Positions 1 to 64,000 of a stretch of 64,000 nucleotides of DNA are shown here, one piece after another (within the stretch, counting starts at the first letter, position 1; the number at the start of each line of letters is the position of its first letter). The notes under the pieces are model-generated. The model was not told the origin of the DNA. It did not search any database and saw only the letters and a program-made list of their open reading frames with translations. Origin of the DNA: an uncultured bacterium (GTDB taxonomy: Bacteria > Desulfobacterota > BSN033 > UBA1163); assembly GCA_938002255.1 (NCBI GenBank), contig CALLAL010000003.1, forward strand, positions 65,639 to 129,638, read 5' to 3'. A program made the translations under genes and the position numbers.

Positions 1-459
1 GTCCGCCTTTATAGAGGATCTTGGGTTGAATGGTCCGCTGACCCCAACCTCCCCATCAGAACAGGAACCGATCCTTAAACCTTCTTTTAATTTCTCACGT
101 TACCCAGATGTTGCATTATTTCTGTTCGAATGGGCAAGGGGGATCTGTTCGGAAAGGCTTCGAGGCGAACCTTTTTCCAATAAGTGGCATAGAATTTGCT
201 TCTTTTAGGAGTCTCTTAATGAATTTTGTTTAAATACTGATAAATCAACATTAATTAGATATTCTTATAAAGACAAATTTGCACTGCCTTTTACAAAATT
301 GGTTTAAAGGGAGAGTTAGAAAAAATCCCTTTATATGATCTGCGGAGCCCTTTCACAAATTCTACTTTCAATTTCAATTTAAACTTGACAAAGATAGAAG
401 GTCTATGACATTTTTTTATAAATTTTTTTCTCAAAACTTTGCTCGATCAGCCTGGAGGG

Positions 460-1980
460 ATGGAGATGATCGTTAGGCTTCTATGCCTTGGAATGCTTCT
501 CATACTTTCAAGCTCCTGTCTTCCAGGAATCTACTCCCTCTCTTCCAAAAATAATTTGAATCCTTCTTCTGAAAAAACAACGAATCTCTCCCTCTTCACC
601 CAGGAAGAATTGGAAAAACTCTTTCCAGATCCCATTCCATCGAACTCATACCCTAATCCTCCCTTTGTCTTCGAGGAGGATAGAATTTTAGAAACCCCCT
701 TGGTTGTCCGTAGCATCTCCTACCCCATCAGTGATGAATCAAGCGACGATTTCCAGCTGGAGTTAGTACCTGCAGATCTACCCCGAAAAAAGAACGAGTT
801 TGACATTCCCATCGTCATCAATGAAAAAGTGGAATATTTCATTCGCTATTTCCAAACCACCATTCGTAATAATTTTGCGAGCTGGCTCGCCCGTTCTGAA
901 AAATATATTCTTTTTATGAGAGAGCTTCTCAGGGAGAATGGCCTCCCTGAAGATCTGGTTTACCTGGCCATGATTGAGAGTGGTTTTAATCCTTACGCCT
1001 ACTCAAGAAGTAAGGCGATGGGGCCCTGGCAGTTTATCTATCCGACGGGTAAAAAGTATGGTTTAAAGGTGAACTGGTGGGTGGATGAACGAAGAGATCC
1101 AGAGAAATCGACGATTGCGGCTGCAAGATACCTCAAAGACCTCTACGATATGTTTGAATGCTGGTACCTGGCTGCCGCAGGCTATAACGCCGGGGAGAAC
1201 AAGATCGCCAACGGCATGAAGCGCTATCGAACAGAAGACTTCTGGGAGTTGACCAAATACCGTTATCTCAAACAGGAGACAAAACACTACGTGCCCCAGA
1301 TGATCGCAGCGGCCCTAATTGCCAAGGATCCTGAGAAATATGGCTTTACCCATATCGAATACCAGGAACCTCTTCGGTATGATAAGGTGTTGGTCCCCCC
1401 TGCGATCGACCTCCGAATCATTGCCAAGGCATCCGAGATTTCACTCGATGAATTAAAGGAATTGAATCCTGAGTTACGCCGATGGTGTACGCCTCCCGAT
1501 GTTTCAGCCTATGAGATTAAAATTCCTTTTGGAAAGGCTGATCGCTTCCAGAAAAATTTTGAATCGCTTCGCCCTGAAGGAACGACCTCTTTTAGGACTC
1601 ACATCGTGAAAAAGGGAGAAACCCTTACACAGATTGCAAAGAATTATCGAGTGGAATTGGAGCCGATCTTAGAGATCAACCGGTTGGGAAAAGCCAGCCG
1701 GCTCTCGGCTGGAACTCACCTGCTCATCCCTCTCCCAAGAGAAGACAGAACCAAACAGAGCGTATCTGACTCCTCTTCTAAGCCTTCCCCCAAAAAGGTT
1801 AGAACCTCTGAAGCCCGGGAAATCATTTATACCATCAAAAAGGGAGATTCCCTCTGGAGCATTGCTAACCAATTTAATGTAAGCGTTGAAGAAATTAAAT
1901 CCTGGAACAATCTGAATGGAGATAACCGAATCTACCCATCAGACCAGCTCAAATTGATGATCGGAAAAACCAACTCGTAA
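460..1980 (+). CDS. mltD: Membrane-bound lytic murein transglycosylase (SLT domain) with two C-terminal LysM domains, likely a lipoprotein
   Basis: The SLT motif MIESGFNPYAYSRSKAMGPWQF is present. Two LysM-like repeats are present (GETLTQIAKNY... and GDSLWSIANQF...). The signal peptide ends in Cys. A GGAGGG SD precedes the ATG at 460; the ORF finder begins at a TTG at 439. Confidence 0.8.
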   Translation: MEMIVRLLCLGMLLILSSSCLPGIYSLSSKNNLNPSSEKTTNLSLFTQEELEKLFPDPIPSNSYPNPPFVFEEDRILETPLVVRSISYPISDESSDDFQLELVPADLPRKKNEFDIPIVINEKVEYFIRYFQTTIRNNFASWLARSEKYILFMRELLRENGLPEDLVYLAMIESGFNPYAYSRSKAMGPWQFIYPTGKKYGLKVNWWVDERRDPEKSTIAAARYLKDLYDMFECWYLAAAGYNAGENKIANGMKRYRTEDFWELTKYRYLKQETKHYVPQMIAAALIAKDPEKYGFTHIEYQEPLRYDKVLVPPAIDLRIIAKASEISLDELKELNPELRRWCTPPDVSAYEIKIPFGKADRFQKNFESLRPEGTTSFRTHIVKKGETLTQIAKNYRVELEPILEINRLGKASRLSAGTHLLIPLPREDRTKQSVSDSSSKPSPKKVRTSEAREIIYTIKKGDSLWSIANQFNVSVEEIKSWNNLNGDNRIYPSDQLKLMIGKTNS

Positions 1981-2208
1981 CCCCCTCGGGTTAGAGTGAG
2001 TCTTCCTCCATTTTTTGATCCTTTCCTCAATCTCTACCCATCCACTTTCTGTTCGATGTACCCTCCAATCATAAGTCTCATAGAATTCATGCAAAGGGTT
2101 GACAAAGCAAGGGTTCTTCCTTTATATGGGATAAGATTCCATTGCTGATCAACCCGAGACGTTCGGTACCAAGGTGATGGAAAGAATTATCAAACGGGAG
2201 GAAAAAAT

Positions 2209-3201
2209 ATGTTTCTACCCAGGTTTGAATTGATCCAGCCGCAATCCATGCAGGAAGTGTGTAATCTCCTTCAGGAAGACCGTGATCAGGCCATCCTCCT
2301 GGCAGGAGGAACCGCTCTTGTGGTTTACCTGCGTTATCGACTCCGACAACCCACTCGGGTGATTGGCTTGAAATCATTGCCCACTCTCAAAGAGATATCC
2401 CTGAACGGAGATGGAACACTGGTCATCGGAGCGATGGTATCTTTGAAAACGATCGAGACCTCACCCCTTATTAAAAACCATTGGCCTGCTCTGGCTGAAG
2501 CCGCTCAGATGGTAGCAGTTCCTCCTATCCGACAACAGGCAACTCTTGGAGGAAACCTTTGTCTTGATACGCGATGCATCTTTTATAACCAGTCCGAAAC
2601 CTTCAGAAGTAGCCAGAAGAATTGCTTCAAGTTAGGAGGCGAGGTCTGTCATGCAGTGAAAAAGGGAACTCGCTGCCAGTCGGTATGCCAGAGTGATCTT
2701 GCCCCTGTTTTGATGGCACTGGGAGCGGAGCTAAAAATTGCTTCAGCGGCTGGCGAAAGGATCGTTCCTTTATCCACCTTTTTCACTGGAAAGGGAGAGA
2801 AACCGAATATTCTTAAACCGGATGAGATTTTGGTTGAAGTGATCGTCCCTCCTTCGCCTCCGGCTGTTTCTGTGGCTTACGAAAAATTAAGAGTCCGGGA
2901 AGGAATGGACTTTCCCATGGCAGGAGTCGCCGTTTCGGTAAAGAAGAATCCGGAGGGTTACATCGAACAGGTCAAGCCCATCCTGGGAGCGGTGGGAACT
3001 TCACCCATTGAAGTATCTTTTGAAGGAAAACTCCTTGGAGGACAAACCTTAACAGATGATTTCCTTCAAACCCTGGCTCAAGAGGCGATGAGTCGAGCCC
3101 ATCCCGTCGGGAATCTCGCCATGGATGCAACCTATCGTAGGAAAATGGTTGGCGTCCTTTTGAAACGGGCTCTGCGGCGAGCGCTATCCATGCCATCGTA
3201 G
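2209..3201 (+). CDS. FAD-binding medium subunit of a xanthine dehydrogenase/CO dehydrogenase family enzyme, with a Cys-rich insert like the HcrB beta subunit of 4-hydroxybenzoyl-CoA reductase
   Basis: The CoxM-like FAD motif LLAGGT is present. The insert CLDTRCIFYNQSE...CFKLGGEVCHAVKKGTRCQSVCQSD has 7 Cys. That pattern is typical of the extra [4Fe-4S] loop in HcrB. Confidence 0.75.
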   Translation: MFLPRFELIQPQSMQEVCNLLQEDRDQAILLAGGTALVVYLRYRLRQPTRVIGLKSLPTLKEISLNGDGTLVIGAMVSLKTIETSPLIKNHWPALAEAAQMVAVPPIRQQATLGGNLCLDTRCIFYNQSETFRSSQKNCFKLGGEVCHAVKKGTRCQSVCQSDLAPVLMALGAELKIASAAGERIVPLSTFFTGKGEKPNILKPDEILVEVIVPPSPPAVSVAYEKLRVREGMDFPMAGVAVSVKKNPEGYIEQVKPILGAVGTSPIEVSFEGKLLGGQTLTDDFLQTLAQEAMSRAHPVGNLAMDATYRRKMVGVLLKRALRRALSMPS

Positions 3202-3327
3202 TCCACTGGAAATTTGATGTTTTGATCAAGCGTCGGGTTCAAACATTGATGAATCGGATTTTTTAAAAATCTTAATCCAAACCTTCCATGAAACGAACGA
3301 AGGTGAGAAGAGAAAGCCGAGGGAGCT

Positions 3328-6096
3328 ATGGAACAGATTTCAATCGCACTAAAGATCAACGGCAGAATGGAACATCTTGAAATCCCTCCTCAGCGAACCC
3401 TTCTGGAGGTCATCCGAGAAGACCTGCAGCTCACAGGAACCAAATCTGGGTGTGAAGATGGAACCTGTGGCGCCTGTACAGTCTTGCTCGATGGTATTCC
3501 GGTCCGTTCCTGTCTGATCCTTGCTGCAGAAGTCCAGGGACGGGAAATCACCACAATCGAGGGATTGTCAGATGGCGAAAAACTCCATCCCGTGCAAGAA
3601 GCCTTTGTAAAAATGGGAGGAACACAATGTGGATTTTGCACCCCGGGAATGATCTTAACGACCAAAGCGTTACTGGATCAGAATCCTACCCCTACAGAAC
3701 AGGAGATTCGCAAGGCAATCTCTGGAAACCTCTGCCGGTGTACAGGTTATACGAAAATCATTGAATCCGTGCAATCCATTTCAGGTCAGGAATCATCCTT
3801 AAAGGGAAAGGAAAACGTTTTTACCGACTATTCGGTCGTTGGGAAAAGGGTTCCTCGAATTGATTCTGTTCCCAAAGTGAAGGGAGATGCAAAATACTCT
3901 GCAGATCTTTTTCTACCAGGCATGCTTTATGCCAAAGCACTTCGAAGCCCTTATGCCCATGCGAAGATACTCCACATTGATACCAGTAGAGCTGAGAAGC
4001 TTCCTGGAGTAAGGGCGGTCATCACCGGTCACCATGCCATTCCCTACCGATGGGGAGTTTTTGCTTACACCCGGGATATGCAGTTTCTTCCTACAGATAA
4101 AGCCCGATTCGTCGGCCAAGAAATTGCTGCGGTGGCAGCGATTGATGAAGATATTGCGCGGGAAGCGATTGAACTGATCAAAGTAGATTGGGAACCCCTC
4201 CCCTATGTGCTTGATCCCGAAAAGGCATTGCTTGAAGGGGCTCCACTCATTCATGAGGATAAACCCGGAAATATAAGTGTCAGAATCTATGTGAACGAAG
4301 GAGAAGTCGAGCGGGCCCTTTCGGAATCCTTTCTCGTGGAAGAAGGTCGTTTCTCCTCTCCAGAGGAGAATTACTGCCAATTAGAGAGCTATGCTGTGTT
4401 AGCCAATTTCGATAGTACGGGCTTGGACATCTGGTGTCCCAATGCAGGACCTCATATGAAAGCCCGACCTCTCAGCAATGCTTTAGGCATTCCAACCTCA
4501 GACGTACGCGTCCGAAAGGTGACCGTAGGAGGTCATTTTGGAGGCAGGTCTGAAATTTCTCCCGCCGATTTTATGGCAGCCCTCCTTTCGAAAAAGGCTC
4601 GTCGTCCTGTCAAATTGGTCTATACGCGAGAAGAAAATTTCAACTGCGTGCGACAGGTCCATGGAAGCATCACAGAGTGTAAGGTTGGGGTGAACGCTGA
4701 GGGTCAATTAACCGCCATCGATATGAAGGTCATTATGGATGGTGGGGCCTATGCGAGTACCGGACCGATTGCTGCGTCTGTGGCTTATATCATGATCGAA
4801 GAAACCTATAAATTTTCCCATTTTCGTTATGAAGCCATACGAGCTTATACGAATAAACCACCCCGGGGCATGTATCCACACCACCCTCGAACAACCTATG
4901 CAGCACTGGAGTTACTCCTTGACCGGATCTCTGAAAAAATGGGAATGGACCCTCTTGAATTTAGAATCAAGAATGCTGTCCATGAAGGCTATGTGACTCC
5001 AACAAGGTCGATCATCACCTCTTGTGGAGAAGTGGAAACCATGAAATTGGCTGCCGAAAGGGCAGGCTGGAAAGAGAAACGAGGCCATCTTCCCCCTTAT
5101 CGCGGCATCGGTATGGGTTGTGGGGCTATGATTAGTGGGTTTCCCATGGGCATCCGAGGTGGATCAGCCGCCTTTGTCCGCTTCAACGAAGATGGAGATG
5201 TTGTTGTCATCTCCGGAGTGATGGACAATGGCCAGGGGAATGACAGCATGGTGGCTCAAATTGCTGCAGAGGAACTTGGCATCTCAATCGATCGAGTCAA
5301 AGTGATCACAGGCGATACAAGCGTCACGCCCTCTGATCAGGGAGCTTACTCTCAAGCCTCCACCCTCATCTCAGGGGGTGCCGTCAAAGCTGCAGCTGCC
5401 GATGCTAAAGAACAACTTTTAGAAGTAGCCGCTCAGATGTTGGAAGTCAGCAAAGCAGACTTGATCGCACGTGAGGGTCGTATCTTTGTGAAGGGAGAAC
5501 CGGATCGCTCGGTCGATATTTCAAAGGTCGCTAGAACCGCCTTATCCCGGAATCGAGCCATTTTGGGCCGTGGAGATCGATGGCCTGAGGCCGATCCTAA
5601 AAGGGAATGGATCAAAAACCCCAGGGGACAGGTGGCTTCAGCCTACTCTTTCGGAACGGCTGTCGCTGAAGTAGAGGTTGATCCTGAAACAGGGAAGATT
5701 AAACTCCTGAACATGGTGGGAGCCCATGACTGTGGGTACCCGATCAACCCGCTCGCCGTGGAACAGCAGATCCAGCGCTCAGCCATGGAGGCAGGTCCTC
5801 AGGGAGTCCTCATGGAAAGGCATCTCTGGACAGAAAAAGGGCAGAACCTCAATGCCAATTTTTCTGATTATTGGTTTCCGCTGGCTACCGATGTGCCCAA
5901 CATCGAGCCAATCATCGTCAGCTCCAACGATCCTTTTGGGCCTTTCGGCGCTAAAGAAGGGGGGCTTTCTATATCTGTGGCAATGATTGGAGCCGTGGCG
6001 AATGCAATTCAAAACGCGATTGGCATCACGCCTAAAGATTTTCCCGTAACGCCAGAGGTGGTCCTGAAGTTATTGGAGGAAAAGAAATCCCGTTAA
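3328..6096 (+). CDS. Fused [2Fe-2S] small subunit plus molybdopterin-binding large subunit of a xanthine dehydrogenase family enzyme (HcrC-HcrA-like fusion)
   Basis: The N-terminus has the CEDGTCGACTV and QCGFCTPGM 2Fe-2S motifs. About 170 aa later comes aldehyde-oxidase/xanthine-dehydrogenase large-subunit similarity over about 750 aa. It is a single uninterrupted 922-aa ORF. Confidence 0.8.
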   Translation: MEQISIALKINGRMEHLEIPPQRTLLEVIREDLQLTGTKSGCEDGTCGACTVLLDGIPVRSCLILAAEVQGREITTIEGLSDGEKLHPVQEAFVKMGGTQCGFCTPGMILTTKALLDQNPTPTEQEIRKAISGNLCRCTGYTKIIESVQSISGQESSLKGKENVFTDYSVVGKRVPRIDSVPKVKGDAKYSADLFLPGMLYAKALRSPYAHAKILHIDTSRAEKLPGVRAVITGHHAIPYRWGVFAYTRDMQFLPTDKARFVGQEIAAVAAIDEDIAREAIELIKVDWEPLPYVLDPEKALLEGAPLIHEDKPGNISVRIYVNEGEVERALSESFLVEEGRFSSPEENYCQLESYAVLANFDSTGLDIWCPNAGPHMKARPLSNALGIPTSDVRVRKVTVGGHFGGRSEISPADFMAALLSKKARRPVKLVYTREENFNCVRQVHGSITECKVGVNAEGQLTAIDMKVIMDGGAYASTGPIAASVAYIMIEETYKFSHFRYEAIRAYTNKPPRGMYPHHPRTTYAALELLLDRISEKMGMDPLEFRIKNAVHEGYVTPTRSIITSCGEVETMKLAAERAGWKEKRGHLPPYRGIGMGCGAMISGFPMGIRGGSAAFVRFNEDGDVVVISGVMDNGQGNDSMVAQIAAEELGISIDRVKVITGDTSVTPSDQGAYSQASTLISGGAVKAAAADAKEQLLEVAAQMLEVSKADLIAREGRIFVKGEPDRSVDISKVARTALSRNRAILGRGDRWPEADPKREWIKNPRGQVASAYSFGTAVAEVEVDPETGKIKLLNMVGAHDCGYPINPLAVEQQIQRSAMEAGPQGVLMERHLWTEKGQNLNANFSDYWFPLATDVPNIEPIIVSSNDPFGPFGAKEGGLSISVAMIGAVANAIQNAIGITPKDFPVTPEVVLKLLEEKKSR

Positions 6097-6125
6097 ATCA
6101 GAAATGATAAAGGAGGAAGGAGAGC

Positions 6126-7268
6126 ATGAAGGTACTTGTACTGGGTGGAACAGGAAGTATGGGTCAGGGTGTGGCCCGGGACCTGATCAAACAAGAACCG
6201 ATTCAGAAAGTGATCCTCGGAGATATCAATACCGATCCCAATCGTGTCCAAGAGAAGTTACGGTCCAGCCCAAAGGTGTCCCTAACAAAAATAGATGTCA
6301 ATGATCACTCGGGTTTGGTCAAAACCATTCGGGAGGCCGATGTGGTGATCAACTGCGCAGGGCCATTTTACAAGACCGCAGTAGCCGTGGCCCGGGCAGC
6401 CGTAGAAGCCAAAGTCAATTATATCGATATCTGCGACGACTATGAGGCAACGGAGATTCTCTTTGCGTCCGATATCGATGCTGCGGCACGAGCCGCAGGG
6501 ATTACGGTCCTGACAGGAATGGGATCCGATCCCGGAACAAATAATGTCATCGTTCGATGGTATGCCGACCAACTCGATCGGGTGGATGAAATCGCTCTGT
6601 TCTGGGTCGTCAGTATTGCCGAACTTTCAGGGGCAGCCTGGGATCATGGGCTTCATATGACGATTGGAAAAATTCCACAGTATCTCGATGGTAAATTAGA
6701 ATACGTCGAAGGGGGAACGGGTGAGGAGATCACAGAGTTCCTCGAACCCCTTGGAGTCTGTAAGGTTCGCTATGTGGGCCATCCCCAACCCCTCACCATC
6801 CCGAAATATATCAAAGGAGTGAAAAAGGTCGTGGTCAAGGGAGTGCTGATCCCCGCATGGGTGGATGAACTGATTCAACAGCAGAGAGAAACAGGTTTTC
6901 TCGGAGAGGAACCGATTGAAGTGAGGGGAGTGAAGGTTAAGCCCTATGATCTCACCCTTCGGCTCTGGGAGACCATTCCCCAAAATAGAGACAAAGGACC
7001 TCAGTCTTCCGGCCTAAAAGTGATTGTAAAAGGAGAAAAAGACGGGAAACAGATCACCTACACTGCTGACATGGCAGGTCGGATGGCACCCGGTACAGGA
7101 CTTCCGGCTTCCATTGCGGCTCTCATGCTCCAGGCGGGTGAAGTAACGGCAAAAGGAGTCGTTGCTCCAGAAGGCTGCATCCATCCTAAAAAATTTCTTT
7201 CAGAGCTAATTAAAAGGGGAGCCAAAATACACCAGACCGAAACGGTCAAGTCAATCCTTTCGCTTTAG
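6126..7268 (+). CDS. Saccharopine dehydrogenase family NAD(P)-binding oxidoreductase
   Basis: The N-terminus has the Rossmann motif VLVLGGTGSMGQGVARDL. Length is 380 aa, and it is tightly linked to the next gene. Confidence 0.65.
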   Translation: MKVLVLGGTGSMGQGVARDLIKQEPIQKVILGDINTDPNRVQEKLRSSPKVSLTKIDVNDHSGLVKTIREADVVINCAGPFYKTAVAVARAAVEAKVNYIDICDDYEATEILFASDIDAAARAAGITVLTGMGSDPGTNNVIVRWYADQLDRVDEIALFWVVSIAELSGAAWDHGLHMTIGKIPQYLDGKLEYVEGGTGEEITEFLEPLGVCKVRYVGHPQPLTIPKYIKGVKKVVVKGVLIPAWVDELIQQQRETGFLGEEPIEVRGVKVKPYDLTLRLWETIPQNRDKGPQSSGLKVIVKGEKDGKQITYTADMAGRMAPGTGLPASIAALMLQAGEVTAKGVVAPEGCIHPKKFLSELIKRGAKIHQTETVKSILSL

Positions 7269-7300
7269 TCTGAATCTCAAATACTCAAAGGAGAAGGGTT

Positions 7301-8563
7301 ATGAAACAGGTTGAAAAATTGAATATCCGCCGAAGCCTCGAACTCTTTGAAGAGGCAAAAACACTGGTTCCGGGTGGTGTTCTTGGTGCCAGAAAACCGA
7401 GCGACTTTATTGAAGGAGAGTATCCCATCTTTCTCCAATCGGGGAAGGGCTGTCGGTTGATCGATGTGGATGGCAATGAATTTATCGACTTTCTCTGCGG
7501 TTATGGTCCCATCATTCTCGGCTATCGAGAGGAAGAGGTGGACGAAGCAGTGATCCGCCAGATCCGTGATAAGGGATTTTGCTTTACCTTGACCCAGCCC
7601 TATCAAAATCAGCTTGCCAAGAAGATTAAAGAACATGTCCCCTGCTCTGAAATGAGCATCTTTCTGAAGACAGGCTCTGATGCCACCACTGCGAGCATTC
7701 GCATTGCAAGAGCCTATACCAATCGGCTCAAGGTGATGCGCTGCGGTTACCACGGTTGGCATGACTGGTGTGTTGAGATGAAGGGAGGCATCCCTCCCAA
7801 GCTTTATGAGGATGTTTATGAATTCCATTACAACCACTTAGATCAACTTGAGGAATTGATGAAACAACATGGTGATCAAACCGCTGCCATCATCATGACC
7901 CCTTTTGGCCATCCGCTTCATCAAAAAATGGAAGAACCCAAACCAGGCTTCCTCGAAGGAGTGAGAGAGATCGCCAATCGATATGGGGCAGTATTGATTT
8001 TTGATGAAGTGCGTACCTGTTTCCGACTGGCCATGGGTGGAGCTCAACAGCGTTATGGGGTGACGCCGGATCTTGCCGTACTCGGAAAAGGAATGGCCAA
8101 TGGGTATGCAATCAGTGTGGTGACGGGTAAAAAAGAAGTCATGATGGCCGCTGCCCAGAAGCTCTTTATCTCTTCGACCTTCTTTCCGAACAGTGACAGT
8201 TATGTCGCCGCCCTCAAGACCATCGAGATATTGGAGCGAGACAACGTTTTAAATAGCATCTGGGAAAAGGGGAACCGGTTTCTGAAAAAGATTGAGGCCA
8301 TTATCAAAAAATATGATGTGGGAGCAGAGCTGAGCGGTGTGGCACCTATGTTCTTCATTACCTTCAAGAGAGACGAGTCAGGAAGCCATAAAGCCAAACG
8401 GGACGATCTCTACACCCAGCTCATTCGAAGGAAAATTTTCTTTACCCCGCATCATCACGGATATATCTGTTACCGACACACCGATCAGGATCTCGATATT
8501 GCAGCCAATGCCATTGATGAAGCCCTAGCCTATGTGAACGAAAAACAGAAAGGGGGCTCTTAA
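7301..8563 (+). CDS. Class III PLP-dependent aminotransferase (glutamate-1-semialdehyde aminomutase-like)
   Basis: The motif LIFDEVRTCFRLAMGGAQQRYGVTPDLAVLGKGMANGY contains the PLP-binding lysine context. Length is 420 aa. Confidence 0.8.
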   Translation: MKQVEKLNIRRSLELFEEAKTLVPGGVLGARKPSDFIEGEYPIFLQSGKGCRLIDVDGNEFIDFLCGYGPIILGYREEEVDEAVIRQIRDKGFCFTLTQPYQNQLAKKIKEHVPCSEMSIFLKTGSDATTASIRIARAYTNRLKVMRCGYHGWHDWCVEMKGGIPPKLYEDVYEFHYNHLDQLEELMKQHGDQTAAIIMTPFGHPLHQKMEEPKPGFLEGVREIANRYGAVLIFDEVRTCFRLAMGGAQQRYGVTPDLAVLGKGMANGYAISVVTGKKEVMMAAAQKLFISSTFFPNSDSYVAALKTIEILERDNVLNSIWEKGNRFLKKIEAIIKKYDVGAELSGVAPMFFITFKRDESGSHKAKRDDLYTQLIRRKIFFTPHHHGYICYRHTDQDLDIAANAIDEALAYVNEKQKGGS

Positions 8564-8646
8564 CCGATCCGATATAGATCACCCCTCTTCGGTCAAGGGG
8601 AAGGGAGGGCGATAAGATTGAACGAAGAGGGAATGACAGGAGGCTC

Positions 8647-9072
8647 TTGATGAAAGTGAATAAGATCGATCATATCTGCATTGCCGTTAAAAATCTTGAA
8701 GAGGCCCGAAAAGTCTGGGAACCCATTCTTGGAAAATCTCAACCGGATGACCCCTATGTGGATGAAACTGAAAAGATAAGAGTGGCCAGATATTGGTTGG
8801 GCGAAGTGGGGTTTGAACTAATGGAATCCACAACCCCGGATGGCGAGGTGGCTAAATTCATTGAAAAAAGGGGGGAAGGGGTTATGGTGGTTAGCCTTCA
8901 TGTGGATCACACGGAAGAAGCCATGAAGGAACTGAAGGCTAAGGGATATCATTTTATCGGCGGAGCCAGGACCTTCCGAAACTGTAAATATGCGTTCATC
9001 CATCCCAAACAGGTCAACGGCATCTTGCTCGAACTGATCGATTACCCCTGGGACGAATTAAAGAAAAAGTGA
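8647..9072 (+). CDS. VOC/glyoxalase family protein, methylmalonyl-CoA epimerase-like
   Basis: The N-terminus KIDHICIAVKNLEEARKVW is typical of methylmalonyl-CoA epimerases. Length is 141 aa. Confidence 0.7.
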   Translation: MMKVNKIDHICIAVKNLEEARKVWEPILGKSQPDDPYVDETEKIRVARYWLGEVGFELMESTTPDGEVAKFIEKRGEGVMVVSLHVDHTEEAMKELKAKGYHFIGGARTFRNCKYAFIHPKQVNGILLELIDYPWDELKKK

Positions 9073-9231
9073 TAAAAACCTCTTGACAACTTCTTTAATT
9101 ATTGATATTTGAAAACCTATTTTAAGGGTGGGTAAATCAACAAATTAGCAAGCATGTTCAAAAGGAGGTGATGCAGAAAGAAAGCCGCCACCCCGTCCAT
9201 GATCTCTTCTAAAAAGTGAAGGAGGCAACTT

Positions 9232-10623
9232 ATGAAGGAATTTAAAGTGTTTTTAAGAGAAGATGAAATTCCGAAGCAATGGTATAATATTCAGGCCGAT
9301 TTACCAACACCTCTTCAACCTCCTCTTCATCCTGGAACTGGACAACCGATTGGACCTCAAGACCTCGCCCCTGTTTTTCCGATGAATCTGATCGAGCAGG
9401 AGGTAAGCACTCAGCGCTGGATCGACATTCCCCAAGAAGTGATGGAGAAACTGCTTATCTGGAGACCTACCCCGCTTCATCGAGCTTATGCCCTTGAAAA
9501 GGCGCTGGGAACCCCTGCCAGAATCTATTACAAGAATGAAGGGGTCAGCCCTCCCGGAAGTCATAAACCGAATACCGCTATTGCCCAGGCATATTACAAC
9601 AAAGTCTTTGGAATTAAAAGAATCACTACAGAGACGGGTGCCGGTCAGTGGGGAAGTGCGCTGAGTTTCGCCTGCTGTCTCTTTGGTTTGGAGTGTAAGG
9701 TCTATATGGTGAGAATCAGCTATGACCAGAAACCCTACCGTCGTCTCATGATGAATACCTGGGGAGCCAACTGTGTCCCCAGCCCGAGTAAAGATACGAA
9801 TGCTGGAAGAAAGATTCTCGAAGAAAATCCTGATTCTCCTGGAAGCCTTGGGATTGCCATCAGCGAAGCCATCGAGGATGCCGTCACGTCAAAAGACACC
9901 CGTTACTCCCTCGGAAGTGTTTTGAACCATGTGCTCATGCACCAGACCATTATCGGTTTGGAAGCCAAGAAACAGCTTGAGAAATTTGGAGAAAAGAAGG
10001 TTGACATTGTCACCGGTTGCGTGGGTGGAGGAAGTAACTTCGCAGGACTCGCCTTTCCTTTTGTTCTTGATAAGATCAATGGAGCTGATATTACCATTAT
10101 TCCGGCAGAGCCCACTTCCTGTCCCACGATGACAAGGGCTCCCTTCATCTACGATTTTGGTGATACAGCAGCCACCACCCCTCTTCTTCCCATGCACAGT
10201 CTTGGACATGCCTTCATCCCTGCACCCATTCATGCAGGAGGGTTAAGATATCATGGAGTGGCCCCCCTGATCAGTCAGTTGATTATTGAAGGACTGCTTC
10301 AACCCAGAGCCTACAACCAGTTAGAATGCTATGCCAATGCGGTCCTCTGGGCAAGGACAGAGGGAGCCATCCCGGCTCCTGAAACCAGCCACGCCATCTC
10401 AGTCGTTGTTGAAGAGGCGAAAAAGGCGAAGGAAGAGGGAAAAGAGAAGGTTATCCTCCTCAATTGGAGCGGCCATGGGATTATGGATTTGGGAGGATAC
10501 GAATCCTACTTCAGTGGTAAATTGGTTGATTACCCGTTGCCTGAACCAGAAATGCAAAAATCTTTAAAATCGATCGAAGGCCTTCCCAAACCTCAAATGT
10601 TGCGAAAAGGAAAACCCATTTAA
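9232..10623 (+). CDS. TrpB2-type tryptophan synthase beta-like PLP enzyme
   Basis: [46 protein letters not shown] matches the TrpB2 signature. Length is 463 aa. A GAAGGAGG SD sits 7 nt upstream. Confidence 0.8.
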
Positions 10624-10629
10624 AAATAA

Positions 10630-10668
10630 AAACCCTGTGGGTCGCAAACCCTCAGGGTTTTTATTTAT
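10630..10668 (+). terminator. Rho-independent terminator after the TrpB2 gene
   Basis: The stem AAACCCTG...CAGGGTTT is followed by TTTATTTATT. Confidence 0.6.
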
Positions 10669-10692
10669 TCTTTTTAGTGATAAAAGATACAA

Positions 10693-10962
10693 ATGATCGA
10701 AGTTTATGATTCCCTGATGATCTACTGTCCTCAGTTAGGCGGAGAGGTTCCTTTCAAATATTGCCGCACCCTTCTTCATGATCACCTCCCCTGCAGAAAA
10801 ATCATCATCTGCTGGGAATTTAAACTTGAAATTGGAAAATTTCTAAATGAACATTATTCACTGGAGCAAATTCAAAAAGCCCTGGCACCTCCTACCAAGA
10901 CACGAATGGAAACCATCCTCGAACTGATCGAGAAGGCAAAAAAGGTGAAAGAGGAGGGGTGA
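10693..10962 (+). CDS. Small hypothetical protein with four Cys, translationally coupled to the downstream aminotransferase
   Basis: An 89-aa ORF. Its 3' end carries the GAGGAGGGG SD of the next gene. Its own SD is weak. Confidence 0.35.
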   Translation: MIEVYDSLMIYCPQLGGEVPFKYCRTLLHDHLPCRKIIICWEFKLEIGKFLNEHYSLEQIQKALAPPTKTRMETILELIEKAKKVKEEG

Positions 10963-10966
10963 TCGA

Positions 10967-12061
10967 ATGCTCATCTCAGATCGTTTGGCCAATATCAAAC
11001 CCTCTGGTGTAAGACGGATCTTTGATCTTGCCCGTCAGATGAAAGATCCGATTAACCTCAGCATTGGAGAACCCGATTTCGATATTCCGGAACCCCTCAA
11101 AGAGGAGGGAATCGAATGGATTCGTAAGGGATTTAACAAATACACTCCGACCCAGGGAATTCCAGAGTTGCGCGAAAAAATCGCCTTCCATTTGAAAAAG
11201 AAAGGAATCTTTTTTGAAGAGGTGATGGTGACTGCAGGGGTGACCGGCGGATTACTCCTGGCCAGCCTCGCTCTCCTTAATCCAGGAGACGAGGTAATCA
11301 TTCCAGATCCCTTCTTTGTGATGTACGAATATCAGGTTCTTCTGATGGGAGGAATTCCTGTCTTCGTGGACACCTATCCGGATTTTCGTTTGAGGGAAGA
11401 AGAGCTTGTTAAAAAAATTTCGAAAAAGACAAAGTTCATCATCATCAATAGCCCTAATAATCCCACCGGTGCGATTTACCCGGAGGAAGATTTAAGGATG
11501 GTGGCCAGGGTTGCACAGGAGAGGGATTTACTCATTCTCTCGGATGACATCTATGACAACTTTGTCTTTGATGCGCCTTCCTGCCCTTCCATGGGTCAGC
11601 TTTATCAAAAGACAATCACTTTCGGCGGTTTTTCAAAAGGATGGGCTATGACTGGGTGGCGGTTGGGCTATGTCGCAGGTCCAAAAGAAATCCTCCAGCA
11701 GATGATGACCCTTCAGCAATACACTTTCTCCAGCGTTAATTCATTTGCCCAAAAAGCAGCGATCAAAGCGTTGGACTTTAATGTGGAGGGGTATATCCGG
11801 GAATATCGAAAAAAGAGAGACCTGATCTATGAAGGGTTAAGAGAAAAGTTTCGTGTCCAGAAACCCCAAGGAGCGTTTTACATCTTCCCAGAGGTTCCAG
11901 GTGGAAATGGAGAGGCTTTTGTAGAAAAGGCGATTCAACATAATCTCTTCATTGTACCCGGAAGCGTCTTTTCAAAACGGAACACCCACGTTCGGATCTC
12001 TTTTGCTGCTTCAGAAGAAACACTTCTAAAAGGCATTGAGGTCCTGAACCGAATTGGTTAA
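10967..12061 (+). CDS. Class I/II PLP-dependent aminotransferase (aspartate/aromatic aminotransferase-like)
   Basis: The motifs NLSIGEPDFDIPEP and NSPNNPTGAIY plus the SFSKGWAMTGWRLGY lysine region are present. Length is 364 aa. Confidence 0.8.
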   Translation: MLISDRLANIKPSGVRRIFDLARQMKDPINLSIGEPDFDIPEPLKEEGIEWIRKGFNKYTPTQGIPELREKIAFHLKKKGIFFEEVMVTAGVTGGLLLASLALLNPGDEVIIPDPFFVMYEYQVLLMGGIPVFVDTYPDFRLREEELVKKISKKTKFIIINSPNNPTGAIYPEEDLRMVARVAQERDLLILSDDIYDNFVFDAPSCPSMGQLYQKTITFGGFSKGWAMTGWRLGYVAGPKEILQQMMTLQQYTFSSVNSFAQKAAIKALDFNVEGYIREYRKKRDLIYEGLREKFRVQKPQGAFYIFPEVPGGNGEAFVEKAIQHNLFIVPGSVFSKRNTHVRISFAASEETLLKGIEVLNRIG

Positions 12062-12156
12062 GATTTTTAGCATAGAATATACACCCCCTCCCTTACCCTT
12101 TCCCTTGGGTGACTGTTCCACAATGGGGAGCGGGAGGGATGGGGGGGAGGGTTATC

Positions 12157-14259
12157 ATGTCGCATAAAGAAGAAAAAGTTCTCCTTGGAAATGAAGCGAT
12201 CGCAAGAGGCATTATAGAAAGCGGATGCCATTTTTTTGCAGCCTATCCAGGTACACCCAGTTCGGAAATCCTTCCGGCGATTGTTCGTTTCAAAAAGGAA
12301 AATCATCTCGATACGTATGTGGAGTGGTCCATCAATGAGAAGGTCGCCTTTGAAAATGCCCTGGTAGCCACTTATACCGGAAAAAGAGCTGCCGTAGCCA
12401 TGAAACAGGTAGGACTCAATGTCGCAATGGACCCCCTGATGAGTTCTGCCTACATCGGGACCGTTGGAGGTTTCTTAATCGTCAGTTGTGACGATCCTGG
12501 TCCCTTCTCCTCTCAGACAGAGCAAGACTCCCGCTTTATGGCGATGTTTGCAAAGGTCCCAGTCTTCGATCCTGCCAATCCAAAAGAAGCCCAGATGATG
12601 ATCCCTCTTGCCTTCGATCTTTCCGAAAAGTATCAGATTCCAGTCATTCTCCGACCCGTGTTAAGAGTCTCTCATGCTCAGCAGACCATCACGTTCAATC
12701 CCATTGCTAAAGTGGAACGAAAAGCTCACTTTGAACATAACCCTCAGCGCTGGAGTGCAACTCCGCGGTTTAGATATTTCCTCCACAAACAGCTCAATCA
12801 AAAAATTAAAAACATTGCGGAATCTTTCAATTCGATGACCGCTCTCAATTTTATTGAAAACGATAAGGGAAAAGCTAACCTGGGAATCATCGCCAGTGGA
12901 ATTGGATATTCCATGGCTCGAGATGTCCTTCTTGAACTTGGCCTTCAGGGAGATATTCCGATTCTCAAGATAGGAACGCCTTATCCCCTTCCCGTTGAGA
13001 TCGTGGAGGCATTCATCGAGAAATGCGATCACATCCTGATCCTTGAAGAGACTGAGCCGGTCATTGAACTTCAGATTCGGGATAAATCAAAACTCATTGG
13101 GAGACTTGATGGAACGCTTCCGAACGAGGGAGAGATGTTACCTGAAACGGTGACCCGGGTGATCTCGGATCTCTGCACAAAGTTCTCAATTCCTGTGCCC
13201 CCGATGATCTCCACAGCTCCCCTTGAGAAGATGGTAGCTGATTTGGGCCTTTCTGTTCGTCGACCAACCCTCTGCTCGGGTTGCCCTCATCGAGCCTCTT
13301 TCTATGCCCTGAAAAAGGCTTTTCCAAATGGCATCTTCCCGAGTGATATCGGATGTTACACCCTCGGGATGAATCTTGAATCGGTGGATACCTGTCATGA
13401 CATGGGAGCTGCCGTCACCTTTGCCAGTGGCCTTTACCAGGCCTATCATCAGGACGGTAAAGACATTCCCATCATTGCGACCATCGGGGATTCCACCTTC
13501 TATCATTCAGGGACACCAGGACTATTAAACGCCGTTTACAATGGGTCTAAATTTATCCTCTGTATCCTGGACAACTCCATCGTGGCGATGACCGGAATGC
13601 AACCCACTCCGGAAACAGGCATCACGGCAGATGGCCATCCTGGTAAATCGCTGTCCATTGAAGAATTGGTCAAGGGATGTGGGGTCAAATACCTTAAAGT
13701 GGTCAATCCCTATGATATAAAAGGAATGATAAGAGAGACAGAAAAGGCTTACCAGTACACCCTCAAACCGGATGGAGGCATGGCGGTCCTCATTGCCCGC
13801 TATCCTTGTATTATCAATCAAAAGGATCAACTGAAAATCAAGCCCATCAGGGTCGATATTCGTCATACCCCTCCGCCTGAGAAAGGACTTCCCCCGCTCA
13901 AGAGCAAAGAAATGCCCTCATCCCTTCTTCCGGTGTATCATGAAGACACGTGTTGTCAATGCGATACTTGCGTCATCCAGTGTCCTGAGGAAGCCATTAC
14001 CCGGGAGGGAGATCGTTATATCATTGACTATAGTAAATGCACCGGGTGTCGGGTCTGTGCTCAGGAATGCCCCACGGGAGCCATCGAGATGCCTGTGATA
14101 GGAGCCTGTATTGGCTGTGGTTACTGTCTTAAACGATTTGAGTGTCCTTCCCTGGTAAAGGGAGAGGAGGGTCGAGTGGTTATTGATCGATTGACCTGTG
14201 TCAACTGTGGCCTCTGCCTCGAAGTCTGCGCGCAAGAAGCCATTTACCAAATAGAGTAA
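12157..14259 (+). CDS. iorA: Indolepyruvate:ferredoxin oxidoreductase alpha subunit with C-terminal 4Fe-4S ferredoxin domains
   Basis: MSHKEEKVLLGNEAIARG...AAYPGTPSSEI and the TPP-binding region are present. The C-terminus has CxxCxxCxxxCP repeats. The ORF finder begins at 12109, but the ATG at 12157 has a GGGGGAGGG SD. Confidence 0.8.
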   Translation: MSHKEEKVLLGNEAIARGIIESGCHFFAAYPGTPSSEILPAIVRFKKENHLDTYVEWSINEKVAFENALVATYTGKRAAVAMKQVGLNVAMDPLMSSAYIGTVGGFLIVSCDDPGPFSSQTEQDSRFMAMFAKVPVFDPANPKEAQMMIPLAFDLSEKYQIPVILRPVLRVSHAQQTITFNPIAKVERKAHFEHNPQRWSATPRFRYFLHKQLNQKIKNIAESFNSMTALNFIENDKGKANLGIIASGIGYSMARDVLLELGLQGDIPILKIGTPYPLPVEIVEAFIEKCDHILILEETEPVIELQIRDKSKLIGRLDGTLPNEGEMLPETVTRVISDLCTKFSIPVPPMISTAPLEKMVADLGLSVRRPTLCSGCPHRASFYALKKAFPNGIFPSDIGCYTLGMNLESVDTCHDMGAAVTFASGLYQAYHQDGKDIPIIATIGDSTFYHSGTPGLLNAVYNGSKFILCILDNSIVAMTGMQPTPETGITADGHPGKSLSIEELVKGCGVKYLKVVNPYDIKGMIRETEKAYQYTLKPDGGMAVLIARYPCIINQKDQLKIKPIRVDIRHTPPPEKGLPPLKSKEMPSSLLPVYHEDTCCQCDTCVIQCPEEAITREGDRYIIDYSKCTGCRVCAQECPTGAIEMPVIGACIGCGYCLKRFECPSLVKGEEGRVVIDRLTCVNCGLCLEVCAQEAIYQIE

Positions 14260-14330
14260 GATAACTGAATCTTCCTCTCCCCTGGGGGACTGGGTCCCAA
14301 TCGGGAGGGGGAGGGGTGGAGGAGCATAGA

Positions 14331-14915
14331 ATGAACATTCAGATGATTATCTCCGGTGTAGGTGGACAAGGGGTTTTGCTTGTCACTCGGATCATCTCAG
14401 ACTATGTGCTTCGTGAAGGGCACTCCTTGATAGGCTCCGAAGACCACGGGATGAGCCAGAGGGGAGGGTCTGTCATTACCTATCTGAAGATTGGCGATTT
14501 CAATAGCCCTCTTGTCAAACGAGGAGGCGCTGATATCCTTTTATCCCTCGAAAGGAATGAAGCCTTAAAAACCCTTCATTATCTCCGTCCCTCTAAGAAT
14601 GGACAAAACGGAGGACTCGGGTTCATCAATGCCCCTGACCCGAACTACATGAACGAACCGATCAGACATTACCTCAGAGACAATGGAATTGAAATCCATA
14701 TCTTTTCTGCAGATCGGATTGCAATGGAGATGGGATCGGTCCAATCGACCAACATCGCCCTGATTGGTTTTGCCTCCGCTCATCCCCGATTTCCCTTTTC
14801 ACACGAGAAACTAAGAGGATCCATCGATCGGGTCACCCCTCCCAAATTCAAAGAATTGAGTTTAAAGATCTTTGACAGGAGCCTCTCCGAAGGTCAGAAA
14901 CTGATGAACTTGTAA
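14331..14915 (+). CDS. iorB: Indolepyruvate:ferredoxin oxidoreductase beta subunit
   Basis: MNIQMIISGVGGQGVLL is the IorB/pyruvate:ferredoxin-oxidoreductase gamma-like signature. A GGAGGAG SD sits before the ATG at 14331. Confidence 0.75.
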   Translation: MNIQMIISGVGGQGVLLVTRIISDYVLREGHSLIGSEDHGMSQRGGSVITYLKIGDFNSPLVKRGGADILLSLERNEALKTLHYLRPSKNGQNGGLGFINAPDPNYMNEPIRHYLRDNGIEIHIFSADRIAMEMGSVQSTNIALIGFASAHPRFPFSHEKLRGSIDRVTPPKFKELSLKIFDRSLSEGQKLMNL

Positions 14916-15058
14916 GTTCATTCGCTTGCGTTTCTGAAACAGATTGATTGGTCCCTCTCGTTTCCCTGCTATGAGGTCACACCCCATGTTACCATGATGG
15001 ACACTTTAATAGAGATTGGGTCGATCCCAATCAAAATAAACAAAGGGGGGAAGATTCT

Positions 15059-15379
15059 ATGACAACGAAAGAGATTTTTGAAGAGATGCAGAAGCGGATC
15101 GATGCGAACCCTGGAAAGCTCAGTGGGATCAAGGCGGTCTTCCAGTTTGAGATCACCGGAGCGGACCCCGGAAACTTCTCAGTGGCTGTAGGCGATGGCA
15201 CAGCAAAGGTGAGTCCGGGGATGGCCACTTCACCCAATGTGACAATCACCATGGCATCCAATGATTTTGTGGATATGATCGAGGGCAGGCTCGATAGCAT
15301 GGCCGCCTTTATGGGGGGCAAGCTTAAGGTTTCGGGCGATATGATGCTGGCCATGCAACTTCAGAATCTGCTTAAGTAA
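15059..15379 (+). CDS. SCP2 sterol-carrier-like domain protein
   Basis: SCP2-fold motifs FQFEITGADPG and GGKLKVSGDMMLAMQLQNL are present. Length is 106 aa. Confidence 0.7.
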   Translation: MTTKEIFEEMQKRIDANPGKLSGIKAVFQFEITGADPGNFSVAVGDGTAKVSPGMATSPNVTITMASNDFVDMIEGRLDSMAAFMGGKLKVSGDMMLAMQLQNLLK

Positions 15380-15589
15380 GACCCCCCGATTCAAGGGGAT
15401 GATCCGATTGATCCAAGGATCAATCCGACCGGTGGGGCCATCGCTTTAGGACATCCTATTGGCGCAACCGGTGCCATCTACTTTGGAGAGATGGTCCATC
15501 CTCTTAAGCGCACACGCGGAAAAACCGGTATTCAGATGCTCTTCGGCAGAGGAGATGTGGGGATAGCAAGGGGGATCGAAACCATTTGA
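15380..15589 (+). pseudogene. Thiolase C-terminal remnant (about 69 codons), in frame directly after the SCP2 stop codon
   Basis: The translation INPTGGAIALGHPIGATGAIYFGEMVHPLKRTRGKTGIQMLFGRGDVGIARGIETI matches the conserved thiolase C-terminus (NPSGGAIALGHPLGATG...CIGGGQG). There is no start codon and no upstream thiolase body. Confidence 0.5.
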
Positions 15590-15599
15590 TAAGATGGCT

Positions 15600-16121
15600 T
15601 CAGGCAGAATCTTTTTTCCAACTCGCCCTCGCCTTCTTCTTTTCCAGAATCTCTTTTTCGATCTCAGCAGGATTGCCGAAGTAGATACAGTGAGCGAGAC
15701 AAACATTATCAGCACACGCTGGATACAGCCCCTTGTCCACACGATGATAGCAGAGGTTGCACTTAGCAGCGGTCTTCTTTTCCTCATCAAAGAAGATAGC
15801 ACCAAAAGGACACCGTTCCATGCACAATTGACACCCCGTACATCTCTTGTCATCAAGAATAACAATCCCGTCTTCTCTTTTTTGGATGGCCTGGTCCGGA
15901 CAGACGGGCACACAGGGTGGGTCCTCGCAGTGTTTACAAACCCTCACGCGCCAGATCACATCGAGTCTTTCATCGATGAATCTGGGACCATCCTGCCAGA
16001 CAGATAGGTACTTTATTCCATTGGGCTCCTCAATCGGGTTAAATTCCTGCTGACAGGCCACTTCGCACGTTTTGCATCCCCAGCAGGCAAACTCTTCGAT
16101 GATCAAAGCATATTTATTCAT
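15600..16121 (-). CDS. 4Fe-4S ferredoxin-type electron-transfer subunit of a molybdopterin oxidoreductase
   Basis: Several CxxCxxC..C ferredoxin motifs are present. It overlaps the upstream catalytic subunit by 8 nt. Confidence 0.75.
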   Translation of the reverse strand: MNKYALIIEEFACWGCKTCEVACQQEFNPIEEPNGIKYLSVWQDGPRFIDERLDVIWRVRVCKHCEDPPCVPVCPDQAIQKREDGIVILDDKRCTGCQLCMERCPFGAIFFDEEKKTAAKCNLCYHRVDKGLYPACADNVCLAHCIYFGNPAEIEKEILEKKKARASWKKDSA

Positions 16122-18276
16122 GGTTCTTTCCTTCTTTCAGTGCAGGATAGATTCTGCAAAGCAGGGTTCTGATGTTTGAAGCACCCATGGCAGGATCACA
16201 GGTCTCCAGCCTATTGTCTGTGAGGATATTGATGTTGGATTCATCCCAACCATGTCCTGGATCCTTTTTCTCCGGAAACCACCAGGCATGCTGGGCTGCC
16301 ACGACCCGTGGATCTAAGCTGAGGTTGAATTGGGCACGCTGCTTCACCTTTCCCCGCGGAGATTCAATGATCACCCAATCCCCCTCTCGGATCCTTTCCT
16401 TTGCCGCTGTCTCAGGATGGATCTCAACGATTGGATCTCGGTGGAGGTCTCGAAGTCTTCTGATCTGCCGGTTTTCCGTGTGGAAGAATCCGGGCATTCG
16501 CGCTCCGGTGATCAGGAGGTAGGGGTATTCTTTATAAAGATCGGGAGCACTCACCGGGCTTTCCGGAGGTTCCCTGTATTGTGGAAGCGGGTCATATCCC
16601 ATTTTTTCAAGAACCGTTGAATATAATTCAAACTTCCTTGTGGGTGTGGAGAATCCAGCTTCTTTATACTTATAGTACTTCACCTCTCCTCTGAGGTAAT
16701 TCATCTTCTTAAACTCCTTCCAGGTGATGTTCATGGGATGAAGAATGTAATCGAGGGCCTGTTCGAAGTTCTCCCACCAGTACTCCCCCTGACCGATACG
16801 GCCGGCAAGATCATTGAGCATCTCATGATCGGACCGGCACTCGCCTACCTGAATGACTTTACGACGCGGAAGGAGATAGCCATGACGTTTCCAGTAGTCG
16901 CCAATATAGTCCATTTCAAGCCAGGTCGCTGCAGGAAGGACGATGTCGGCAAGCTCTGCCGTGGGAGTAAGGAAGAAATCGCTCACCGCCATGAATTCCA
17001 CTTTTTCAAGGGCCTGATAGACCTCTCTGGCATTGGCGCGGGTGGCGACTGGATTGGAACTGATCAGAAAGAGCATTTTTACAGGATACGGCTTCTCTTC
17101 AAGAATGGCATCCCAGACACATTTCGGCTGAAGGATGGCAAAGCGAGAGGCCAGACGGAAACGCTCCCCGCCCAATCGTTTGGCAAACTGTTCTCTTGAA
17201 AGCATTCCATGAGCACCAAATTGCCCCACATTGACCACGTTGGGAGGCCGGTTGAGGACCTGTCCTCCGGGAGCATCGATATTTCCGGTAATGCCCATGA
17301 GAGCCATAAGCAACCGATCATTATCCGCACAGTTGATCTGCTGCTCAATGGCCACTCCCCATTGAATGGCTGCAGGTTTGGTGGTGGCAAAAAGACGGGC
17401 TGCCGTTATAATCTTTTCTTTAGGAATCCACGTCATCTCTTCCACCCTGTCCAAAGGATATTCCTTCACCCTTTGAACAAACGGTTCCCAACCATGGGTA
17501 TATGTTTCGACAAATTCTTTATCGTAAAGTTCTTCCTGGATAATGACATGGAGCATTCCAAGGGCAAGGGCGGCATCCGTTCCAGGTCTCAGCCGAAGCC
17601 AAACATCAGCCCGTGCCGCCGGTCGGGTGAGTCTGGGGTCAACGACAATGAGTTTTGCTCCTTTGTCGAGAGCAACGGAGAAAGGCTCTCCTTTATACTC
17701 ATCAGGGTTGCTGATGGTGATATTATTTCCCCATACCATGATACATCTGGGAAAATTTTCATAGTTCACGATGGGATTGGTACCACAAGTGATGATGCTG
17801 GTGCAGATACGGGGACCGTAACAGAAATGGCCTGCAGTCAGAACATTTGGCGAGCCAAGGAGGTTGGCAATCCGGTAAATCACCGCTTCATTTTCTCTTC
17901 CCGTTCCATAGCCGAAGACAATCGATTCAGGACCATACTTTTCTTTATAATCGAGAATGCGTTGGGCGAGGGTGTCGAGAGCTTCATCCCATGAAATTCG
18001 TTCCCATTTTCCGCTTGCCTTTGGACCAACCCGTTTTACAGGATAGGTGAGCCTGTCTTTATGGTAGGCAAGCTGCGCTGAGGCAAGCCCTTTTGCACAC
18101 AGTGTCCCATGGGCAATCGGACATTCCGGGTCTCCCGCAATCTTAGCCACTTTCCCGTTTTTCATATAGACAATGACTCCACAACCTCCGTGACACATAC
18201 GGCAGTGGCTCTTGACATACGAATCATAACCATAGACCTCCATCTCCCGCTCAATATTCGAATAGCGAAACTCCAC
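16114..18276 (-). CDS. DMSO reductase family molybdopterin oxidoreductase catalytic subunit (720 aa, acetylene-hydratase-like size)
   Basis: The N-terminal CRMCHGGCGVIV...C Cys cluster is typical of MopB enzymes. Molybdopterin dinucleotide-binding regions are present. Confidence 0.8.
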   Translation of the reverse strand: MEFRYSNIEREMEVYGYDSYVKSHCRMCHGGCGVIVYMKNGKVAKIAGDPECPIAHGTLCAKGLASAQLAYHKDRLTYPVKRVGPKASGKWERISWDEALDTLAQRILDYKEKYGPESIVFGYGTGRENEAVIYRIANLLGSPNVLTAGHFCYGPRICTSIITCGTNPIVNYENFPRCIMVWGNNITISNPDEYKGEPFSVALDKGAKLIVVDPRLTRPAARADVWLRLRPGTDAALALGMLHVIIQEELYDKEFVETYTHGWEPFVQRVKEYPLDRVEEMTWIPKEKIITAARLFATTKPAAIQWGVAIEQQINCADNDRLLMALMGITGNIDAPGGQVLNRPPNVVNVGQFGAHGMLSREQFAKRLGGERFRLASRFAILQPKCVWDAILEEKPYPVKMLFLISSNPVATRANAREVYQALEKVEFMAVSDFFLTPTAELADIVLPAATWLEMDYIGDYWKRHGYLLPRRKVIQVGECRSDHEMLNDLAGRIGQGEYWWENFEQALDYILHPMNITWKEFKKMNYLRGEVKYYKYKEAGFSTPTRKFELYSTVLEKMGYDPLPQYREPPESPVSAPDLYKEYPYLLITGARMPGFFHTENRQIRRLRDLHRDPIVEIHPETAAKERIREGDWVIIESPRGKVKQRAQFNLSLDPRVVAAQHAWWFPEKKDPGHGWDESNINILTDNRLETCDPAMGASNIRTLLCRIYPALKEGKNHE

Positions 18277-18356
18277 GATGTTCTCCTCCTGAGAGTTCGA
18301 ATAGGAAAAATATTAACCCATAAACCGGATTTCGTGAAGTGTCTGAAGTCTCTAAA

Positions 18357-18584
18357 GGTAACCCCTCAGTGATGGGGTGTTTTTGGTTTAAAAGGGTTGG
18401 AACGTTCCTCCTCCAAAACCTTGAAGAGCGGTTATAAAAGGTTACCCCCATCGGGGCCCTCATGCCCTTTGAATCGGATTTTTTTGAATCAGATTGGGTC
18501 GTTTTGACGAACAGAGGTTTCGCTTAAAGGTTTTTCCGAAAGAACCTCCCAACCCTTTTTTATTTCTTTAACTGAGGGGTTACC
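18357..18584. mobile_element. MITE-like non-autonomous element: 14-bp perfect terminal inverted repeats flanked by a 6-bp direct repeat
   Basis: The left terminal inverted repeat GGTAACCCCTCAGT is at 18357-18370. The right one, ACTGAGGGGTTACC, is at 18571-18584. The direct repeat TCTAAA lies at 18351-18356 and again at 18585-18590. There is no ORF inside. Confidence 0.5.
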
Positions 18585-18602
18585 TCTAAAGGGCAGGTAA
18601 TC

Positions 18603-18631
18603 TTGACAGGATGTTTGAACTCTGATAAGTT
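18603..18631 (+). promoter_or_regulatory. Sigma70-like promoter candidate for the CMD-family gene
   Basis: TTGACA, a 17-nt spacer, then TAAGTT, about 65 nt upstream of the ATG at 18697. Confidence 0.3.
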
Positions 18632-18696
18632 GCCATCATTGTCCACACCTTTGAAAATCATCGTCAAGTCATTTTTATTAAAGGAGAAGCCCAACC

Positions 18697-19098
18697 ATGG
18701 CCAATAAAGACGAATTAAAGAACAAGACCAAGGAAGCAGCCGCTCAACTATTCGGTAAAGGGATCAAGATGAACCCTCCCTATCTCCTGTGGAAAGAATT
18801 TGACAGAGAATTGGCAAACGATTTCTCCATGTTTATTACTGGCAACCTCTATTCCAGGCAGGTGTTAACTCTTCCTGAGAGACAGATGGTTGCATGTGCC
18901 ATGTTGGCAGCTCTTCGCGCCACCGAAGAATTAAAACTCCACTTAAACGCTGCCTTAAATGTTGGCTGTGACCGAAGAAAAATGGCTGAGATCTTATTCC
19001 AGTTAGCCCCCTATGCCGGCATGCCGGCTGTAAACGAGGCGCTTGAAGTCTACCGGGATGTCCTGAAGGAAAGAGGGGAATGGCCCATCCATTCATGA
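18697..19098 (+). CDS. Carboxymuconolactone decarboxylase (CMD/AhpD-like) family protein
   Basis: A 133-aa protein with CMD family features (PERQMVACAMLAAL...LAPYAGMPAV). Confidence 0.7.
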   Translation: MANKDELKNKTKEAAAQLFGKGIKMNPPYLLWKEFDRELANDFSMFITGNLYSRQVLTLPERQMVACAMLAALRATEELKLHLNAALNVGCDRRKMAEILFQLAPYAGMPAVNEALEVYRDVLKERGEWPIHS

Positions 19099-19179
19099 TT
19101 CCTTATCACCATTCCTTGTCCTCTATGGATATAGCCATCATTTGAACACAAAGGGTATTTTCTTTTATAAAGATAAACC

Positions 19180-19836
19180 ATGTCAAAGGAAAAGAAAATC
19201 CATTATAAACTTGCTATTTTTGATCTCGACGGGACCCTAACTCGTGAGAAGTCCATCTGGGAATACATCCATATTCAGTTGGGGAAGTGGTATGGATTGG
19301 CAGAGGAGTATCAGAAACAGTTTTTAGCAGGAAAGATCTCCTATCAGGAATTCTGTGAGCGGGACGCTGAAGTGTGGAAGGGAATGAAGGTCGAAGAGAT
19401 GATGGAAATAGTAAAAACCGTTCCTTTCCATGCAGGAGTAGATGAGTTGATCTCTTATCTGAAGCGAAAAGGTCTGAAACTCACGGTGGTCTCCTCCGGT
19501 CTCTCTCTTCTATCCGATTGGGTCCATCAGAAGTTCGGTTTTGACTATTCTGTAGCAAACGATCTCCTTCATGAAAATGGTGTTTTAAATGGAAAGGTCC
19601 AGATCCGGGTCCATTACGACAAAAAAGCGGAGTGGGTAGAAAAGATCTTAAGGGAGTTTAATGTGAATCCTGAAGAAACGATTGCGATTGGCGACAGCCG
19701 TGGCGATCTGGACATGTTTCAGATGGTAGGTTTCTCAGTTGCCTTTAATTCATTTTGCTCTGACCTGAATCAAATCGCCAGTGTCTGCGTGCGGAGTCAG
19801 AATTTAACGGATATGATCCCTGCACTGCCAATTTAA
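19180..19836 (+). CDS. HAD superfamily hydrolase, phosphoserine-phosphatase-like
   Basis: Motif I LAIFDLDGTLT and the downstream motifs VVSSG and IAIGDSRGD are present. Confidence 0.7.
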   Translation: MSKEKKIHYKLAIFDLDGTLTREKSIWEYIHIQLGKWYGLAEEYQKQFLAGKISYQEFCERDAEVWKGMKVEEMMEIVKTVPFHAGVDELISYLKRKGLKLTVVSSGLSLLSDWVHQKFGFDYSVANDLLHENGVLNGKVQIRVHYDKKAEWVEKILREFNVNPEETIAIGDSRGDLDMFQMVGFSVAFNSFCSDLNQIASVCVRSQNLTDMIPALPI

Positions 19837-19863
19837 AGGAAAGACGGGGAGAACGGAAAACTG

Positions 19864-20412
19864 ATGCAATGGGAACTCCATTTCATGAGATGGGCGAATG
19901 GATGGTGGGGTTGCCCTCTCCTTGATCATACCCTTCCCTGGCTCACCTATCTCGGAAGCCATTTTGCTGTCATCCTCTTTATTCTAATCAGCTTAATCCT
20001 GACAAGACAGAGGCGGATATTTCGACAGCTTCTTCTGCTTTATGGAACCCAGTCAGCGATTATTTATAGTCTTAAATTTCTTATCCACCGTCAAAGGCCT
20101 TTTCATTTCGCTCAAGAATTGGCTTCGAAACTCTCCAGTGGGCCGGGAGAAATTCTTGACCCCAGTTTCCCAAGTGCCCACGCCGCCTTGAGTTTTATGA
20201 TGGCAACCGTCTTGGCTCACTGGCTTCCTCGATATCGAATGTTATTCTATATCCTTGCAGGATTCATCGCATGGACCCGCATCTATCTGGGGCTTCACTA
20301 CCCTACCGATATGATTGTAGGAGCTGTATTGGGTTATGGGGCTTCAAAAGGATTTTTTTATTATCTCCGAAAGAGAGGATTTGAAGTTCTCCCAATAAGG
20401 AGTCATGTCTAA
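19864..20412 (+). CDS. PAP2 family membrane phosphatase
   Basis: The SFPSAHAA motif is present in a hydrophobic 182-aa protein. Confidence 0.65.
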   Translation: MQWELHFMRWANGWWGCPLLDHTLPWLTYLGSHFAVILFILISLILTRQRRIFRQLLLLYGTQSAIIYSLKFLIHRQRPFHFAQELASKLSSGPGEILDPSFPSAHAALSFMMATVLAHWLPRYRMLFYILAGFIAWTRIYLGLHYPTDMIVGAVLGYGASKGFFYYLRKRGFEVLPIRSHV

Positions 20413-21146
20413 AGAGAGAGAAGAGCTTTTTTCTGCCGGTAGGTTTTTTCCATCTCGATCAATTTTTCTCCAAATTCAAGCGTGTGATTCTTCATCGCCT
20501 CATAGGCTTCCTCTGGATTTCCTGAAAAGACAGCTTCAGCAACCTTTCGATGCATTCCGGCGGGATGGATAAAACGGGGACCAACATCGACCGCAAGGAC
20601 AAGGTTTCTGGTTAATTTTAAAAGAGATCTCACAATGGCTTCGAGAAATCGATTGCCAGACATCTCGGCTAAGATAAAATGAAAGTTTTGTTTAGCTTCA
20701 ACATCTTTTAATAAAGTCGTTGGAGGAAGTTCCTCAATCTCCAAAGCCTCTTTTAACCTTTGGACAGCCACGGGATTGATATTTTGAGTTGCAAGCCGGG
20801 CAACTTCTGGCTCAATTAAAAGTCTGACCTGTAACATTTCAGGGATAGAGACTTTATCAGCCAAGAAGAGATCAAGAAAGGCGTCTCCTAAGTGTTCAAA
20901 AGTGAGGTCAGTCACAAAAGCCCCACCATTGATTCCCTGTCGTGTTTCAATAAAACCTGAGAGTTCTAAAGCGCGTAGAGCTTCACGTATCGCCATCCGA
21001 CTGACCCGGAATTCTTCTGCGAGATCTCGCTCTGAGGGTAATTTTTCGCCCGCCTTAAAATGGCCAAGAAGTATAGATTGTTTAATCTGGTTGATCACCC
21101 CCTCAGAAACTCTGGCTTGTTTTATGGGATTAAATCTGGTAGCCAT
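20409..21146 (-). CDS. GntR family transcriptional regulator, FadR/FCD subfamily
   Basis: The winged-HTH LPSERDLAEEFRVSRMAIREALRAL is followed by a C-terminal FCD-like domain. The ATG at 21146 is preferred over the upstream extension to 21197. Confidence 0.8.
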   Translation of the reverse strand: MATRFNPIKQARVSEGVINQIKQSILLGHFKAGEKLPSERDLAEEFRVSRMAIREALRALELSGFIETRQGINGGAFVTDLTFEHLGDAFLDLFLADKVSIPEMLQVRLLIEPEVARLATQNINPVAVQRLKEALEIEELPPTTLLKDVEAKQNFHFILAEMSGNRFLEAIVRSLLKLTRNLVLAVDVGPRFIHPAGMHRKVAEAVFSGNPEEAYEAMKNHTLEFGEKLIEMEKTYRQKKALLSL

Positions 21147-21174
21147 TTGCTCCAATATTACTATAAAACTTATA

Positions 21175-21186
21175 ATTTTGCAAAAT
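21175..21186. promoter_or_regulatory. Perfect 12-bp palindrome ATTTTGCAAAAT in the divergent promoter between the GntR gene and the CoA ligase, a candidate operator
   Basis: Direct reading. It lies 29 nt upstream of the GntR start. A TTGACA at 21191-21196 would serve the ligase promoter. Confidence 0.3.
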
Positions 21187-21305
21187 ATTATTGACAAATA
21201 TTTAAAAATAATATAAATATTAGACCATTCTTTTGAGATGAGGTTTTTTATAAAATATTACTAATAAATCAATATGTTATAAGATTTTAACATAAAAAAA
21301 TAAAA

Positions 21306-22814
21306 ATGAATCTTGCATCCAATCTTGAAAAATCCGCCTTTTTCTTCCCTGAAAAACCTGCTGTTTGTGAAAACGACCAAACAACAACCTACCGACAGCT
21401 CAATGAAAAGTCAAACAGGATTGCAACAGCATTGATTAAGATGGGGGTTAAGCCAGGAGATTTCATAGGCCTTCTTGCCCCGAATTCAATGGATTGGATC
21501 GCTTTCTATTTTGGTGTTTTAAAGGCTGGTGCTGTGGCAATTACTTATTCCAGCATGTTGAGAGGTGAAGAACTTCCTCTCCTTGTTGGTCATTCAAAAC
21601 CCAAAATCATATTCACTTATGACGAGAAACTGGACGACCTTCTTCGGTTAAAAGATTCGATTGGTCTGGAGAAGATCATCTCTCCCCGCGGCGATCTATC
21701 GTTAACCCGATTAATCGAAATGGGCTCTCCTTACTTTAAACCGATAGAATGTGACCGAGGGGACACAGCAGCTATCCTTTATACCGGCGGGACAACAGGG
21801 ACCCCCAAAGGGGCTATGCTCACCCATGAAGGGATCAATTTCTCCAGTCTTAGCATCGCCTACTTTGAACGAAACACAGAAAACGATCGGGCCTTATGCT
21901 TCATGCCATTTAACCACGTCTTCGGCCAGATCCACATTATGAATGCCACCATCATGACCGGGGGGTGTCTGGAAATCCTTCCCTCTTTTGATCCTGAAAA
22001 AACCCTTGAGCTGATGGCCGCTGGTCGGATAACAAAATTCTTCGCCGTGCCCACCGTCTATGTTCGTCTGCTTGGAGTCAATGGCCTGAGTGAAAAATTG
22101 GGCAAACTCCGTTACTGTTTTTCCGCTGCTGCCTCCCTTCCCAGAGAGATTGTTAAACAATGGAAAGAGCGGACGGGGATTAAAATCTGCGAGTCCTATG
22201 GAATGACAGAAGGAATGCCGGTCACGTACAACCATTATTATCCGGATTGGCATGTTGTAGGATCAGTTGGACAGCCTATCCACGCCGTAGAGGTCCAGAT
22301 CCGAGATACCGCAGGGAATTTACTGGAGCAAGGACAGGAGGGAGAGATCTGTTTTCGTGGACCGATTGTGATGAAAGGATACCTGAACAATTCTGAAGGG
22401 AATCGCACCGCCTTCTGGGAAGGTGGATGGCTTCGATCAGGAGACATTGGCCTCTTTGACGAGGATGGATATCTCTATATCGTTGATCGCCTCAAAGATA
22501 TGGTGATCACCGGAGGCGAGAATGTCTATCCTCGAGAGGTGGAAGAGGTGCTCTATGTCAGGTCTGAAATTCAGGAATGTGCCGTCGTAGGCCTACCGGA
22601 TAAGGAATGGGGTGAACGGGTGACCGCTTTTATCATTCCAAAACCCGGGCAGACTGTGGTTGCAGAGGAGTTAAAACAATTTCTGAAGTCTCGGCTCTCT
22701 CCTTTCAAGGTCCCAAAGGAATATATCCTCGTCGAGGAGATGCCAAAGAGCCCCGCAGGAAAGATTTTAAAAAGGGAGTTAAGAAAACAGTATCTTGAAA
22801 AGAAACCGGATTAA
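21306..22814 (+). CDS. AMP-dependent acyl-CoA synthetase/ligase (aromatic acid or fatty acid CoA ligase)
   Basis: The AMP-binding motif YTGGTTGTPKGAML and the C-terminal GGENVYPREVEEVL are present. Length is 502 aa. Confidence 0.8.
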   Translation: MNLASNLEKSAFFFPEKPAVCENDQTTTYRQLNEKSNRIATALIKMGVKPGDFIGLLAPNSMDWIAFYFGVLKAGAVAITYSSMLRGEELPLLVGHSKPKIIFTYDEKLDDLLRLKDSIGLEKIISPRGDLSLTRLIEMGSPYFKPIECDRGDTAAILYTGGTTGTPKGAMLTHEGINFSSLSIAYFERNTENDRALCFMPFNHVFGQIHIMNATIMTGGCLEILPSFDPEKTLELMAAGRITKFFAVPTVYVRLLGVNGLSEKLGKLRYCFSAAASLPREIVKQWKERTGIKICESYGMTEGMPVTYNHYYPDWHVVGSVGQPIHAVEVQIRDTAGNLLEQGQEGEICFRGPIVMKGYLNNSEGNRTAFWEGGWLRSGDIGLFDEDGYLYIVDRLKDMVITGGENVYPREVEEVLYVRSEIQECAVVGLPDKEWGERVTAFIIPKPGQTVVAEELKQFLKSRLSPFKVPKEYILVEEMPKSPAGKILKRELRKQYLEKKPD

Positions 22815-22973
22815 CATTTGACCAAAACCTTGCTCAAAAAGACACCGTACCTCTTCATCGTTAGGAGGGAGGTCACCCTACTTTCCCTGAAGGAGGTGAT
22901 GTGGGTAGAAGGATAAACAAGTCTTGTTTAATGGTTGTCAATGGATCAAATTCTCTTGATGGAGGTGATGGAA

Positions 22974-23978
22974 ATGAAAAAACATATGGTTTTCATCCTC
23001 GCGGCATTATTCATCCTCGGTTACGTTTCAACAATCTACTTAAACCCTGTGGAAGCCACAGAACTCAGAATCAGCCATATGGCGCCTGCTGGTTCGATCT
23101 ATGACAAGCAGATTACGGCCTGGGCTAAGAAAATTGAAGCGGACAGCAAAGGAAAGTTAACTTTCCGGATCTTTCCTGGTGGCACTCTGATTGGCCCGTT
23201 TGTCACTTATGATGGAATTGAAAAGGGAGTGGCGGATATTGGCGCCAGTTATCGGTATGCCCGGGCAGGTGCTGAATTAACAGGAATGATCTCCATGTTT
23301 CTGGCAGGTCAGCCGGATGCAACAACAGCTTCCCGGATTACTTTAGAAGTATGGAAAAGGTTCCCAGAGTTCGGTAAAGAATGGGAGAGCGTTAAAGTAT
23401 TATGGACCCATGCTTCAGGGCCCGCAGTCGTTGCCACCACAAAACCCGTTCGTGTCATGGCCGATTTAAAGGGACTTTCTTTAAGATCGCCTGTTCCTGA
23501 GGCCTCTGATGCCTTAAGAGAATTGGGGGGCACTCCGGTTAGTATGACCAGCGCCGATATGGTGATTGGTATCCAAAAAGGAACGGTCCATGGGGGGCTG
23601 GTCTTTAAAGAAGCCATTGAATCTTTTAAAATCCCTATCAAATATGTCACAGAATTCGGTATGTACTGCTCCAGTAACTGGTTTATGGTCATGAACTTGG
23701 ACAGCTGGAAGAAATTACCTCCAGACTTACAGAAGATTATTGATGCCAGCCTCGAATGGGGCAGGAACGAATCGATCAAGGCTTTCGATGCAGCAGATGC
23801 CTCTGCTGTGGCTTACGCCAAAAGCCAGGGTGTAGAGTTTATCAAACTGTCACCGGCTGAGGAAGCGGCCTGGTTTGCAAAAGTGGATGCCAGTAACAGA
23901 AAACATGCCGCAGCCCTTGATGCCAAGGGATACCCTGCCACCAAGGTGCTTGAGTTTATCAACAGTATAAGAAAATAG
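22974..23978 (+). CDS. dctP: TRAP transporter substrate-binding protein (DctP family)
   Basis: A signal peptide precedes a DctP-like fold. A GGAGGTGA SD lies before the ATG at 22974. Confidence 0.8.
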   Translation: MKKHMVFILAALFILGYVSTIYLNPVEATELRISHMAPAGSIYDKQITAWAKKIEADSKGKLTFRIFPGGTLIGPFVTYDGIEKGVADIGASYRYARAGAELTGMISMFLAGQPDATTASRITLEVWKRFPEFGKEWESVKVLWTHASGPAVVATTKPVRVMADLKGLSLRSPVPEASDALRELGGTPVSMTSADMVIGIQKGTVHGGLVFKEAIESFKIPIKYVTEFGMYCSSNWFMVMNLDSWKKLPPDLQKIIDASLEWGRNESIKAFDAADASAVAYAKSQGVEFIKLSPAEEAAWFAKVDASNRKHAAALDAKGYPATKVLEFINSIRK

Positions 23979-24065
23979 GAGCCTTACCCTCCACACGGGT
24001 TCGCCTTCCTCTTGATCTGACAGAGGGGGCGAACCAGATGACATACAGAAAAGAGGTGAAAACGT

Positions 24066-24557
24066 TTGGCTTCTGAACCTCCCTTCTCCTTTAAAAAGAT
24101 CCCTCTGTTTATTGCATCTGTTTCATTAATCGTGATGATGCTCGTCACGGTCATCCATGTGATAGGCCGCCTCTTCTTCGCCTCCCCTTTATATGGAGGA
24201 ATCGAGATTATCAGTTTGGCAGGGGTTTTTCTGATCTCTTTTGCCCTGGGATATACTCAAGCGGAGCACTCCCATATCATCATCGAAATTTTAACCCATA
24301 GGCTTCCCAAGCCATTCCAGTCATCCTTAAAGATTTTCTCCCTCTTGATCAGCTCTTGTGCAGTTATTTTGTTAGGATGGGGGGCTCTTCTTTATACCTA
24401 TGATGCCATCATCAAACGTGGCTCAAAAACCCCCATTCTTCACCTTCCGGCTGCTCCTTTCAGGGTGATTTTGGTTTTAGGATGTCTTCTTCTACTGGGC
24501 TACTTTCTCTATCATATCCTTGAGGCCGTGAAACAGATGAAAAGAAAGGAGATTTAG
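24066..24557 (+). CDS. dctQ: TRAP transporter small permease (DctQ family)
   Basis: A 163-aa, four-TM hydrophobic protein located between the dctP and dctM genes. Confidence 0.7.
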   Translation: MASEPPFSFKKIPLFIASVSLIVMMLVTVIHVIGRLFFASPLYGGIEIISLAGVFLISFALGYTQAEHSHIIIEILTHRLPKPFQSSLKIFSLLISSCAVILLGWGALLYTYDAIIKRGSKTPILHLPAAPFRVILVLGCLLLLGYFLYHILEAVKQMKRKEI

Positions 24558-24565
24558 AACAGATC

Positions 24566-25867
24566 ATGAGTCCATTTCTTTGTGGGATTCTCGGTATTAT
24601 TGTCATCCTTACTCTCCTTCTGTTGGGAGTTCCCATAGGAGCGGCGATGATCTTAGTGGGGTTTTTGGGGTTTGCTCATATCACAACCGTTAAAGCCGCT
24701 TTTAATGTTCTTGGAAATGTTTCTTACGGACTGATTTCCAATTATGACTGGTTGGTGCTTCCACTCTTTCTGCTCATGGGCACCGTCTTATTTCGTGCGG
24801 GTTTAGGCCAGAGCCTTTTTAAACTGGCTTATAGCGTTTTTGGAAGGTTACCAGGAGGTCTGGCTATCGCTGCCCTGGGAGCTTGCAGTATTTTCTCTGC
24901 GGTGAGTGCTTCAAGCATTGCTACGGCTGCCACCATCGGAACCACGGCCATTCCTGAAATGAGGAGATATCAATACGATACCGGGTTGGCCACAGGTTGC
25001 ATCGCCGCTGGTGGAACCTTGGGGTTTCTGATTCCGCCCAGTACGATCTTAATTATCTACGGTATCCTCACGGAGACGTCCATCGTAAAGCTCTTTATCG
25101 CGGGGATCCTCCCAGGAATCATTCTGACCATCATGTTTATGGGTATGGTCTTTAGCCGGGTGCGTCTTAACCCATCCATCGCTCCTCGGGGAGAAAGCAC
25201 CACCCTCAGGGAAAAATTGAATGCGGTCGCTGAATGTGGAGAGATGCTTGTACTGATCGCATTGGTCCTCGGAGGCTTGATCGTCGGATGGTTTACCCCT
25301 ACGGAAGCAGGGGCTGTAGCGGCATTCGGCGCAATCGTCTTATCTCTCATTCGAAAGAGAATCGGTTGGCAGGGGATCAAGGAAAGCGTGAAAGATGCGG
25401 TCAAAACGACGGGAATGATTTTCTTTTGCGCAATTGGCGCCTTTATCCTCATTCCCTTTTTCGCCGTGAGTACGATTCCAATGGAACTGGCGAATTACAT
25501 CGTTGGACTGGGTATTCATCCTGTTCTGGTCATGGGCTGTATCATAGTGCTCTACATCATTCTTGGTTGCTTTATCGATACGATGGCCATGGTCCTTCTC
25601 ACCGTTCCTATTTTCTTTCCGGTCATCAAAAACCTTGGCTTTGAACCCATCTGGTTTGGCATCCTGATTGTTCTGTTGGTAGAGATGGCCATGATCACCC
25701 CTCCCATCGGAATGAATGTCTATGTCATTGCCGGAGTGGCCAAGGATGTGCCTATGGAAACCATCTTCAAGGGGATTTTCCCATTCTGTCTCACCATCTT
25801 GGCCTTTATCATTCTCTTGGTCGCCTTCCCGCAGATCGCCCTGTTTCTACCCATTGTCATTAAATAA
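24566..25867 (+). CDS. dctM: TRAP transporter large permease (DctM family)
   Basis: A 433-aa polytopic membrane protein with DctM-like conserved Gly-rich helices. Confidence 0.85.
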   Translation: MSPFLCGILGIIVILTLLLLGVPIGAAMILVGFLGFAHITTVKAAFNVLGNVSYGLISNYDWLVLPLFLLMGTVLFRAGLGQSLFKLAYSVFGRLPGGLAIAALGACSIFSAVSASSIATAATIGTTAIPEMRRYQYDTGLATGCIAAGGTLGFLIPPSTILIIYGILTETSIVKLFIAGILPGIILTIMFMGMVFSRVRLNPSIAPRGESTTLREKLNAVAECGEMLVLIALVLGGLIVGWFTPTEAGAVAAFGAIVLSLIRKRIGWQGIKESVKDAVKTTGMIFFCAIGAFILIPFFAVSTIPMELANYIVGLGIHPVLVMGCIIVLYIILGCFIDTMAMVLLTVPIFFPVIKNLGFEPIWFGILIVLLVEMAMITPPIGMNVYVIAGVAKDVPMETIFKGIFPFCLTILAFIILLVAFPQIALFLPIVIK

Positions 25868-26119
25868 CACTCATGCCTTGTAGATCGATACCATAAGAAC
25901 GACGCATCGAGAATATAACGTGTTTCAAAAAAGAAAAATCTTATGGCAAGGAACCTAACATGAAAATACAAGGGGGAACCACAAACCATTCCATCTTTAG
26001 ATCGCTTCGTGAGCTGCACCATATTCCAGAAATCATGTCGGACCGGCTGGACGGCATGCATACAATGAGGTGCTTCTTGTAATATGTCAAAGATGTAATT
26101 TGGAGAAGGAAAGGAGTGG

Positions 26120-26704
26120 TTGTCAAATCCATACCACTGCGGATATAATTTGCATAGCAAGACGCTTCACACTGCATCTCCAGGGGGAGGCTTGAAGAAA
26201 ACCAGACAGAGTAAGATCAGGCTTCATGTGAATGGCAAGCTTCATGATCTTGAAGTGGGAGACAAACCCCACCAGATCAAACCCTCTCATACGCTTGCTC
26301 ACACGCTCAGAGAAACCCTTGGTTTGACGGGTACAAAACTATCGTGCGATGAGGGAGCCTGCGGCGCTTGTACAGTACTCATGGATGGGAAGGCCGTTCT
26401 CTCATGTATGCTTCTCACAGTCGAGTGTCACGGCAAAACCATTCTCACCATTGAAGGACTTCGAAACCCTGAAACCGGAGAGCTTGATCCTATTCAAAAA
26501 TCTTTCATTGAACATACCGCCTTTCAGTGCGGCTTCTGTACACCTGGAATGATTATGAGCACAAAAGCGTTATTATTGAAACATCCTCATCCGTCAGAAG
26601 AACAGGTGAAGGAGGGACTCTCTGGAAATTTTTGCAGGTGTATCAGCCATTACCATGTATTAGAAGCTATCCGTGCCTTGACGGGTGAAAAAGGACACTC
26701 CTGA
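26120..26704 (+). CDS. [2Fe-2S] small subunit of a xanthine dehydrogenase family enzyme (HcrC/CoxS-like)
   Basis: The motifs CDEGACGACTV and QCGFCTPGM are present. Start is uncertain; a TTG at 26120 follows an AAGGAG. Confidence 0.75.
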   Translation: MSNPYHCGYNLHSKTLHTASPGGGLKKTRQSKIRLHVNGKLHDLEVGDKPHQIKPSHTLAHTLRETLGLTGTKLSCDEGACGACTVLMDGKAVLSCMLLTVECHGKTILTIEGLRNPETGELDPIQKSFIEHTAFQCGFCTPGMIMSTKALLLKHPHPSEEQVKEGLSGNFCRCISHYHVLEAIRALTGEKGHS

Positions 26705-28977
26705 TGGACGAAACGTTTCGACACATCGGAAAGAAAAAAGCAAGAGTGGATGCCCTGGACATTGTCACGGGCAAGGCGAAATTTCTTAACGATCTGAAGT
26801 TTCCTGAGATGCTTCATGGTGCTGTCCTCCGAAGTCCTCATCCCCATGCCTTGATCAAAGACATGGATAAGACAGAGGCTGAGAGCTTACCCGGAGTCAG
26901 AGCTGTTCTCACTTGGAAGGACGTACCAGATTGGAGAGGAGGAACGCCAAGATATACCCGCATTCTTGACCAGAAGGTGAGATATGTGGGAGATGCGGTT
27001 GCTCTCATCGCAGCAGAAGATGAGGAGATTGCCCGAGAGGCAACAAAACGGATCCGGGTCGAATACGAAATCCTTCCTGGGGTATTTGACATGGATGAGG
27101 CGCAGAAACCCGATGCCCCTCAACTTTACGAGCAATTCCCTGGTAATGTGGTCACCCCCGGAATGCCTTTCTTCGGGCCGAAGAGCTTGAGAGAAGTGGT
27201 GATGGGCAATGTGGAGAAAGGGTTTCAGGATGCTGAGGTGATCAGCGAAGGCATCTTTGGCTATGAGAACATCCCCAACCCCATTCCACTGGAATCCCCT
27301 GGAGCAATCGCCCTCTGGGAAGAACCGAACCATCTCACCCTCTGGGTATCCAATCAAGCCTCTTATATGGATAAGATTACCCTGTTCCATGTGACCAACA
27401 GAACCGTCAATGTGCGCATCATTGGCGGTCCCTGTGGGGGAAGCTTTGGTTCGAAATTTATGTCTTGGCAGATTCAATGCTATGCTGCTCTTCTGAGCAG
27501 AGCCACAGGAAAGCCCTTGAAACTCGTCCTCACCAAAGAGGAGCATCTGGCCACCTTTACGTTGAGACCTGCCTCTCGAATTCACGCAAAGGTAGGGATG
27601 AAAAAAGATGGCACCTTGACCGCTATCCAAGGAGAATGGTGGATTGACACAGGTTATTATTCGATGACCACTCAGGCGCAGGTGGCGGTAGGCTGTGGAG
27701 AACTCCAGATCATGGCCCAGTGCTCAAATTGGGATTTGCGAACAAAGATCATCTGCACCAACAGAAATGCCTCCGGGATTGTGAGAGGCTTTGGAGGCCA
27801 AGAATTGAAATGTGCGTTTATCCCTCTGTTAAGCCTTGCCATGGAGAAGGCAGAGATCGATCCCCTCGAATTTTTAAAAAAGAATTTCGTCCAACCTGGA
27901 GGAGGGTACTTTTGGAGGGATGGTATCTGGTATGACTACAGAGGGATTGATTACCGAAAAGTCATGGAAGAGGGTGCAGAACGATTCGGGTGGAGAGAGA
28001 AGTGGAAAGGTTGGTTGAAACCTACTGCTGTGAATGGACCCAAGCGTAGAGGTGTGGGGGTAGGTATCCACGGGAATGCCGATATTGGTGAAGATGCATC
28101 CGAAGCCTACGTAAGACTCTATCCCGACGCTACAGCCACCATCCACTCCTGTGTGACAGAACATGGAACAGGGCAGATTACCAACTACATCCGGATGGTT
28201 GCAGAGGTATTGAAAATTCCCATGGAATGGGTCTCATTGACGCCTGCGGACTCCATGATGACCCCCTATGAATTTGGTCCTGCAGGTTCAAGGGGAACCT
28301 ATGCGATTGGGGCTGCAGTGATTGCAGCTGCGGAGGATGCAAAGAAAACGCTTCTCGAACTGTTCGCAAAGAAGATGAGCCTTCAACCTCAGGATCTGGA
28401 TACAGAGGATGGGTTCGTCTTTGTAAAGGCCAGGCCTGACAAAAGGCTTTCTTGGAAGGCTATGTCCGTTGACCGCACCATCACCGGCTATGGTCGATTT
28501 GAACCCGACTATTCCCTCACGAACTGTATGATCTCTTTCGTCGAGGTAGAAGTGGACACAGAAACAGGAAAGTTGATACTCCTGCGAGTGGTGAATGCAA
28601 CGGATGTGGGTCGAATCATTGACCCTCCGGGTCTTGAAAATCAGCTCAATGGATGCCTCGGTTCAGGGGGAATCGACTCTGCGATTTTCGAAGAGATGGT
28701 ACTCGATCGGAAGAGAGGCTATCTCTTGAATGCCAACTTGATTGACTACAAATGGCGGTCCTTCTTAGAGCTTCCGGTGATAAAGAATGTCGTCCTGGAA
28801 ACGCCTATGCCGACTCACCGTTTTCAGGCAGTAGGCGTAGGAGAAATCGCCACCTCTCCTGGACCATCGGCTATCTTGATGGCTGTCTCAAATGCCATTG
28901 GAAGGTGGGTTCATCACTATCCCCTCACGCCTGAGCGGATCCTGATGGCATTGAGAGGTGAGGAAGCACAGGGATGA
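26704..28977 (+). CDS. Molybdopterin-binding large subunit of a xanthine dehydrogenase family enzyme (HcrA/CoxL-like)
   Basis: A 757-aa protein with aldehyde oxidase/xanthine dehydrogenase a/b hammerhead and molybdopterin-binding regions. It overlaps both neighbours by 1-4 nt. Confidence 0.85.
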   Translation: MDETFRHIGKKKARVDALDIVTGKAKFLNDLKFPEMLHGAVLRSPHPHALIKDMDKTEAESLPGVRAVLTWKDVPDWRGGTPRYTRILDQKVRYVGDAVALIAAEDEEIAREATKRIRVEYEILPGVFDMDEAQKPDAPQLYEQFPGNVVTPGMPFFGPKSLREVVMGNVEKGFQDAEVISEGIFGYENIPNPIPLESPGAIALWEEPNHLTLWVSNQASYMDKITLFHVTNRTVNVRIIGGPCGGSFGSKFMSWQIQCYAALLSRATGKPLKLVLTKEEHLATFTLRPASRIHAKVGMKKDGTLTAIQGEWWIDTGYYSMTTQAQVAVGCGELQIMAQCSNWDLRTKIICTNRNASGIVRGFGGQELKCAFIPLLSLAMEKAEIDPLEFLKKNFVQPGGGYFWRDGIWYDYRGIDYRKVMEEGAERFGWREKWKGWLKPTAVNGPKRRGVGVGIHGNADIGEDASEAYVRLYPDATATIHSCVTEHGTGQITNYIRMVAEVLKIPMEWVSLTPADSMMTPYEFGPAGSRGTYAIGAAVIAAAEDAKKTLLELFAKKMSLQPQDLDTEDGFVFVKARPDKRLSWKAMSVDRTITGYGRFEPDYSLTNCMISFVEVEVDTETGKLILLRVVNATDVGRIIDPPGLENQLNGCLGSGGIDSAIFEEMVLDRKRGYLLNANLIDYKWRSFLELPVIKNVVLETPMPTHRFQAVGVGEIATSPGPSAILMAVSNAIGRWVHHYPLTPERILMALRGEEAQG

Positions 28978-29972
28978 AGCTCTTTGAGCATCATCAGGTC
29001 AGATCGGTGACCCAAGCCATCCGTCTTCTTGAACGTTACGGAGGCCGAGCCAAGTTAAATGCGGGCGGCACTGACCTTTTAGGTCTTCTCAAGGCTGATG
29101 TCCTGCCGGAATATCCTGAGGCAGTTATCGACATTAAACCGATAAGGAATCTAAAAAAGATCAAATTAGAAAAAGGGTTGCTCAAAATCGGTGCATTGGT
29201 TAAACTCGCGGACCTTGCGGAGTCGTCTTTGATGAGAAGTCAGTATCCAATCCTTGCAGAAGCAGCACTTCGTATCGGAAGCCCGCAACTCCGCAATGTG
29301 GCGACGATTGGAGGCAACCTCTGTCAGGATGTTCGGTGTTGGTACTACCGGTATCCGTGCCATATCGGAGGTCCTATCCTATGTCTTCGGAAAGGGGGAA
29401 ATACTTGCCCTGCAGTGAGAGGCGATCATCGATATCACGCCATTATGGGAGGAAAGGGATGTATGGCTGTCTGCCCCTCTGATCTGGCGACTGCCTTATC
29501 CGTTTATGATGCTCAGGTAGTCATCTCTGGGCCTGATGGGGAAAGGAATGTATTGATAATGGACTTCTACTATCCTCTGGGCTATGCTCTTCAGAAGAAC
29601 GAGATGGTAAAGGAAGTATTCCTCCCCCCTATCCCGCAGTCTTCGAAGCAGAAATTTATAAAATTCACTTTGAGAAAACCCATCGATTTTGCGCTGGTCA
29701 GCGTCGCATGTCTGCTTGGGTTCAAAGGGGATGAGGTTGCCGACGCAAGAATTGCGCTGGGTGCCATTTCACCTTCGCCCATCAGGGCTTATGGGGCAGA
29801 AAAGAGGTTGATAGGATCTCCCATCAACGAAACTATTGTCCATGAAGTTGCAGAAATCGCCTTACGCGATACTAAACCGTTGAGCGGCAATGGTTACAAA
29901 GTGAACATTGCTAAAACCCTGATTAAAAGGGTTTTGGCAGATTTACGGTTCAATCAGAAAGTAGATAGATGA
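28974..29972 (+). CDS. FAD-binding medium subunit with a Cys-rich [4Fe-4S] insert (HcrB-like)
   Basis: The motif LNAGGTDLL is present. The insert CQDVRCWYYRYPCHIGGPILCLRKGGNTCPAVRG...CMAVCPSD is Cys-rich. Confidence 0.8.
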   Translation: MKLFEHHQVRSVTQAIRLLERYGGRAKLNAGGTDLLGLLKADVLPEYPEAVIDIKPIRNLKKIKLEKGLLKIGALVKLADLAESSLMRSQYPILAEAALRIGSPQLRNVATIGGNLCQDVRCWYYRYPCHIGGPILCLRKGGNTCPAVRGDHRYHAIMGGKGCMAVCPSDLATALSVYDAQVVISGPDGERNVLIMDFYYPLGYALQKNEMVKEVFLPPIPQSSKQKFIKFTLRKPIDFALVSVACLLGFKGDEVADARIALGAISPSPIRAYGAEKRLIGSPINETIVHEVAEIALRDTKPLSGNGYKVNIAKTLIKRVLADLRFNQKVDR

Positions 29973-30068
29973 CCATTTCTACAACAAAATGTTAATCTGT
30001 TGACATCAATTTCGAAATTTGTAATAGTTAGAACATTTTTCTAAATCCGTTTAAAGGAGGATGGGGCT

Positions 30069-31349
30069 ATGAAAAGAAGAAGGTTTTTAATCTTTGTGGT
30101 ATTGGCTTTCCTGATCTGTGTTCCCTTTGTCTCTCAGGCTCAGCTGAAACCCGGCGACCCAGTCATCATCGGCGTTCCTACGTTTTTAGGTTCGATTGAG
30201 GGAGGGGAAAGTTTAAAAGCCGTCCAAATGGCAGCCGATGAGATCAATGCCAGAGGCGGCGTCACACTCAAAGGTGCAAAACACCCTATCAAAATTGAAG
30301 CAAGCGAGATTCGGGATGGTGCTCCAGGGGTCCCTGTACCTGAAGCCCTTCTCGGAATTGAGAAAATTATTCTGGACAAAAAGGTCCATGCGATTGTCGT
30401 TGGCCCTTTCCGATCCGAAGCCTTAATGGCAACGATGGATCTTCTTTCCAAGTATAAAGTGCCTATGCTCGGCACAATCGCCATGACACCAGCCTCAGAG
30501 GCAAAAATCATCGAAAACCCCGAGAAGTATAAATATGTTTTCAGGACCTGTTTAAATTCGAAATACTTTGCAGCGTTGTTGACCGGTGTCATGGCAGATT
30601 TAAACAAAGAATTTGGATTTAAAAAGGCCCATCTGATGAATCAGGACGTGTTGTGGGCAAGAGGGACAACAGCGGCGCTCAAAGGCTGGTATGAGAAAAA
30701 CGGATGGGACATTACAGGCCACGACGAATTTCCCACAGGGGCATCTGATTTTTCATCTGCCTTGATGAAAGCTAAAGCTAAAGGGGCCCAGATTCTGTTC
30801 ACATGTTTTGATATGCCGCAAAGCGGTATTCTGGTCAAACAATATAAGAGCATTCGAGTTCCTGCCTTGATGGCTGGATTTATCTCACCCATGGCTGGAG
30901 AGGTAGCTTGGAAGACCTTTGACAGGCAGATTGGTGGATTGTTGAATGCAATCTTTGAGTTAGGGAATATACCTTCAGTGAAGTACCCCCCTGCCATGGC
31001 ATTCTATGAAGCCTATAAGAAAAAATATAAAGATCCTATTCAATCTGGCCATGGGCCTGCTCCCGCTTACGAGTCTGTCTATGTCTTGAAAGAAGCCATG
31101 GAGAGGGCAAATACGATTGAACCCGATGCACTCGTTGCAGCCATCAAGCAAACCGACCGTGCGGGGGTAATAGGTAGAGTGAAATTTGATGCGGGCAATC
31201 AGGTCGTCTATGGTACAGACCCGTCGAAGGAAGCGGTTGCAGTCATGTTCCAGTGGAGTGAAGCTGGAGAACGAAGGATTGTTTATCCAGCGGCTTTGAC
31301 AGAGAAAAAAGTCTGGGCTCCAGAATGGGTGTTAAAACCGGGAAAATAA
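30069..31349 (+). CDS. ABC transporter periplasmic substrate-binding protein, branched-chain amino acid (LivK) family
   Basis: A signal peptide precedes a type I periplasmic binding protein fold. It is followed by LivHMGF-like genes. Confidence 0.8.
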   Translation: MKRRRFLIFVVLAFLICVPFVSQAQLKPGDPVIIGVPTFLGSIEGGESLKAVQMAADEINARGGVTLKGAKHPIKIEASEIRDGAPGVPVPEALLGIEKIILDKKVHAIVVGPFRSEALMATMDLLSKYKVPMLGTIAMTPASEAKIIENPEKYKYVFRTCLNSKYFAALLTGVMADLNKEFGFKKAHLMNQDVLWARGTTAALKGWYEKNGWDITGHDEFPTGASDFSSALMKAKAKGAQILFTCFDMPQSGILVKQYKSIRVPALMAGFISPMAGEVAWKTFDRQIGGLLNAIFELGNIPSVKYPPAMAFYEAYKKKYKDPIQSGHGPAPAYESVYVLKEAMERANTIEPDALVAAIKQTDRAGVIGRVKFDAGNQVVYGTDPSKEAVAVMFQWSEAGERRIVYPAALTEKKVWAPEWVLKPGK

Positions 31350-31374
31350 TTATTTCATTTATAAGTATGTTAAT

Positions 31375-31404
31375 GGGAGGCTCGTAGGAGCCTCCCTCAT
31401 TTTT
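31375..31404 (+). terminator. Rho-independent terminator / attenuator after the substrate-binding protein gene
   Basis: The stem GGGAGGCTC-GTAG-GAGCCTCCC is followed by TCATTTTT. Confidence 0.5.
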
Positions 31405-31436
31405 ACCCACGAACAGATTAGGATCAACAAGGAAAT

Positions 31437-32309
31437 ATGCTTCAGGGAACGCTGATTTATGGATTCGTCAACAGTGTCATTCTGGCTCTGATCGCCCTCG
31501 GGTTCAATCTCACCTTTGGGATCAGTGGCGTTGCCAATTTCGCCTATGGCGCCCTCTACATTTTTTCTGCCTATACGGCCTGGATGCTCTTGACCTGGTT
31601 AAAAATCAACTATTTGATCTCCATCGTGATTGCTGTTCTCCTGACCTCTTTGCTCGGTGGACTTATCTATAAATTTATTCTCCTTCGGGTGAGAGGAATG
31701 CCCATCTCAGAAGTCATCGCCTCTTTTGGTATCGGGCTTTCCATTCTCGAATTCTTTCGATTCTTAGGGTTTGTTGGATCGGAATACACCCTGCCTGTCT
31801 TTATCGATGGAAGTGTCTCCATCGGAGAGACCTATATTGATATCCAACGGCTTTTAATCGTGGTCATTGGGATCGCACTGGTCTCTATCCTTTATCTTTT
31901 TACCCATTATACGAAGACAGGCCTTGCCTTCAGGGGAATGGCTCAGGAAGAACGAACCGCTCTGATCCTCGGAATCAATTCAGACAAGATGGCCACGTTC
32001 AGTTTAGCCATTGGCTCTGGCTTGGCGGGCGTGGCAGCCATTACCATCCTTCCTCTGGGGCAAGTCGCAATCGAAGGAGGATATAGTGCTCTTTTGAATG
32101 CCCTGGCGGTCTGCATTGTTGGAGGGCTGGGAAGTACGGGAGGAATTCTCGTGGCCAGTGTTTTAATCGGATATGCTCAAACCTTTACAGCCACCTATAT
32201 TGGTTCTCATTGGATGATGATCGTGAGCCTGATCGCCATTCTCGTCATCCTGATCATCAAGCCATCAGGACTGTTCGGAAAACAGAAAGAGCTGGAGGAA
32301 AGGATTTAA
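31437..32309 (+). CDS. livH: Branched-chain amino acid ABC transporter permease (LivH family)
   Basis: A 290-aa polytopic protein with LivH-like conservation. Confidence 0.8.
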   Translation: MLQGTLIYGFVNSVILALIALGFNLTFGISGVANFAYGALYIFSAYTAWMLLTWLKINYLISIVIAVLLTSLLGGLIYKFILLRVRGMPISEVIASFGIGLSILEFFRFLGFVGSEYTLPVFIDGSVSIGETYIDIQRLLIVVIGIALVSILYLFTHYTKTGLAFRGMAQEERTALILGINSDKMATFSLAIGSGLAGVAAITILPLGQVAIEGGYSALLNALAVCIVGGLGSTGGILVASVLIGYAQTFTATYIGSHWMMIVSLIAILVILIIKPSGLFGKQKELEERI

Positions 32310-32367
32310 GCAGAAAGAACAAAAGAAAAGGTCAACGGTAAAAGGAAGAAATACACAATAGATCCTT

Positions 32368-33372
32368 ATGGAATATCGCAAAGAACGAATTGATCGAGGG
32401 ATTAAAGCGAGGACAGAAGATATTTACGCTTTATTCTCTTATCGGGAGATGCTCTATCTCCTCCTGCCCCGTGTTGTTCCGATTCTCATTCTGCTGCTTC
32501 TGACACTGATGGTTAGCGTTTACTGGCAAAAGGTATTGATTTCCACGGCTGTCTTTGCCTTGCTTGCTTTAAGCTGGGATCTTTTAACAGCCGTCGGGAT
32601 GGTCTCCTTGGGACAGGCTCTCTTCTTTGGAGTGGGGGCTTATATGAGCGGGATTTTAAATCACGATTTCCACCTCACGCCTCTCCTCAGCATTCCTGTC
32701 GCAACCATAGGTGGAGGAGTGCTTTGCACGATTTTGCTTCTACCGGTTCTGAGATTGCGCGGAATCTATTTTGCAATGGTCACGCTCGCCCTTCCTTTAA
32801 TGCTGGTCAGGATTATCGAGGCTACAAAGATCTTCGGAGGAACGGAGGGATTGAGTGGGTTGAGTGGCCTTCCGAGCATCCGATTTGAATTGTATTTGAG
32901 CCTTCTTGCAGTCCTTGTCGTACTCTTCTTTTTTAGAAGATTGATCAATACCGATTATGGCTTGGTACTCAGGGGCATTCGAGATAACGATCGCTCTGTG
33001 ATGAGGAGTGGGATTAATATCTACTGGTATAAGGCACAAGCTCTCTTTCTGGCCAGTTCCGTCGGAGCCTTTGCTGGGGCACTGATGACCCACGTATATA
33101 TGTTTGTAGGAATGCCTGTCTTTGAGATGGACTACTCCATTCTACCTATTGCCTCAGCCGTAGTGGGCGGGATGGGAACGTTTGCAGGGTCTATGCTGGG
33201 AGCCTTTATTCTGGTCCCCTTATCGGAGGCACTTCGTGGCGTGGGAGGTTTGAGGATTGTTATTTATGGTCTCTTCCTGGTGATTTTCACTGTGGGTCTC
33301 CCCGAGGGAATCTTTCATTACCTGCAGAGGAAATATCATCAATTTGAACGATGGGTGAAGGTCGAGAAATGA
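32368..33372 (+). CDS. livM: Branched-chain amino acid ABC transporter permease (LivM family)
   Basis: A 334-aa polytopic protein of the LivM family. Confidence 0.8.
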   Translation: MEYRKERIDRGIKARTEDIYALFSYREMLYLLLPRVVPILILLLLTLMVSVYWQKVLISTAVFALLALSWDLLTAVGMVSLGQALFFGVGAYMSGILNHDFHLTPLLSIPVATIGGGVLCTILLLPVLRLRGIYFAMVTLALPLMLVRIIEATKIFGGTEGLSGLSGLPSIRFELYLSLLAVLVVLFFFRRLINTDYGLVLRGIRDNDRSVMRSGINIYWYKAQALFLASSVGAFAGALMTHVYMFVGMPVFEMDYSILPIASAVVGGMGTFAGSMLGAFILVPLSEALRGVGGLRIVIYGLFLVIFTVGLPEGIFHYLQRKYHQFERWVKVEK

Positions 33373-34127
33373 AACAAGAGGTGCCTTTCCTAAATGTGAG
33401 CGGCCTGACCAAAGGGTTTGGCGGCATCAAAGCCGTTGATTCGGTCAGTTTTGAGTTGAAAAAGGGAGAGATCCTCGGGGTGATCGGGCCCAATGGCTCT
33501 GGAAAGACGACCCTGGTCAACCTGATCACAGGCTTTGTTAAACCTGATGCAGGTAAGGTCTATTATCAGGGAAGGGATATCACAGGATGGATGCCTCACC
33601 GGATCGCCGACCTTGGAATTGCAAGGGCTTTTCAGATGGTCAAGCCCTTTTATCAGCTTCCTGCTTTCAAAAACCTCATCATTCCGCTCTTCTCACCCAG
33701 GGTGAAAAGACTCGCAGGCGGGAAATATGGGGATCGAGATGCCATGGCTATCGATCTTCTTGAGGAAGTTGGTTTTGAACGCGACTCCTTCGTGCCCTTC
33801 AAGGTGGCAAGTGTTCTTCCACATGGCTATCTGAAAAGGATGGAACTGGCTCTCTGCCTCGCTTTAAGGCCTGAGTTAATCATTCTCGATGAGCTCTTCT
33901 CCGGCCTCAGCATGGCAGAGGTGGCAAGCATGCTCCCCATCATCGAGAAACTCCTCTCCGAGAATTTGACGATTATTATGATTGAGCACCGGCTCCGGGA
34001 ATTGTTTAGAATTTCAAACCGGGTCATCGTTCTTAATTTTGGGAAAAAGATTGCAGAAGGTCCCCCAAAAGAGGTCATGGAAAACGAAGAAGTCAAAAAG
34101 GCTTATTTGGGTTCTGAAGCGGAGTAA
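33369..34127 (+). CDS. livG: ABC transporter ATP-binding protein (LivG family)
   Basis: Walker A GPNGSGKTT, signature LSGLSMAE and Walker B IILDE are present. Confidence 0.8.
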   Translation: MKQEVPFLNVSGLTKGFGGIKAVDSVSFELKKGEILGVIGPNGSGKTTLVNLITGFVKPDAGKVYYQGRDITGWMPHRIADLGIARAFQMVKPFYQLPAFKNLIIPLFSPRVKRLAGGKYGDRDAMAIDLLEEVGFERDSFVPFKVASVLPHGYLKRMELALCLALRPELIILDELFSGLSMAEVASMLPIIEKLLSENLTIIMIEHRLRELFRISNRVIVLNFGKKIAEGPPKEVMENEEVKKAYLGSEAE

Positions 34128-34173
34128 TCCCACCCCTCCTCCCCCTTTTGGGTTCAGGGAAAGGAAATTTATT

Positions 34174-34920
34174 ATGTTAGAGGTCAAAAACCTTTTAGTC
34201 TTTTATGAGAATGCCCTGGCGATTAACGACCTGAGTCTGCGGGTAGAAAAGGGTCAGATGGTTGGGGTGATCGGATCAAACAGCGCAGGGAAGACCACCC
34301 TGATGAACACCCTTTCCGGATTGATCATTGATATGAAGATCAAAGAGGAGAGAAAGGGGGGAGAGCGAATTACGATCATGGGTGAGGTCATCTTTAACGG
34401 AGAAGAGATTACCCATCTGGAGCCTTATGATCGTGCCAAGAAAGGAATGGCCCTCTGCAGGGAAAGACACCCCATCTTTCCAGAAAGCGATGTCCTTGAG
34501 AATCTGAAGATCGCAGGATATCTAATCAAGAGATCTGAGCTAAAAGAACGAATCGATTTTGTCTTCAGCCTCTTTCCTGCATTGGTGGGTTTAAAGCACA
34601 GGCGTGCTGGCTTCTTAAGTGGTGGAGAGCAGCAGATGCTTGCCATTGGAATGGCTCTCATGATCCAACCCATTCTTCTCCTACTTGATGAGCCTCTTTT
34701 GGGGTTGAGCCCTGCGATTCAGATTAAACTCGTGGACGCAATTAAGAACATTCAGAAGGAGATGGGGATTACAACGGTCATTAGTGAACAATTTGCACGA
34801 CCCATCCTCCCGATGATTGACTATGGATATATCATTGAAAACGGCATGCTCACCCTGACCGGCTCTGGGAAAGAGTTGATGGGTAATCCCGAGGTCCGGG
34901 CAGCCTATTTCGGAGTGTAA
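34174..34920 (+). CDS. livF: ABC transporter ATP-binding protein (LivF family)
   Basis: Walker A GSNSAGKTT, signature LSGGEQQML and Walker B LLLDEP are present. An SD precedes the ATG at 34174. Confidence 0.8.
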   Translation: MLEVKNLLVFYENALAINDLSLRVEKGQMVGVIGSNSAGKTTLMNTLSGLIIDMKIKEERKGGERITIMGEVIFNGEEITHLEPYDRAKKGMALCRERHPIFPESDVLENLKIAGYLIKRSELKERIDFVFSLFPALVGLKHRRAGFLSGGEQQMLAIGMALMIQPILLLLDEPLLGLSPAIQIKLVDAIKNIQKEMGITTVISEQFARPILPMIDYGYIIENGMLTLTGSGKELMGNPEVRAAYFGV

Positions 34921-34925
34921 TTTCA

Positions 34926-36584
34926 GTGTATCGGAACATGATTCGCTTAAATTCAAAACCGCAGACGATCATCGAAGCCTTTGAATCACAGGTCGAAAGA
35001 CATCCTGATAAGACAGCGATCATTTTTCTCGGGACGGAATTTTCTTATGCTGAAATTGGCGAATATGTCAACCGATTTGCCTCGGCTCTTTTTCAGATGG
35101 GAGTGAAAGAAGAAGAGAAACTGATCATCTACATTCCAAACTCCCCTCAATGGGTCATTGCCTGGCTCGGTATTCAGAAGATCGGAGGCGTGGCGGTTCC
35201 CATCACCCCCATCTATACCTCCTATGACCTTCAGTATATTGCCAATGACAGCGGTGCAGAAACCGTCATCTGTGCTGATACCAATTACGGCTATGTTAAA
35301 CGGGCCATAACGGGTGCCAATCTCCATCGAATCATCGTGACCAATGTGGTTGACCTTCTTCCTTGGTGGAAAAGGACTTTTGGAAAAGCCTTCGATAAGG
35401 TTCCCTCTGGAAAAGTTTCCAAAGACAAGCAGACCCATCTATTTAAAAAATTGATAGGCCATCCTGGATCGCTTCCTCCAGAGATCCAGTTAGAAAAAAG
35501 TCGGGTGATTGAGATTCTCTACACAGGCGGAACGACGAAATTCCCAAAAGGCGTTCCTATCACCTATGACCTCTTCATGGAATCGGCAGAGGAACAATTG
35601 AATGTCAGCACCCCTCTCTTCCCCAAAGAAGAGAATACCATTCTTGCGGGTGCCCCCCTTTTTCATATCCTCGGGCAAGCCTGTGAATTGGCAACCCTCT
35701 GTTTCGGGGGAACACTCATCCTTCAACCCAAAGTCAATCTTGATGGAATGCTGGAAACCATCCAGCGATTTAACGCAAAGACCTTTGTCGGCGTTCCTGC
35801 CCTTTACCGGATGATCCTTGAGCATGATCGGGTGGATTTTTATAATCTGAGCTCTCTTCAATACTGCTTCTGTGCCGGAGACGTCCTTCCCATTGAGATT
35901 GGAACTCGCTGGTATGAAAAATTTAAGAAGAAGATATATCAGGGATATGGAGCGACTGAGACCTGTGGAGGAGTGGCCATGTGTCCAGTGGACGTTGACA
36001 ATCCACCCAGAAGCATGGGACGGGTCGTTCCGAGTAAGAAGATCAAAATCGTCAACCCTGACACCCTGGAACCCGTTCCGCTTGGAGAACCAGGGGAGTT
36101 GATCGTCTCTTCAGACCGAATGGTCACGGCTTACTGGAATAAACCTGAGGAAACGGCTGCTTCCTTTGTTGAACTGGAAGGACGGAAATGGTACCGCACA
36201 GGGGATATCGTCTCGATGGATGAAAAAGGTCATCTCTATTTTGTGGATCGAACCGTTGACACGATCAAACACAAGGGATATCGAGTATCCGCTTCTGAGA
36301 TCGAATCCGTTCTTCAGGAACATCCCGCCGTGGTTGGAGCCTGCGTGGTAGGGGTTCCAGATCAGGAGGTTGGGGAAAGAATTAAAGCCTTTGTCGTTCT
36401 CAAGGAAGATATCAAGGGCATAACAGGATATGATCTGATCAAATGGTGTCGCCAGAAATTAGCCTCTTACAAGGTTCCCCAGTACATCGAATTCCGCGAC
36501 ATGCTTCCCAAATCAAAAGTCGGAAAACTCTTGAGGCGCGAGATGAGGGCCGAAGAGCGAAAGCGCCAAGAAAAGACCGAGTAA
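34926..36584 (+). CDS. AMP-dependent acyl-CoA synthetase/ligase (aromatic acid CoA ligase-like)
   Basis: The AMP-binding motif YTGGTTKFPKGV is present. Length is 552 aa. It sits directly downstream of the Liv-type transporter, as in benzoate and phenylacetate uptake loci. Confidence 0.8.
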   Translation: MYRNMIRLNSKPQTIIEAFESQVERHPDKTAIIFLGTEFSYAEIGEYVNRFASALFQMGVKEEEKLIIYIPNSPQWVIAWLGIQKIGGVAVPITPIYTSYDLQYIANDSGAETVICADTNYGYVKRAITGANLHRIIVTNVVDLLPWWKRTFGKAFDKVPSGKVSKDKQTHLFKKLIGHPGSLPPEIQLEKSRVIEILYTGGTTKFPKGVPITYDLFMESAEEQLNVSTPLFPKEENTILAGAPLFHILGQACELATLCFGGTLILQPKVNLDGMLETIQRFNAKTFVGVPALYRMILEHDRVDFYNLSSLQYCFCAGDVLPIEIGTRWYEKFKKKIYQGYGATETCGGVAMCPVDVDNPPRSMGRVVPSKKIKIVNPDTLEPVPLGEPGELIVSSDRMVTAYWNKPEETAASFVELEGRKWYRTGDIVSMDEKGHLYFVDRTVDTIKHKGYRVSASEIESVLQEHPAVVGACVVGVPDQEVGERIKAFVVLKEDIKGITGYDLIKWCRQKLASYKVPQYIEFRDMLPKSKVGKLLRREMRAEERKRQEKTE

Positions 36585-36654
36585 GAACATCGCCCTTCTT
36601 TCAGGTCGTCAAATAAAAATGTATCGCCGATTTGACCGGGCTTCCTTGGAATGT

Positions 36655-38247
36655 CTACGGTGGATTCTCTCCACATCGTGCCTGGAACCACTCTTCATGA
36701 AATCTTTTCAGGAGATGGTGCTGCTGGCGAAGGGAAAAATCAGTATATTCAGGATCCTTCTTACCGTAGGCCCTTTCAATAAAAGCCATCGATTCGTGCG
36801 TGATCCGAATCTCCCTTTTGATCTTCTCGCATCTGTTCGGGTCAAATCGAAAGGGAATCGTCTCCTTTTGAGGAGGAGCCCTTGATTCGACTTTCTTTAA
36901 AGGGGGAGGGGGCTCTCTGCATTCCGACTTTTTCCACTCTTCGTTCAATCTCGCCAGAAGGTGACGTTGCTGTTGAATCGAGAAATCAGCGTACTTCGGA
37001 TTTCTCTTCCGATAGGTCCTTTCAATAAAGGCGATAGACTGGTTGGCTGAACGAACCTTGTCGTGGATCATTTCACACTTTTTCAGCCCCCAGCGAGCCT
37101 CGATCGAATCCGATGGATGCGGAGAGAACCAGAGGTGGTTCTGGTAAACATCGTAAAGAGAGACCGCACGATTCTCAGAGATCGTCATCAAAATGGTCTC
37201 CATCCTCTTTTTGATATCTAGGGGGTCGAGGGGGTTCGATTCAACGATCTGATCAAGATGGTCGATTAAAGAGATGATCATTCCGTCACGTCCTGACGTA
37301 TGATACAGTTCCCATCCTTCAGTTCCTTTTGCACAAAGATCAGTCTGACATTGCTGGTAACCTTCTAAAACAAGAGGAACTCGTTCTTTCAAGTACCGTT
37401 TAAGAGTTTCCAACCCCTTAACGAACGTTTCCTCAGGAGTGTACGGATTTGGATCAATTCGTTTAGCGACAGCCTCCACAAAGTCCACTCCTCCTTTATA
37501 GAAAGCAGGAAGGTATTGCTCCTCTGAGTAGAAAGGGTGTTCTTTGACAGGAAGATATGTCCAAGCGCCGTTTTCAAAAACGGGCCAGCGAAATTTTACA
37601 AGACCTGAACCCGCTTTGGCGTCTGGTTTACCAGAGAAGAAATATTTTGGACTTAATTTCTGTATTTTCACTGGAAGAGCGGATTCCCAGGTTTGAAGGG
37701 GATGAGGATGGCTTCCGTCGACAAAAACACGACTGATCATGCCGGTATGGGATTCTGTCTCTAAAAAGAGGGTCCCAGGTCTAATCGAATCCGGTGTAAT
37801 CCGGACAGGGTAAGTATCAAGAGGTAGCGTTCCCGTCCATGTCCTTGGAAAGAGATAGAACAGGGCAGCACGGAAGCGTCTGTCTTGATGCCACTCGGAA
37901 TGGGTAGGGAGGTGTTTCCAGTTCGTTGACCAATGGCCGACCCACTCTCCATCTTTGGTGGTTGCCGCCGCAGGGAGACGAGCAATGCGGGCGTAAATCC
38001 ATCGGATTGCATAAACGGCATCTGCACAATCTGTGGGGATATGATACCGGATGAAAAAATCTTCCGTGATCGTCTCTTCTACCCATTTCTCAAACAGACG
38101 TTCCTCTTCGATCGTCCAACGGCGATCGCCAACCTCCCAGATCTGATCCGAAGATTCATTAAACGTTTGACTAAAAGAGATCGTAGGGATAAAAAAGATC
38201 AGGATTAAGATAAACAAAGGCATCATTCCCCTTGCAAGCCCCCCCAT
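36655..38247 (-). CDS. Secreted hypothetical protein with two tandem C-terminal ~60-aa Cys-bracketed repeats
   Basis: A signal peptide MGGLARGMMPLFILILIFFIPTISFSQ is present. The repeats are CEMIHDKVRSANQSIAFIERTYRKRNPKYADFSIQQQRHLLARLNEEWKKSEC and CEKIKREIRITHESMAFIERAYGKKDPEYTDFSLRQQHHLLKRFHEEWFQARC. Confidence 0.5.
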   Translation of the reverse strand: MGGLARGMMPLFILILIFFIPTISFSQTFNESSDQIWEVGDRRWTIEEERLFEKWVEETITEDFFIRYHIPTDCADAVYAIRWIYARIARLPAAATTKDGEWVGHWSTNWKHLPTHSEWHQDRRFRAALFYLFPRTWTGTLPLDTYPVRITPDSIRPGTLFLETESHTGMISRVFVDGSHPHPLQTWESALPVKIQKLSPKYFFSGKPDAKAGSGLVKFRWPVFENGAWTYLPVKEHPFYSEEQYLPAFYKGGVDFVEAVAKRIDPNPYTPEETFVKGLETLKRYLKERVPLVLEGYQQCQTDLCAKGTEGWELYHTSGRDGMIISLIDHLDQIVESNPLDPLDIKKRMETILMTISENRAVSLYDVYQNHLWFSPHPSDSIEARWGLKKCEMIHDKVRSANQSIAFIERTYRKRNPKYADFSIQQQRHLLARLNEEWKKSECREPPPPLKKVESRAPPQKETIPFRFDPNRCEKIKREIRITHESMAFIERAYGKKDPEYTDFSLRQQHHLLKRFHEEWFQARCGENPP

Positions 38248-38301
38248 CCGCGATGAAAAAAAAATAACCTAAAACCGGCAGACCTCCGGAATCCATCAGG
38301 C

Positions 38302-38514
38302 TCAAGAAAACCCTCTGGACCCAGATGAGCCACAGGAGGAAGTGGATTCTGATCTTTTTGTTGTGGAGAACCCTGAGACAACTTTCTCTGGCTCCCATTC
38401 TCCACAATAGGGACATGAGATGGATTCGGGTCCCTCCTGGACCTTTTGAATCTTTTCAAAAAACTCTCCGCACTTTCGACATCGATACTCATAAATAGGC
38501 ATCGTTTCCTCCAT
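38302..38514 (-). CDS. FmdB family zinc-ribbon protein
   Basis: MPIYEYRCRKCGEFFE...CPYCG has the CxxC...CxxC FmdB signature. Confidence 0.6.
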   Translation of the reverse strand: MEETMPIYEYRCRKCGEFFEKIQKVQEGPESISCPYCGEWEPEKVVSGFSTTKRSESTSSCGSSGSRGFS

Positions 38515-38553
38515 CTAATTCACATCGCACACGGTGCTTAGCGTTGAGGGGTT

Positions 38554-39621
38554 CTATTGTTGAAGAGAATTCTCTGCGTTTTGCTCTTTGCCACTCTGTG
38601 AGATCACTTCATATCCTGCATCGGTGATCGCCTTGACAATCACCTCGTTGGCAACGCCCTTTATATTGTCATACCGAACCTCTCCTTTTTCAAGATCCAC
38701 CTGGACATTCTGGATCCCATCCAACTGATTCAAGGCTTTCGTGACGGCCATGACGCAGTGTTGACAGCTCATCCCCTTCACCGCTAATTTGTTCATTGAA
38801 TCTCCCTTTGATTCTTCTTGGGCCTTAGATCCTTTTTCTTGCCCGCCCTTCTCTTCCTCTGAGGAATCTTTTTCCTTTACCTCAACGACCTCTATCTTCT
38901 CTTTTTCCTGTACCCCCTCAACTGCTGCGTCAATACGAGTCTTTCTTAAGTGCTTCATTAACGCTTCATACCAGATCGGGTGACGTCGTTTAGCATATTC
39001 GACATCTACTTTTCCGGTAAAGATTGATTTTGTCAGTGGGCGATTCACTTTAAAGATTAAGGCGGATAGATGGGCAACCACACCCAGGAGAAAGAAGATG
39101 GTCGCAAAGGTGTGAAGGAGGGTTGCCGCAGTAATCAATGCCGGTGAAAGGAAGACGCCAGGGAGGTTTTTAATCACTTTGATCATTCCGGTAAGGACCA
39201 GAACCAATCCGACCCCGCCCAGATAGACATAAGCAAGACGCTGCTCAGGAAGGTATTTATCTGATTTCGGCTCTTCACCCAACCCAACCATACTGAGAAT
39301 GGTAAGGACCGACGCCTTGAAATCACCCCTTTTCGGCAGAAGTCCCCGATGTCCCAGCCATCCATGATAGAGACCATGAAAAACCATCACCGAAACAAAG
39401 GCCATTCCAGCCAGGTAATGGATCTTTAAGTTGATGAAGAAGTCTCCTGCCCATCCCAGGCCTGGAATCTGGGTCACCATAAATCTTTTATACATCGGGA
39501 GCTCTCCAAAACCCGAAAAGATGAGCACCAATCCAGAGATCGCGAGTACCCAATGCTCAACGAGCTCAATCGGGCTGTGTCGAAGGATCACATTTTCTCT
39601 CTCGATGATTCTCTCTTTCAT
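38554..39621 (-). CDS. Di-heme cytochrome b membrane subunit (FdnI/HyaC-like) fused to a C-terminal heavy-metal-associated (HMA, CopZ-like) domain
   Basis: Four or five TM helices carry conserved His (HWVLAISG, HYLAGMAF..FHGLYHG, HTFATIFF..HLSALIF). An acidic, Lys-rich linker follows. The C-terminus has MNKLAVKGMSCQHCVMAVTKAL, with the HMA metal-binding motif GMxCxxC. Confidence 0.7.
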   Translation of the reverse strand: MKERIIERENVILRHSPIELVEHWVLAISGLVLIFSGFGELPMYKRFMVTQIPGLGWAGDFFINLKIHYLAGMAFVSVMVFHGLYHGWLGHRGLLPKRGDFKASVLTILSMVGLGEEPKSDKYLPEQRLAYVYLGGVGLVLVLTGMIKVIKNLPGVFLSPALITAATLLHTFATIFFLLGVVAHLSALIFKVNRPLTKSIFTGKVDVEYAKRRHPIWYEALMKHLRKTRIDAAVEGVQEKEKIEVVEVKEKDSSEEEKGGQEKGSKAQEESKGDSMNKLAVKGMSCQHCVMAVTKALNQLDGIQNVQVDLEKGEVRYDNIKGVANEVIVKAITDAGYEVISQSGKEQNAENSLQQ

Positions 39622-40613
39622 TCCTTCTCCTCCTCCATCTTTTCTATTCTCCGGTGGTAAACTGCAAGTCCAACGGCCGCCAAGCCGCTGATAAGTGGGG
39701 CAATGAGAAAGCCTTTAGCCCAACTGTTGACGGCACGTAGCGGATTGAGCACTTTGCTCATTGGGAGGCTTGATTTCGCCTCTTTCAATTTAGAGTCGAT
39801 CCTCTCAAAAGGAACCTTACTCACATAGAAAGTGGCGGTCCCCCCGTTTTCGTTTTCTCCGTAAATGAATCCTTTGATCTCTTTTGCTCTTTCATGGGCG
39901 ATCTTGACAAGATCATCCCGTTTCCCGAAATGGAGAGGTTTTTTGTCTCCCAGCCTTTTATCACAAGCCTCTACGCAAGCCGGAATCATGCCATTCTTCA
40001 GGCGATCATGGCAGAGATCACATTTATACATCACTCCTCCCCCCGCTGGCATCGGTTGTAATTTGAGATAAAGCCCTACCCCGCTCTGTCTCTGAGGGAT
40101 ATGCCAGGGACACACAGCCTTGCACTTCGCCCCTCCCATACAGAGGTTATGATTGATCACGACAGAGCCGTCTGAGTACTTATTGAGAGCCCCAAAGGGA
40201 CAGAGATTGGCACAGGGGGGATTGTCACAGTGCATACAGCGACGGGGAATAAAGATCTCCTCTCCCTCTACCTCCACTTTCTGAACGGTGGTCCAGTTAT
40301 AAGGGGTAAGTTGATTGGTCACCTCTCGCTTCTTCGACCAGTCATCGAAGGTCTTTTGAGGCCAGAGATTTTTGATTGGCTCTCTGGGTTCTGGAAATTT
40401 CTTCACATTTTCTTTTCGGCAAGCCTCCACACATTTCGGGATGGGCTCGTTTTTACAGCCATCACATCTGGTCAGGTCAATCAGGGTAGCGTAGGTACCC
40501 GCTTTGGCAGAAGCCGTCCCTGTCACCCCTACAGTGCAGGCGGCACCCAAGGCCGTCACCATTGCCCCCTTCTTCAAAAAATTTCTTCGAGTCAGCCTGT
40601 GATCTTTCTCCAT
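39618..40613 (-). CDS. Tat-exported 4x[4Fe-4S] ferredoxin subunit (FdnH/HybA-like) with a C-terminal membrane anchor
   Basis: A twin-arginine signal (RLTRRNFLKKGAMVTALGAA) is present. There are four Cys clusters (CDGC..C..C, CMHCDNPPCANLCP, CMGGAKCKAVCP, CDLCHDR..CVEAC). The tail has one TM helix. Confidence 0.75.
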   Translation of the reverse strand: MEKDHRLTRRNFLKKGAMVTALGAACTVGVTGTASAKAGTYATLIDLTRCDGCKNEPIPKCVEACRKENVKKFPEPREPIKNLWPQKTFDDWSKKREVTNQLTPYNWTTVQKVEVEGEEIFIPRRCMHCDNPPCANLCPFGALNKYSDGSVVINHNLCMGGAKCKAVCPWHIPQRQSGVGLYLKLQPMPAGGGVMYKCDLCHDRLKNGMIPACVEACDKRLGDKKPLHFGKRDDLVKIAHERAKEIKGFIYGENENGGTATFYVSKVPFERIDSKLKEAKSSLPMSKVLNPLRAVNSWAKGFLIAPLISGLAAVGLAVYHRRIEKMEEEKE

Positions 40614-40673
40614 ACACCGTTCTCCTTTGGCCTACCCGATGCGCTATTTTCTCAGCGCTTTGGGTTAGGTTGC

Positions 40674-40955
40674 TTACGCCCAATCCATATACTTTGAAAT
40701 GACTTCTCTAAATTCCTGCAAGGATTCCTCTTGTTGCACTCCAGATGCTTCTTTGCTCCTCTTCAAACACTCCTCCAAATGAGTCTGAATAATAATCGTT
40801 CCCACCTTTTTGATGGCCGCTGTGGCTGCCGCATTTTGCATTAAAATGTCCTGACAGGCCGCCCCCTCTTCGACCATTCTCTGAAGCCCCCGTATCTGTC
40901 CCTCAATTCGTCTCAGCCTTGCCAGGATCTCTTTTTTCTGTCTTTCTTTGTTCAT
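40674..40955 (-). CDS. csoR: CsoR/RcnR family metal-sensing transcriptional repressor
   Basis: A 93-aa protein. ARLRRIEGQIRGLQRMVEEGAACQDIL...H...C matches the CsoR fold, including the Cys-His-Cys metal ligands. Confidence 0.7.
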   Translation of the reverse strand: MNKERQKKEILARLRRIEGQIRGLQRMVEEGAACQDILMQNAAATAAIKKVGTIIIQTHLEECLKRSKEASGVQQEESLQEFREVISKYMDWA

Positions 40956-40959
40956 ACAC

Positions 40960-40974
40960 TACCCCCCTATGGTA
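40960..40974. promoter_or_regulatory. Candidate CsoR operator: a G/C tract flanked by TACC/GGTA inverted ends, immediately upstream of the csoR start
   Basis: The plus strand reads TACCCCCCTATGGTA. This resembles B. subtilis CsoR operators (TACCCTACGGGGGTA type). Confidence 0.4.
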
Positions 40975-41142
40975 TAAACAAATTTTAACGATCCTTTTCC
41001 TCTTTGTCAAGGGATGGAAAGTGATGTGTCATTTAAGAATTCCTGATGACACAATTAGGTGCTGAGACCATAGATCCGAAATGCATTGAACCAGAAAGGA
41101 AACCTACGTTCTAAATCCCAGAGTCTCCGTGGGAGGGATCAG

Positions 41143-41808
41143 CTATTTTTTCCTCAAAACAGGTTCGGAGTAGTAAGCTGTGACCATCTCATTACTATCA
41201 TCGGTGTCGGTCTGGATACCAATGGCTAAGATAGGGAGAGGTTCTGTTTCAAAGGCTCTTTTAAAATCTTGATGGAGATTTCTCTCAAAATAGACCCATC
41301 GTCCAACCTTTACCTCCCCCGTTTCCACCACATAAATTTTGCAGTTTGCCTGTGCAGGATGGTCAAAGAGATGCCCCCTGGGAAGACGCGTGGCCCAGAT
41401 GTATTCAATCCTCAAGCCTGCAGGATCCATCATTCCAATTCTCTTGAGCGGTCCCCCTCGTCCAAAGATGACGATCACTCGGGCGGCTGCATCAAAACGA
41501 TCTTTTCTCGTCTCGATGGCAGAGCGAACCACATTCGATATCTTCCATCCCCACTTAAGAACAGCCAGATCTCTCTCCTTTTCTCCAATGACTTTAAAGA
41601 GGGAAGAACGACTTCCTGCACTTTCTGCTTTGATGATCCTGTTACCCGCCTTTGAGTAGAGGGTGGGAACTTTCTGAAAATATTTTACTTCCACCCAGCC
41701 TTTGATAGGAGATTCCGGCTCTTTCGGTTCTTCAGGAGGAGACCCGAAGAAAGGAATTTGAGCCAGGATCAAAAAGAGTCCTACGGGGATCCAGAGAAAT
41801 TTCATCAT
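41143..41808 (-). CDS. Secreted hypothetical protein (DUF3047-like)
   Basis: A signal peptide is present. Length is 221 aa. The family assignment is tentative and based on length and pattern. Confidence 0.4.
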   Translation of the reverse strand: MMKFLWIPVGLFLILAQIPFFGSPPEEPKEPESPIKGWVEVKYFQKVPTLYSKAGNRIIKAESAGSRSSLFKVIGEKERDLAVLKWGWKISNVVRSAIETRKDRFDAAARVIVIFGRGGPLKRIGMMDPAGLRIEYIWATRLPRGHLFDHPAQANCKIYVVETGEVKVGRWVYFERNLHQDFKRAFETEPLPILAIGIQTDTDDSNEMVTAYYSEPVLRKK

Positions 41809-41847
41809 TTCATGTTATACCACATGAATGATAAAGATGGAAAACTT

Positions 41848-41877
41848 TTGACACGGTTCTCTTGGGTCCCTTATAAT
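41848..41877 (+). promoter_or_regulatory. Near-consensus sigma70 promoter for the LysE-family gene
   Basis: TTGACA (41848-41853), an 18-nt spacer, then TATAAT (41872-41877). The ATG lies at 41918. Confidence 0.5.
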
Positions 41878-41917
41878 AGGGACATTTTATAGTTTTCATC
41901 TAAGACGTGGAGGAGAG

Positions 41918-42541
41918 ATGGAGATTGTTTTTTTCTTAAAGGGACTGATAATCGGATTTTCAATTGCTGCACCGGTCGGACCCATAGGTCTTTTGTGTAT
42001 CCATCGCACAATCATGGTAGGGCGCGCAACGGGTTTCATTTCCGGTCTCGGAGCAGCCACGGCTGATGCTTTCTACGGATCCATTGCAGCATTTGGATTA
42101 ACGACCCTCTCTACCCTGCTTACCCGCCAGCAAGAATGGTTTCGTCTTCTCGGTGGTTTTTTTCTATGCTACTTAGGTCTGAAGGCTTTTTTCTCTAAAC
42201 CGGCGGCGCAAATAGTTTCTGTCAAAGGAAAAGGACTTACGGGCGCTTACCTCTCAGCTTTCCTCCTGACGCTCACGAATCCAGTAACCATTCTTTCCTT
42301 TATGGCTATATTTTCCGGATTGGGATTGGTGAGTGCTGGAAGAAATGATATGGCTGCTGGTGTTTTGGTATGTGGCGTGTTTTTAGGATCAGCCCTCTGG
42401 TGGTTTTTCCTAAGTACTGGCGTTGCCTGCTGTCAGAAAAAGTTTAATGTTCATGGGATGAAATGGATCAATCGGGTTTCAGGCCTCCTCATTGTGCTTT
42501 TCGGCCTGTATGTCCTCCTTCATCTTATTAAAGAAAGTTGA
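41918..42541 (+). CDS. LysE/RhtB family amino-acid exporter
   Basis: A 207-aa protein with six TM helices. The N-terminus GFSIAAPVGPIG is typical of LysE/RhtB. Confidence 0.75.
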   Translation: MEIVFFLKGLIIGFSIAAPVGPIGLLCIHRTIMVGRATGFISGLGAATADAFYGSIAAFGLTTLSTLLTRQQEWFRLLGGFFLCYLGLKAFFSKPAAQIVSVKGKGLTGAYLSAFLLTLTNPVTILSFMAIFSGLGLVSAGRNDMAAGVLVCGVFLGSALWWFFLSTGVACCQKKFNVHGMKWINRVSGLLIVLFGLYVLLHLIKES

Positions 42542-42572
42542 AAAAAAGAGAGAGAACAGTTAACATCGAACC

Positions 42573-43256
42573 ATGAGTTACGTGACGTTTGTGGGGGTGG
42601 AAGCTGTCCTTTTTGACTTTGAAGGAACGCTGGTTGATCATCAGTGGAACCGCCAGAAAGCGGTTGAAGAAACGTTGAAAAGACTTCAAGCCCTCGGTTT
42701 TCCTACCACCCGAATTCAAGGTAGAAAATACTCTCTTCTTAAGCATGAGGTGATTGCTATCGCCTCAGAAGTTGGACTACCACCGGATCCATTCATCAGC
42801 GAGATTGACTGTATCTATGATCAATTTGATGAGGATGCCTTAAGTCGATGGAGCTTGAGACCACTCGTCAAAGACTTTCTCTCCTCTCTCAAAACCTATG
42901 GGCTTCACACAGGGTTAGTCACCAATCTGGGGGCGAAGGTTTTGAAATTAGGTTTAAAGAAGTTAGCACTCTTGCCTCTTTTTAACGTCGTTGTCAGCCG
43001 AAACGATGTGAACCAACCCAAACCGAACGGAGAAGGAATCCTTCTGGCCCTTCATCGCCTCGGCGTTCTCAAGGAGAAAGCTCTCTTCATCGGAGACAGT
43101 CTGGATGATATTCAAGCTGCACAAGAGGCAGGCGTGCCGGTGATCATTATTCAAGGCGGTGAGAATTCCGAAGCAGAGATCCTCGCTCGAGGCCCTGACG
43201 CCCTGATTCAGGACTATGGAGATCTTCTTGCCTCTCTAAAGGAGGATCGGCGTTGA
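42573..43256 (+). CDS. HAD superfamily hydrolase (phosphoglycolate-phosphatase-like)
   Basis: Motif I VLFDFEGTLVD and motifs IGDSLDD are present. Confidence 0.7.
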   Translation: MSYVTFVGVEAVLFDFEGTLVDHQWNRQKAVEETLKRLQALGFPTTRIQGRKYSLLKHEVIAIASEVGLPPDPFISEIDCIYDQFDEDALSRWSLRPLVKDFLSSLKTYGLHTGLVTNLGAKVLKLGLKKLALLPLFNVVVSRNDVNQPKPNGEGILLALHRLGVLKEKALFIGDSLDDIQAAQEAGVPVIIIQGGENSEAEILARGPDALIQDYGDLLASLKEDRR

Positions 43257-44110
43257 AACGATGGGGGCTAATCCTTCTCATTTCGATTGGCTTTTTTTCT
43301 CATGGACTTGCCAATCCTTTTCAGGAAATCCCTCCTGCTTATCAATTTCTTCTTGACCGATTAACACAGGATGGGCTCGATCAGCAGTTTTTGTTTCCTC
43401 TATTCCTGGATGCCCGTGCTCAACCCATTCCGAACCGATTAACGATCTCCCTGATGACCAGGGAAATCCCAGAAATTTACGCCAAATTCCTGACCTTTGA
43501 ATCGATTTTTCTTGCCAAAAGTTTTCTCCGTGACCATCGCCGTATTTTGAACGAGATGGAGAAAAAGTTCGATGTGGAGAAGGAAATCGCTGTGGCCATC
43601 CTTCTCGTGGAATCGCGATTTGGGGAAAACATTGGGAAACATCGCGTGATCCCCACACTCGCCAGCCTGGCCATCATGAATTCTCCAGAAAATCTTTCCA
43701 GAAACTACTCAGCCATCTGGGAGTCCAATCCAGAAGTCCCTTACAGCTGGATTGAACATCTGGCCAGCCGAAGGGCCAACTGGGCCTATCAGGAGCTCAA
43801 ACATTTTCTGGAGATCATTCGATCGGAGGAGATCGATCCTCTTGAGGTGTATGGCTCCGTTGCAGGTGCCCTGGGCATGCCTCAATTCATTCCATCCAGT
43901 TATATCGCCTATGCGGTGAAAAAAACCAGTTTTAAGGAGTGGTTGCTTGATCCGGAATCTGCCATCTTCAGCATTGGCAATTTCTTAAAATCCCATGGAT
44001 GGAAAAGAGGCTTTTCGACCGCCCAGCAGAAAAAACTCCTCTGGCACTACAACCGGAGCGAACCCTACGGAGAAACCATCCTTGAGGTAGCCCGAAGACT
44101 TAAGAAGTAA
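43253..44110 (+). CDS. Lytic murein transglycosylase (MltB-like)
   Basis: A signal peptide is present. The motifs ILLVESRFG and GALGMPQFIPSSY are typical of MltB-family transglycosylases. Confidence 0.65.
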   Translation: MKRWGLILLISIGFFSHGLANPFQEIPPAYQFLLDRLTQDGLDQQFLFPLFLDARAQPIPNRLTISLMTREIPEIYAKFLTFESIFLAKSFLRDHRRILNEMEKKFDVEKEIAVAILLVESRFGENIGKHRVIPTLASLAIMNSPENLSRNYSAIWESNPEVPYSWIEHLASRRANWAYQELKHFLEIIRSEEIDPLEVYGSVAGALGMPQFIPSSYIAYAVKKTSFKEWLLDPESAIFSIGNFLKSHGWKRGFSTAQQKKLLWHYNRSEPYGETILEVARRLKK

Positions 44111-44203
44111 TTCAAAAATTTGAAGGAATCGTCTCAAGGTTTGAAGCCCAAACCCAATAGACAAAATCAGCTTGTTCCGTCTAAAAGGAAGGCATGAGAC
44201 ATT

Positions 44204-45427
44204 ATGAAAAAGAATTTGCTCCTCATTGCCACTCTCGATACAAAAGGAAGAGAGATCGCCTATGTGCGCGACTGTGTCCGGGAAAGAGGAATAAAGCCTG
44301 TTCTGATGGACGTCGGGACGTTGGGAAACCCTCTAACGCCTCCGGATATTTCTTGCGAAGAGGTGGTAAGAGCAGCTGGATATGAACTGAAAGAACTCCG
44401 GGAGAAAAGGGATCGCTCTGTTGCCATTAAGGCTGTCCAGGAAGGCGGGGCCATCTGGGCAAAACGTCTCTATGAGGAGGAAAGGTTGCATGGACTTTTT
44501 GGAATAGGAGGGGGAACTGGAACGGCGATTGTGACTTCCATTATGCGCTCCCTTCCTTTCGGTTTGCCTAAACTGGTCCTCTCGACAGTGGTCTCCCGTG
44601 ATATAAGGGAATATGTTGGCACCAGAGATATTGTTATGTTTCACTCTGTGGCTGATATTCTGGGGATGAATCCATTCTTGCGCCTCATTCTTGGACAGGC
44701 TGCCTATGCCATCTCAGGAATGATGGAAAAAGGGACTCACATTCAGAAAGGGAAGCCCATGGTGGCGGTGACAGCCTACGGAATTAACTCTCTTTGTGCC
44801 CTCCATGCAGAGCCCATGCTTCAGCAGAGAGGGTACGAGATGATCACATTCCACGCCAATGGATGCGGGGGCATGGCTATGGAAGAACTTTGCGCACAGG
44901 GGCTGATTGAGGGAGTCCTCGATTTTACGACCCACGAAATTGCAGATGAGATGTTTGGAGGGTACTGTCGGGGGATTGGCCCCCAACGTCTCGAAACAGC
45001 AGGTCAAATGGGAATCCCGCAGGTGGTTGTTCCAGGAGGGTTGGATAATGCAGTATTCAGCCCCTATTATCCCATGCCAGATCGATTGAAAGGAAGAAAG
45101 GTCCATCCCCATGACATCCGCTTTTGTGTCCGATTAGGGCCCGAAGAGATGGTTGAATTTGCTAAGATCATCGGAGAAAAATTAAAAAAATCAAAAGGTC
45201 CCACTTATGTGTTGATTCCTAAGAACGGCTGGTCCGAAGCAGACAAACCCGGCAGTGACCTTTTCGACCCGAAGACCAACCAGATCTTTGTTGAGGAGTT
45301 GAGAAAAATCATCGGTTCCAAGATTCCCATGGAAGAGGTAAATGCCCATATCAGTGACCCTACCTTTGCCCAGAGAGCCGTTGAGCTAATAGATCATATG
45401 ATTCGTAAGAAAAAAGAGAACCCTTAA
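44204..45427 (+). CDS. UPF0261 (Tm-1-like) family protein
   Basis: The N-terminus [12 protein letters not shown] and the overall 407-aa length match the UPF0261 family. Confidence 0.65.
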
Positions 45428-45455
45428 CCTGAGAGGAAAGAAAGGAGAAAAAACG

Positions 45456-46028
45456 ATGGGACTGAAAGGAAGTCAGACCGAAAAGAACCTGATGGCCGCC
45501 TTTGCCGGAGAGTCTCAAGCCAGAACTCGTTACACCTACTTTGCCAGTGCTGCCAAAAGAGAAGGATATGAACAGATTGCGGCCCTCTTTCTCGATACAG
45601 CGGAAAACGAAAAGGAACATGCCAAACTCTTTTTTAACCTGCTTCAAGGAGGCGAGGTGGAAATTACGGCGGCCTATCCTGCTGGACCTGTTGGAAACAC
45701 TGCCTCCAATTTAAAGGCAGCCGCGGATGGGGAAAAACTCGAGTGGACCACTCTTTATCACAACTTTGCTGAGATCGCAAAACAGGAAGGCTTTCTCGAA
45801 ATTTCCGAAACCTTTAACTGGGTTTCCAAGGTGGAGAAGGCTCATGAGGAAAGATATCGAAAACTACTCAAGGGAGTGACAGAGGGAAAGATTTTTAAGA
45901 AGGAGACCCCTGTCAAGTGGCATTGCCGTAATTGTGGTTATGTTTTCGAGGCCAACGAGGCTCCTGAAAAATGCCCGGTCTGTAAACATCCTCGTGCATT
46001 CTTTGAAGTTTACGCAGAAAATTATTAA
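45456..46028 (+). CDS. rbr: Rubrerythrin with C-terminal rubredoxin-like domain
   Basis: Di-iron ferritin-like motifs (E..E..H twice) are present. The C-terminus has CRNCGY...CPVCKH. Confidence 0.85.
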
Positions 46029-46051
46029 AGACTATTGTTGTGTATTTAAAT

Positions 46052-46088
46052 GAAAGCCCCGCTTATTTAGCGGGGCTTTCATGTTGTT
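46052..46088. terminator. Hairpin terminator after rbr (possibly bidirectional)
   Basis: The perfect 11-bp stem GAAAGCCCCGC...GCGGGGCTTTC has a 7-nt loop. The flanking T-richness is modest. Confidence 0.55.
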
Positions 46089-46234
46089 GAAAAACGATTG
46101 TTTTGCCTTTTTGCAATGACTTGGAACCTTCTGGTTCTTGTCCTGTAGGTCTTCTAACCTCTCTTTTCCGTTTCTTTATCACACAAGATTAAGGGGTCCC
46201 CTCCCCTCTTAAGAGAGAACCCAAAAAGACCTTA

Positions 46235-46297
46235 ACAGGACGCCTTGCATTTGCATGTGGTGGCAAACCTTTTTACAACCTTTTTAATCGTCATCAT
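46235..46297 (-). CDS. Unannotated 21-aa micro-ORF MMTIKKVVKRFATTCKCKASC, a candidate RiPP precursor peptide
   Basis: A strong AGGAGGTG SD lies 5 nt before ATGATG. The C-terminus is Cys-rich (CKCKASC). It sits co-directional, about 80 nt downstream of the ATP-grasp-like gene, in the rSAM/SPASM cluster. Confidence 0.3.
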
Positions 46298-46377
46298 CCT
46301 CACCTCCTTTCTAACAAAATCATATCATAAAAAACGACAAAGGCAAGCCTTTTTATTGGTCTGGAAATTCTGACCTT

Positions 46378-47448
46378 TCATGCTTCAAAACAGGCTTTAG
46401 GCAAGTGAGAAAGATCAATGGTTTCATACAGTCTTTCTATTTTGATGGAGAGGTCTTGAAGGAGGTGAAAGGTTGGCACAGGAATCTGGAGAGCCGTCCG
46501 TGCAACGACATCCTCATAAAGGTTGTGCCTTAAATAAGAAGGTTCGCTTCTCTCAAACCAGATTTTGGCTTCCCACGACCTTTGGTTAAAGGTCTCTGTC
46601 TTAAACACCTTTTCTTGAAGCCCATAACCTTCACCCGGGGTGACAAAGGCTAATATGCCGTGGTTCGATATGGACCGTGTCGAAAGGTTGGCATACATGC
46701 AAATAAAACGGCCACCGAAAGCAACCGACCGAATCGAAAAATGAAATCCATCCACGGAGCTTTCAATATATTCCTGTAGCAAATAACTCTGACGCTCTGA
46801 TTTCAGTCTGGAAAACTCTTCAGGATGGTAAATCTTGTGTAACCCCCTGCCTCCTCGTCCAACGCGCCGTTTCAATACAAGCACTGATTTCTTTTCTAAA
46901 AACCCCTCCGCCTCTGTGAGGTCGCTGAGATCGAGGCATCTGGTTTCAGGCACGGGAAAGATGGAATGGAGCAATTGATACTGAACCCATTTGTCTTCAA
47001 GTCTCAACCCAGGATGGAAGGTATTAGGGAAAGGCCCCATGCCATCCATCCATATTTTGAAGGGTTTCAGAGCCTCAATGAAAGGGAGCCCCTGAAGATA
47101 CTCTTGAAAAGACTTGCCATAGACTTCTTGAGAGGTGGTCTCAATGAATTTAAAAATGCCCGAAGGTCTTTTCAGGTAAACTTGGTGGGTCAGTTCATAC
47201 TCCTGGGCTCCTCCGGGCAAACCCACATTGACGTCAATGACGAAAGGAGTCACCCCTTGAGAAATCAGAAAATCGATTCCCAAATACATTGCTTTCCATC
47301 CTGAATAAAAATCCTTCCCCTCACAAGCCCGCGAGGGAGGTCTGCTCTGACATCGCCTGTAGAAGGTCGGGTCACTTTTTTGATTCTCCTTCTCCTGATT
47401 CTTCCCGAAAGACTCCCCTGGCACAACACTGGAAGAGATCCGGCGCAA
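46378..47448 (-). CDS. ATP-grasp-like protein with atypical motif order (candidate peptide ligase)
   Basis: The K-loop VLVLKRRVGRGGRGLHKI and the segments LLQEYIES and FHFSIRSVAFGGRFICMYAN are ATP-grasp-like. An E-x-N-x-x-PG-like segment GIDFLISQGVTPFVIDVNVGLPGG lies N-terminal of them. The start is either 47448 (77-nt overlap with the rSAM gene) or 47289. Confidence 0.5.
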   Translation of the reverse strand: MRRISSSVVPGESFGKNQEKENQKSDPTFYRRCQSRPPSRACEGKDFYSGWKAMYLGIDFLISQGVTPFVIDVNVGLPGGAQEYELTHQVYLKRPSGIFKFIETTSQEVYGKSFQEYLQGLPFIEALKPFKIWMDGMGPFPNTFHPGLRLEDKWVQYQLLHSIFPVPETRCLDLSDLTEAEGFLEKKSVLVLKRRVGRGGRGLHKIYHPEEFSRLKSERQSYLLQEYIESSVDGFHFSIRSVAFGGRFICMYANLSTRSISNHGILAFVTPGEGYGLQEKVFKTETFNQRSWEAKIWFERSEPSYLRHNLYEDVVARTALQIPVPTFHLLQDLSIKIERLYETIDLSHLPKACFEA

Positions 47449-48559
47449 AAGGATCCCCCTGAAGTTTGGCCCGATAACGGCATCCGCCCCTGCATTCCTC
47501 CATCACGGAGCAACTGCATCTCAATTGTTGCAACGGAATTCGCGGGACCCTTTCCCAGCAAGCCCGGAGTCCTTCGTCTATCGATCCCACAGGTTCTTCG
47601 CTGAAGAGACCGCACTTGGCGACCTTCCCATCAGGAAAGATGGCGCAGAGATGGGCGCCACAGGTCTGCTGATGCTCCGCGCTATGGAGTCCTCCACCAA
47701 AGGCATATCTTAAAAGAGGTCCTGCCTCCTTAGGTGAAACCCAGAGGTCTTGATGCTCCTCCAATCTTCCTGCAAGGCAGGGAACATCCACATTCCATTC
47801 TTCGATCTGCTTCGATTGGAGAAAGGAGGCTAGTTCATCAAACTCCGCTAAATTATCTCGATGAATCATCGTCGCGATCGAAACTTGAAGATGTGCCTCC
47901 TGGAGACGGTCAATGGCTCGAATGACTTTCTCAAACGTCCCCTCTCCTCGAAGGGATTCATGACCTTTTCTCATCCCATCGAGACTGAGTTGAACTTCAT
48001 GGACGCGAAGCTTTCGGGCATTGTCTTTGTTGATCAATGTACCGTTCGATAGCAAGACGGAACGAAATGGATAATCCCTCAAAACCTCATTGATCTCCCA
48101 GAAATGGGGATGGAGCAAGGGCTCTCCTCCCGAAAGCAGAAGCCTCAGCCCTTGAATTTCTTCAAATTCTTTTAATACCTTGCCTATCTTTTCAAAAGGC
48201 AAATCCTGACAGAGACCCTCTCCGAGATAGCAGTGGCGACAACAGAGGTTGCATCGGTCAGTAATCTGGAATTCCAGATACCGGAGAGAGGGAACCGGTG
48301 AGGGATGAACACAGATGTCTCTTCGGACTGGAGTGTCTGACATGAAAATGAGATTTTCGGAGAGACAGTATTGAATGAATGATTCGTCTTCTTCCTTTAC
48401 AGAAAGGAGTTCCCCTTGTGAACACTTCAGAAGAAATTGAAATGCCTCTTCCCCCAATTCGTAAAGATGGTCGTTTGCGATGTCATACAGATATGGTTCT
48501 TCAAGCCTCTTGAGCGCACAGTGGGGAGAAACCGAGAAGAACTTATTTGTGTAAGACAT
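47372..48559 (-). CDS. Radical SAM enzyme with C-terminal SPASM domain (peptide-modifying maturase)
   Basis: The CNLCCRHC radical SAM cluster motif is present. The C-terminal SPASM Cys set is CGAHLCAIFPDGKVAKCG...CSCSVMEECRGGC. Confidence 0.8.
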   Translation of the reverse strand: MSYTNKFFSVSPHCALKRLEEPYLYDIANDHLYELGEEAFQFLLKCSQGELLSVKEEDESFIQYCLSENLIFMSDTPVRRDICVHPSPVPSLRYLEFQITDRCNLCCRHCYLGEGLCQDLPFEKIGKVLKEFEEIQGLRLLLSGGEPLLHPHFWEINEVLRDYPFRSVLLSNGTLINKDNARKLRVHEVQLSLDGMRKGHESLRGEGTFEKVIRAIDRLQEAHLQVSIATMIHRDNLAEFDELASFLQSKQIEEWNVDVPCLAGRLEEHQDLWVSPKEAGPLLRYAFGGGLHSAEHQQTCGAHLCAIFPDGKVAKCGLFSEEPVGSIDEGLRACWERVPRIPLQQLRCSCSVMEECRGGCRYRAKLQGDPFAPDLFQCCARGVFREESGEGESKK

Positions 48560-48707
48560 GTTCGATCTCTTCTGGAGTCAGGGTCCCATTTTCGAGCAGG
48601 CTTTTCAAGATCTTGAAAGCACCGCATTCCAGATCTTTCTCAGACTCCTTGTAAAAATCGCAGTGGGAGCAAATCAGATGGATAAGAGATTCTTTGTCCA
48701 GGCTCAT
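48543..48707 (-). CDS. Small PqqD-like protein (candidate RiPP recognition element)
   Basis: ECGAFKILKSLLENGTLTPEEIEHVL resembles the PqqD motif (LNETG..IW.LLDG..T..EI). It is 55-70 aa long and overlaps the rSAM start by 17 nt. Confidence 0.45.
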   Translation of the reverse strand: MSLDKESLIHLICSHCDFYKESEKDLECGAFKILKSLLENGTLTPEEIEHVLHK

Positions 48708-48871
48708 CAACAAACCTCTAAACCTATTTATAATCTTAAAAATCCATTCAATCAAGATGAGCCATTCAACATTCCTTTTGGGTTGAGAGGATGAACTCGT
48801 CTGACTTGTACAGACTATTTACCATCTAAATGAAATTGAATGATTCACCCTATTTCACCTACGACTTGACA

Positions 48872-48890
48872 AATGCAACATTGTTGCATT
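48872..48890. promoter_or_regulatory. Perfect 19-bp palindrome AATGCAACATTGTTGCATT, a candidate Fur-family (Zur) box, abutting a TTGACA -35
   Basis: It is a 9-1-9 palindrome. It sits immediately after TTGACA (48866-48871) and 24 nt upstream of the regulator ATG at 48914. It lies in the divergent region shared with the rSAM cluster. Confidence 0.5.
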
Positions 48891-48913
48891 ATCCTGATTT
48901 TAGGATTGGTCAC

Positions 48914-49339
48914 ATGAGAAATGGCCCGAGTAAGATTTTTCTTAGACTTCAAAAGCAGGGGGTTCGGCTTACCCGGGCTCGGGGGGCTATTATTGATCTT
49001 CTGATCAAGAAGCAAACTTTCCTTTCCTTAGCAGACCTTAAGAAGGGCTTGGAAAGAAAGAAGGTTAGGGCTGACCGGACGACCCTTTACAGGGAAATCC
49101 TCTTTTTAAAACAACAGGGTATGATCTGTGAAATACCGATGGGCGGAGGAAAAAAAGGATACAAGATCTGCGAGGATGGCCATCATCACCATCTCATCTG
49201 CATCCGATGTAATAAGGTTGAAGAGATTGCGTTGAAGAACACCCTGGCCCCTCAGGAGAAAGAAATCGCTCGACTAAGGGGTTTCATGGTTTTGGAACAT
49301 CTGCTCGAATTTTACGGGTTTTGTGAGGATTGCCAATAA
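48914..49339 (+). CDS. Fur family transcriptional regulator (Zur-like by genomic context)
   Basis: It has a winged-helix N-terminus. HHHLICIRCNKVEE and C..C at the C-terminus are Fur-family metal sites. It heads an operon with znuACB. Confidence 0.75.
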   Translation: MRNGPSKIFLRLQKQGVRLTRARGAIIDLLIKKQTFLSLADLKKGLERKKVRADRTTLYREILFLKQQGMICEIPMGGGKKGYKICEDGHHHHLICIRCNKVEEIALKNTLAPQEKEIARLRGFMVLEHLLEFYGFCEDCQ

Positions 49340-49617
49340 TGCGCTGGTCTGAATCTGTTTTCATCAAGTGTGCTTTCATTTTGTTGGGGTTATTTAGCCT
49401 TGGCCTCCTTGTCTCCGTTTTTCATCATCATGAGGATGGATTGTCTCATGAGACCTGCCTCCTCTGTGTTCTGATAGCCCATCAAACGGATATGGCGATT
49501 CAGCATGAAGATCCCGCGTTCCTGCCTAATGCCCATCTTCTTTTTTCATCGAACATAGACCCCACCTTTCTTTCAACTTCCCATCAAACATTCCTGATCC
49601 GAGCTCCTCCTGCATAA
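49339..49617 (+). CDS. Small membrane protein with an HHH/Cys motif, translationally coupled to the Fur-family gene (TAATG overlap)
   Basis: One TM helix is followed by VFHHHEDGLSHETCLLCVLIAHQ. Confidence 0.4.
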   Translation: MRWSESVFIKCAFILLGLFSLGLLVSVFHHHEDGLSHETCLLCVLIAHQTDMAIQHEDPAFLPNAHLLFSSNIDPTFLSTSHQTFLIRAPPA

Positions 49618-49666
49618 TCTTGTTCCTCTCGTAAGCCATACTTTTTCGGATAAGGAGGTGTTTGTT

Positions 49667-50680
49667 ATGCCTACCCGTCAGCTGAACTGGGTTGTTGTAG
49701 TCGTCTCTATTTTGATTGTCATTTTTACATCTGTCTCTTGCCAGAAGAAAGAACAAGAGGCAGTAAAAGGTAAGAAGATCAAAGTCATCACCACCCTCTT
49801 TCCTCTTTACGATTTTGCTAAAAACATAGGTCAGGATAAGGCCGAGGTTGTTCTTTTGTTACCCCCTGGTGTTGAACCCCACAGTTTTGAACCTAAACCC
49901 GAGGATATCGTTCGAATTAACAAAGCTGATCTCTTTGTCTTTACGGGCAAATATATGGAGCCCTGGGCAGAGGATGTTCTGAAAGGATTGGATCACAAGA
50001 ATCTGATCGTGGTCGATTCCTCTCATGGGATCTCCTTGATGGAGGAAAAGGGGAAACATGAACACCCACATGGCCACCAGCACGAACATAAAGAAGTCCA
50101 TGGTCACAAAGAGGACCACACACATCAGCATAAGGAAGGACACCATCATCAGATGGATCCTCATTTCTGGCTCGATTTTGGTCATGCCCAAAAGATGATA
50201 GATCATATCCTTGAGGGTTTCGTTCAAAAAGATCCTTCCCATAAGGAGTTCTATCTCCAAAATGCCGAACGATACAAGTCGAGGTTGAACGAACTTGACC
50301 TAAAATTCAAAGAGGTCCTCTCTCGTTGCAAGAAAAAGGTGTTTGTCCACGCCGGGCACTTCGCCTTCGGGTACCTGGCAAAAAGATACGGCCTGGAATA
50401 TGTTTCTGCCTATGGTTTTTCTCCCGATGCGGAACCCTCTCCACAAAAAATGGTTGAGCTGACAAAGACCCTGAAAAAGCATGGCCTTCAGCATATTTAT
50501 CATGAGGAGTTGATCACCCCAAGGGTAGCAGAAACCCTCGCCAAAGAGACCAAAGCTTCTCTATTGAAGCTTCATGGAGCACATAATCTGACCAAAGACG
50601 AATTGGATAAGGGAATTACTTTTATTTCCCTGATGGAGGAAAACCTCAAGAGCCTGGAGGTTGGGCTCCAATGTCAGTAA
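49667..50680 (+). CDS. znuA: Zinc ABC transporter substrate-binding lipoprotein with His-rich loop
   Basis: A lipobox is present. The His-rich loop reads HEHPHGHQHEHKEVHGHKEDHTHQHKEGHHHQ. The fold is TroA/ZnuA-like. An AAGGAGG SD precedes it. Confidence 0.85.
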   Translation: MPTRQLNWVVVVVSILIVIFTSVSCQKKEQEAVKGKKIKVITTLFPLYDFAKNIGQDKAEVVLLLPPGVEPHSFEPKPEDIVRINKADLFVFTGKYMEPWAEDVLKGLDHKNLIVVDSSHGISLMEEKGKHEHPHGHQHEHKEVHGHKEDHTHQHKEGHHHQMDPHFWLDFGHAQKMIDHILEGFVQKDPSHKEFYLQNAERYKSRLNELDLKFKEVLSRCKKKVFVHAGHFAFGYLAKRYGLEYVSAYGFSPDAEPSPQKMVELTKTLKKHGLQHIYHEELITPRVAETLAKETKASLLKLHGAHNLTKDELDKGITFISLMEENLKSLEVGLQCQ

Positions 50681-51426
50681 GTGTGGTATCCGTCAGAAAT
50701 CTCTCGTTCCGCTATAATTCTGAAGAAGTATTGGCTAACATATCCTTCGAAGTTGGCCAGGGGGATTATGTCGGCCTTGTGGGACCAAATGGTTCCGGCA
50801 AAACGACGCTAATCCGTAACCTGCTCGGACTCCTCAAGCCGTCCGCAGGAGCCGTGTCTCTATTTGGGAAGAGCCTTTTGGATTTCCACGAATGGCATAA
50901 GGTCGGTTATCTTTCCCAGAAATTCATAACTTCCTATCACCACTTTCCGGCAACGGTGAGAGAAGTTGTTTCTATGGGGCTCCTCTCCACCAAGAGATTT
51001 CCAAAGCGGATGGGACCTCCTGATGACAGAGCGGTAGAGAAAGCTCTGGCATGTATGGGAATCCTCGACCTGAAAAACAGACTGATTCATGAGCTCTCCG
51101 GAGGACAGCAGCAGAGGGTTTTCATCGCACGAACCATAGTAAACGAACCCGAGCTTCTGATCCTTGACGAACCGACGGCGGCAGTCGACCCGGAGACAAG
51201 AGAACGATTTTTTAGCCTCCTGAGAGACCTTCATCATCAGAAGCAAACTACCATTATCCTGGTGACCCACGATATCGGAAGTATTGGGAAATACGCTTCC
51301 AAGATGATGTTCCTGGATAAGAGGGCCATCTTTTACGGGTCGTTTGAAGCCTTCTGTCAGTCTGTGGAAATGACGAATCTTTTTGGAAGTCTCTCTCAAC
51401 ATCTCATTTGTCACAGGCACGGGTAA
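50671..51426 (+). CDS. znuC: Zinc ABC transporter ATP-binding protein
   Basis: Walker A GPNGSGKTT, signature LSGGQQQRV and Walker B LILDEP are present. Confidence 0.85.
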   Translation: MSVSVVSVRNLSFRYNSEEVLANISFEVGQGDYVGLVGPNGSGKTTLIRNLLGLLKPSAGAVSLFGKSLLDFHEWHKVGYLSQKFITSYHHFPATVREVVSMGLLSTKRFPKRMGPPDDRAVEKALACMGILDLKNRLIHELSGGQQQRVFIARTIVNEPELLILDEPTAAVDPETRERFFSLLRDLHHQKQTTIILVTHDIGSIGKYASKMMFLDKRAIFYGSFEAFCQSVEMTNLFGSLSQHLICHRHG

Positions 51427-51429
51427 CGT

Positions 51430-52260
51430 ATGGAGATGATCGATTTCTTGGGGTATGGGTTTATCCAAAGGGCATTGATTACCGGTTTTTTTATCGCCCT
51501 CCTCTGTTCTTGTCTCGGATTCTTTCTGGTTCTGAGGCGTCTCTCTCTGATTGGCGATGGTTTGGCCCATGTCACCTTTGGAAGTGTAGCCGTGGCGCTG
51601 TTTTTAAAAACCTTTGCTCTCTATGTATCCATTCCACTGGTTATGATCAGCGCCCTGGGGATCTTAAGGTTGATTGAAAGGGCAAAATTACACGGTGATG
51701 CCGCTATCGGAATCGTCTCGTCGCTTGGGATTGCCATGGGAATCCTCCTAGCGAGCCTGGCCGGAGGATTTAACGTCGATCTCTTCAGTTATCTCTTCGG
51801 AAACATCTTGGCGATTAGCCAGGAGGAGATGGTCTCCTCGATCCTTCTCTCCGGGGTTGCTCTATTACTTGTTGTTTTTTTCTATCATGACCTTTTGTCC
51901 ACCACGTTTGATGAAGAATCGGCAAAGACCGGAGGAATTAAAACCAGGAGAATCAATACGATTCTCTTTCTTTTGACCGCTGTGACTGTGGTCTTAACCA
52001 TGAAAGCTGTAGGCATTTTATTGACCTCTGCACTTCTGATTCTACCGGCAGTCACCTCGTTACAGATTTTAAAAGGTTTCAAAGCATCCCTTCTGATCTC
52101 GTCGCTGATTGGTGTTCTGTCGGTCGTTGGGGGAATCTTTATCTCTTTTGGGTTGAATCTACCAACAGGTGCAACCATCGTTTTGTTTAACTTTTGTATC
52201 TTTGTGGGCATGTTTGTCTATGGGAAGCAAAAAGCAGAAAAAAAGGAGGAGCGACCATGA
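51430..52260 (+). CDS. znuB: Zinc ABC transporter permease
   Basis: A 276-aa polytopic membrane protein of the ZnuB/TroCD family. Confidence 0.85.
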   Translation: MEMIDFLGYGFIQRALITGFFIALLCSCLGFFLVLRRLSLIGDGLAHVTFGSVAVALFLKTFALYVSIPLVMISALGILRLIERAKLHGDAAIGIVSSLGIAMGILLASLAGGFNVDLFSYLFGNILAISQEEMVSSILLSGVALLLVVFFYHDLLSTTFDEESAKTGGIKTRRINTILFLLTAVTVVLTMKAVGILLTSALLILPAVTSLQILKGFKASLLISSLIGVLSVVGGIFISFGLNLPTGATIVLFNFCIFVGMFVYGKQKAEKKEERP

Positions 52261-53810
52261 AGATCTTTATTATGGTTTCACTATTGATGTTTTTGCTCTA
52301 TCAAAATGTTTCTGGCCAAAATCTGGAAGAGCGGATCAAGGTCCTTGAGGAAGCTTTAAGAAAACAGGAACAGACAATCCGGGAACAACAGAAGCTCATT
52401 GAGGAATTAATAGCGGATATGGAGCGACAAAAAACTACGAAGCCGCAAGAGGTAGCCCGGCCAAAAGAAACGGCCCCTCCTGCTGAGGCGGAATCAATGA
52501 AACCGTCCACCCTGGAGAGGGTAAAAGAGGTTCTTCTTCCCAAGGAAGGGGAACCGAAAAAGGACATCCTTTCCTACCAAGTAGGTGGAACGACTCTGCG
52601 CCTGATAGATATTTCCTTTGATGTCCTGGTGGCTACCGGCGCTTCAACCGTGCGCGATGAGCCATTAGGAATTCTCCAAGGAGGAGGGCATGACCCCCGA
52701 AAACGGGGATTTACCGTCCAGAATGTTGAACTTTCATTTATTGGTGCGGTCGATCCTTACTTGAATGCAGAAGCCCATCTTATCTACTTCCTGGATCCGA
52801 TCAGTGGGGAATCAAAATTTGAGTTAGAGGAAGCTTTTTTTACGACCCGAAAATTACCCTTTGGGCTCCTGTTGAAAGGCGGACATTTCTTAACAGAATT
52901 TGGAATAATCAATTCCCAGCATCCCCATCAATGGCAGTGGCAGGATGCCCCACTTATCAATACGCGTCTTTTCGGACCTGACGGGATGAGAGGCCCTGGC
53001 GCGCGATTAGCCTGGCTCACTCCTCTTCCCTGGTTCTCTGAAGTCTATTTGGGAGTACAAAATGCCAATGGTGAGACCATGGCCAGCTTCCTGGCCAATG
53101 ACGAATTTTTTGAAGAACGACCGATCGGTGGTCGACCTTTTGTCGATCGTGATGTTAGAAACCTGAAAGATCTGGTCTATCTCGGCCGCTGGAGCAATTT
53201 CTGGAATCTTACGGATGAGTTAACTATGAAGATGGGACTGTCAGGATTATACGGGCCCAATGCCACCGGACCAAAGGGCCAGACCCTGATCTATGGGGCC
53301 GATCTTAAATTGAAATGGCGCCCCACCCATCATTTTCGGGGCTGGCCATTTCTCCTCTTCGAGTCGGAGATCATGAAGCGTGATTACCGTGCCGATCGTT
53401 TCTTCGATTTAGGACCCGATGGCATCAGCGAAACGCCAGACGACATTTTACTTCCCAAGCAGACCCTGAAGGATTGGGGATTCTATGCCCAGTTACTCTG
53501 GGGATTTCGTCCCCGTTGGGCCACAGGAGTCCGGTTTGAGTATGCAAGTGGGAGTAAGGATAGTGTCGACGTTGATTTCCTATCAGGGACGGTGGATATC
53601 CTCCGGAGAAACCAGGACCCTTTGCGGAACAACCGTTATCGAATCTCTCCTCTGCTAGCCTGGCACCCCACGGAGTTTTCACGGTTTCGACTGCAGTATA
53701 ACTATGATCGATTTTCGAAAAGAATCCAAGACTTTGGAGGCCGGGACGCCCACTCAGTCTGGTTAGGAGTAGAGTTTATGCTCGGAGCCCATGCCGCTCA
53801 TAAGTATTAA
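52257..53810 (+). CDS. Putative outer-membrane channel with N-terminal coiled coil (porin-like), part of the zinc operon
   Basis: A signal peptide is present. The coiled-coil segment reads LEERIKVLEEALRKQEQTIREQQKLIEELIADMERQ. It is followed by a region with alternating aromatic residues that ends ...AHKY. An ATGA overlap links it to znuB. Confidence 0.45.
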   Translation: MKIFIMVSLLMFLLYQNVSGQNLEERIKVLEEALRKQEQTIREQQKLIEELIADMERQKTTKPQEVARPKETAPPAEAESMKPSTLERVKEVLLPKEGEPKKDILSYQVGGTTLRLIDISFDVLVATGASTVRDEPLGILQGGGHDPRKRGFTVQNVELSFIGAVDPYLNAEAHLIYFLDPISGESKFELEEAFFTTRKLPFGLLLKGGHFLTEFGIINSQHPHQWQWQDAPLINTRLFGPDGMRGPGARLAWLTPLPWFSEVYLGVQNANGETMASFLANDEFFEERPIGGRPFVDRDVRNLKDLVYLGRWSNFWNLTDELTMKMGLSGLYGPNATGPKGQTLIYGADLKLKWRPTHHFRGWPFLLFESEIMKRDYRADRFFDLGPDGISETPDDILLPKQTLKDWGFYAQLLWGFRPRWATGVRFEYASGSKDSVDVDFLSGTVDILRRNQDPLRNNRYRISPLLAWHPTEFSRFRLQYNYDRFSKRIQDFGGRDAHSVWLGVEFMLGAHAAHKY

Positions 53811-53828
53811 AAAGAAAGGAGTCATCTT

Positions 53829-54881
53829 ATGCGAAATACATTAACGGGGATTTCCTTGGGTTTTGTCCTTCCATTTCTTCTTTTTTTATTGATGGTTATC
53901 CCTTCCATTGTTCATGCACAGGGGGACCTCAGACCTCTTCGGGTCTGCGCTACGGTTCCTGATCTCGGCGATCTTGTCCGGGAAATCGGAGGTGATCAGG
54001 TTTCGATTACAGTGTTCGCCAAGGGGAGAGAAGATCCGCATTTCATTGAGGCAAAACCCAGCTTCATAAAAGCTCTGAGTCAGGCCGATCTTTTTTTACA
54101 GATTGGGATGGAGCTGGAGATGGGATGGGTTCCGGTCTTACTGCAGAATGCCCGCAATGGACGCGTCCTCCCCGGAGCGACGGGACATCTGGATGCATCC
54201 AGGGTAATTCAACCAATGGAGGTTCCAACGGGAATCGTGGATCGTTCCTTGGGTGATGTACATCCGACAGGGAATCCCCATTATCTTCTGGACCCGCTGA
54301 ACGGACTTCAGGTGGCACGAATGATCACCGACAAGCTAATTGAAATCCGGCCCGAAAAAAAATCTTTCTTCGAAGAAAGGTATCGGGTATTATATAGGAA
54401 GATGGGAAATGCCATGGCAGGGGAGCGACTGGCAGGAAAGTATGAATTTGAGAAACTCGCCCTATTATTTTCTGAAAATCACCTATCAGAATTTCTAAAG
54501 GAACGAAGAGAAGAAAATGTTCTGGGAGGCTGGTTGGGAAGAATGCTTCCTCTGATTGGAATGAAAGCGGTGGCTGACCATAACTTGTGGCCCTATTTTG
54601 CCCGACGATTTGGAATATCAGTTGTAGGTTTTTTGGAACCCAAGCCCGGGATTCCTCCCACTACCAGACATCTTCAGACGATTGTAGAAAAAATGAAGTC
54701 AGAGGGAATCAAATTGATATTAGCTTCACCCTATTTCGATATACGTCATGCCCAATTTGTTTCAAAAAACGCAGGGGCTAAGGTCGTTCCGATGGCCCAT
54801 CAGGTTGATTCCCGGCCAAGCACGAAGAACTACTTGAGTATGATCGACTACAATGTCCGGCAGGTTTCTGAAGCATTTTAG
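53829..54881 (+). CDS. Second metal ABC transporter substrate-binding protein (TroA/ZnuA-like, no His-rich loop)
   Basis: A signal peptide precedes a cluster-9 substrate-binding fold with metal-binding His and Asp positions. Confidence 0.75.
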   Translation: MRNTLTGISLGFVLPFLLFLLMVIPSIVHAQGDLRPLRVCATVPDLGDLVREIGGDQVSITVFAKGREDPHFIEAKPSFIKALSQADLFLQIGMELEMGWVPVLLQNARNGRVLPGATGHLDASRVIQPMEVPTGIVDRSLGDVHPTGNPHYLLDPLNGLQVARMITDKLIEIRPEKKSFFEERYRVLYRKMGNAMAGERLAGKYEFEKLALLFSENHLSEFLKERREENVLGGWLGRMLPLIGMKAVADHNLWPYFARRFGISVVGFLEPKPGIPPTTRHLQTIVEKMKSEGIKLILASPYFDIRHAQFVSKNAGAKVVPMAHQVDSRPSTKNYLSMIDYNVRQVSEAF

Positions 54882-54924
54882 CAAGACAGAGGCCAACGAG
54901 GACGGACACGGATGGGTTAACAGG

Positions 54925-55710
54925 ATGAAGCAATCAAATATGGAACCTCATACATTTATTTTTAAAATGAACGGTCTCTCCCTTGCCTATGGGGACCGTA
55001 GCATCCTCAAAAACGTCAATCTGACCGTCAGGCCCGGTGAGTTCTGGTTTCTGCTTGGCCCAAACGGTGCGGGGAAAACCACTCTTCTCAAAGCCCTGTT
55101 AGGAGTTCTCCCTCCAAAGGGAGGGACAATCGACCTAAATCCCAAGCTCGCCCGGGGGGAATTTATTGGATTTGTGCCTCAGCGCTGTGATTTCAACCCA
55201 TCCCTTCCAACCACTGTTAGGGAGTTTGTCTCCTTAGGTCTTGCCGGAATTACGATCCATAAGCAGGAGAGAGCCGAGCGGCTTTTCTGGGCTCTTGAGA
55301 AGATGAATCTAACAGGCATGGAAGGGAAGAATTACTGGTCTCTCTCAGGTGGACAGAGACAGCGAGCCCTGGTGGCACGGGCTCTTATCCGCCGTCCCGG
55401 ATTTCTCATTGCTGATGAACCAACGAAAGACCTTGACCTTCCAGCGGCCAACGCCCTCATGGAATCCTTAACCGATCTCAACCGGGCGGAGAATCTTACG
55501 ATTCTCTTCGTTACCCATGATTTGACGCTGGCTGCTCGATATGCTACCCATATTGCCCTTTTTGTGGACGGCCTCGTCCAGGTGGGACAGAATCCAGCCA
55601 TCCTAAACCCGGATTGCCTTAAACGGACTTACGGGGTTCCGGTGTCGGTTTTTGAAGAGCCTTCGGGAGGTCTCTGTGTGCGTCTTCATAGAAAGGAGAG
55701 GAGAGTTTGA
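54925..55710 (+). CDS. Metal ABC transporter ATP-binding protein (second set)
   Basis: Walker A GPNGAGKTT, signature LSGGQRQRA and Walker B LIADEP are present. Confidence 0.75.
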   Translation: MKQSNMEPHTFIFKMNGLSLAYGDRSILKNVNLTVRPGEFWFLLGPNGAGKTTLLKALLGVLPPKGGTIDLNPKLARGEFIGFVPQRCDFNPSLPTTVREFVSLGLAGITIHKQERAERLFWALEKMNLTGMEGKNYWSLSGGQRQRALVARALIRRPGFLIADEPTKDLDLPAANALMESLTDLNRAENLTILFVTHDLTLAARYATHIALFVDGLVQVGQNPAILNPDCLKRTYGVPVSVFEEPSGGLCVRLHRKERRV

Positions 55711-56579
55711 TTGAAAATTTCCTTTCCTCCTGGGATCTGTTTTTCCAGAGCTACCTGTCAGGATGGTTGATCAGTTTCCTGCTTTCGATCATCGGGGTTC
55801 TGGTGGTGGCAAGGGATCAGATCTTCATCGGCGCGGCCATCTCCCAGGCCTCAACGCTGGGAGTGGCCCTGGCCCTTTGGGCAGGGGCTTTCTTTCATGA
55901 GGGTGACTTCACCTTCCTTCATTCGACTGCCTTCCCATCAGCAATGGCTGTCATTTTTTCAGTTATTGCAGCCTCCCTCACAGGTCGGGGAGGGGCGACG
56001 TCCAAGGAGAGCCACGAAGCCATTACGGGATGGGTTTTTCTGATCTCGGCAAGCCTGGCCATTCTTCTTGTTTCCCGAAGCCCCCACGGACTGGAGGAAG
56101 TCTATCGCCTCCTTTCATCAAGTCTGATCGGGGCTACGGCAACGGATGTTTTGGTCTTTGGCATCCTAACCCTTATCACTGTCGTTCTCATCTCAGTGTT
56201 TTACCGAAAAATCGTTCTCTTTGCCCTGGATTCCTCCATGGCGATGGCTATTGGCATGAAGCTCAAATTCTGGGGTATGATCACCTCGGCTTGGCTCGGT
56301 CTTGCGATTGGTCTTTCCATCAGGGCTTCTGGAATGCTTTACACCTTTGGCTGTCTCATCCTTCCGGCTCTGATCGCTAAGAATTTATGCCGGGAGATCC
56401 GATGGATGTTTTTAATCGCACCGTTTATCGCCTTGGGAACAGGATGGATAGGTTTTCTATTAGCACACCATTTCGACTATCCGCCGGGGCAGCTGACTGT
56501 AGCATTATTCTGCATCCTCCTGTTGATCGCATGGATATTTCGCTGGTCCAGAGTGGAATCATGTCAGGGAATCCAGTAA
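55707..56579 (+). CDS. Metal ABC transporter permease (second set)
   Basis: A 290-aa polytopic protein of the ZnuB/TroD family. Confidence 0.8.
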   Translation: MIENFLSSWDLFFQSYLSGWLISFLLSIIGVLVVARDQIFIGAAISQASTLGVALALWAGAFFHEGDFTFLHSTAFPSAMAVIFSVIAASLTGRGGATSKESHEAITGWVFLISASLAILLVSRSPHGLEEVYRLLSSSLIGATATDVLVFGILTLITVVLISVFYRKIVLFALDSSMAMAIGMKLKFWGMITSAWLGLAIGLSIRASGMLYTFGCLILPALIAKNLCREIRWMFLIAPFIALGTGWIGFLLAHHFDYPPGQLTVALFCILLLIAWIFRWSRVESCQGIQ

Positions 56580-56651
56580 GCCCTGGGGGATTTCCCGACG
56601 GACCTCTTGGGCTAACTCGTAGTTGATTTGTCAGAATGAGAGGCGAAGAAC

Positions 56652-57941
56652 ATGGAGAGACCAACACCGTTAACTCTCGCTTTCATTGTTTTCATTATTT
56701 TCTTGTCCTATCCTCTGATGGCTGCGGATGAACGATATCCCGTCGGTCATCCGGATCAGGGACTCCCGAATCCTGATTATCAGCTAACCCCTTACCACGA
56801 GGATCCAAACCATGTGCTCAATCGAATATTCAGAGCTTCTTTTCTTGTGACCACCGCCCCTGCAGAAGTGGGTTTGGCTTTACCCCGGGAGCATCGAAAT
56901 CCGACTGAATTTTTCAGGAAAGGTTGGTATTTCGCTGTGCGCCCCGGAACACCGGCAGATCAGAGACTTTTTGGGGGTGATACACGTCTTCTCTCCCGGG
57001 AGAGTTTTTCGTCTGAAGAAGCCACGGCCTTTGCTAAAGCCCTTGGGGAAGTGGATGAAAAGGTGGTTCAGGCTCTCAAGAAACGCCCTGAGCTTGCTGT
57101 GATGTTCCAGCACGATCTCATGCGTCTTGCCCAACGCTTGATGGACGTCAAGCGGAATCGCGAATTGCTCAAGCCGATCGGAGCGGTGATAAGAAATGTT
57201 GCCCTTTCATCAGACCAACTGGGTCAACTTGCATCTACCTACGAATTGGGTCTGAGGTTTAAGAGCATTGATAGCCCGCTCCCAGAGGATTTGCTTCGCA
57301 CAGACCCTCCGGTGAATGGCCCCTATATCGAACTACTCCGGATGTCGACCAGTCTCTTTGATGCCTCCCACACCCTTTCCTGGTCCCGTGTTTTTATAGC
57401 CTGGCCAACGGGTGTGAAAAACCTCCATCAATTTTTATCCGACCAAACAAAGGGCCATAGAATAGAGGTTCCCACTGGAACAAAGTCCATTCTGGTCCAA
57501 GGCATTGTTGCTATCGATGATCGTGGCCGCCCGTATGCCACTCCTCTGGCCTTCGATGTTCGACTCAAGTGGTTGGAGAACCGGGATCCCCTGTCGGCCT
57601 GGAACAAGACGACAACACGCGACGGCATCCAAATTCGTGCGTATGAGTTGAGACGCACTTCCATGCGAGAAGGTTCTCACCATCAACTCTTTCGGGCGTT
57701 ACATGATGATGACCAGGCATTATTCCGGGACTATGGTGCACTCAAACACACGACGCAAGCGGCACAATGTACAGTTTGTCACCGGCTCCATGATGTCTCG
57801 GACGCTCATTTAGGGGGTTTTATCACTTTGGGTCCTTCGGCAAACCCGCACCTTGCCCTTACTGGATGGGAGAGGCTTCGATTAGCAGAACGTGAGGTCT
57901 TACACTTTATCAAAAAACTTCCAGGGGTGGGGAGAAACTAA
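56652..57941 (+). CDS. Secreted hypothetical protein with a single CxxCH motif
   Basis: A signal peptide is present. AAQCTVCHRL lies near the C-terminus. It is the last gene of the zinc operon. Confidence 0.45.
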   Translation: MERPTPLTLAFIVFIIFLSYPLMAADERYPVGHPDQGLPNPDYQLTPYHEDPNHVLNRIFRASFLVTTAPAEVGLALPREHRNPTEFFRKGWYFAVRPGTPADQRLFGGDTRLLSRESFSSEEATAFAKALGEVDEKVVQALKKRPELAVMFQHDLMRLAQRLMDVKRNRELLKPIGAVIRNVALSSDQLGQLASTYELGLRFKSIDSPLPEDLLRTDPPVNGPYIELLRMSTSLFDASHTLSWSRVFIAWPTGVKNLHQFLSDQTKGHRIEVPTGTKSILVQGIVAIDDRGRPYATPLAFDVRLKWLENRDPLSAWNKTTTRDGIQIRAYELRRTSMREGSHHQLFRALHDDDQALFRDYGALKHTTQAAQCTVCHRLHDVSDAHLGGFITLGPSANPHLALTGWERLRLAEREVLHFIKKLPGVGRN

Positions 57942-59665
57942 GTCTTTTTTAGACCGTCGAGTTCATGTGGAGGCTTTCTATTTAAATCCTCAAGTTTTTT
58001 GGATTTCTCCACCTCTTCTAACGCGTGGGAAAGGGAGGGATATTGAAAAATGTTTCCGTATTTTTTATCCCACCCCGCTCGTTGAACCAAATCTCTAATC
58101 GGGCCTTTCATTGAGGCAAAAAGGAAGTGAACTCCCCTTTCTCGGTAACTTTCCATCATTTCTTCTAAGGTATCAATAGCGACGGCATCCATATCATTAA
58201 CCCCAGAAAGATCGAGAAGGACCCATCGGATGTCCGGTTTTTCAGATAAATGCCTGTGAAGATAATCTTCGAAAAATCCCGCATTGGCAAAATAGAGAGA
58301 GGCGTCAATCCGGACAAGGAGGACGCCAGGGTAAGTTGTCGCCTCTGGGTAGCGTAACAGGTTTCGAAATAGGTTCTCCTTCTTCAGCCATCCAAGTTCT
58401 GCGATATGGGGATGGGCACTCCTCCAGATAAAGACAAGAAGGGAAAAGACCATTCCAATCAAAATCCCTTTTTCACTCCCCAAAATTAATGTGGTCAAAA
58501 ACGTGAGAACAAAGGTCCAGCCATCCAGCTTTTTGACTTTGAAGAAATGCCTGACTCCTTTGACATCCACTAAACCCATGACTGCGACCATGACGATGCT
58601 GGCTAAGATGGTATGAGGAAGGTAAAAAAACAGAGGAGTAAGAAAAAGAAGAACAAGAAGCACAAAAAAACCGGCCATGATAGAAGCAAGGCTTGTCCGA
58701 GCTCCAGATTGATAATTGACTGCTGTTCGAGAAAACCCCCCGGTGACCGGATATCCAGAAAAGATTGAAGCGACGAAGTTGGCCATACCCAATCCTCGAA
58801 GTTCCTGGTTGGATTCAATTTTATATCTTTCTTTCGTGGCAATCAGTTTCGCTATGGAAATTGATTCCATGAACCCGATAAAGAGAATGGGTAAGGCGAT
58901 GGGAAGCAATACGCTCGCGGTTTCAAAACGGAAAGGAGGGATCGAACATGGAGGAAAACCTTTGGGAATATGTCCCACTACTTTCAATCCATTCTGGTCC
59001 AGTTGAAAGAGATAAACAAGAAGGATGCTCGCAGCGACTGTCAGTAACGGCGCAGGAAGGCGGGGAAGCTTCCATTTTAAAAAGAATTGAATCCCAATGC
59101 CTCCAAGCCCAAACAGGAGAGTCATCAGATGGGTCTCCCCTATACGAGGAATGATCTCGATAAGCAACTGGACGATAGAATGCTGGAAAGGAAGTTTGAT
59201 CCCCAACAGGTGACCTAACTGACTGAAGAAAATGATCATTGCTGCCGCAGAGGTAAATCCGCTGAGTACCGCATGAGAGAAAAAATTGATAAAAAATCCA
59301 AGGCGAAGAACCCCCATCACCCATTGGAGAAGACCAACCAGGAAGGTCAGGAGCAATACCAATTCCAGATACCGCTCTGATCCTGGTTCAGCCACACTCG
59401 AAACCCCGCTAAAGACCAAGAGAGAGATCAGGGCAACCGGACCTACTGCTAAGTGGCGCGAAGAACCAAAAAGGGCATAGGCGATGAGAGGGAAAGTGGA
59501 CGCATAAAGTCCAATAACAGGGGGAAGCCCAGCGAGCATGGCATAAGCCATGCCCTGGGGGATGAGCATAATAGATACCAGCAAGCCTGCGAATAGGTCA
59601 TTTTTAAAATCACTGCGGTGATAGGTTTTAACCCATTGAAAGGAAGGAATGATTTCCTTAATCAT
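57938..59665 (-). CDS. SulP family anion (sulfate) permease with C-terminal STAS domain
   Basis: A 575-aa protein with the SulP transmembrane core plus a STAS domain. Confidence 0.85.
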   Translation of the reverse strand: MIKEIIPSFQWVKTYHRSDFKNDLFAGLLVSIMLIPQGMAYAMLAGLPPVIGLYASTFPLIAYALFGSSRHLAVGPVALISLLVFSGVSSVAEPGSERYLELVLLLTFLVGLLQWVMGVLRLGFFINFFSHAVLSGFTSAAAMIIFFSQLGHLLGIKLPFQHSIVQLLIEIIPRIGETHLMTLLFGLGGIGIQFFLKWKLPRLPAPLLTVAASILLVYLFQLDQNGLKVVGHIPKGFPPCSIPPFRFETASVLLPIALPILFIGFMESISIAKLIATKERYKIESNQELRGLGMANFVASIFSGYPVTGGFSRTAVNYQSGARTSLASIMAGFFVLLVLLFLTPLFFYLPHTILASIVMVAVMGLVDVKGVRHFFKVKKLDGWTFVLTFLTTLILGSEKGILIGMVFSLLVFIWRSAHPHIAELGWLKKENLFRNLLRYPEATTYPGVLLVRIDASLYFANAGFFEDYLHRHLSEKPDIRWVLLDLSGVNDMDAVAIDTLEEMMESYRERGVHFLFASMKGPIRDLVQRAGWDKKYGNIFQYPSLSHALEEVEKSKKLEDLNRKPPHELDGLKKT

Positions 59666-59689
59666 GGATGCCCGAAGAGATCAAAAATG

Positions 59690-60247
59690 TTAAAGCCCGG
59701 AAACTTCAATCCAGTAGAGGAGAAAAAGAACTCCTACCGTGACGGGAAGAATGACTCCCCAGGGATTCACCTTGAAAAGTTCGGGCCAGGTGATCTCTCC
59801 AAAATAGCCTCTGTTCAGAATGGTTTTGTCCAGTTCTGAGAAGAGCTGTGCAAAAAGACCTGCACCGATCAGAATTCCTACGACCCCTCCCAAAAGAGCA
59901 TCAAGTGCTCCCTGGCCAACAGCCCCGGCCAGCGTTCCCGGACAATACCCTAAAAGGCCGAAACCCACCCCGAAGAGAAGTCCTCCGATCACTATCGATC
60001 CAAAAGATCCTGGTTTTGGATGAAGAGTGGCTAAGCCCAGGCCTCGTAAAAGATAGACACCAATCATTCCAGTGACCATGGCAGAAAGCATAATCTTCAC
60101 GACTGTGAAATCAGTTAATAACAGTTGTCCAATAATGACGTTATAATCGGTCACTCCTCCCTTCTGAAGAAGAAACCCGAATAACACCCCGATCCCACAA
60201 CCGATCCCTAACTGGAGATCCTTTTTTGTACGTATGTTCTGCAGCAT
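59690..60247 (-). CDS. YeeE/YedE family sulfur-compound transporter half-protein
   Basis: The GYCPG motif is present. Length is 185 aa and the protein is hydrophobic. Confidence 0.7.
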   Translation of the reverse strand: MLQNIRTKKDLQLGIGCGIGVLFGFLLQKGGVTDYNVIIGQLLLTDFTVVKIMLSAMVTGMIGVYLLRGLGLATLHPKPGSFGSIVIGGLLFGVGFGLLGYCPGTLAGAVGQGALDALLGGVVGILIGAGLFAQLFSELDKTILNRGYFGEITWPELFKVNPWGVILPVTVGVLFLLYWIEVSGL

Positions 60248-60272
60248 TCCCTTCTCTCCCCTGATGTTAAGA

Positions 60273-60779
60273 TTAATAGAGTAGCATGGCCGTTATGATC
60301 CCACCGATGAAAAAACAGATGGCTGCCAGCCAACTGCTGACAGCCAGTTGAAGCGTCCCGCTAATCCCATGCCCGCTTGTGCATCCTCCCGCCCAGCGGG
60401 CTCCAAATCCTAAAAGGACTCCTCCAACCAGAGAGACAATCCATCGCAGGCTAAAGGACGGCCCAAAATGAGAGGCCCATGTTGATGGGACAGAAATCAT
60501 CCGAAAAGAACCCGAAAAGATCGCCGAAATCAATGCTCCAAAGAAGATCCCAACCACCAGCATCCATTCCCAGTCAATCTCAGGAGTGAATTTTTTATAA
60601 TAGGCTTTCTCTTTCACCTTTTCACCTCGAAAGAGACCCTCAATCATCCCGCTCGACCGGGAGAAGGCAGTGGAGCATCCGATCGGTTTATCAGAAAGTA
60701 AAAAGGTGATCCAGCTTAATACCCCAATGCCAATCCCTACCGCATAAGGGGACCATCGCTCCATCATCAGCCAGTCCAT
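60273..60779 (-). CDS. YeeE/YedE family sulfur-compound transporter half-protein
   Basis: The GGCTSGHG motif is present. The start is taken at MDWLMMERW (60779), which avoids overlap with the upstream gene. Confidence 0.7.
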   Translation of the reverse strand: MDWLMMERWSPYAVGIGIGVLSWITFLLSDKPIGCSTAFSRSSGMIEGLFRGEKVKEKAYYKKFTPEIDWEWMLVVGIFFGALISAIFSGSFRMISVPSTWASHFGPSFSLRWIVSLVGGVLLGFGARWAGGCTSGHGISGTLQLAVSSWLAAICFFIGGIITAMLLY

Positions 60780-60819
60780 GATCTTCCTCCTGAGAATGGG
60801 TTTTAGACAAAATGACCCT

Positions 60820-62235
60820 CTATTTTTTGAAGGTTTGAGGACCATGAGGGGCAATACAGACTGGACATTCTGGCCCGAACCCTGCCGCATTGTAGCCCAC
60901 CATTCCCCCAGCCAAATTAAAGACCTCCTTGAAACCCCGCATTTTCAAAAGGCTTGCCCCCAGACTGGATCGATGTCCACTGTTACAGATGACAGCAACC
61001 GGGACTTCTGGGTTGAGTTCCTCGTATCTCTTTCTTAAATCAGCAACCGGAATATTGATCGATCCTTCAAGATGTCCGGTCATATATTCTCTTTTTGCCC
61101 TAACATCAACGAGGGTAATGGGGGGCCCTTCGGTCATCCGTCGTTTTAATTCCTCAGCAGAGAGTTGACAGACATGCTGAGTGACCAGACCTGATTTCGC
61201 CCACTCATACATCGCGCCATCCAAATAACCAACAGTCCGATCCAACCCTACCCTTCGAAGCTGAATCACCGCTTCCTCGGCTTGGGACACATTTTCAGCA
61301 ACCAAGAGGATGTTTGCCTCTGGTGGGAGAACCCACCCTGCAAAGGTTGAAAAGTTTCCTCCCAGATCAATATGATAGGCCCCTGGAACATGCTGGCCTC
61401 CAAACGCTTCATAGGGTCGAAGATCAAGCACGATGGTATTCTTATTCTTCGCCATTTGATAAAAGGTTTGAGAATCCAGAGGCATCAAGGCCGGGAGATC
61501 CTTTGTGAGGGTTGGACCTTTACGATTAATGTCGCTACACCGGCTAAAGTGATCCGGAGCTTCTGGCATCTCTGTGGTTAAGACTTTTACGAATTCGTTT
61601 TGGTCTTTAATCTGCAAAGCATAATTATATCGTTTTTCATAGCCGATCGTGCTCGTCCTTTTCGCAGACATTGCTCTCCCGCATAGGGATCCCGCCCCAT
61701 GAGCAGGATAAACCTCACAAAAATCAGGTAAGTTTGCCAACTTCTTTAAACTCTCAAACAATTTACCTCCTAACTCTTTTGCCATACCCGGAAAGAGATC
61801 TGGTCTCCCCACATCTCCAACAAAGAGTGTATCTCCGCTGAAAAGAGCGATCGGTTCTTCTCCTCGTGAATGGTCAATGACGATATAAACAATATGCTCA
61901 GGCGTATGGCCAGGCGTTTCATGGACTCTGATCTCCATATCTTCCATCTCAAAGGTATCGCCTTCAGAAAGCCCGAAATGATCAAAATGGCAATTTCCCG
62001 ATTTGGGAGCATAAATTTTTGCTCCTGTCTTCTGAGCCAGATCCATATGGCCCGAAATGAAGTCAGCATGGAGATGAGTCTCAAGAATATGGGTGATCTG
62101 CAACCCCATCGTTTTGGCTGTCTCGAGATAAATTTGAATATCCCTTTTGGGATCAACCACCGCACAGGTTTTAGAACCACAGAGGAGATAAGAGATGTGG
62201 GATAACCCCTGAACAAAAAATGATTGGATCAGCAT
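60820..62235 (-). CDS. MBL-fold persulfide dioxygenase-like domain fused to two rhodanese domains (CstB-like)
   Basis: The N-terminus has the metallo-beta-lactamase motif HLHADFISGH. Two rhodanese modules follow. The second has the active-site Cys in VICNSGHRSS. Confidence 0.8.
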   Translation of the reverse strand: MLIQSFFVQGLSHISYLLCGSKTCAVVDPKRDIQIYLETAKTMGLQITHILETHLHADFISGHMDLAQKTGAKIYAPKSGNCHFDHFGLSEGDTFEMEDMEIRVHETPGHTPEHIVYIVIDHSRGEEPIALFSGDTLFVGDVGRPDLFPGMAKELGGKLFESLKKLANLPDFCEVYPAHGAGSLCGRAMSAKRTSTIGYEKRYNYALQIKDQNEFVKVLTTEMPEAPDHFSRCSDINRKGPTLTKDLPALMPLDSQTFYQMAKNKNTIVLDLRPYEAFGGQHVPGAYHIDLGGNFSTFAGWVLPPEANILLVAENVSQAEEAVIQLRRVGLDRTVGYLDGAMYEWAKSGLVTQHVCQLSAEELKRRMTEGPPITLVDVRAKREYMTGHLEGSINIPVADLRKRYEELNPEVPVAVICNSGHRSSLGASLLKMRGFKEVFNLAGGMVGYNAAGFGPECPVCIAPHGPQTFKK

Positions 62236-62300
62236 AACGCACCTCCTGTAAAGATGTTTTATCTATAGGGGAATGTCCTTCTTTACCATCAAATCACACT

Positions 62301-63956
62301 TTACTTCTTGTCTCCTGATAAAGCCATTTTCAAACTGATAGCCCCCCGAAGATCTCCGACGAGAAACCCTGTAGCTCGATCGTCTGGGTATTTTTCTTTT
62401 ATGATCGCCTGGACCTCAGTGGGAATGTTCTCCTTGGGCCCATGGCAGGTGATACAGAGAGAAGCAATAGTAAGAGGTTTAAGATATCGAAGGTATTTTC
62501 TCCCCTGCTCTTCAACCACTTCAATATGTTCCTCGGGCAATCTTTTCTCACGGTTAAGGCGATCCAGTTCCAGGAGCATTTTAGTTTCAAAAGCATCGGG
62601 AAGATTTTTGGGATTCCGATATCGCAAGCTGACCCGCCGGAGGGAGTGGCCTGTCTGGGTTGAAAACCGGTTCGTCATCTCTTGGGCCAATTCAGAACAG
62701 ACACGAACAGCATTTGCAAAACCTCCTTTTTGAATTTCTTGCATCAAGAGTCCACGAACTGTATCCATCAACTCATTTGAAATCCTTCTTGCCTCAAGGA
62801 GTTCTTTCTCTAAGGACTCTTTCCTCTCCGGAAGGGTCTCCCAGGCCATCCAGATGGGTTCTTTTGGACCATGATCCTCATGCCAGACATAATAGATTCG
62901 ATTGCCTGAGATCTCCATCTGAGGATCGTATTTCCCGAAACGGGAAGTGGTTCGTTTTCGGGGAGTCCATCCTGTGCCATCCTGATTGAGAACGGCAGTC
63001 CATATTTGACGATATTTCCCATCCGATTCTTCCCAGACATAATAAATCTGTTTTCCATGAACCTGCAATTGGGGAGTATATTTGTCAAAGGGCGTGGAGG
63101 TTCTTTTAATGACCTGCCATCCAGTCCCATCAAGATTCATTTCAGCCGTCCAGATCTGGTATCTGGACTTCTGCCAATCCGGACCATCGGCTTCATGCCA
63201 GGTGAAGTAGATTCTGTTTCTGTGAACCAGCATTTGGGGGTTATGTTTGTCAAAAGGACTATGGGTTCTTTTGACCATCTGCCAATTTTTACCCTCTCGG
63301 CTCATGGAAGCAGTCCAAATCTGAAAATGGACTCCGTCCGATTCTCGCCAGACAAGATAAATGGTCTCACCAACCACTTGAAGCTGGGGTTCATATTTAT
63401 CGTAGGGAGTATGGGTGCGCTTCGTAGCGTTCCATCCTGTTCCATCGATCTTCATCTCAGCGGTCCAGATCTGTCTGTATTTCCCATCCGATTCGTTCCA
63501 GGTATAGTAAATCTTATCCCCTACGACCTGGAGCTGTGGAAACTGCTTGTCAAAGGGAGTATGGGTCCTCTGCACTTCTCTCCATCCTGTGCCATCAAGA
63601 TTCATCTCCATCGTCCAGATCTGTCGGTTTTTGGTCTCATCGGGTTGCTGACGAACATAATAAATCTTAGACCCTGAGACATGGAGTTGGGGAAAAACCT
63701 TATCAAAACGACCATAAGTTCTTTGGGTATGTTTCCATCCTGTCCCATCAACATTCATTTCCGCAGTGAATACTTGCCGGAAGGGACCGTCGTATTCATG
63801 CCAGACATAATATACTTTTTCTCCAACAATTTGAAACTGGGGTTGATAGCCTGTAGAAGGTGTTCGTATGGGAACGAAATCATTCGCTTGGGCTGGAAAA
63901 GGCAAACAGAGAAAAAGAATCGACAGAATCATCATCGCTCTAAACCAAACTTTCAT
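62301..63956 (-). CDS. Secreted protein: 7-repeat beta-propeller-like domain fused to a C-terminal DUF3365/Tll0287-like CxxCH heme domain
   Basis: A signal peptide is present. About seven tandem ~48-aa repeats follow, of the form IYYVWxExDGxxRQIWTAEMNxDGTGWxxxxRTxTPFDKxxPQLQVxG. The C-terminus has CITCHG in a DUF3365-like region. Confidence 0.6.
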   Translation of the reverse strand: MKVWFRAMMILSILFLCLPFPAQANDFVPIRTPSTGYQPQFQIVGEKVYYVWHEYDGPFRQVFTAEMNVDGTGWKHTQRTYGRFDKVFPQLHVSGSKIYYVRQQPDETKNRQIWTMEMNLDGTGWREVQRTHTPFDKQFPQLQVVGDKIYYTWNESDGKYRQIWTAEMKIDGTGWNATKRTHTPYDKYEPQLQVVGETIYLVWRESDGVHFQIWTASMSREGKNWQMVKRTHSPFDKHNPQMLVHRNRIYFTWHEADGPDWQKSRYQIWTAEMNLDGTGWQVIKRTSTPFDKYTPQLQVHGKQIYYVWEESDGKYRQIWTAVLNQDGTGWTPRKRTTSRFGKYDPQMEISGNRIYYVWHEDHGPKEPIWMAWETLPERKESLEKELLEARRISNELMDTVRGLLMQEIQKGGFANAVRVCSELAQEMTNRFSTQTGHSLRRVSLRYRNPKNLPDAFETKMLLELDRLNREKRLPEEHIEVVEEQGRKYLRYLKPLTIASLCITCHGPKENIPTEVQAIIKEKYPDDRATGFLVGDLRGAISLKMALSGDKK

Positions 63957-64000
63957 AAATCTTATTCTCCTTTCGTATGCGATAGGGTAGGCATCTCTGA

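What the first reader, a model, noticed from the sequence alone, without database searches (positions are those of the whole stretch)
62301..63956. Novel architecture: 7x ~48-aa repeat beta-propeller fused to a DUF3365/Tll0287-like c-type heme (CxxCH) domain
The repeats (IYYVW-E-DG--RQIWTAEMN-DGTGW----RT-TPFDK--PQLQV-G) are highly regular, with an Asp-box-like DGTGW turn and a split first blade (velcro closure). I do not recognise them as a standard WD40, PQQ or Kelch family. The C-terminal roughly 170 aa carry CITCHG in a DUF3365-like context; in the Tll0287 family this context binds heme c. The gene lies upstream and co-directional with a persulfide-dioxygenase/rhodanese and thiosulfate-transporter cluster. 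This suggests a periplasmic redox or sulfur-species sensor or electron carrier.
Basis: partly seen in the sequence, partly recalled or inferred. Interest (0 to 1): 0.65.

Follow-up and report, generated by a model that had tools for sequence, protein, structure and literature searches.

The report
Periplasmic propeller fused to Cys/His heme domain
This gene encodes an exported protein in which a seven-bladed propeller of an undescribed repeat family is fused to a small heme-binding domain; the fusion is rare and unstable, and it links two proteins that otherwise sit side by side in stress-defence gene islands of uncultured syntrophic bacteria.

Summary
ORF 62301-63956 (-) encodes 551 aa: a Sec-type signal peptide, seven ~50-aa repeats (51% mean identity), and a Tll0287-like/DUF3365 domain (Pfam E=1e-27). 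That domain has CITCH and a conserved distal Cys, which align with the Cys68/His145 heme ligands of Tll0287. AlphaFold2 (pLDDT 91.5) gives a seven-bladed propeller closed by the N-terminal strand.

The repeats fit no named family cleanly. DUF5050 hits are weak and partial, and no PDB sequence relative exists. Even so, 2,263 cluster representatives carry this repeat type.

New findings:
- The propeller normally occurs as a stand-alone ~385-aa exported protein in Syntrophaceae/Thermodesulfobacteriota MAGs. It lies in islands with selenocysteine peroxiredoxin, Fur-family regulators, Tat-exported SOD, YeeE pairs and an IhOCC-type octaheme cytochrome.
- In four loci a separate Tll0287-like gene follows the propeller gene directly.
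- Only about six intact or near-intact fusions were found, all followed by persulfide dioxygenase-rhodanese and two YeeE-like genes (the frameshifted L009 contig ends within the dioxygenase gene).
- In the closest relatives the blades have been deleted repeatedly, leaving scars.

The function is inferred, not shown: a periplasmic redox module. This is a new domain architecture built from known kinds of parts, of moderate interest.

The parts
62301..63956 (-). Complete ORF, 551 aa: propeller fused to Tll0287-like heme domain
   Evidence: Four full-length orthologs at 75-90% identity.
63967..63972 (-). Shine-Dalgarno-like AAGGAG upstream of the ATG
   Evidence: Read directly from the sequence.
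63885..63956 (-). Sec-type signal peptide, residues 1-24 (MKVWFRAMMILSILFLCLPFPAQA, AxA cleavage motif)
   Evidence: Read from the sequence. No signal-peptide predictor was run. Stand-alone homologs also have hydrophobic N-termini.
63843..63884 (-). N-terminal 'velcro' strand, residues 25-38 (NDFVPIRTPSTGYQ). It corresponds to the RT.TPFDK tail of a repeat and completes blade 7.
   Evidence: AF2 strand 28-35. Repeat alignment.
62832..63842 (-). Seven tandem blade repeats, residues 39-375. Units are 39-88, 89-139, 140-189, 190-239, 240-294, 295-344 and 345-375 (the last truncated).
   Evidence: Of 120 positions near-invariant in stand-alone homologs, 119 are kept.
62325..62819 (-). Tll0287-like / DUF3365 / sCache_heme domain, residues 380-544
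   Evidence: Pfam PF11845, E=1e-27. PDB 5b82_A, E=4.5e-14. Foldseek to 5b82 gives TM(target) 0.76, rmsd 3.1 A.
62697..62699 (-). Codon for Cys420, the predicted distal axial heme ligand. It aligns with Cys68 of Tll0287.
   Evidence: Alignment. Conserved in 124 of 124 relatives.
62442..62456 (-). CITCH, residues 501-505: covalent heme c attachment motif. His505 aligns with His145 of Tll0287.
   Evidence: C501, C504 and H505 are conserved in 124 of 124 relatives.
60820..62235 (-). Downstream gene: MBL-fold persulfide-dioxygenase-like domain plus two rhodanese domains (471 aa). The 65-nt gap has an RBS and no terminator-like site.
60273..60779 (-). YeeE/YedE-type half-transporter (a). The probable start is Met38 of the longest ORF, which gives 168 aa as in orthologs.
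59690..60247 (-). YeeE/YedE-type half-transporter (b), 185 aa
57938..59665 (-). SulP-family anion permease with STAS domain, the last gene of the co-directional run
   Evidence: The next gene is convergent.

Best explanation
The gene encodes a soluble periplasmic two-domain protein. A Sec signal peptide exports it.

The N-terminal 350 aa fold into a seven-bladed, four-stranded beta-propeller. It belongs to a large repeat family with no Pfam model of its own. Blade-specific invariant residues sit in the B-C and D-A loops (WHE/WNE/WRE...RQ and DK-xx-PQ). By canonical propeller topology these loops lie on one face around the central pore, so that face is most likely a specific ligand-, cofactor- or partner-binding site.

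The C-terminal 170 aa form a Tll0287-type sCache_heme domain that should carry one covalently bound c-type heme with Cys/His axial ligation. Stand-alone members of this domain family behave as low-reactivity redox proteins rather than gas sensors.

The fusion is a derived state. It joins two proteins that in related genomes are encoded by separate genes, in four loci directly adjacent (propeller, then Tll0287-like, then IhOCC-type octaheme cytochrome), inside islands of defence genes against oxidative, nitrosative and sulfur stress.

Inferred mechanism: the heme domain shuttles electrons, or acts as a redox switch, for whatever the propeller face binds. In this lineage the pair is co-transcribed with a persulfide dioxygenase-rhodanese, a split YeeE-type sulfur-anion transporter and a SulP permease. 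Together these would deal with reactive sulfur and oxygen species when an anaerobe meets oxygen.

Shown: the anatomy, conservation, gene neighbourhoods and fusion/deletion history. Inferred: heme binding, periplasmic location, electron transfer and the substrate.
For: Anatomy.

Heme ligands: C420, C501, C504 and H505 are conserved in 124 of 124 relatives and in all fusion orthologs. They align with Cys68/His145 of 5b82.

Stand-alone Cys/His sCache_heme proteins showed stable ligation, no strong O2 or NO binding and 'redox-related' behaviour (bioRxiv 10.64898/2026.02.01.703092).

The fused propeller is under the same constraint as stand-alone ones. It keeps 98-100% of 120 near-invariant positions.

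Gene-order links between propeller and Tll0287:
- They are separate adjacent genes in L075, L086, L101 and L106.
- L011 has Tll0287, then octaheme, then propeller.

Island context: 59 of 79 non-redundant propeller loci have ROS, sulfur or cytochrome genes within 5 kb. A peroxiredoxin lies immediately downstream in 21 of 70. The octaheme matches IhOCC 4qo5_A at E=3.5e-141.

Operon structure in the window: 65-, 25- and 24-nt gaps, an RBS, and no terminator between the fusion and the PDO gene. The order fusion, PDO-Rhod, YeeE x2 recurs in L001/L002, L003 and L029; in L009 the contig ends within PDO-Rhod, so the YeeE genes are not covered.
Against: - No experiment exists on any member of the propeller family.
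- No cofactor or catalytic signature was identified, and the propeller contains no Cys.
- The model's pTM of 0.73 against pLDDT 91.5 suggests the two domains are not rigidly docked.
- I could not inspect coordinates or PAE, so the 'conserved face' is inferred from canonical propeller topology only.
- In the closest relatives the blades were deleted at least four separate times while the heme domain was kept. One such deletion is in the same sulfur operon (L028). So the heme domain does not need the propeller in cis.
- The more distant propeller loci L022-L025 lack the stress genes.
- Wider relatives of the repeat occur in large surface proteins with LamG, dockerin or Fn3 domains, which points to binding rather than redox chemistry.
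Confidence: 0.45

Rival explanations
1. Periplasmic sensor. The Cys/His heme changes ligation or redox state in response to sulfide/persulfide, NO or O2. The propeller acts as a docking platform that passes the signal to a membrane partner or to the transporters encoded downstream.
For: [quoted passage not shown] Cys/His hemes are used as ligand-switch sensors in other proteins (my own knowledge, e.g. CooA). Fur-family regulators lie close to many propeller loci.
Against: The protein has no transmembrane segment and no HAMP, kinase, MCP or GGDEF output. The preprint assigns stand-alone Cys-ligated members to redox roles, not sensing. No two-component genes are consistently adjacent.
Confidence: 0.2
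2. A largely accidental fusion. The propeller is a binding module (lectin-like or glycan/polymer-binding, as its wider family suggests) with a role independent of the heme protein. Loss of a stop codon and intergenic spacer, or insertion next to a pre-existing Zip-Tll0287 locus, joined them without creating a new function. The fusion is now decaying.
For: Propeller scars occur in 11 of the nearest Tll0287-like clusters (P0122-P0127, P0129-P0132, P0136), with several different junctions. L010 has Zip followed by a stand-alone Tll0287 with no propeller and no sulfur genes at the same locus. The best structural neighbours are seven-bladed polysaccharide lyases and hydrolases (PL42, GH145, PL24/25) and sialidases. 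Wider repeat relatives carry LamG, dockerin, Fn3 and BNR_2 domains.
Against: Intact fusions persist at 75-90% identity across at least five independent samples. They keep 98-100% of the family's invariant propeller positions. Separate propeller and Tll0287 genes are direct neighbours in four other loci, which chance does not predict. Structural matches are only 10-12% identical and are generic propeller hits.
Confidence: 0.25
3. Artefact: a chimeric ORF created by misassembly or a sequencing error that merged two genes.
For: One relative (L009) shows the two parts as separate calls.
Against: The L009 split is a frameshift inside the propeller, not a gene boundary. Continuous fused ORFs occur in the window, in P0001-P0003 and in L029, from independent samples and assemblers.
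Confidence: 0.02

Closest known systems
Tll0287 of Thermosynechococcus (PDB 5B82) and stand-alone sCache_heme/DUF3365 proteins (PF11845)
   Same: The C-terminal domain matches by sequence (E=4.5e-14), by Pfam (E=1e-27) and by fold (TM 0.76). CxxCH is conserved, and so is the distal Cys that aligns with Cys68. The location is extracytoplasmic and there is no signalling output.
   Different: Here the domain has lost its own signal peptide and is fused behind a 350-aa propeller. This architecture is not among those listed in the 2026 survey of the family: stand-alone, cytochrome c fusion, or HAMP/kinase/MCP/GGDEF fusion.
DUF5050 (PF16472) and PD40/TolB-like propeller repeats
   Same: Weak but consistent HMM similarity: 53 of 54 orthologs match at E<=0.01, best 1e-11. 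Both have an 'IYY...W...DG' style blade.
   Different: The score is only just above the cut-off (28-31 bits against 27) and covers part of the profile. The repeat period is ~50 aa, with a DGTGW hairpin and an RT.TPFDK..PQ loop not modelled by Pfam. DUF5050 itself has no known function.
Seven-bladed polysaccharide lyases/hydrolases (PL42 FoRham1 7ESK, GH145 BT3686 5MUL, PL24/25 ulvan lyases) and CylK
   Same: These are the best Foldseek matches to the propeller, TM(target) 0.5-0.66.
   Different: Identity is only 10-12%. No catalytic residues were mapped, no carbohydrate-active genes lie nearby, and the context is redox and stress genes.
Propeller-plus-c-heme redox enzymes (cytochrome cd1 nitrite reductase, quinohemoprotein alcohol dehydrogenase, hydrazine synthase) - from my own knowledge
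   Same: The overall logic is the same: a periplasmic propeller that holds the reaction site is joined to a c-heme domain that relays electrons. An HAO-family octaheme cytochrome is a neighbour in related loci.
   Different: There is no sequence or top-ranked structural similarity, no PQQ or heme d1 signature, and the heme domain has a Cache fold rather than a class I cytochrome c fold. This is an analogy only.
BigR/Blh and CstR/CstB-type sulfide-detoxification operons (PDO-rhodanese fusions with YeeE/TauE-type membrane proteins) - from my own knowledge and PMC13047784
   Same: The downstream genes are of this kind: an MBL-fold PDO-like domain plus rhodanese domains, YeeE-type transporters, and a CoA-disulfide-reductase-like gene in related islands.
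   Different: Those operons are not described with a periplasmic propeller or a Tll0287-like heme protein. No ArsR/CstR-type repressor was seen next to the window's operon.

Membership tests
Tll0287-like / DUF3365 / sCache_heme (PF11845) | Pfam HMM score above the gathering threshold | tested here: met
   97.8 bits against 24.1, E=1e-27, residues 380-544 covering profile positions 2-143 of 144.
Tll0287-like / DUF3365 / sCache_heme (PF11845) | Canonical CxxCH heme c motif, reported >99% conserved in the family | tested here: met
   CITCH at 501-505. Conserved in all 124 aligned relatives and all fusion orthologs.
Tll0287-like / DUF3365 / sCache_heme (PF11845) | Distal axial Cys (the Tll0287-type, 'Cluster 1' redox subgroup) | tested here: met
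   Cys420 aligns with Cys68 of 5b82 and is conserved in 124 of 124 relatives.
Tll0287-like / DUF3365 / sCache_heme (PF11845) | Cache-like fold with the helix insertion that carries CxxCH | tested here: met
   Foldseek of the AF2 model against 5b82: TM(target) 0.76, rmsd 3.1 A over 173 columns. Helix 499-505 carries the motif.
Tll0287-like / DUF3365 / sCache_heme (PF11845) | Extracytoplasmic location, required for heme c attachment | tested here: inconclusive
   The N-terminus has Sec signal features (K/R, hydrophobic core, AQA) on reading the sequence. No predictor was run and there is no experiment.
Tll0287-like / DUF3365 / sCache_heme (PF11845) | Covalently bound heme with thiolate/His spectra | not testable with these tools
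   Needs expression with Ccm, heme staining, UV-vis and EPR.
Seven-bladed beta-propeller fold | Seven four-stranded antiparallel sheets arranged in a ring, with closure by a strand from the other terminus | tested here: met
   The AF2 model has pLDDT >90 over residues 30-370. It shows 27 strands in seven groups, and N-terminal strand 28-35 completes the last blade. The top PDB matches are 6- and 7-bladed propellers.
DUF5050 (PF16472) | HMM match above the gathering score over most of the profile | tested here: inconclusive
   28.2 bits for the full protein and 31.1 bits for the propeller alone, against a cut-off of 27. Profile positions 49-238 of 283 are covered. 53 of 54 orthologs hit at E<=0.01. 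This indicates a distant relationship, not clean membership.
WD40 / PQQ / Kelch propeller repeat families | Significant match to the family repeat HMMs | tested here: not met
   No WD40 (PF00400), PQQ or Kelch_1-6 hit at E<=0.1. Only PD40 at 20.2 bits for the full protein (cut-off 20.9; 23.7 bits, above the cut-off, when the propeller alone is scanned) and Kelch_FKB95 in 6 of 54 orthologs.
Asp-box (BNR) propellers | SxDxGxTW motif in the hairpin between strands 3 and 4 of the blades | tested here: inconclusive
   The hairpin position is the same (between strands C and D). The motif is [NS]xDGTGW, with D and T shifted by one position relative to the canonical pattern. There is no BNR Pfam hit on this protein. 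Sialidases and sortilin are among the structural matches.
Propeller-heme redox enzymes (cd1 nitrite reductase, quinohemoprotein dehydrogenases) | Homology of the propeller to the d1- or PQQ-binding propellers, and a class I cytochrome c domain | tested here: not met
   No such Pfam, NCBIfam or PDB sequence hits, and none among the top 50 Foldseek matches.

The most novel reading that the evidence does not exclude
The stand-alone propeller, the Cys/His-ligated Tll0287-like heme protein and the IhOCC-type octaheme cytochrome together form a previously unrecognised periplasmic enzyme system of syntrophic Thermodesulfobacteriota. It would detoxify a reactive oxygen, nitrogen or sulfur species. In this reading the propeller's invariant, asymmetric central face is the catalytic or substrate-binding site, and the window's fusion is the 'Rosetta stone' that reveals the partnership.
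Probability: 0.18. Interest if true: 0.75.

Novelty: new variant of a known kind. Interest (0 to 1): 0.5.

Why it matters
The propeller belongs to a repeat family with 2,263 cluster representatives at 50% identity and no Pfam model of its own. It has no solved structure and no known function. The ~385-aa stand-alone form is a conserved, exported component of the oxidative-stress islands of uncultured syntrophs (Syntrophaceae-type MAGs). How these organisms tolerate oxygen is poorly understood.

The fusion, together with the separate adjacent genes in related loci, gives a concrete and testable partner for this propeller: a Cys/His c-type heme protein. It also suggests a likely electron source, an IhOCC-type octaheme cytochrome.

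The finding adds a non-signalling, non-cytochrome fusion partner to the sCache_heme family, which was characterised only recently. The closely related blade-deleted variants are a clear natural example of domain loss by recombination between internal repeats.

Tried and rejected
- A profile search of the PDB with the propeller alignment found nothing at E<=10.
- NCBIfam has no model for either half of the protein at a meaningful score.
- Rfam found nothing in the window.
- The promoter/terminator scan was no better than shuffled sequence, and served only to note the absence of a terminator between the fusion and the next gene.
- No paralog of either domain exists elsewhere in the 64-kb window.
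- Misassembly was considered and rejected because of the independent occurrences.
- Pfam hits to Pput2613-deaminase, dsrm, Spin-Ssty and similar families are below threshold, cover 20-40 residues of a repeat, and are treated as spurious.
- Forcing the blade-deleted variants onto the propeller alignment to count lost invariant positions gave unreliable numbers, because the heme domain was dragged into propeller columns. The scars are therefore described from the BLAST segment maps.
- I could not obtain model coordinates or PAE, so no residue-distance or interface analysis was possible.
- The more distant stand-alone relative P0314 sits on contigs too short (about 2.2 kb) to give any context.
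Full report
**1. The observation**

The minus-strand ORF 62301-63956 is real and encodes 551 aa. An AAGGAG ribosome-binding site lies upstream of the ATG.

Motif positions show seven tandem units:
- IYYVW-type at residues 48, 98, 149, 199, 249, 304 and 354.
- DGTGW-type at residues 70, 121, 171, 221, 276 and 326.
- PQ[LMF] at residues 39, 89, 140, 190, 240, 295 and 345.

The units are 50-55 aa long. When aligned they are 35-64% identical, mean 51%, with consensus PQ..V.G..IYYVW.E.DG...QIWTA.M..DGTGW....RT...FDK.

The last unit stops after three strands. The N-terminal segment NDFVPIRTPSTGYQ resembles the missing tail of a unit.

The N-terminus MKVWFRAMMILSILFLCLPFPAQA reads as a Sec signal peptide. 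This is from reading the sequence; no predictor was run.

The C-terminal part matches Pfam Tll0287-like (PF11845) at 97.8 bits, E=1e-27. It matches the Tll0287 crystal-structure sequence 5b82_A at E=4.5e-14. CITCH is at residues 501-505.

**2. Structure**

An AlphaFold2 model was built on a 110-sequence alignment. It has mean pLDDT 91.5 and pTM 0.73.

Residues 28-374 form 27 strands grouped into seven four-stranded blades. The N-terminal strand 28-35 completes blade 7, which is a velcro closure. Residues 381-545 form the helix-plus-sheet Cache-like domain.

Foldseek against the PDB returns generic 6- and 7-bladed propellers at 10-12% identity for the N-terminal part. These include PL42 rhamnose-glucuronate lyase, GH145, PL24/25 ulvan lyases, CylK and sialidases. 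For the C-terminal part it returns 5b82 at TM 0.76 and rmsd 3.1 A.

**3. The heme domain**

In the phmmer alignment, Cys420 aligns with Cys68 of Tll0287 and His505 with His145. These are the two axial ligands of the Cys/His-ligated heme (named in my memory of Motomura et al. 2017; the Cys/His ligation itself is restated in bioRxiv 10.64898/2026.02.01.703092).

C420, C501, C504 and H505 are invariant in 124 aligned relatives and in the four full-length orthologs.

The 2026 preprint reclassifies the family as heme-containing single Cache domains. It finds about half of them stand-alone. It shows that a Cys-ligated stand-alone member has stable Cys/His ligation and binds neither O2 nor NO strongly, consistent with a redox role. 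Members fused to signalling modules behave as NO sensors. It lists no propeller fusion.

**4. The propeller family**

Against 5.8 billion proteins, only P0001 (90% identity), P0002 and P0003 (75-77%) share the full architecture. More than 250 other hits are stand-alone proteins of ~380-390 aa at ~70-78% identity to the propeller. They have hydrophobic N-termini and essentially no annotation.

A scan of GTDB species representatives found 15 loci. All are MAGs labelled Syntrophaceae, Thermodesulfobacteriota or Deltaproteobacteria. The scan used only two exact peptide patterns, so it detects close relatives only and gives a lower bound on the family's taxonomic spread. Within what it can detect the stand-alone family looks taxonomically narrow, which would explain its high identity. 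It collapses to a single 50%-identity cluster, P0086.

The repeat type itself is widespread. There are 2,263 representatives at E<=1e-3 and 587 at E<=1e-10. Many are proteins of 500-3,500 aa that also carry LamG, dockerin, Fn3, glycine-rich or BNR_2 domains, and their repeat regions are not covered by any Pfam model.

Pfam DUF5050 hits 53 of 54 orthologs weakly (best 1e-11; 28-31 bits against a cut-off of 27 for the query, partial coverage). PD40 hits 33 of 54. A profile search of all PDB sequences finds nothing at E<=10.

So the repeats do not map cleanly to a family of known function.

Within the stand-alone family, each blade has its own invariant residues in the B-C loop and in the D-A loop:
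- B-C loop: WHEYDGP.RQ, QQPD..KNRQ, WNE.DG..RQ, WRE..G.HFQ, WHEADG.D...YQ, WEESDGK.RQ, WHEDHG..EP.
- D-A loop: DK followed by VF, QF, [YF]E, HN, YT or YD, then PQ.

By the canonical propeller topology these loops lie on one face around the central pore. I infer a specific, asymmetric binding or active site there, but could not check this on coordinates.

The fused propellers keep 98-100% of 120 near-invariant positions. They are therefore under the same constraint as the stand-alone proteins.

**5. Genomic context**

In the window the fusion is followed on the same strand by four genes:
- an MBL-fold persulfide-dioxygenase-like protein with two rhodanese domains;
- two YeeE/YedE half-transporters;
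- a SulP-STAS permease.

The gaps are short (65, 25 and 24 nt). An RBS precedes the second gene, and no terminator-like site lies between the first two genes. The next gene is convergent.

The same order recurs in L001/L002, L003 and L029, and as far as PDO-Rhod in the frameshifted L009, whose contig ends there. The fusion is preceded by Zip and/or Fur-KatG-SOD.

For the stand-alone propeller I collected 90 non-redundant loci.
- Of the 79 with at least 1.5 kb of flank, 59 have at least one marker gene within 5 kb.
- 36 have ROS-related genes (peroxiredoxin, SOD, KatG, rubrerythrin-like, Fur-family).
- 29 have sulfur-related genes (YeeE pair, PDO-rhodanese, SulP, CoA-disulfide-reductase-like).
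- 22 have a Tll0287-like gene or an octaheme cytochrome.
- The gene immediately downstream is a peroxiredoxin in 21 of 70.

The octaheme cytochrome is a close homolog of IhOCC (4qo5_A, E=3.5e-141). IhOCC is described as an octaheme nitrite reductase of the HAO clade (PMC9250108).

The SOD carries a twin-arginine motif.

The four most divergent loci (L022-L025) lack these neighbours.

**6. Origin and fate of the fusion**

In L075, L086, L101 and L106 the propeller gene ends at a stop codon. A separate Tll0287-like gene starts a few tens of nucleotides downstream (tblastn hit boundaries 27-72 nt apart), in another frame and with its own signal peptide. The octaheme gene follows. L011 has Tll0287, then octaheme, then propeller.

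The two proteins are therefore neighbours as well as fusion partners, a Rosetta-stone type of link.

At the window's own type of locus there is a series of states:
- L010 has Zip, a stand-alone Tll0287 with its own signal peptide, a 54-aa ORF and a radical SAM gene.
- L003 has Zip, the fusion, PDO-rhodanese, YeeE x2, SulP, the 54-aa ORF and the radical SAM gene.
- L028 has Zip, a 268-aa protein, PDO-rhodanese, YeeE x2 and SulP.
- L027 has Zip and a 234-aa protein with no sulfur genes.

The 227-268-aa proteins P0122-P0127, P0129-P0132 and P0136 are 70-82% identical to the query's heme domain. They begin with the propeller's signal peptide and velcro strand. This N-terminal piece is joined in one of three ways:
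- directly to blade 7 (query residues ~1-47 then 343 onward);
- to the linker (1-47 then 378 onward);
- to the last strand (14-37 then 364 onward).

Several different junctions exist, and the scars have diverged (for example RTPSKGHQPH and ERIDYMRHEDHG). These are real, independent deletions between internal repeats, not assembly collapses.

The L009 'split' is a frameshift inside the propeller.

I cannot decide between two origins: fusion of an adjacent pair, or insertion of a propeller gene in front of a pre-existing Zip-Tll0287 gene. Either way the fusion is derived, rare and repeatedly lost.

**7. What it most likely does**

Shown:
- an exported two-domain protein under purifying selection;
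- a heme domain with all the features of the Cys/His-ligated redox subgroup;
- a propeller with a conserved face;
- co-directional, tightly spaced sulfur-handling genes;
- a family-wide association with defence genes against oxidative, nitrosative and sulfur stress, and with periplasmic cytochromes.

Inferred:
- The heme domain relays electrons, or switches redox state, for the propeller's binding site.
- The operon handles reactive sulfur and oxygen species during oxygen exposure of an anaerobe. Persulfide dioxygenase needs O2, and YeeE-type proteins move thiosulfate (PMC13047784).

From my own knowledge, Cys/His-ligated c hemes are also the catalytic sites of thiosulfate-converting SoxAX and TsdA. 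That makes a sulfur-anion substrate attractive, but it is untested here.

The main rivals are a sensor role and a functionally neutral, decaying fusion of a binding propeller with an unrelated heme protein. The repeated loss of the blades favours the view that the heme domain works without the propeller in cis. The retained invariants and the separate-but-adjacent genes favour a real partnership.

**8. Verdict**

This is a new domain architecture for a recently characterised heme-Cache family, combined with a member of a large, unmodelled propeller-repeat family. It belongs to known kinds, and I judge it to be of moderate interest.

Its main value is as a lead. It gives an uncharacterised, conserved periplasmic protein of syntroph stress islands a testable partner.

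Noticed in passing
L005 8405-9109; L007/L008 9167-9874 and 3825-4532; 26 distinct genes across the fetched loci: The peroxiredoxin next to the stand-alone propeller has an in-frame TGA exactly at the peroxidatic cysteine codon (FYPGDFTFV*PTE) in all 26 distinct copies. Gene callers split it into two ORFs. It is most likely a selenocysteine peroxiredoxin. No SECIS element was sought.
   Followed up: partly
L028 3969-4775; L027 8001-8705; proteins P0122-P0127, P0129-P0132, P0136: These are blade-deleted derivatives of the fusion. The propeller's signal peptide and velcro strand are joined to blade 7 or straight to the heme domain. Several different junctions and diverged scars point to recurrent deletion between internal repeats.
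   Followed up: yes
L009 ~7827-7831: A 90%-identical copy of the fusion carries a frameshift inside the propeller, so it is annotated as two genes (341 aa and 205 aa). This is either a sequencing error or a pseudogene.
   Followed up: partly
L011 5111-6625; L013 14804-16336; L017 6362-7879; L021 251-1768: An octaheme cytochrome c (8 CxxCH) very similar to the Ignicoccus hospitalis octaheme nitrite reductase IhOCC (4qo5_A, E=3.5e-141) recurs in the Syntrophaceae-type islands, often next to YeeE pairs or PDO-rhodanese.
   Followed up: partly
L013 11076-11771; L017 2555-3238: The Fe/Mn superoxide dismutase next to the propeller has an N-terminal twin-arginine motif (TRRKFM / NRRRFI). This suggests a Tat-exported periplasmic SOD in an anaerobe.
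   Followed up: no
L003 167-910; L009 6172-6915; L010 7236-7973; L027 7229-7972; L028 3382-3918; L029 7156-7896: A Zip-family metal permease gene lies immediately upstream of the Tll0287-like gene, whether that gene is fused, blade-deleted or stand-alone. It is the most constant neighbour of this heme protein. The window ends 44 nt upstream of the fusion, so its own upstream gene is not visible.
   Followed up: no
window 48830-57941: On the other side of the operon lie a Fur-family regulator (48830-49339), two ZnuA/ABC/ABC-3 metal-uptake systems (49658-52260 and 53829-56579), and two ORFs with no Pfam match (52194-53810, 538 aa; 56652-57941, 429 aa). The second of these converges on SulP.
   Followed up: no
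window 60273-60890: The longest ORF for the first YeeE-like gene overlaps the end of the PDO-rhodanese gene by 71 nt. Orthologs are 168-170 aa, so the true start is probably Met38 at position 60779.
   Followed up: partly
Proteins P0004, P0241-P0268: The same ~50-aa repeat occurs 10 or more times in very large proteins (up to ~3,500 aa) alongside LamG, dockerin, Fn3, glycine-rich or BNR_2 domains. The repeat regions have no Pfam coverage, so this is an unmodelled repeat family.
   Followed up: partly
L018 and L021 (same MAG, GCA_018333535.1): One MAG carries two propeller paralogs. One sits in the Prx-Fur island. The other lies between a PDO-rhodanese/YeeE/SulP cluster and a second YeeE pair.
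   Followed up: no
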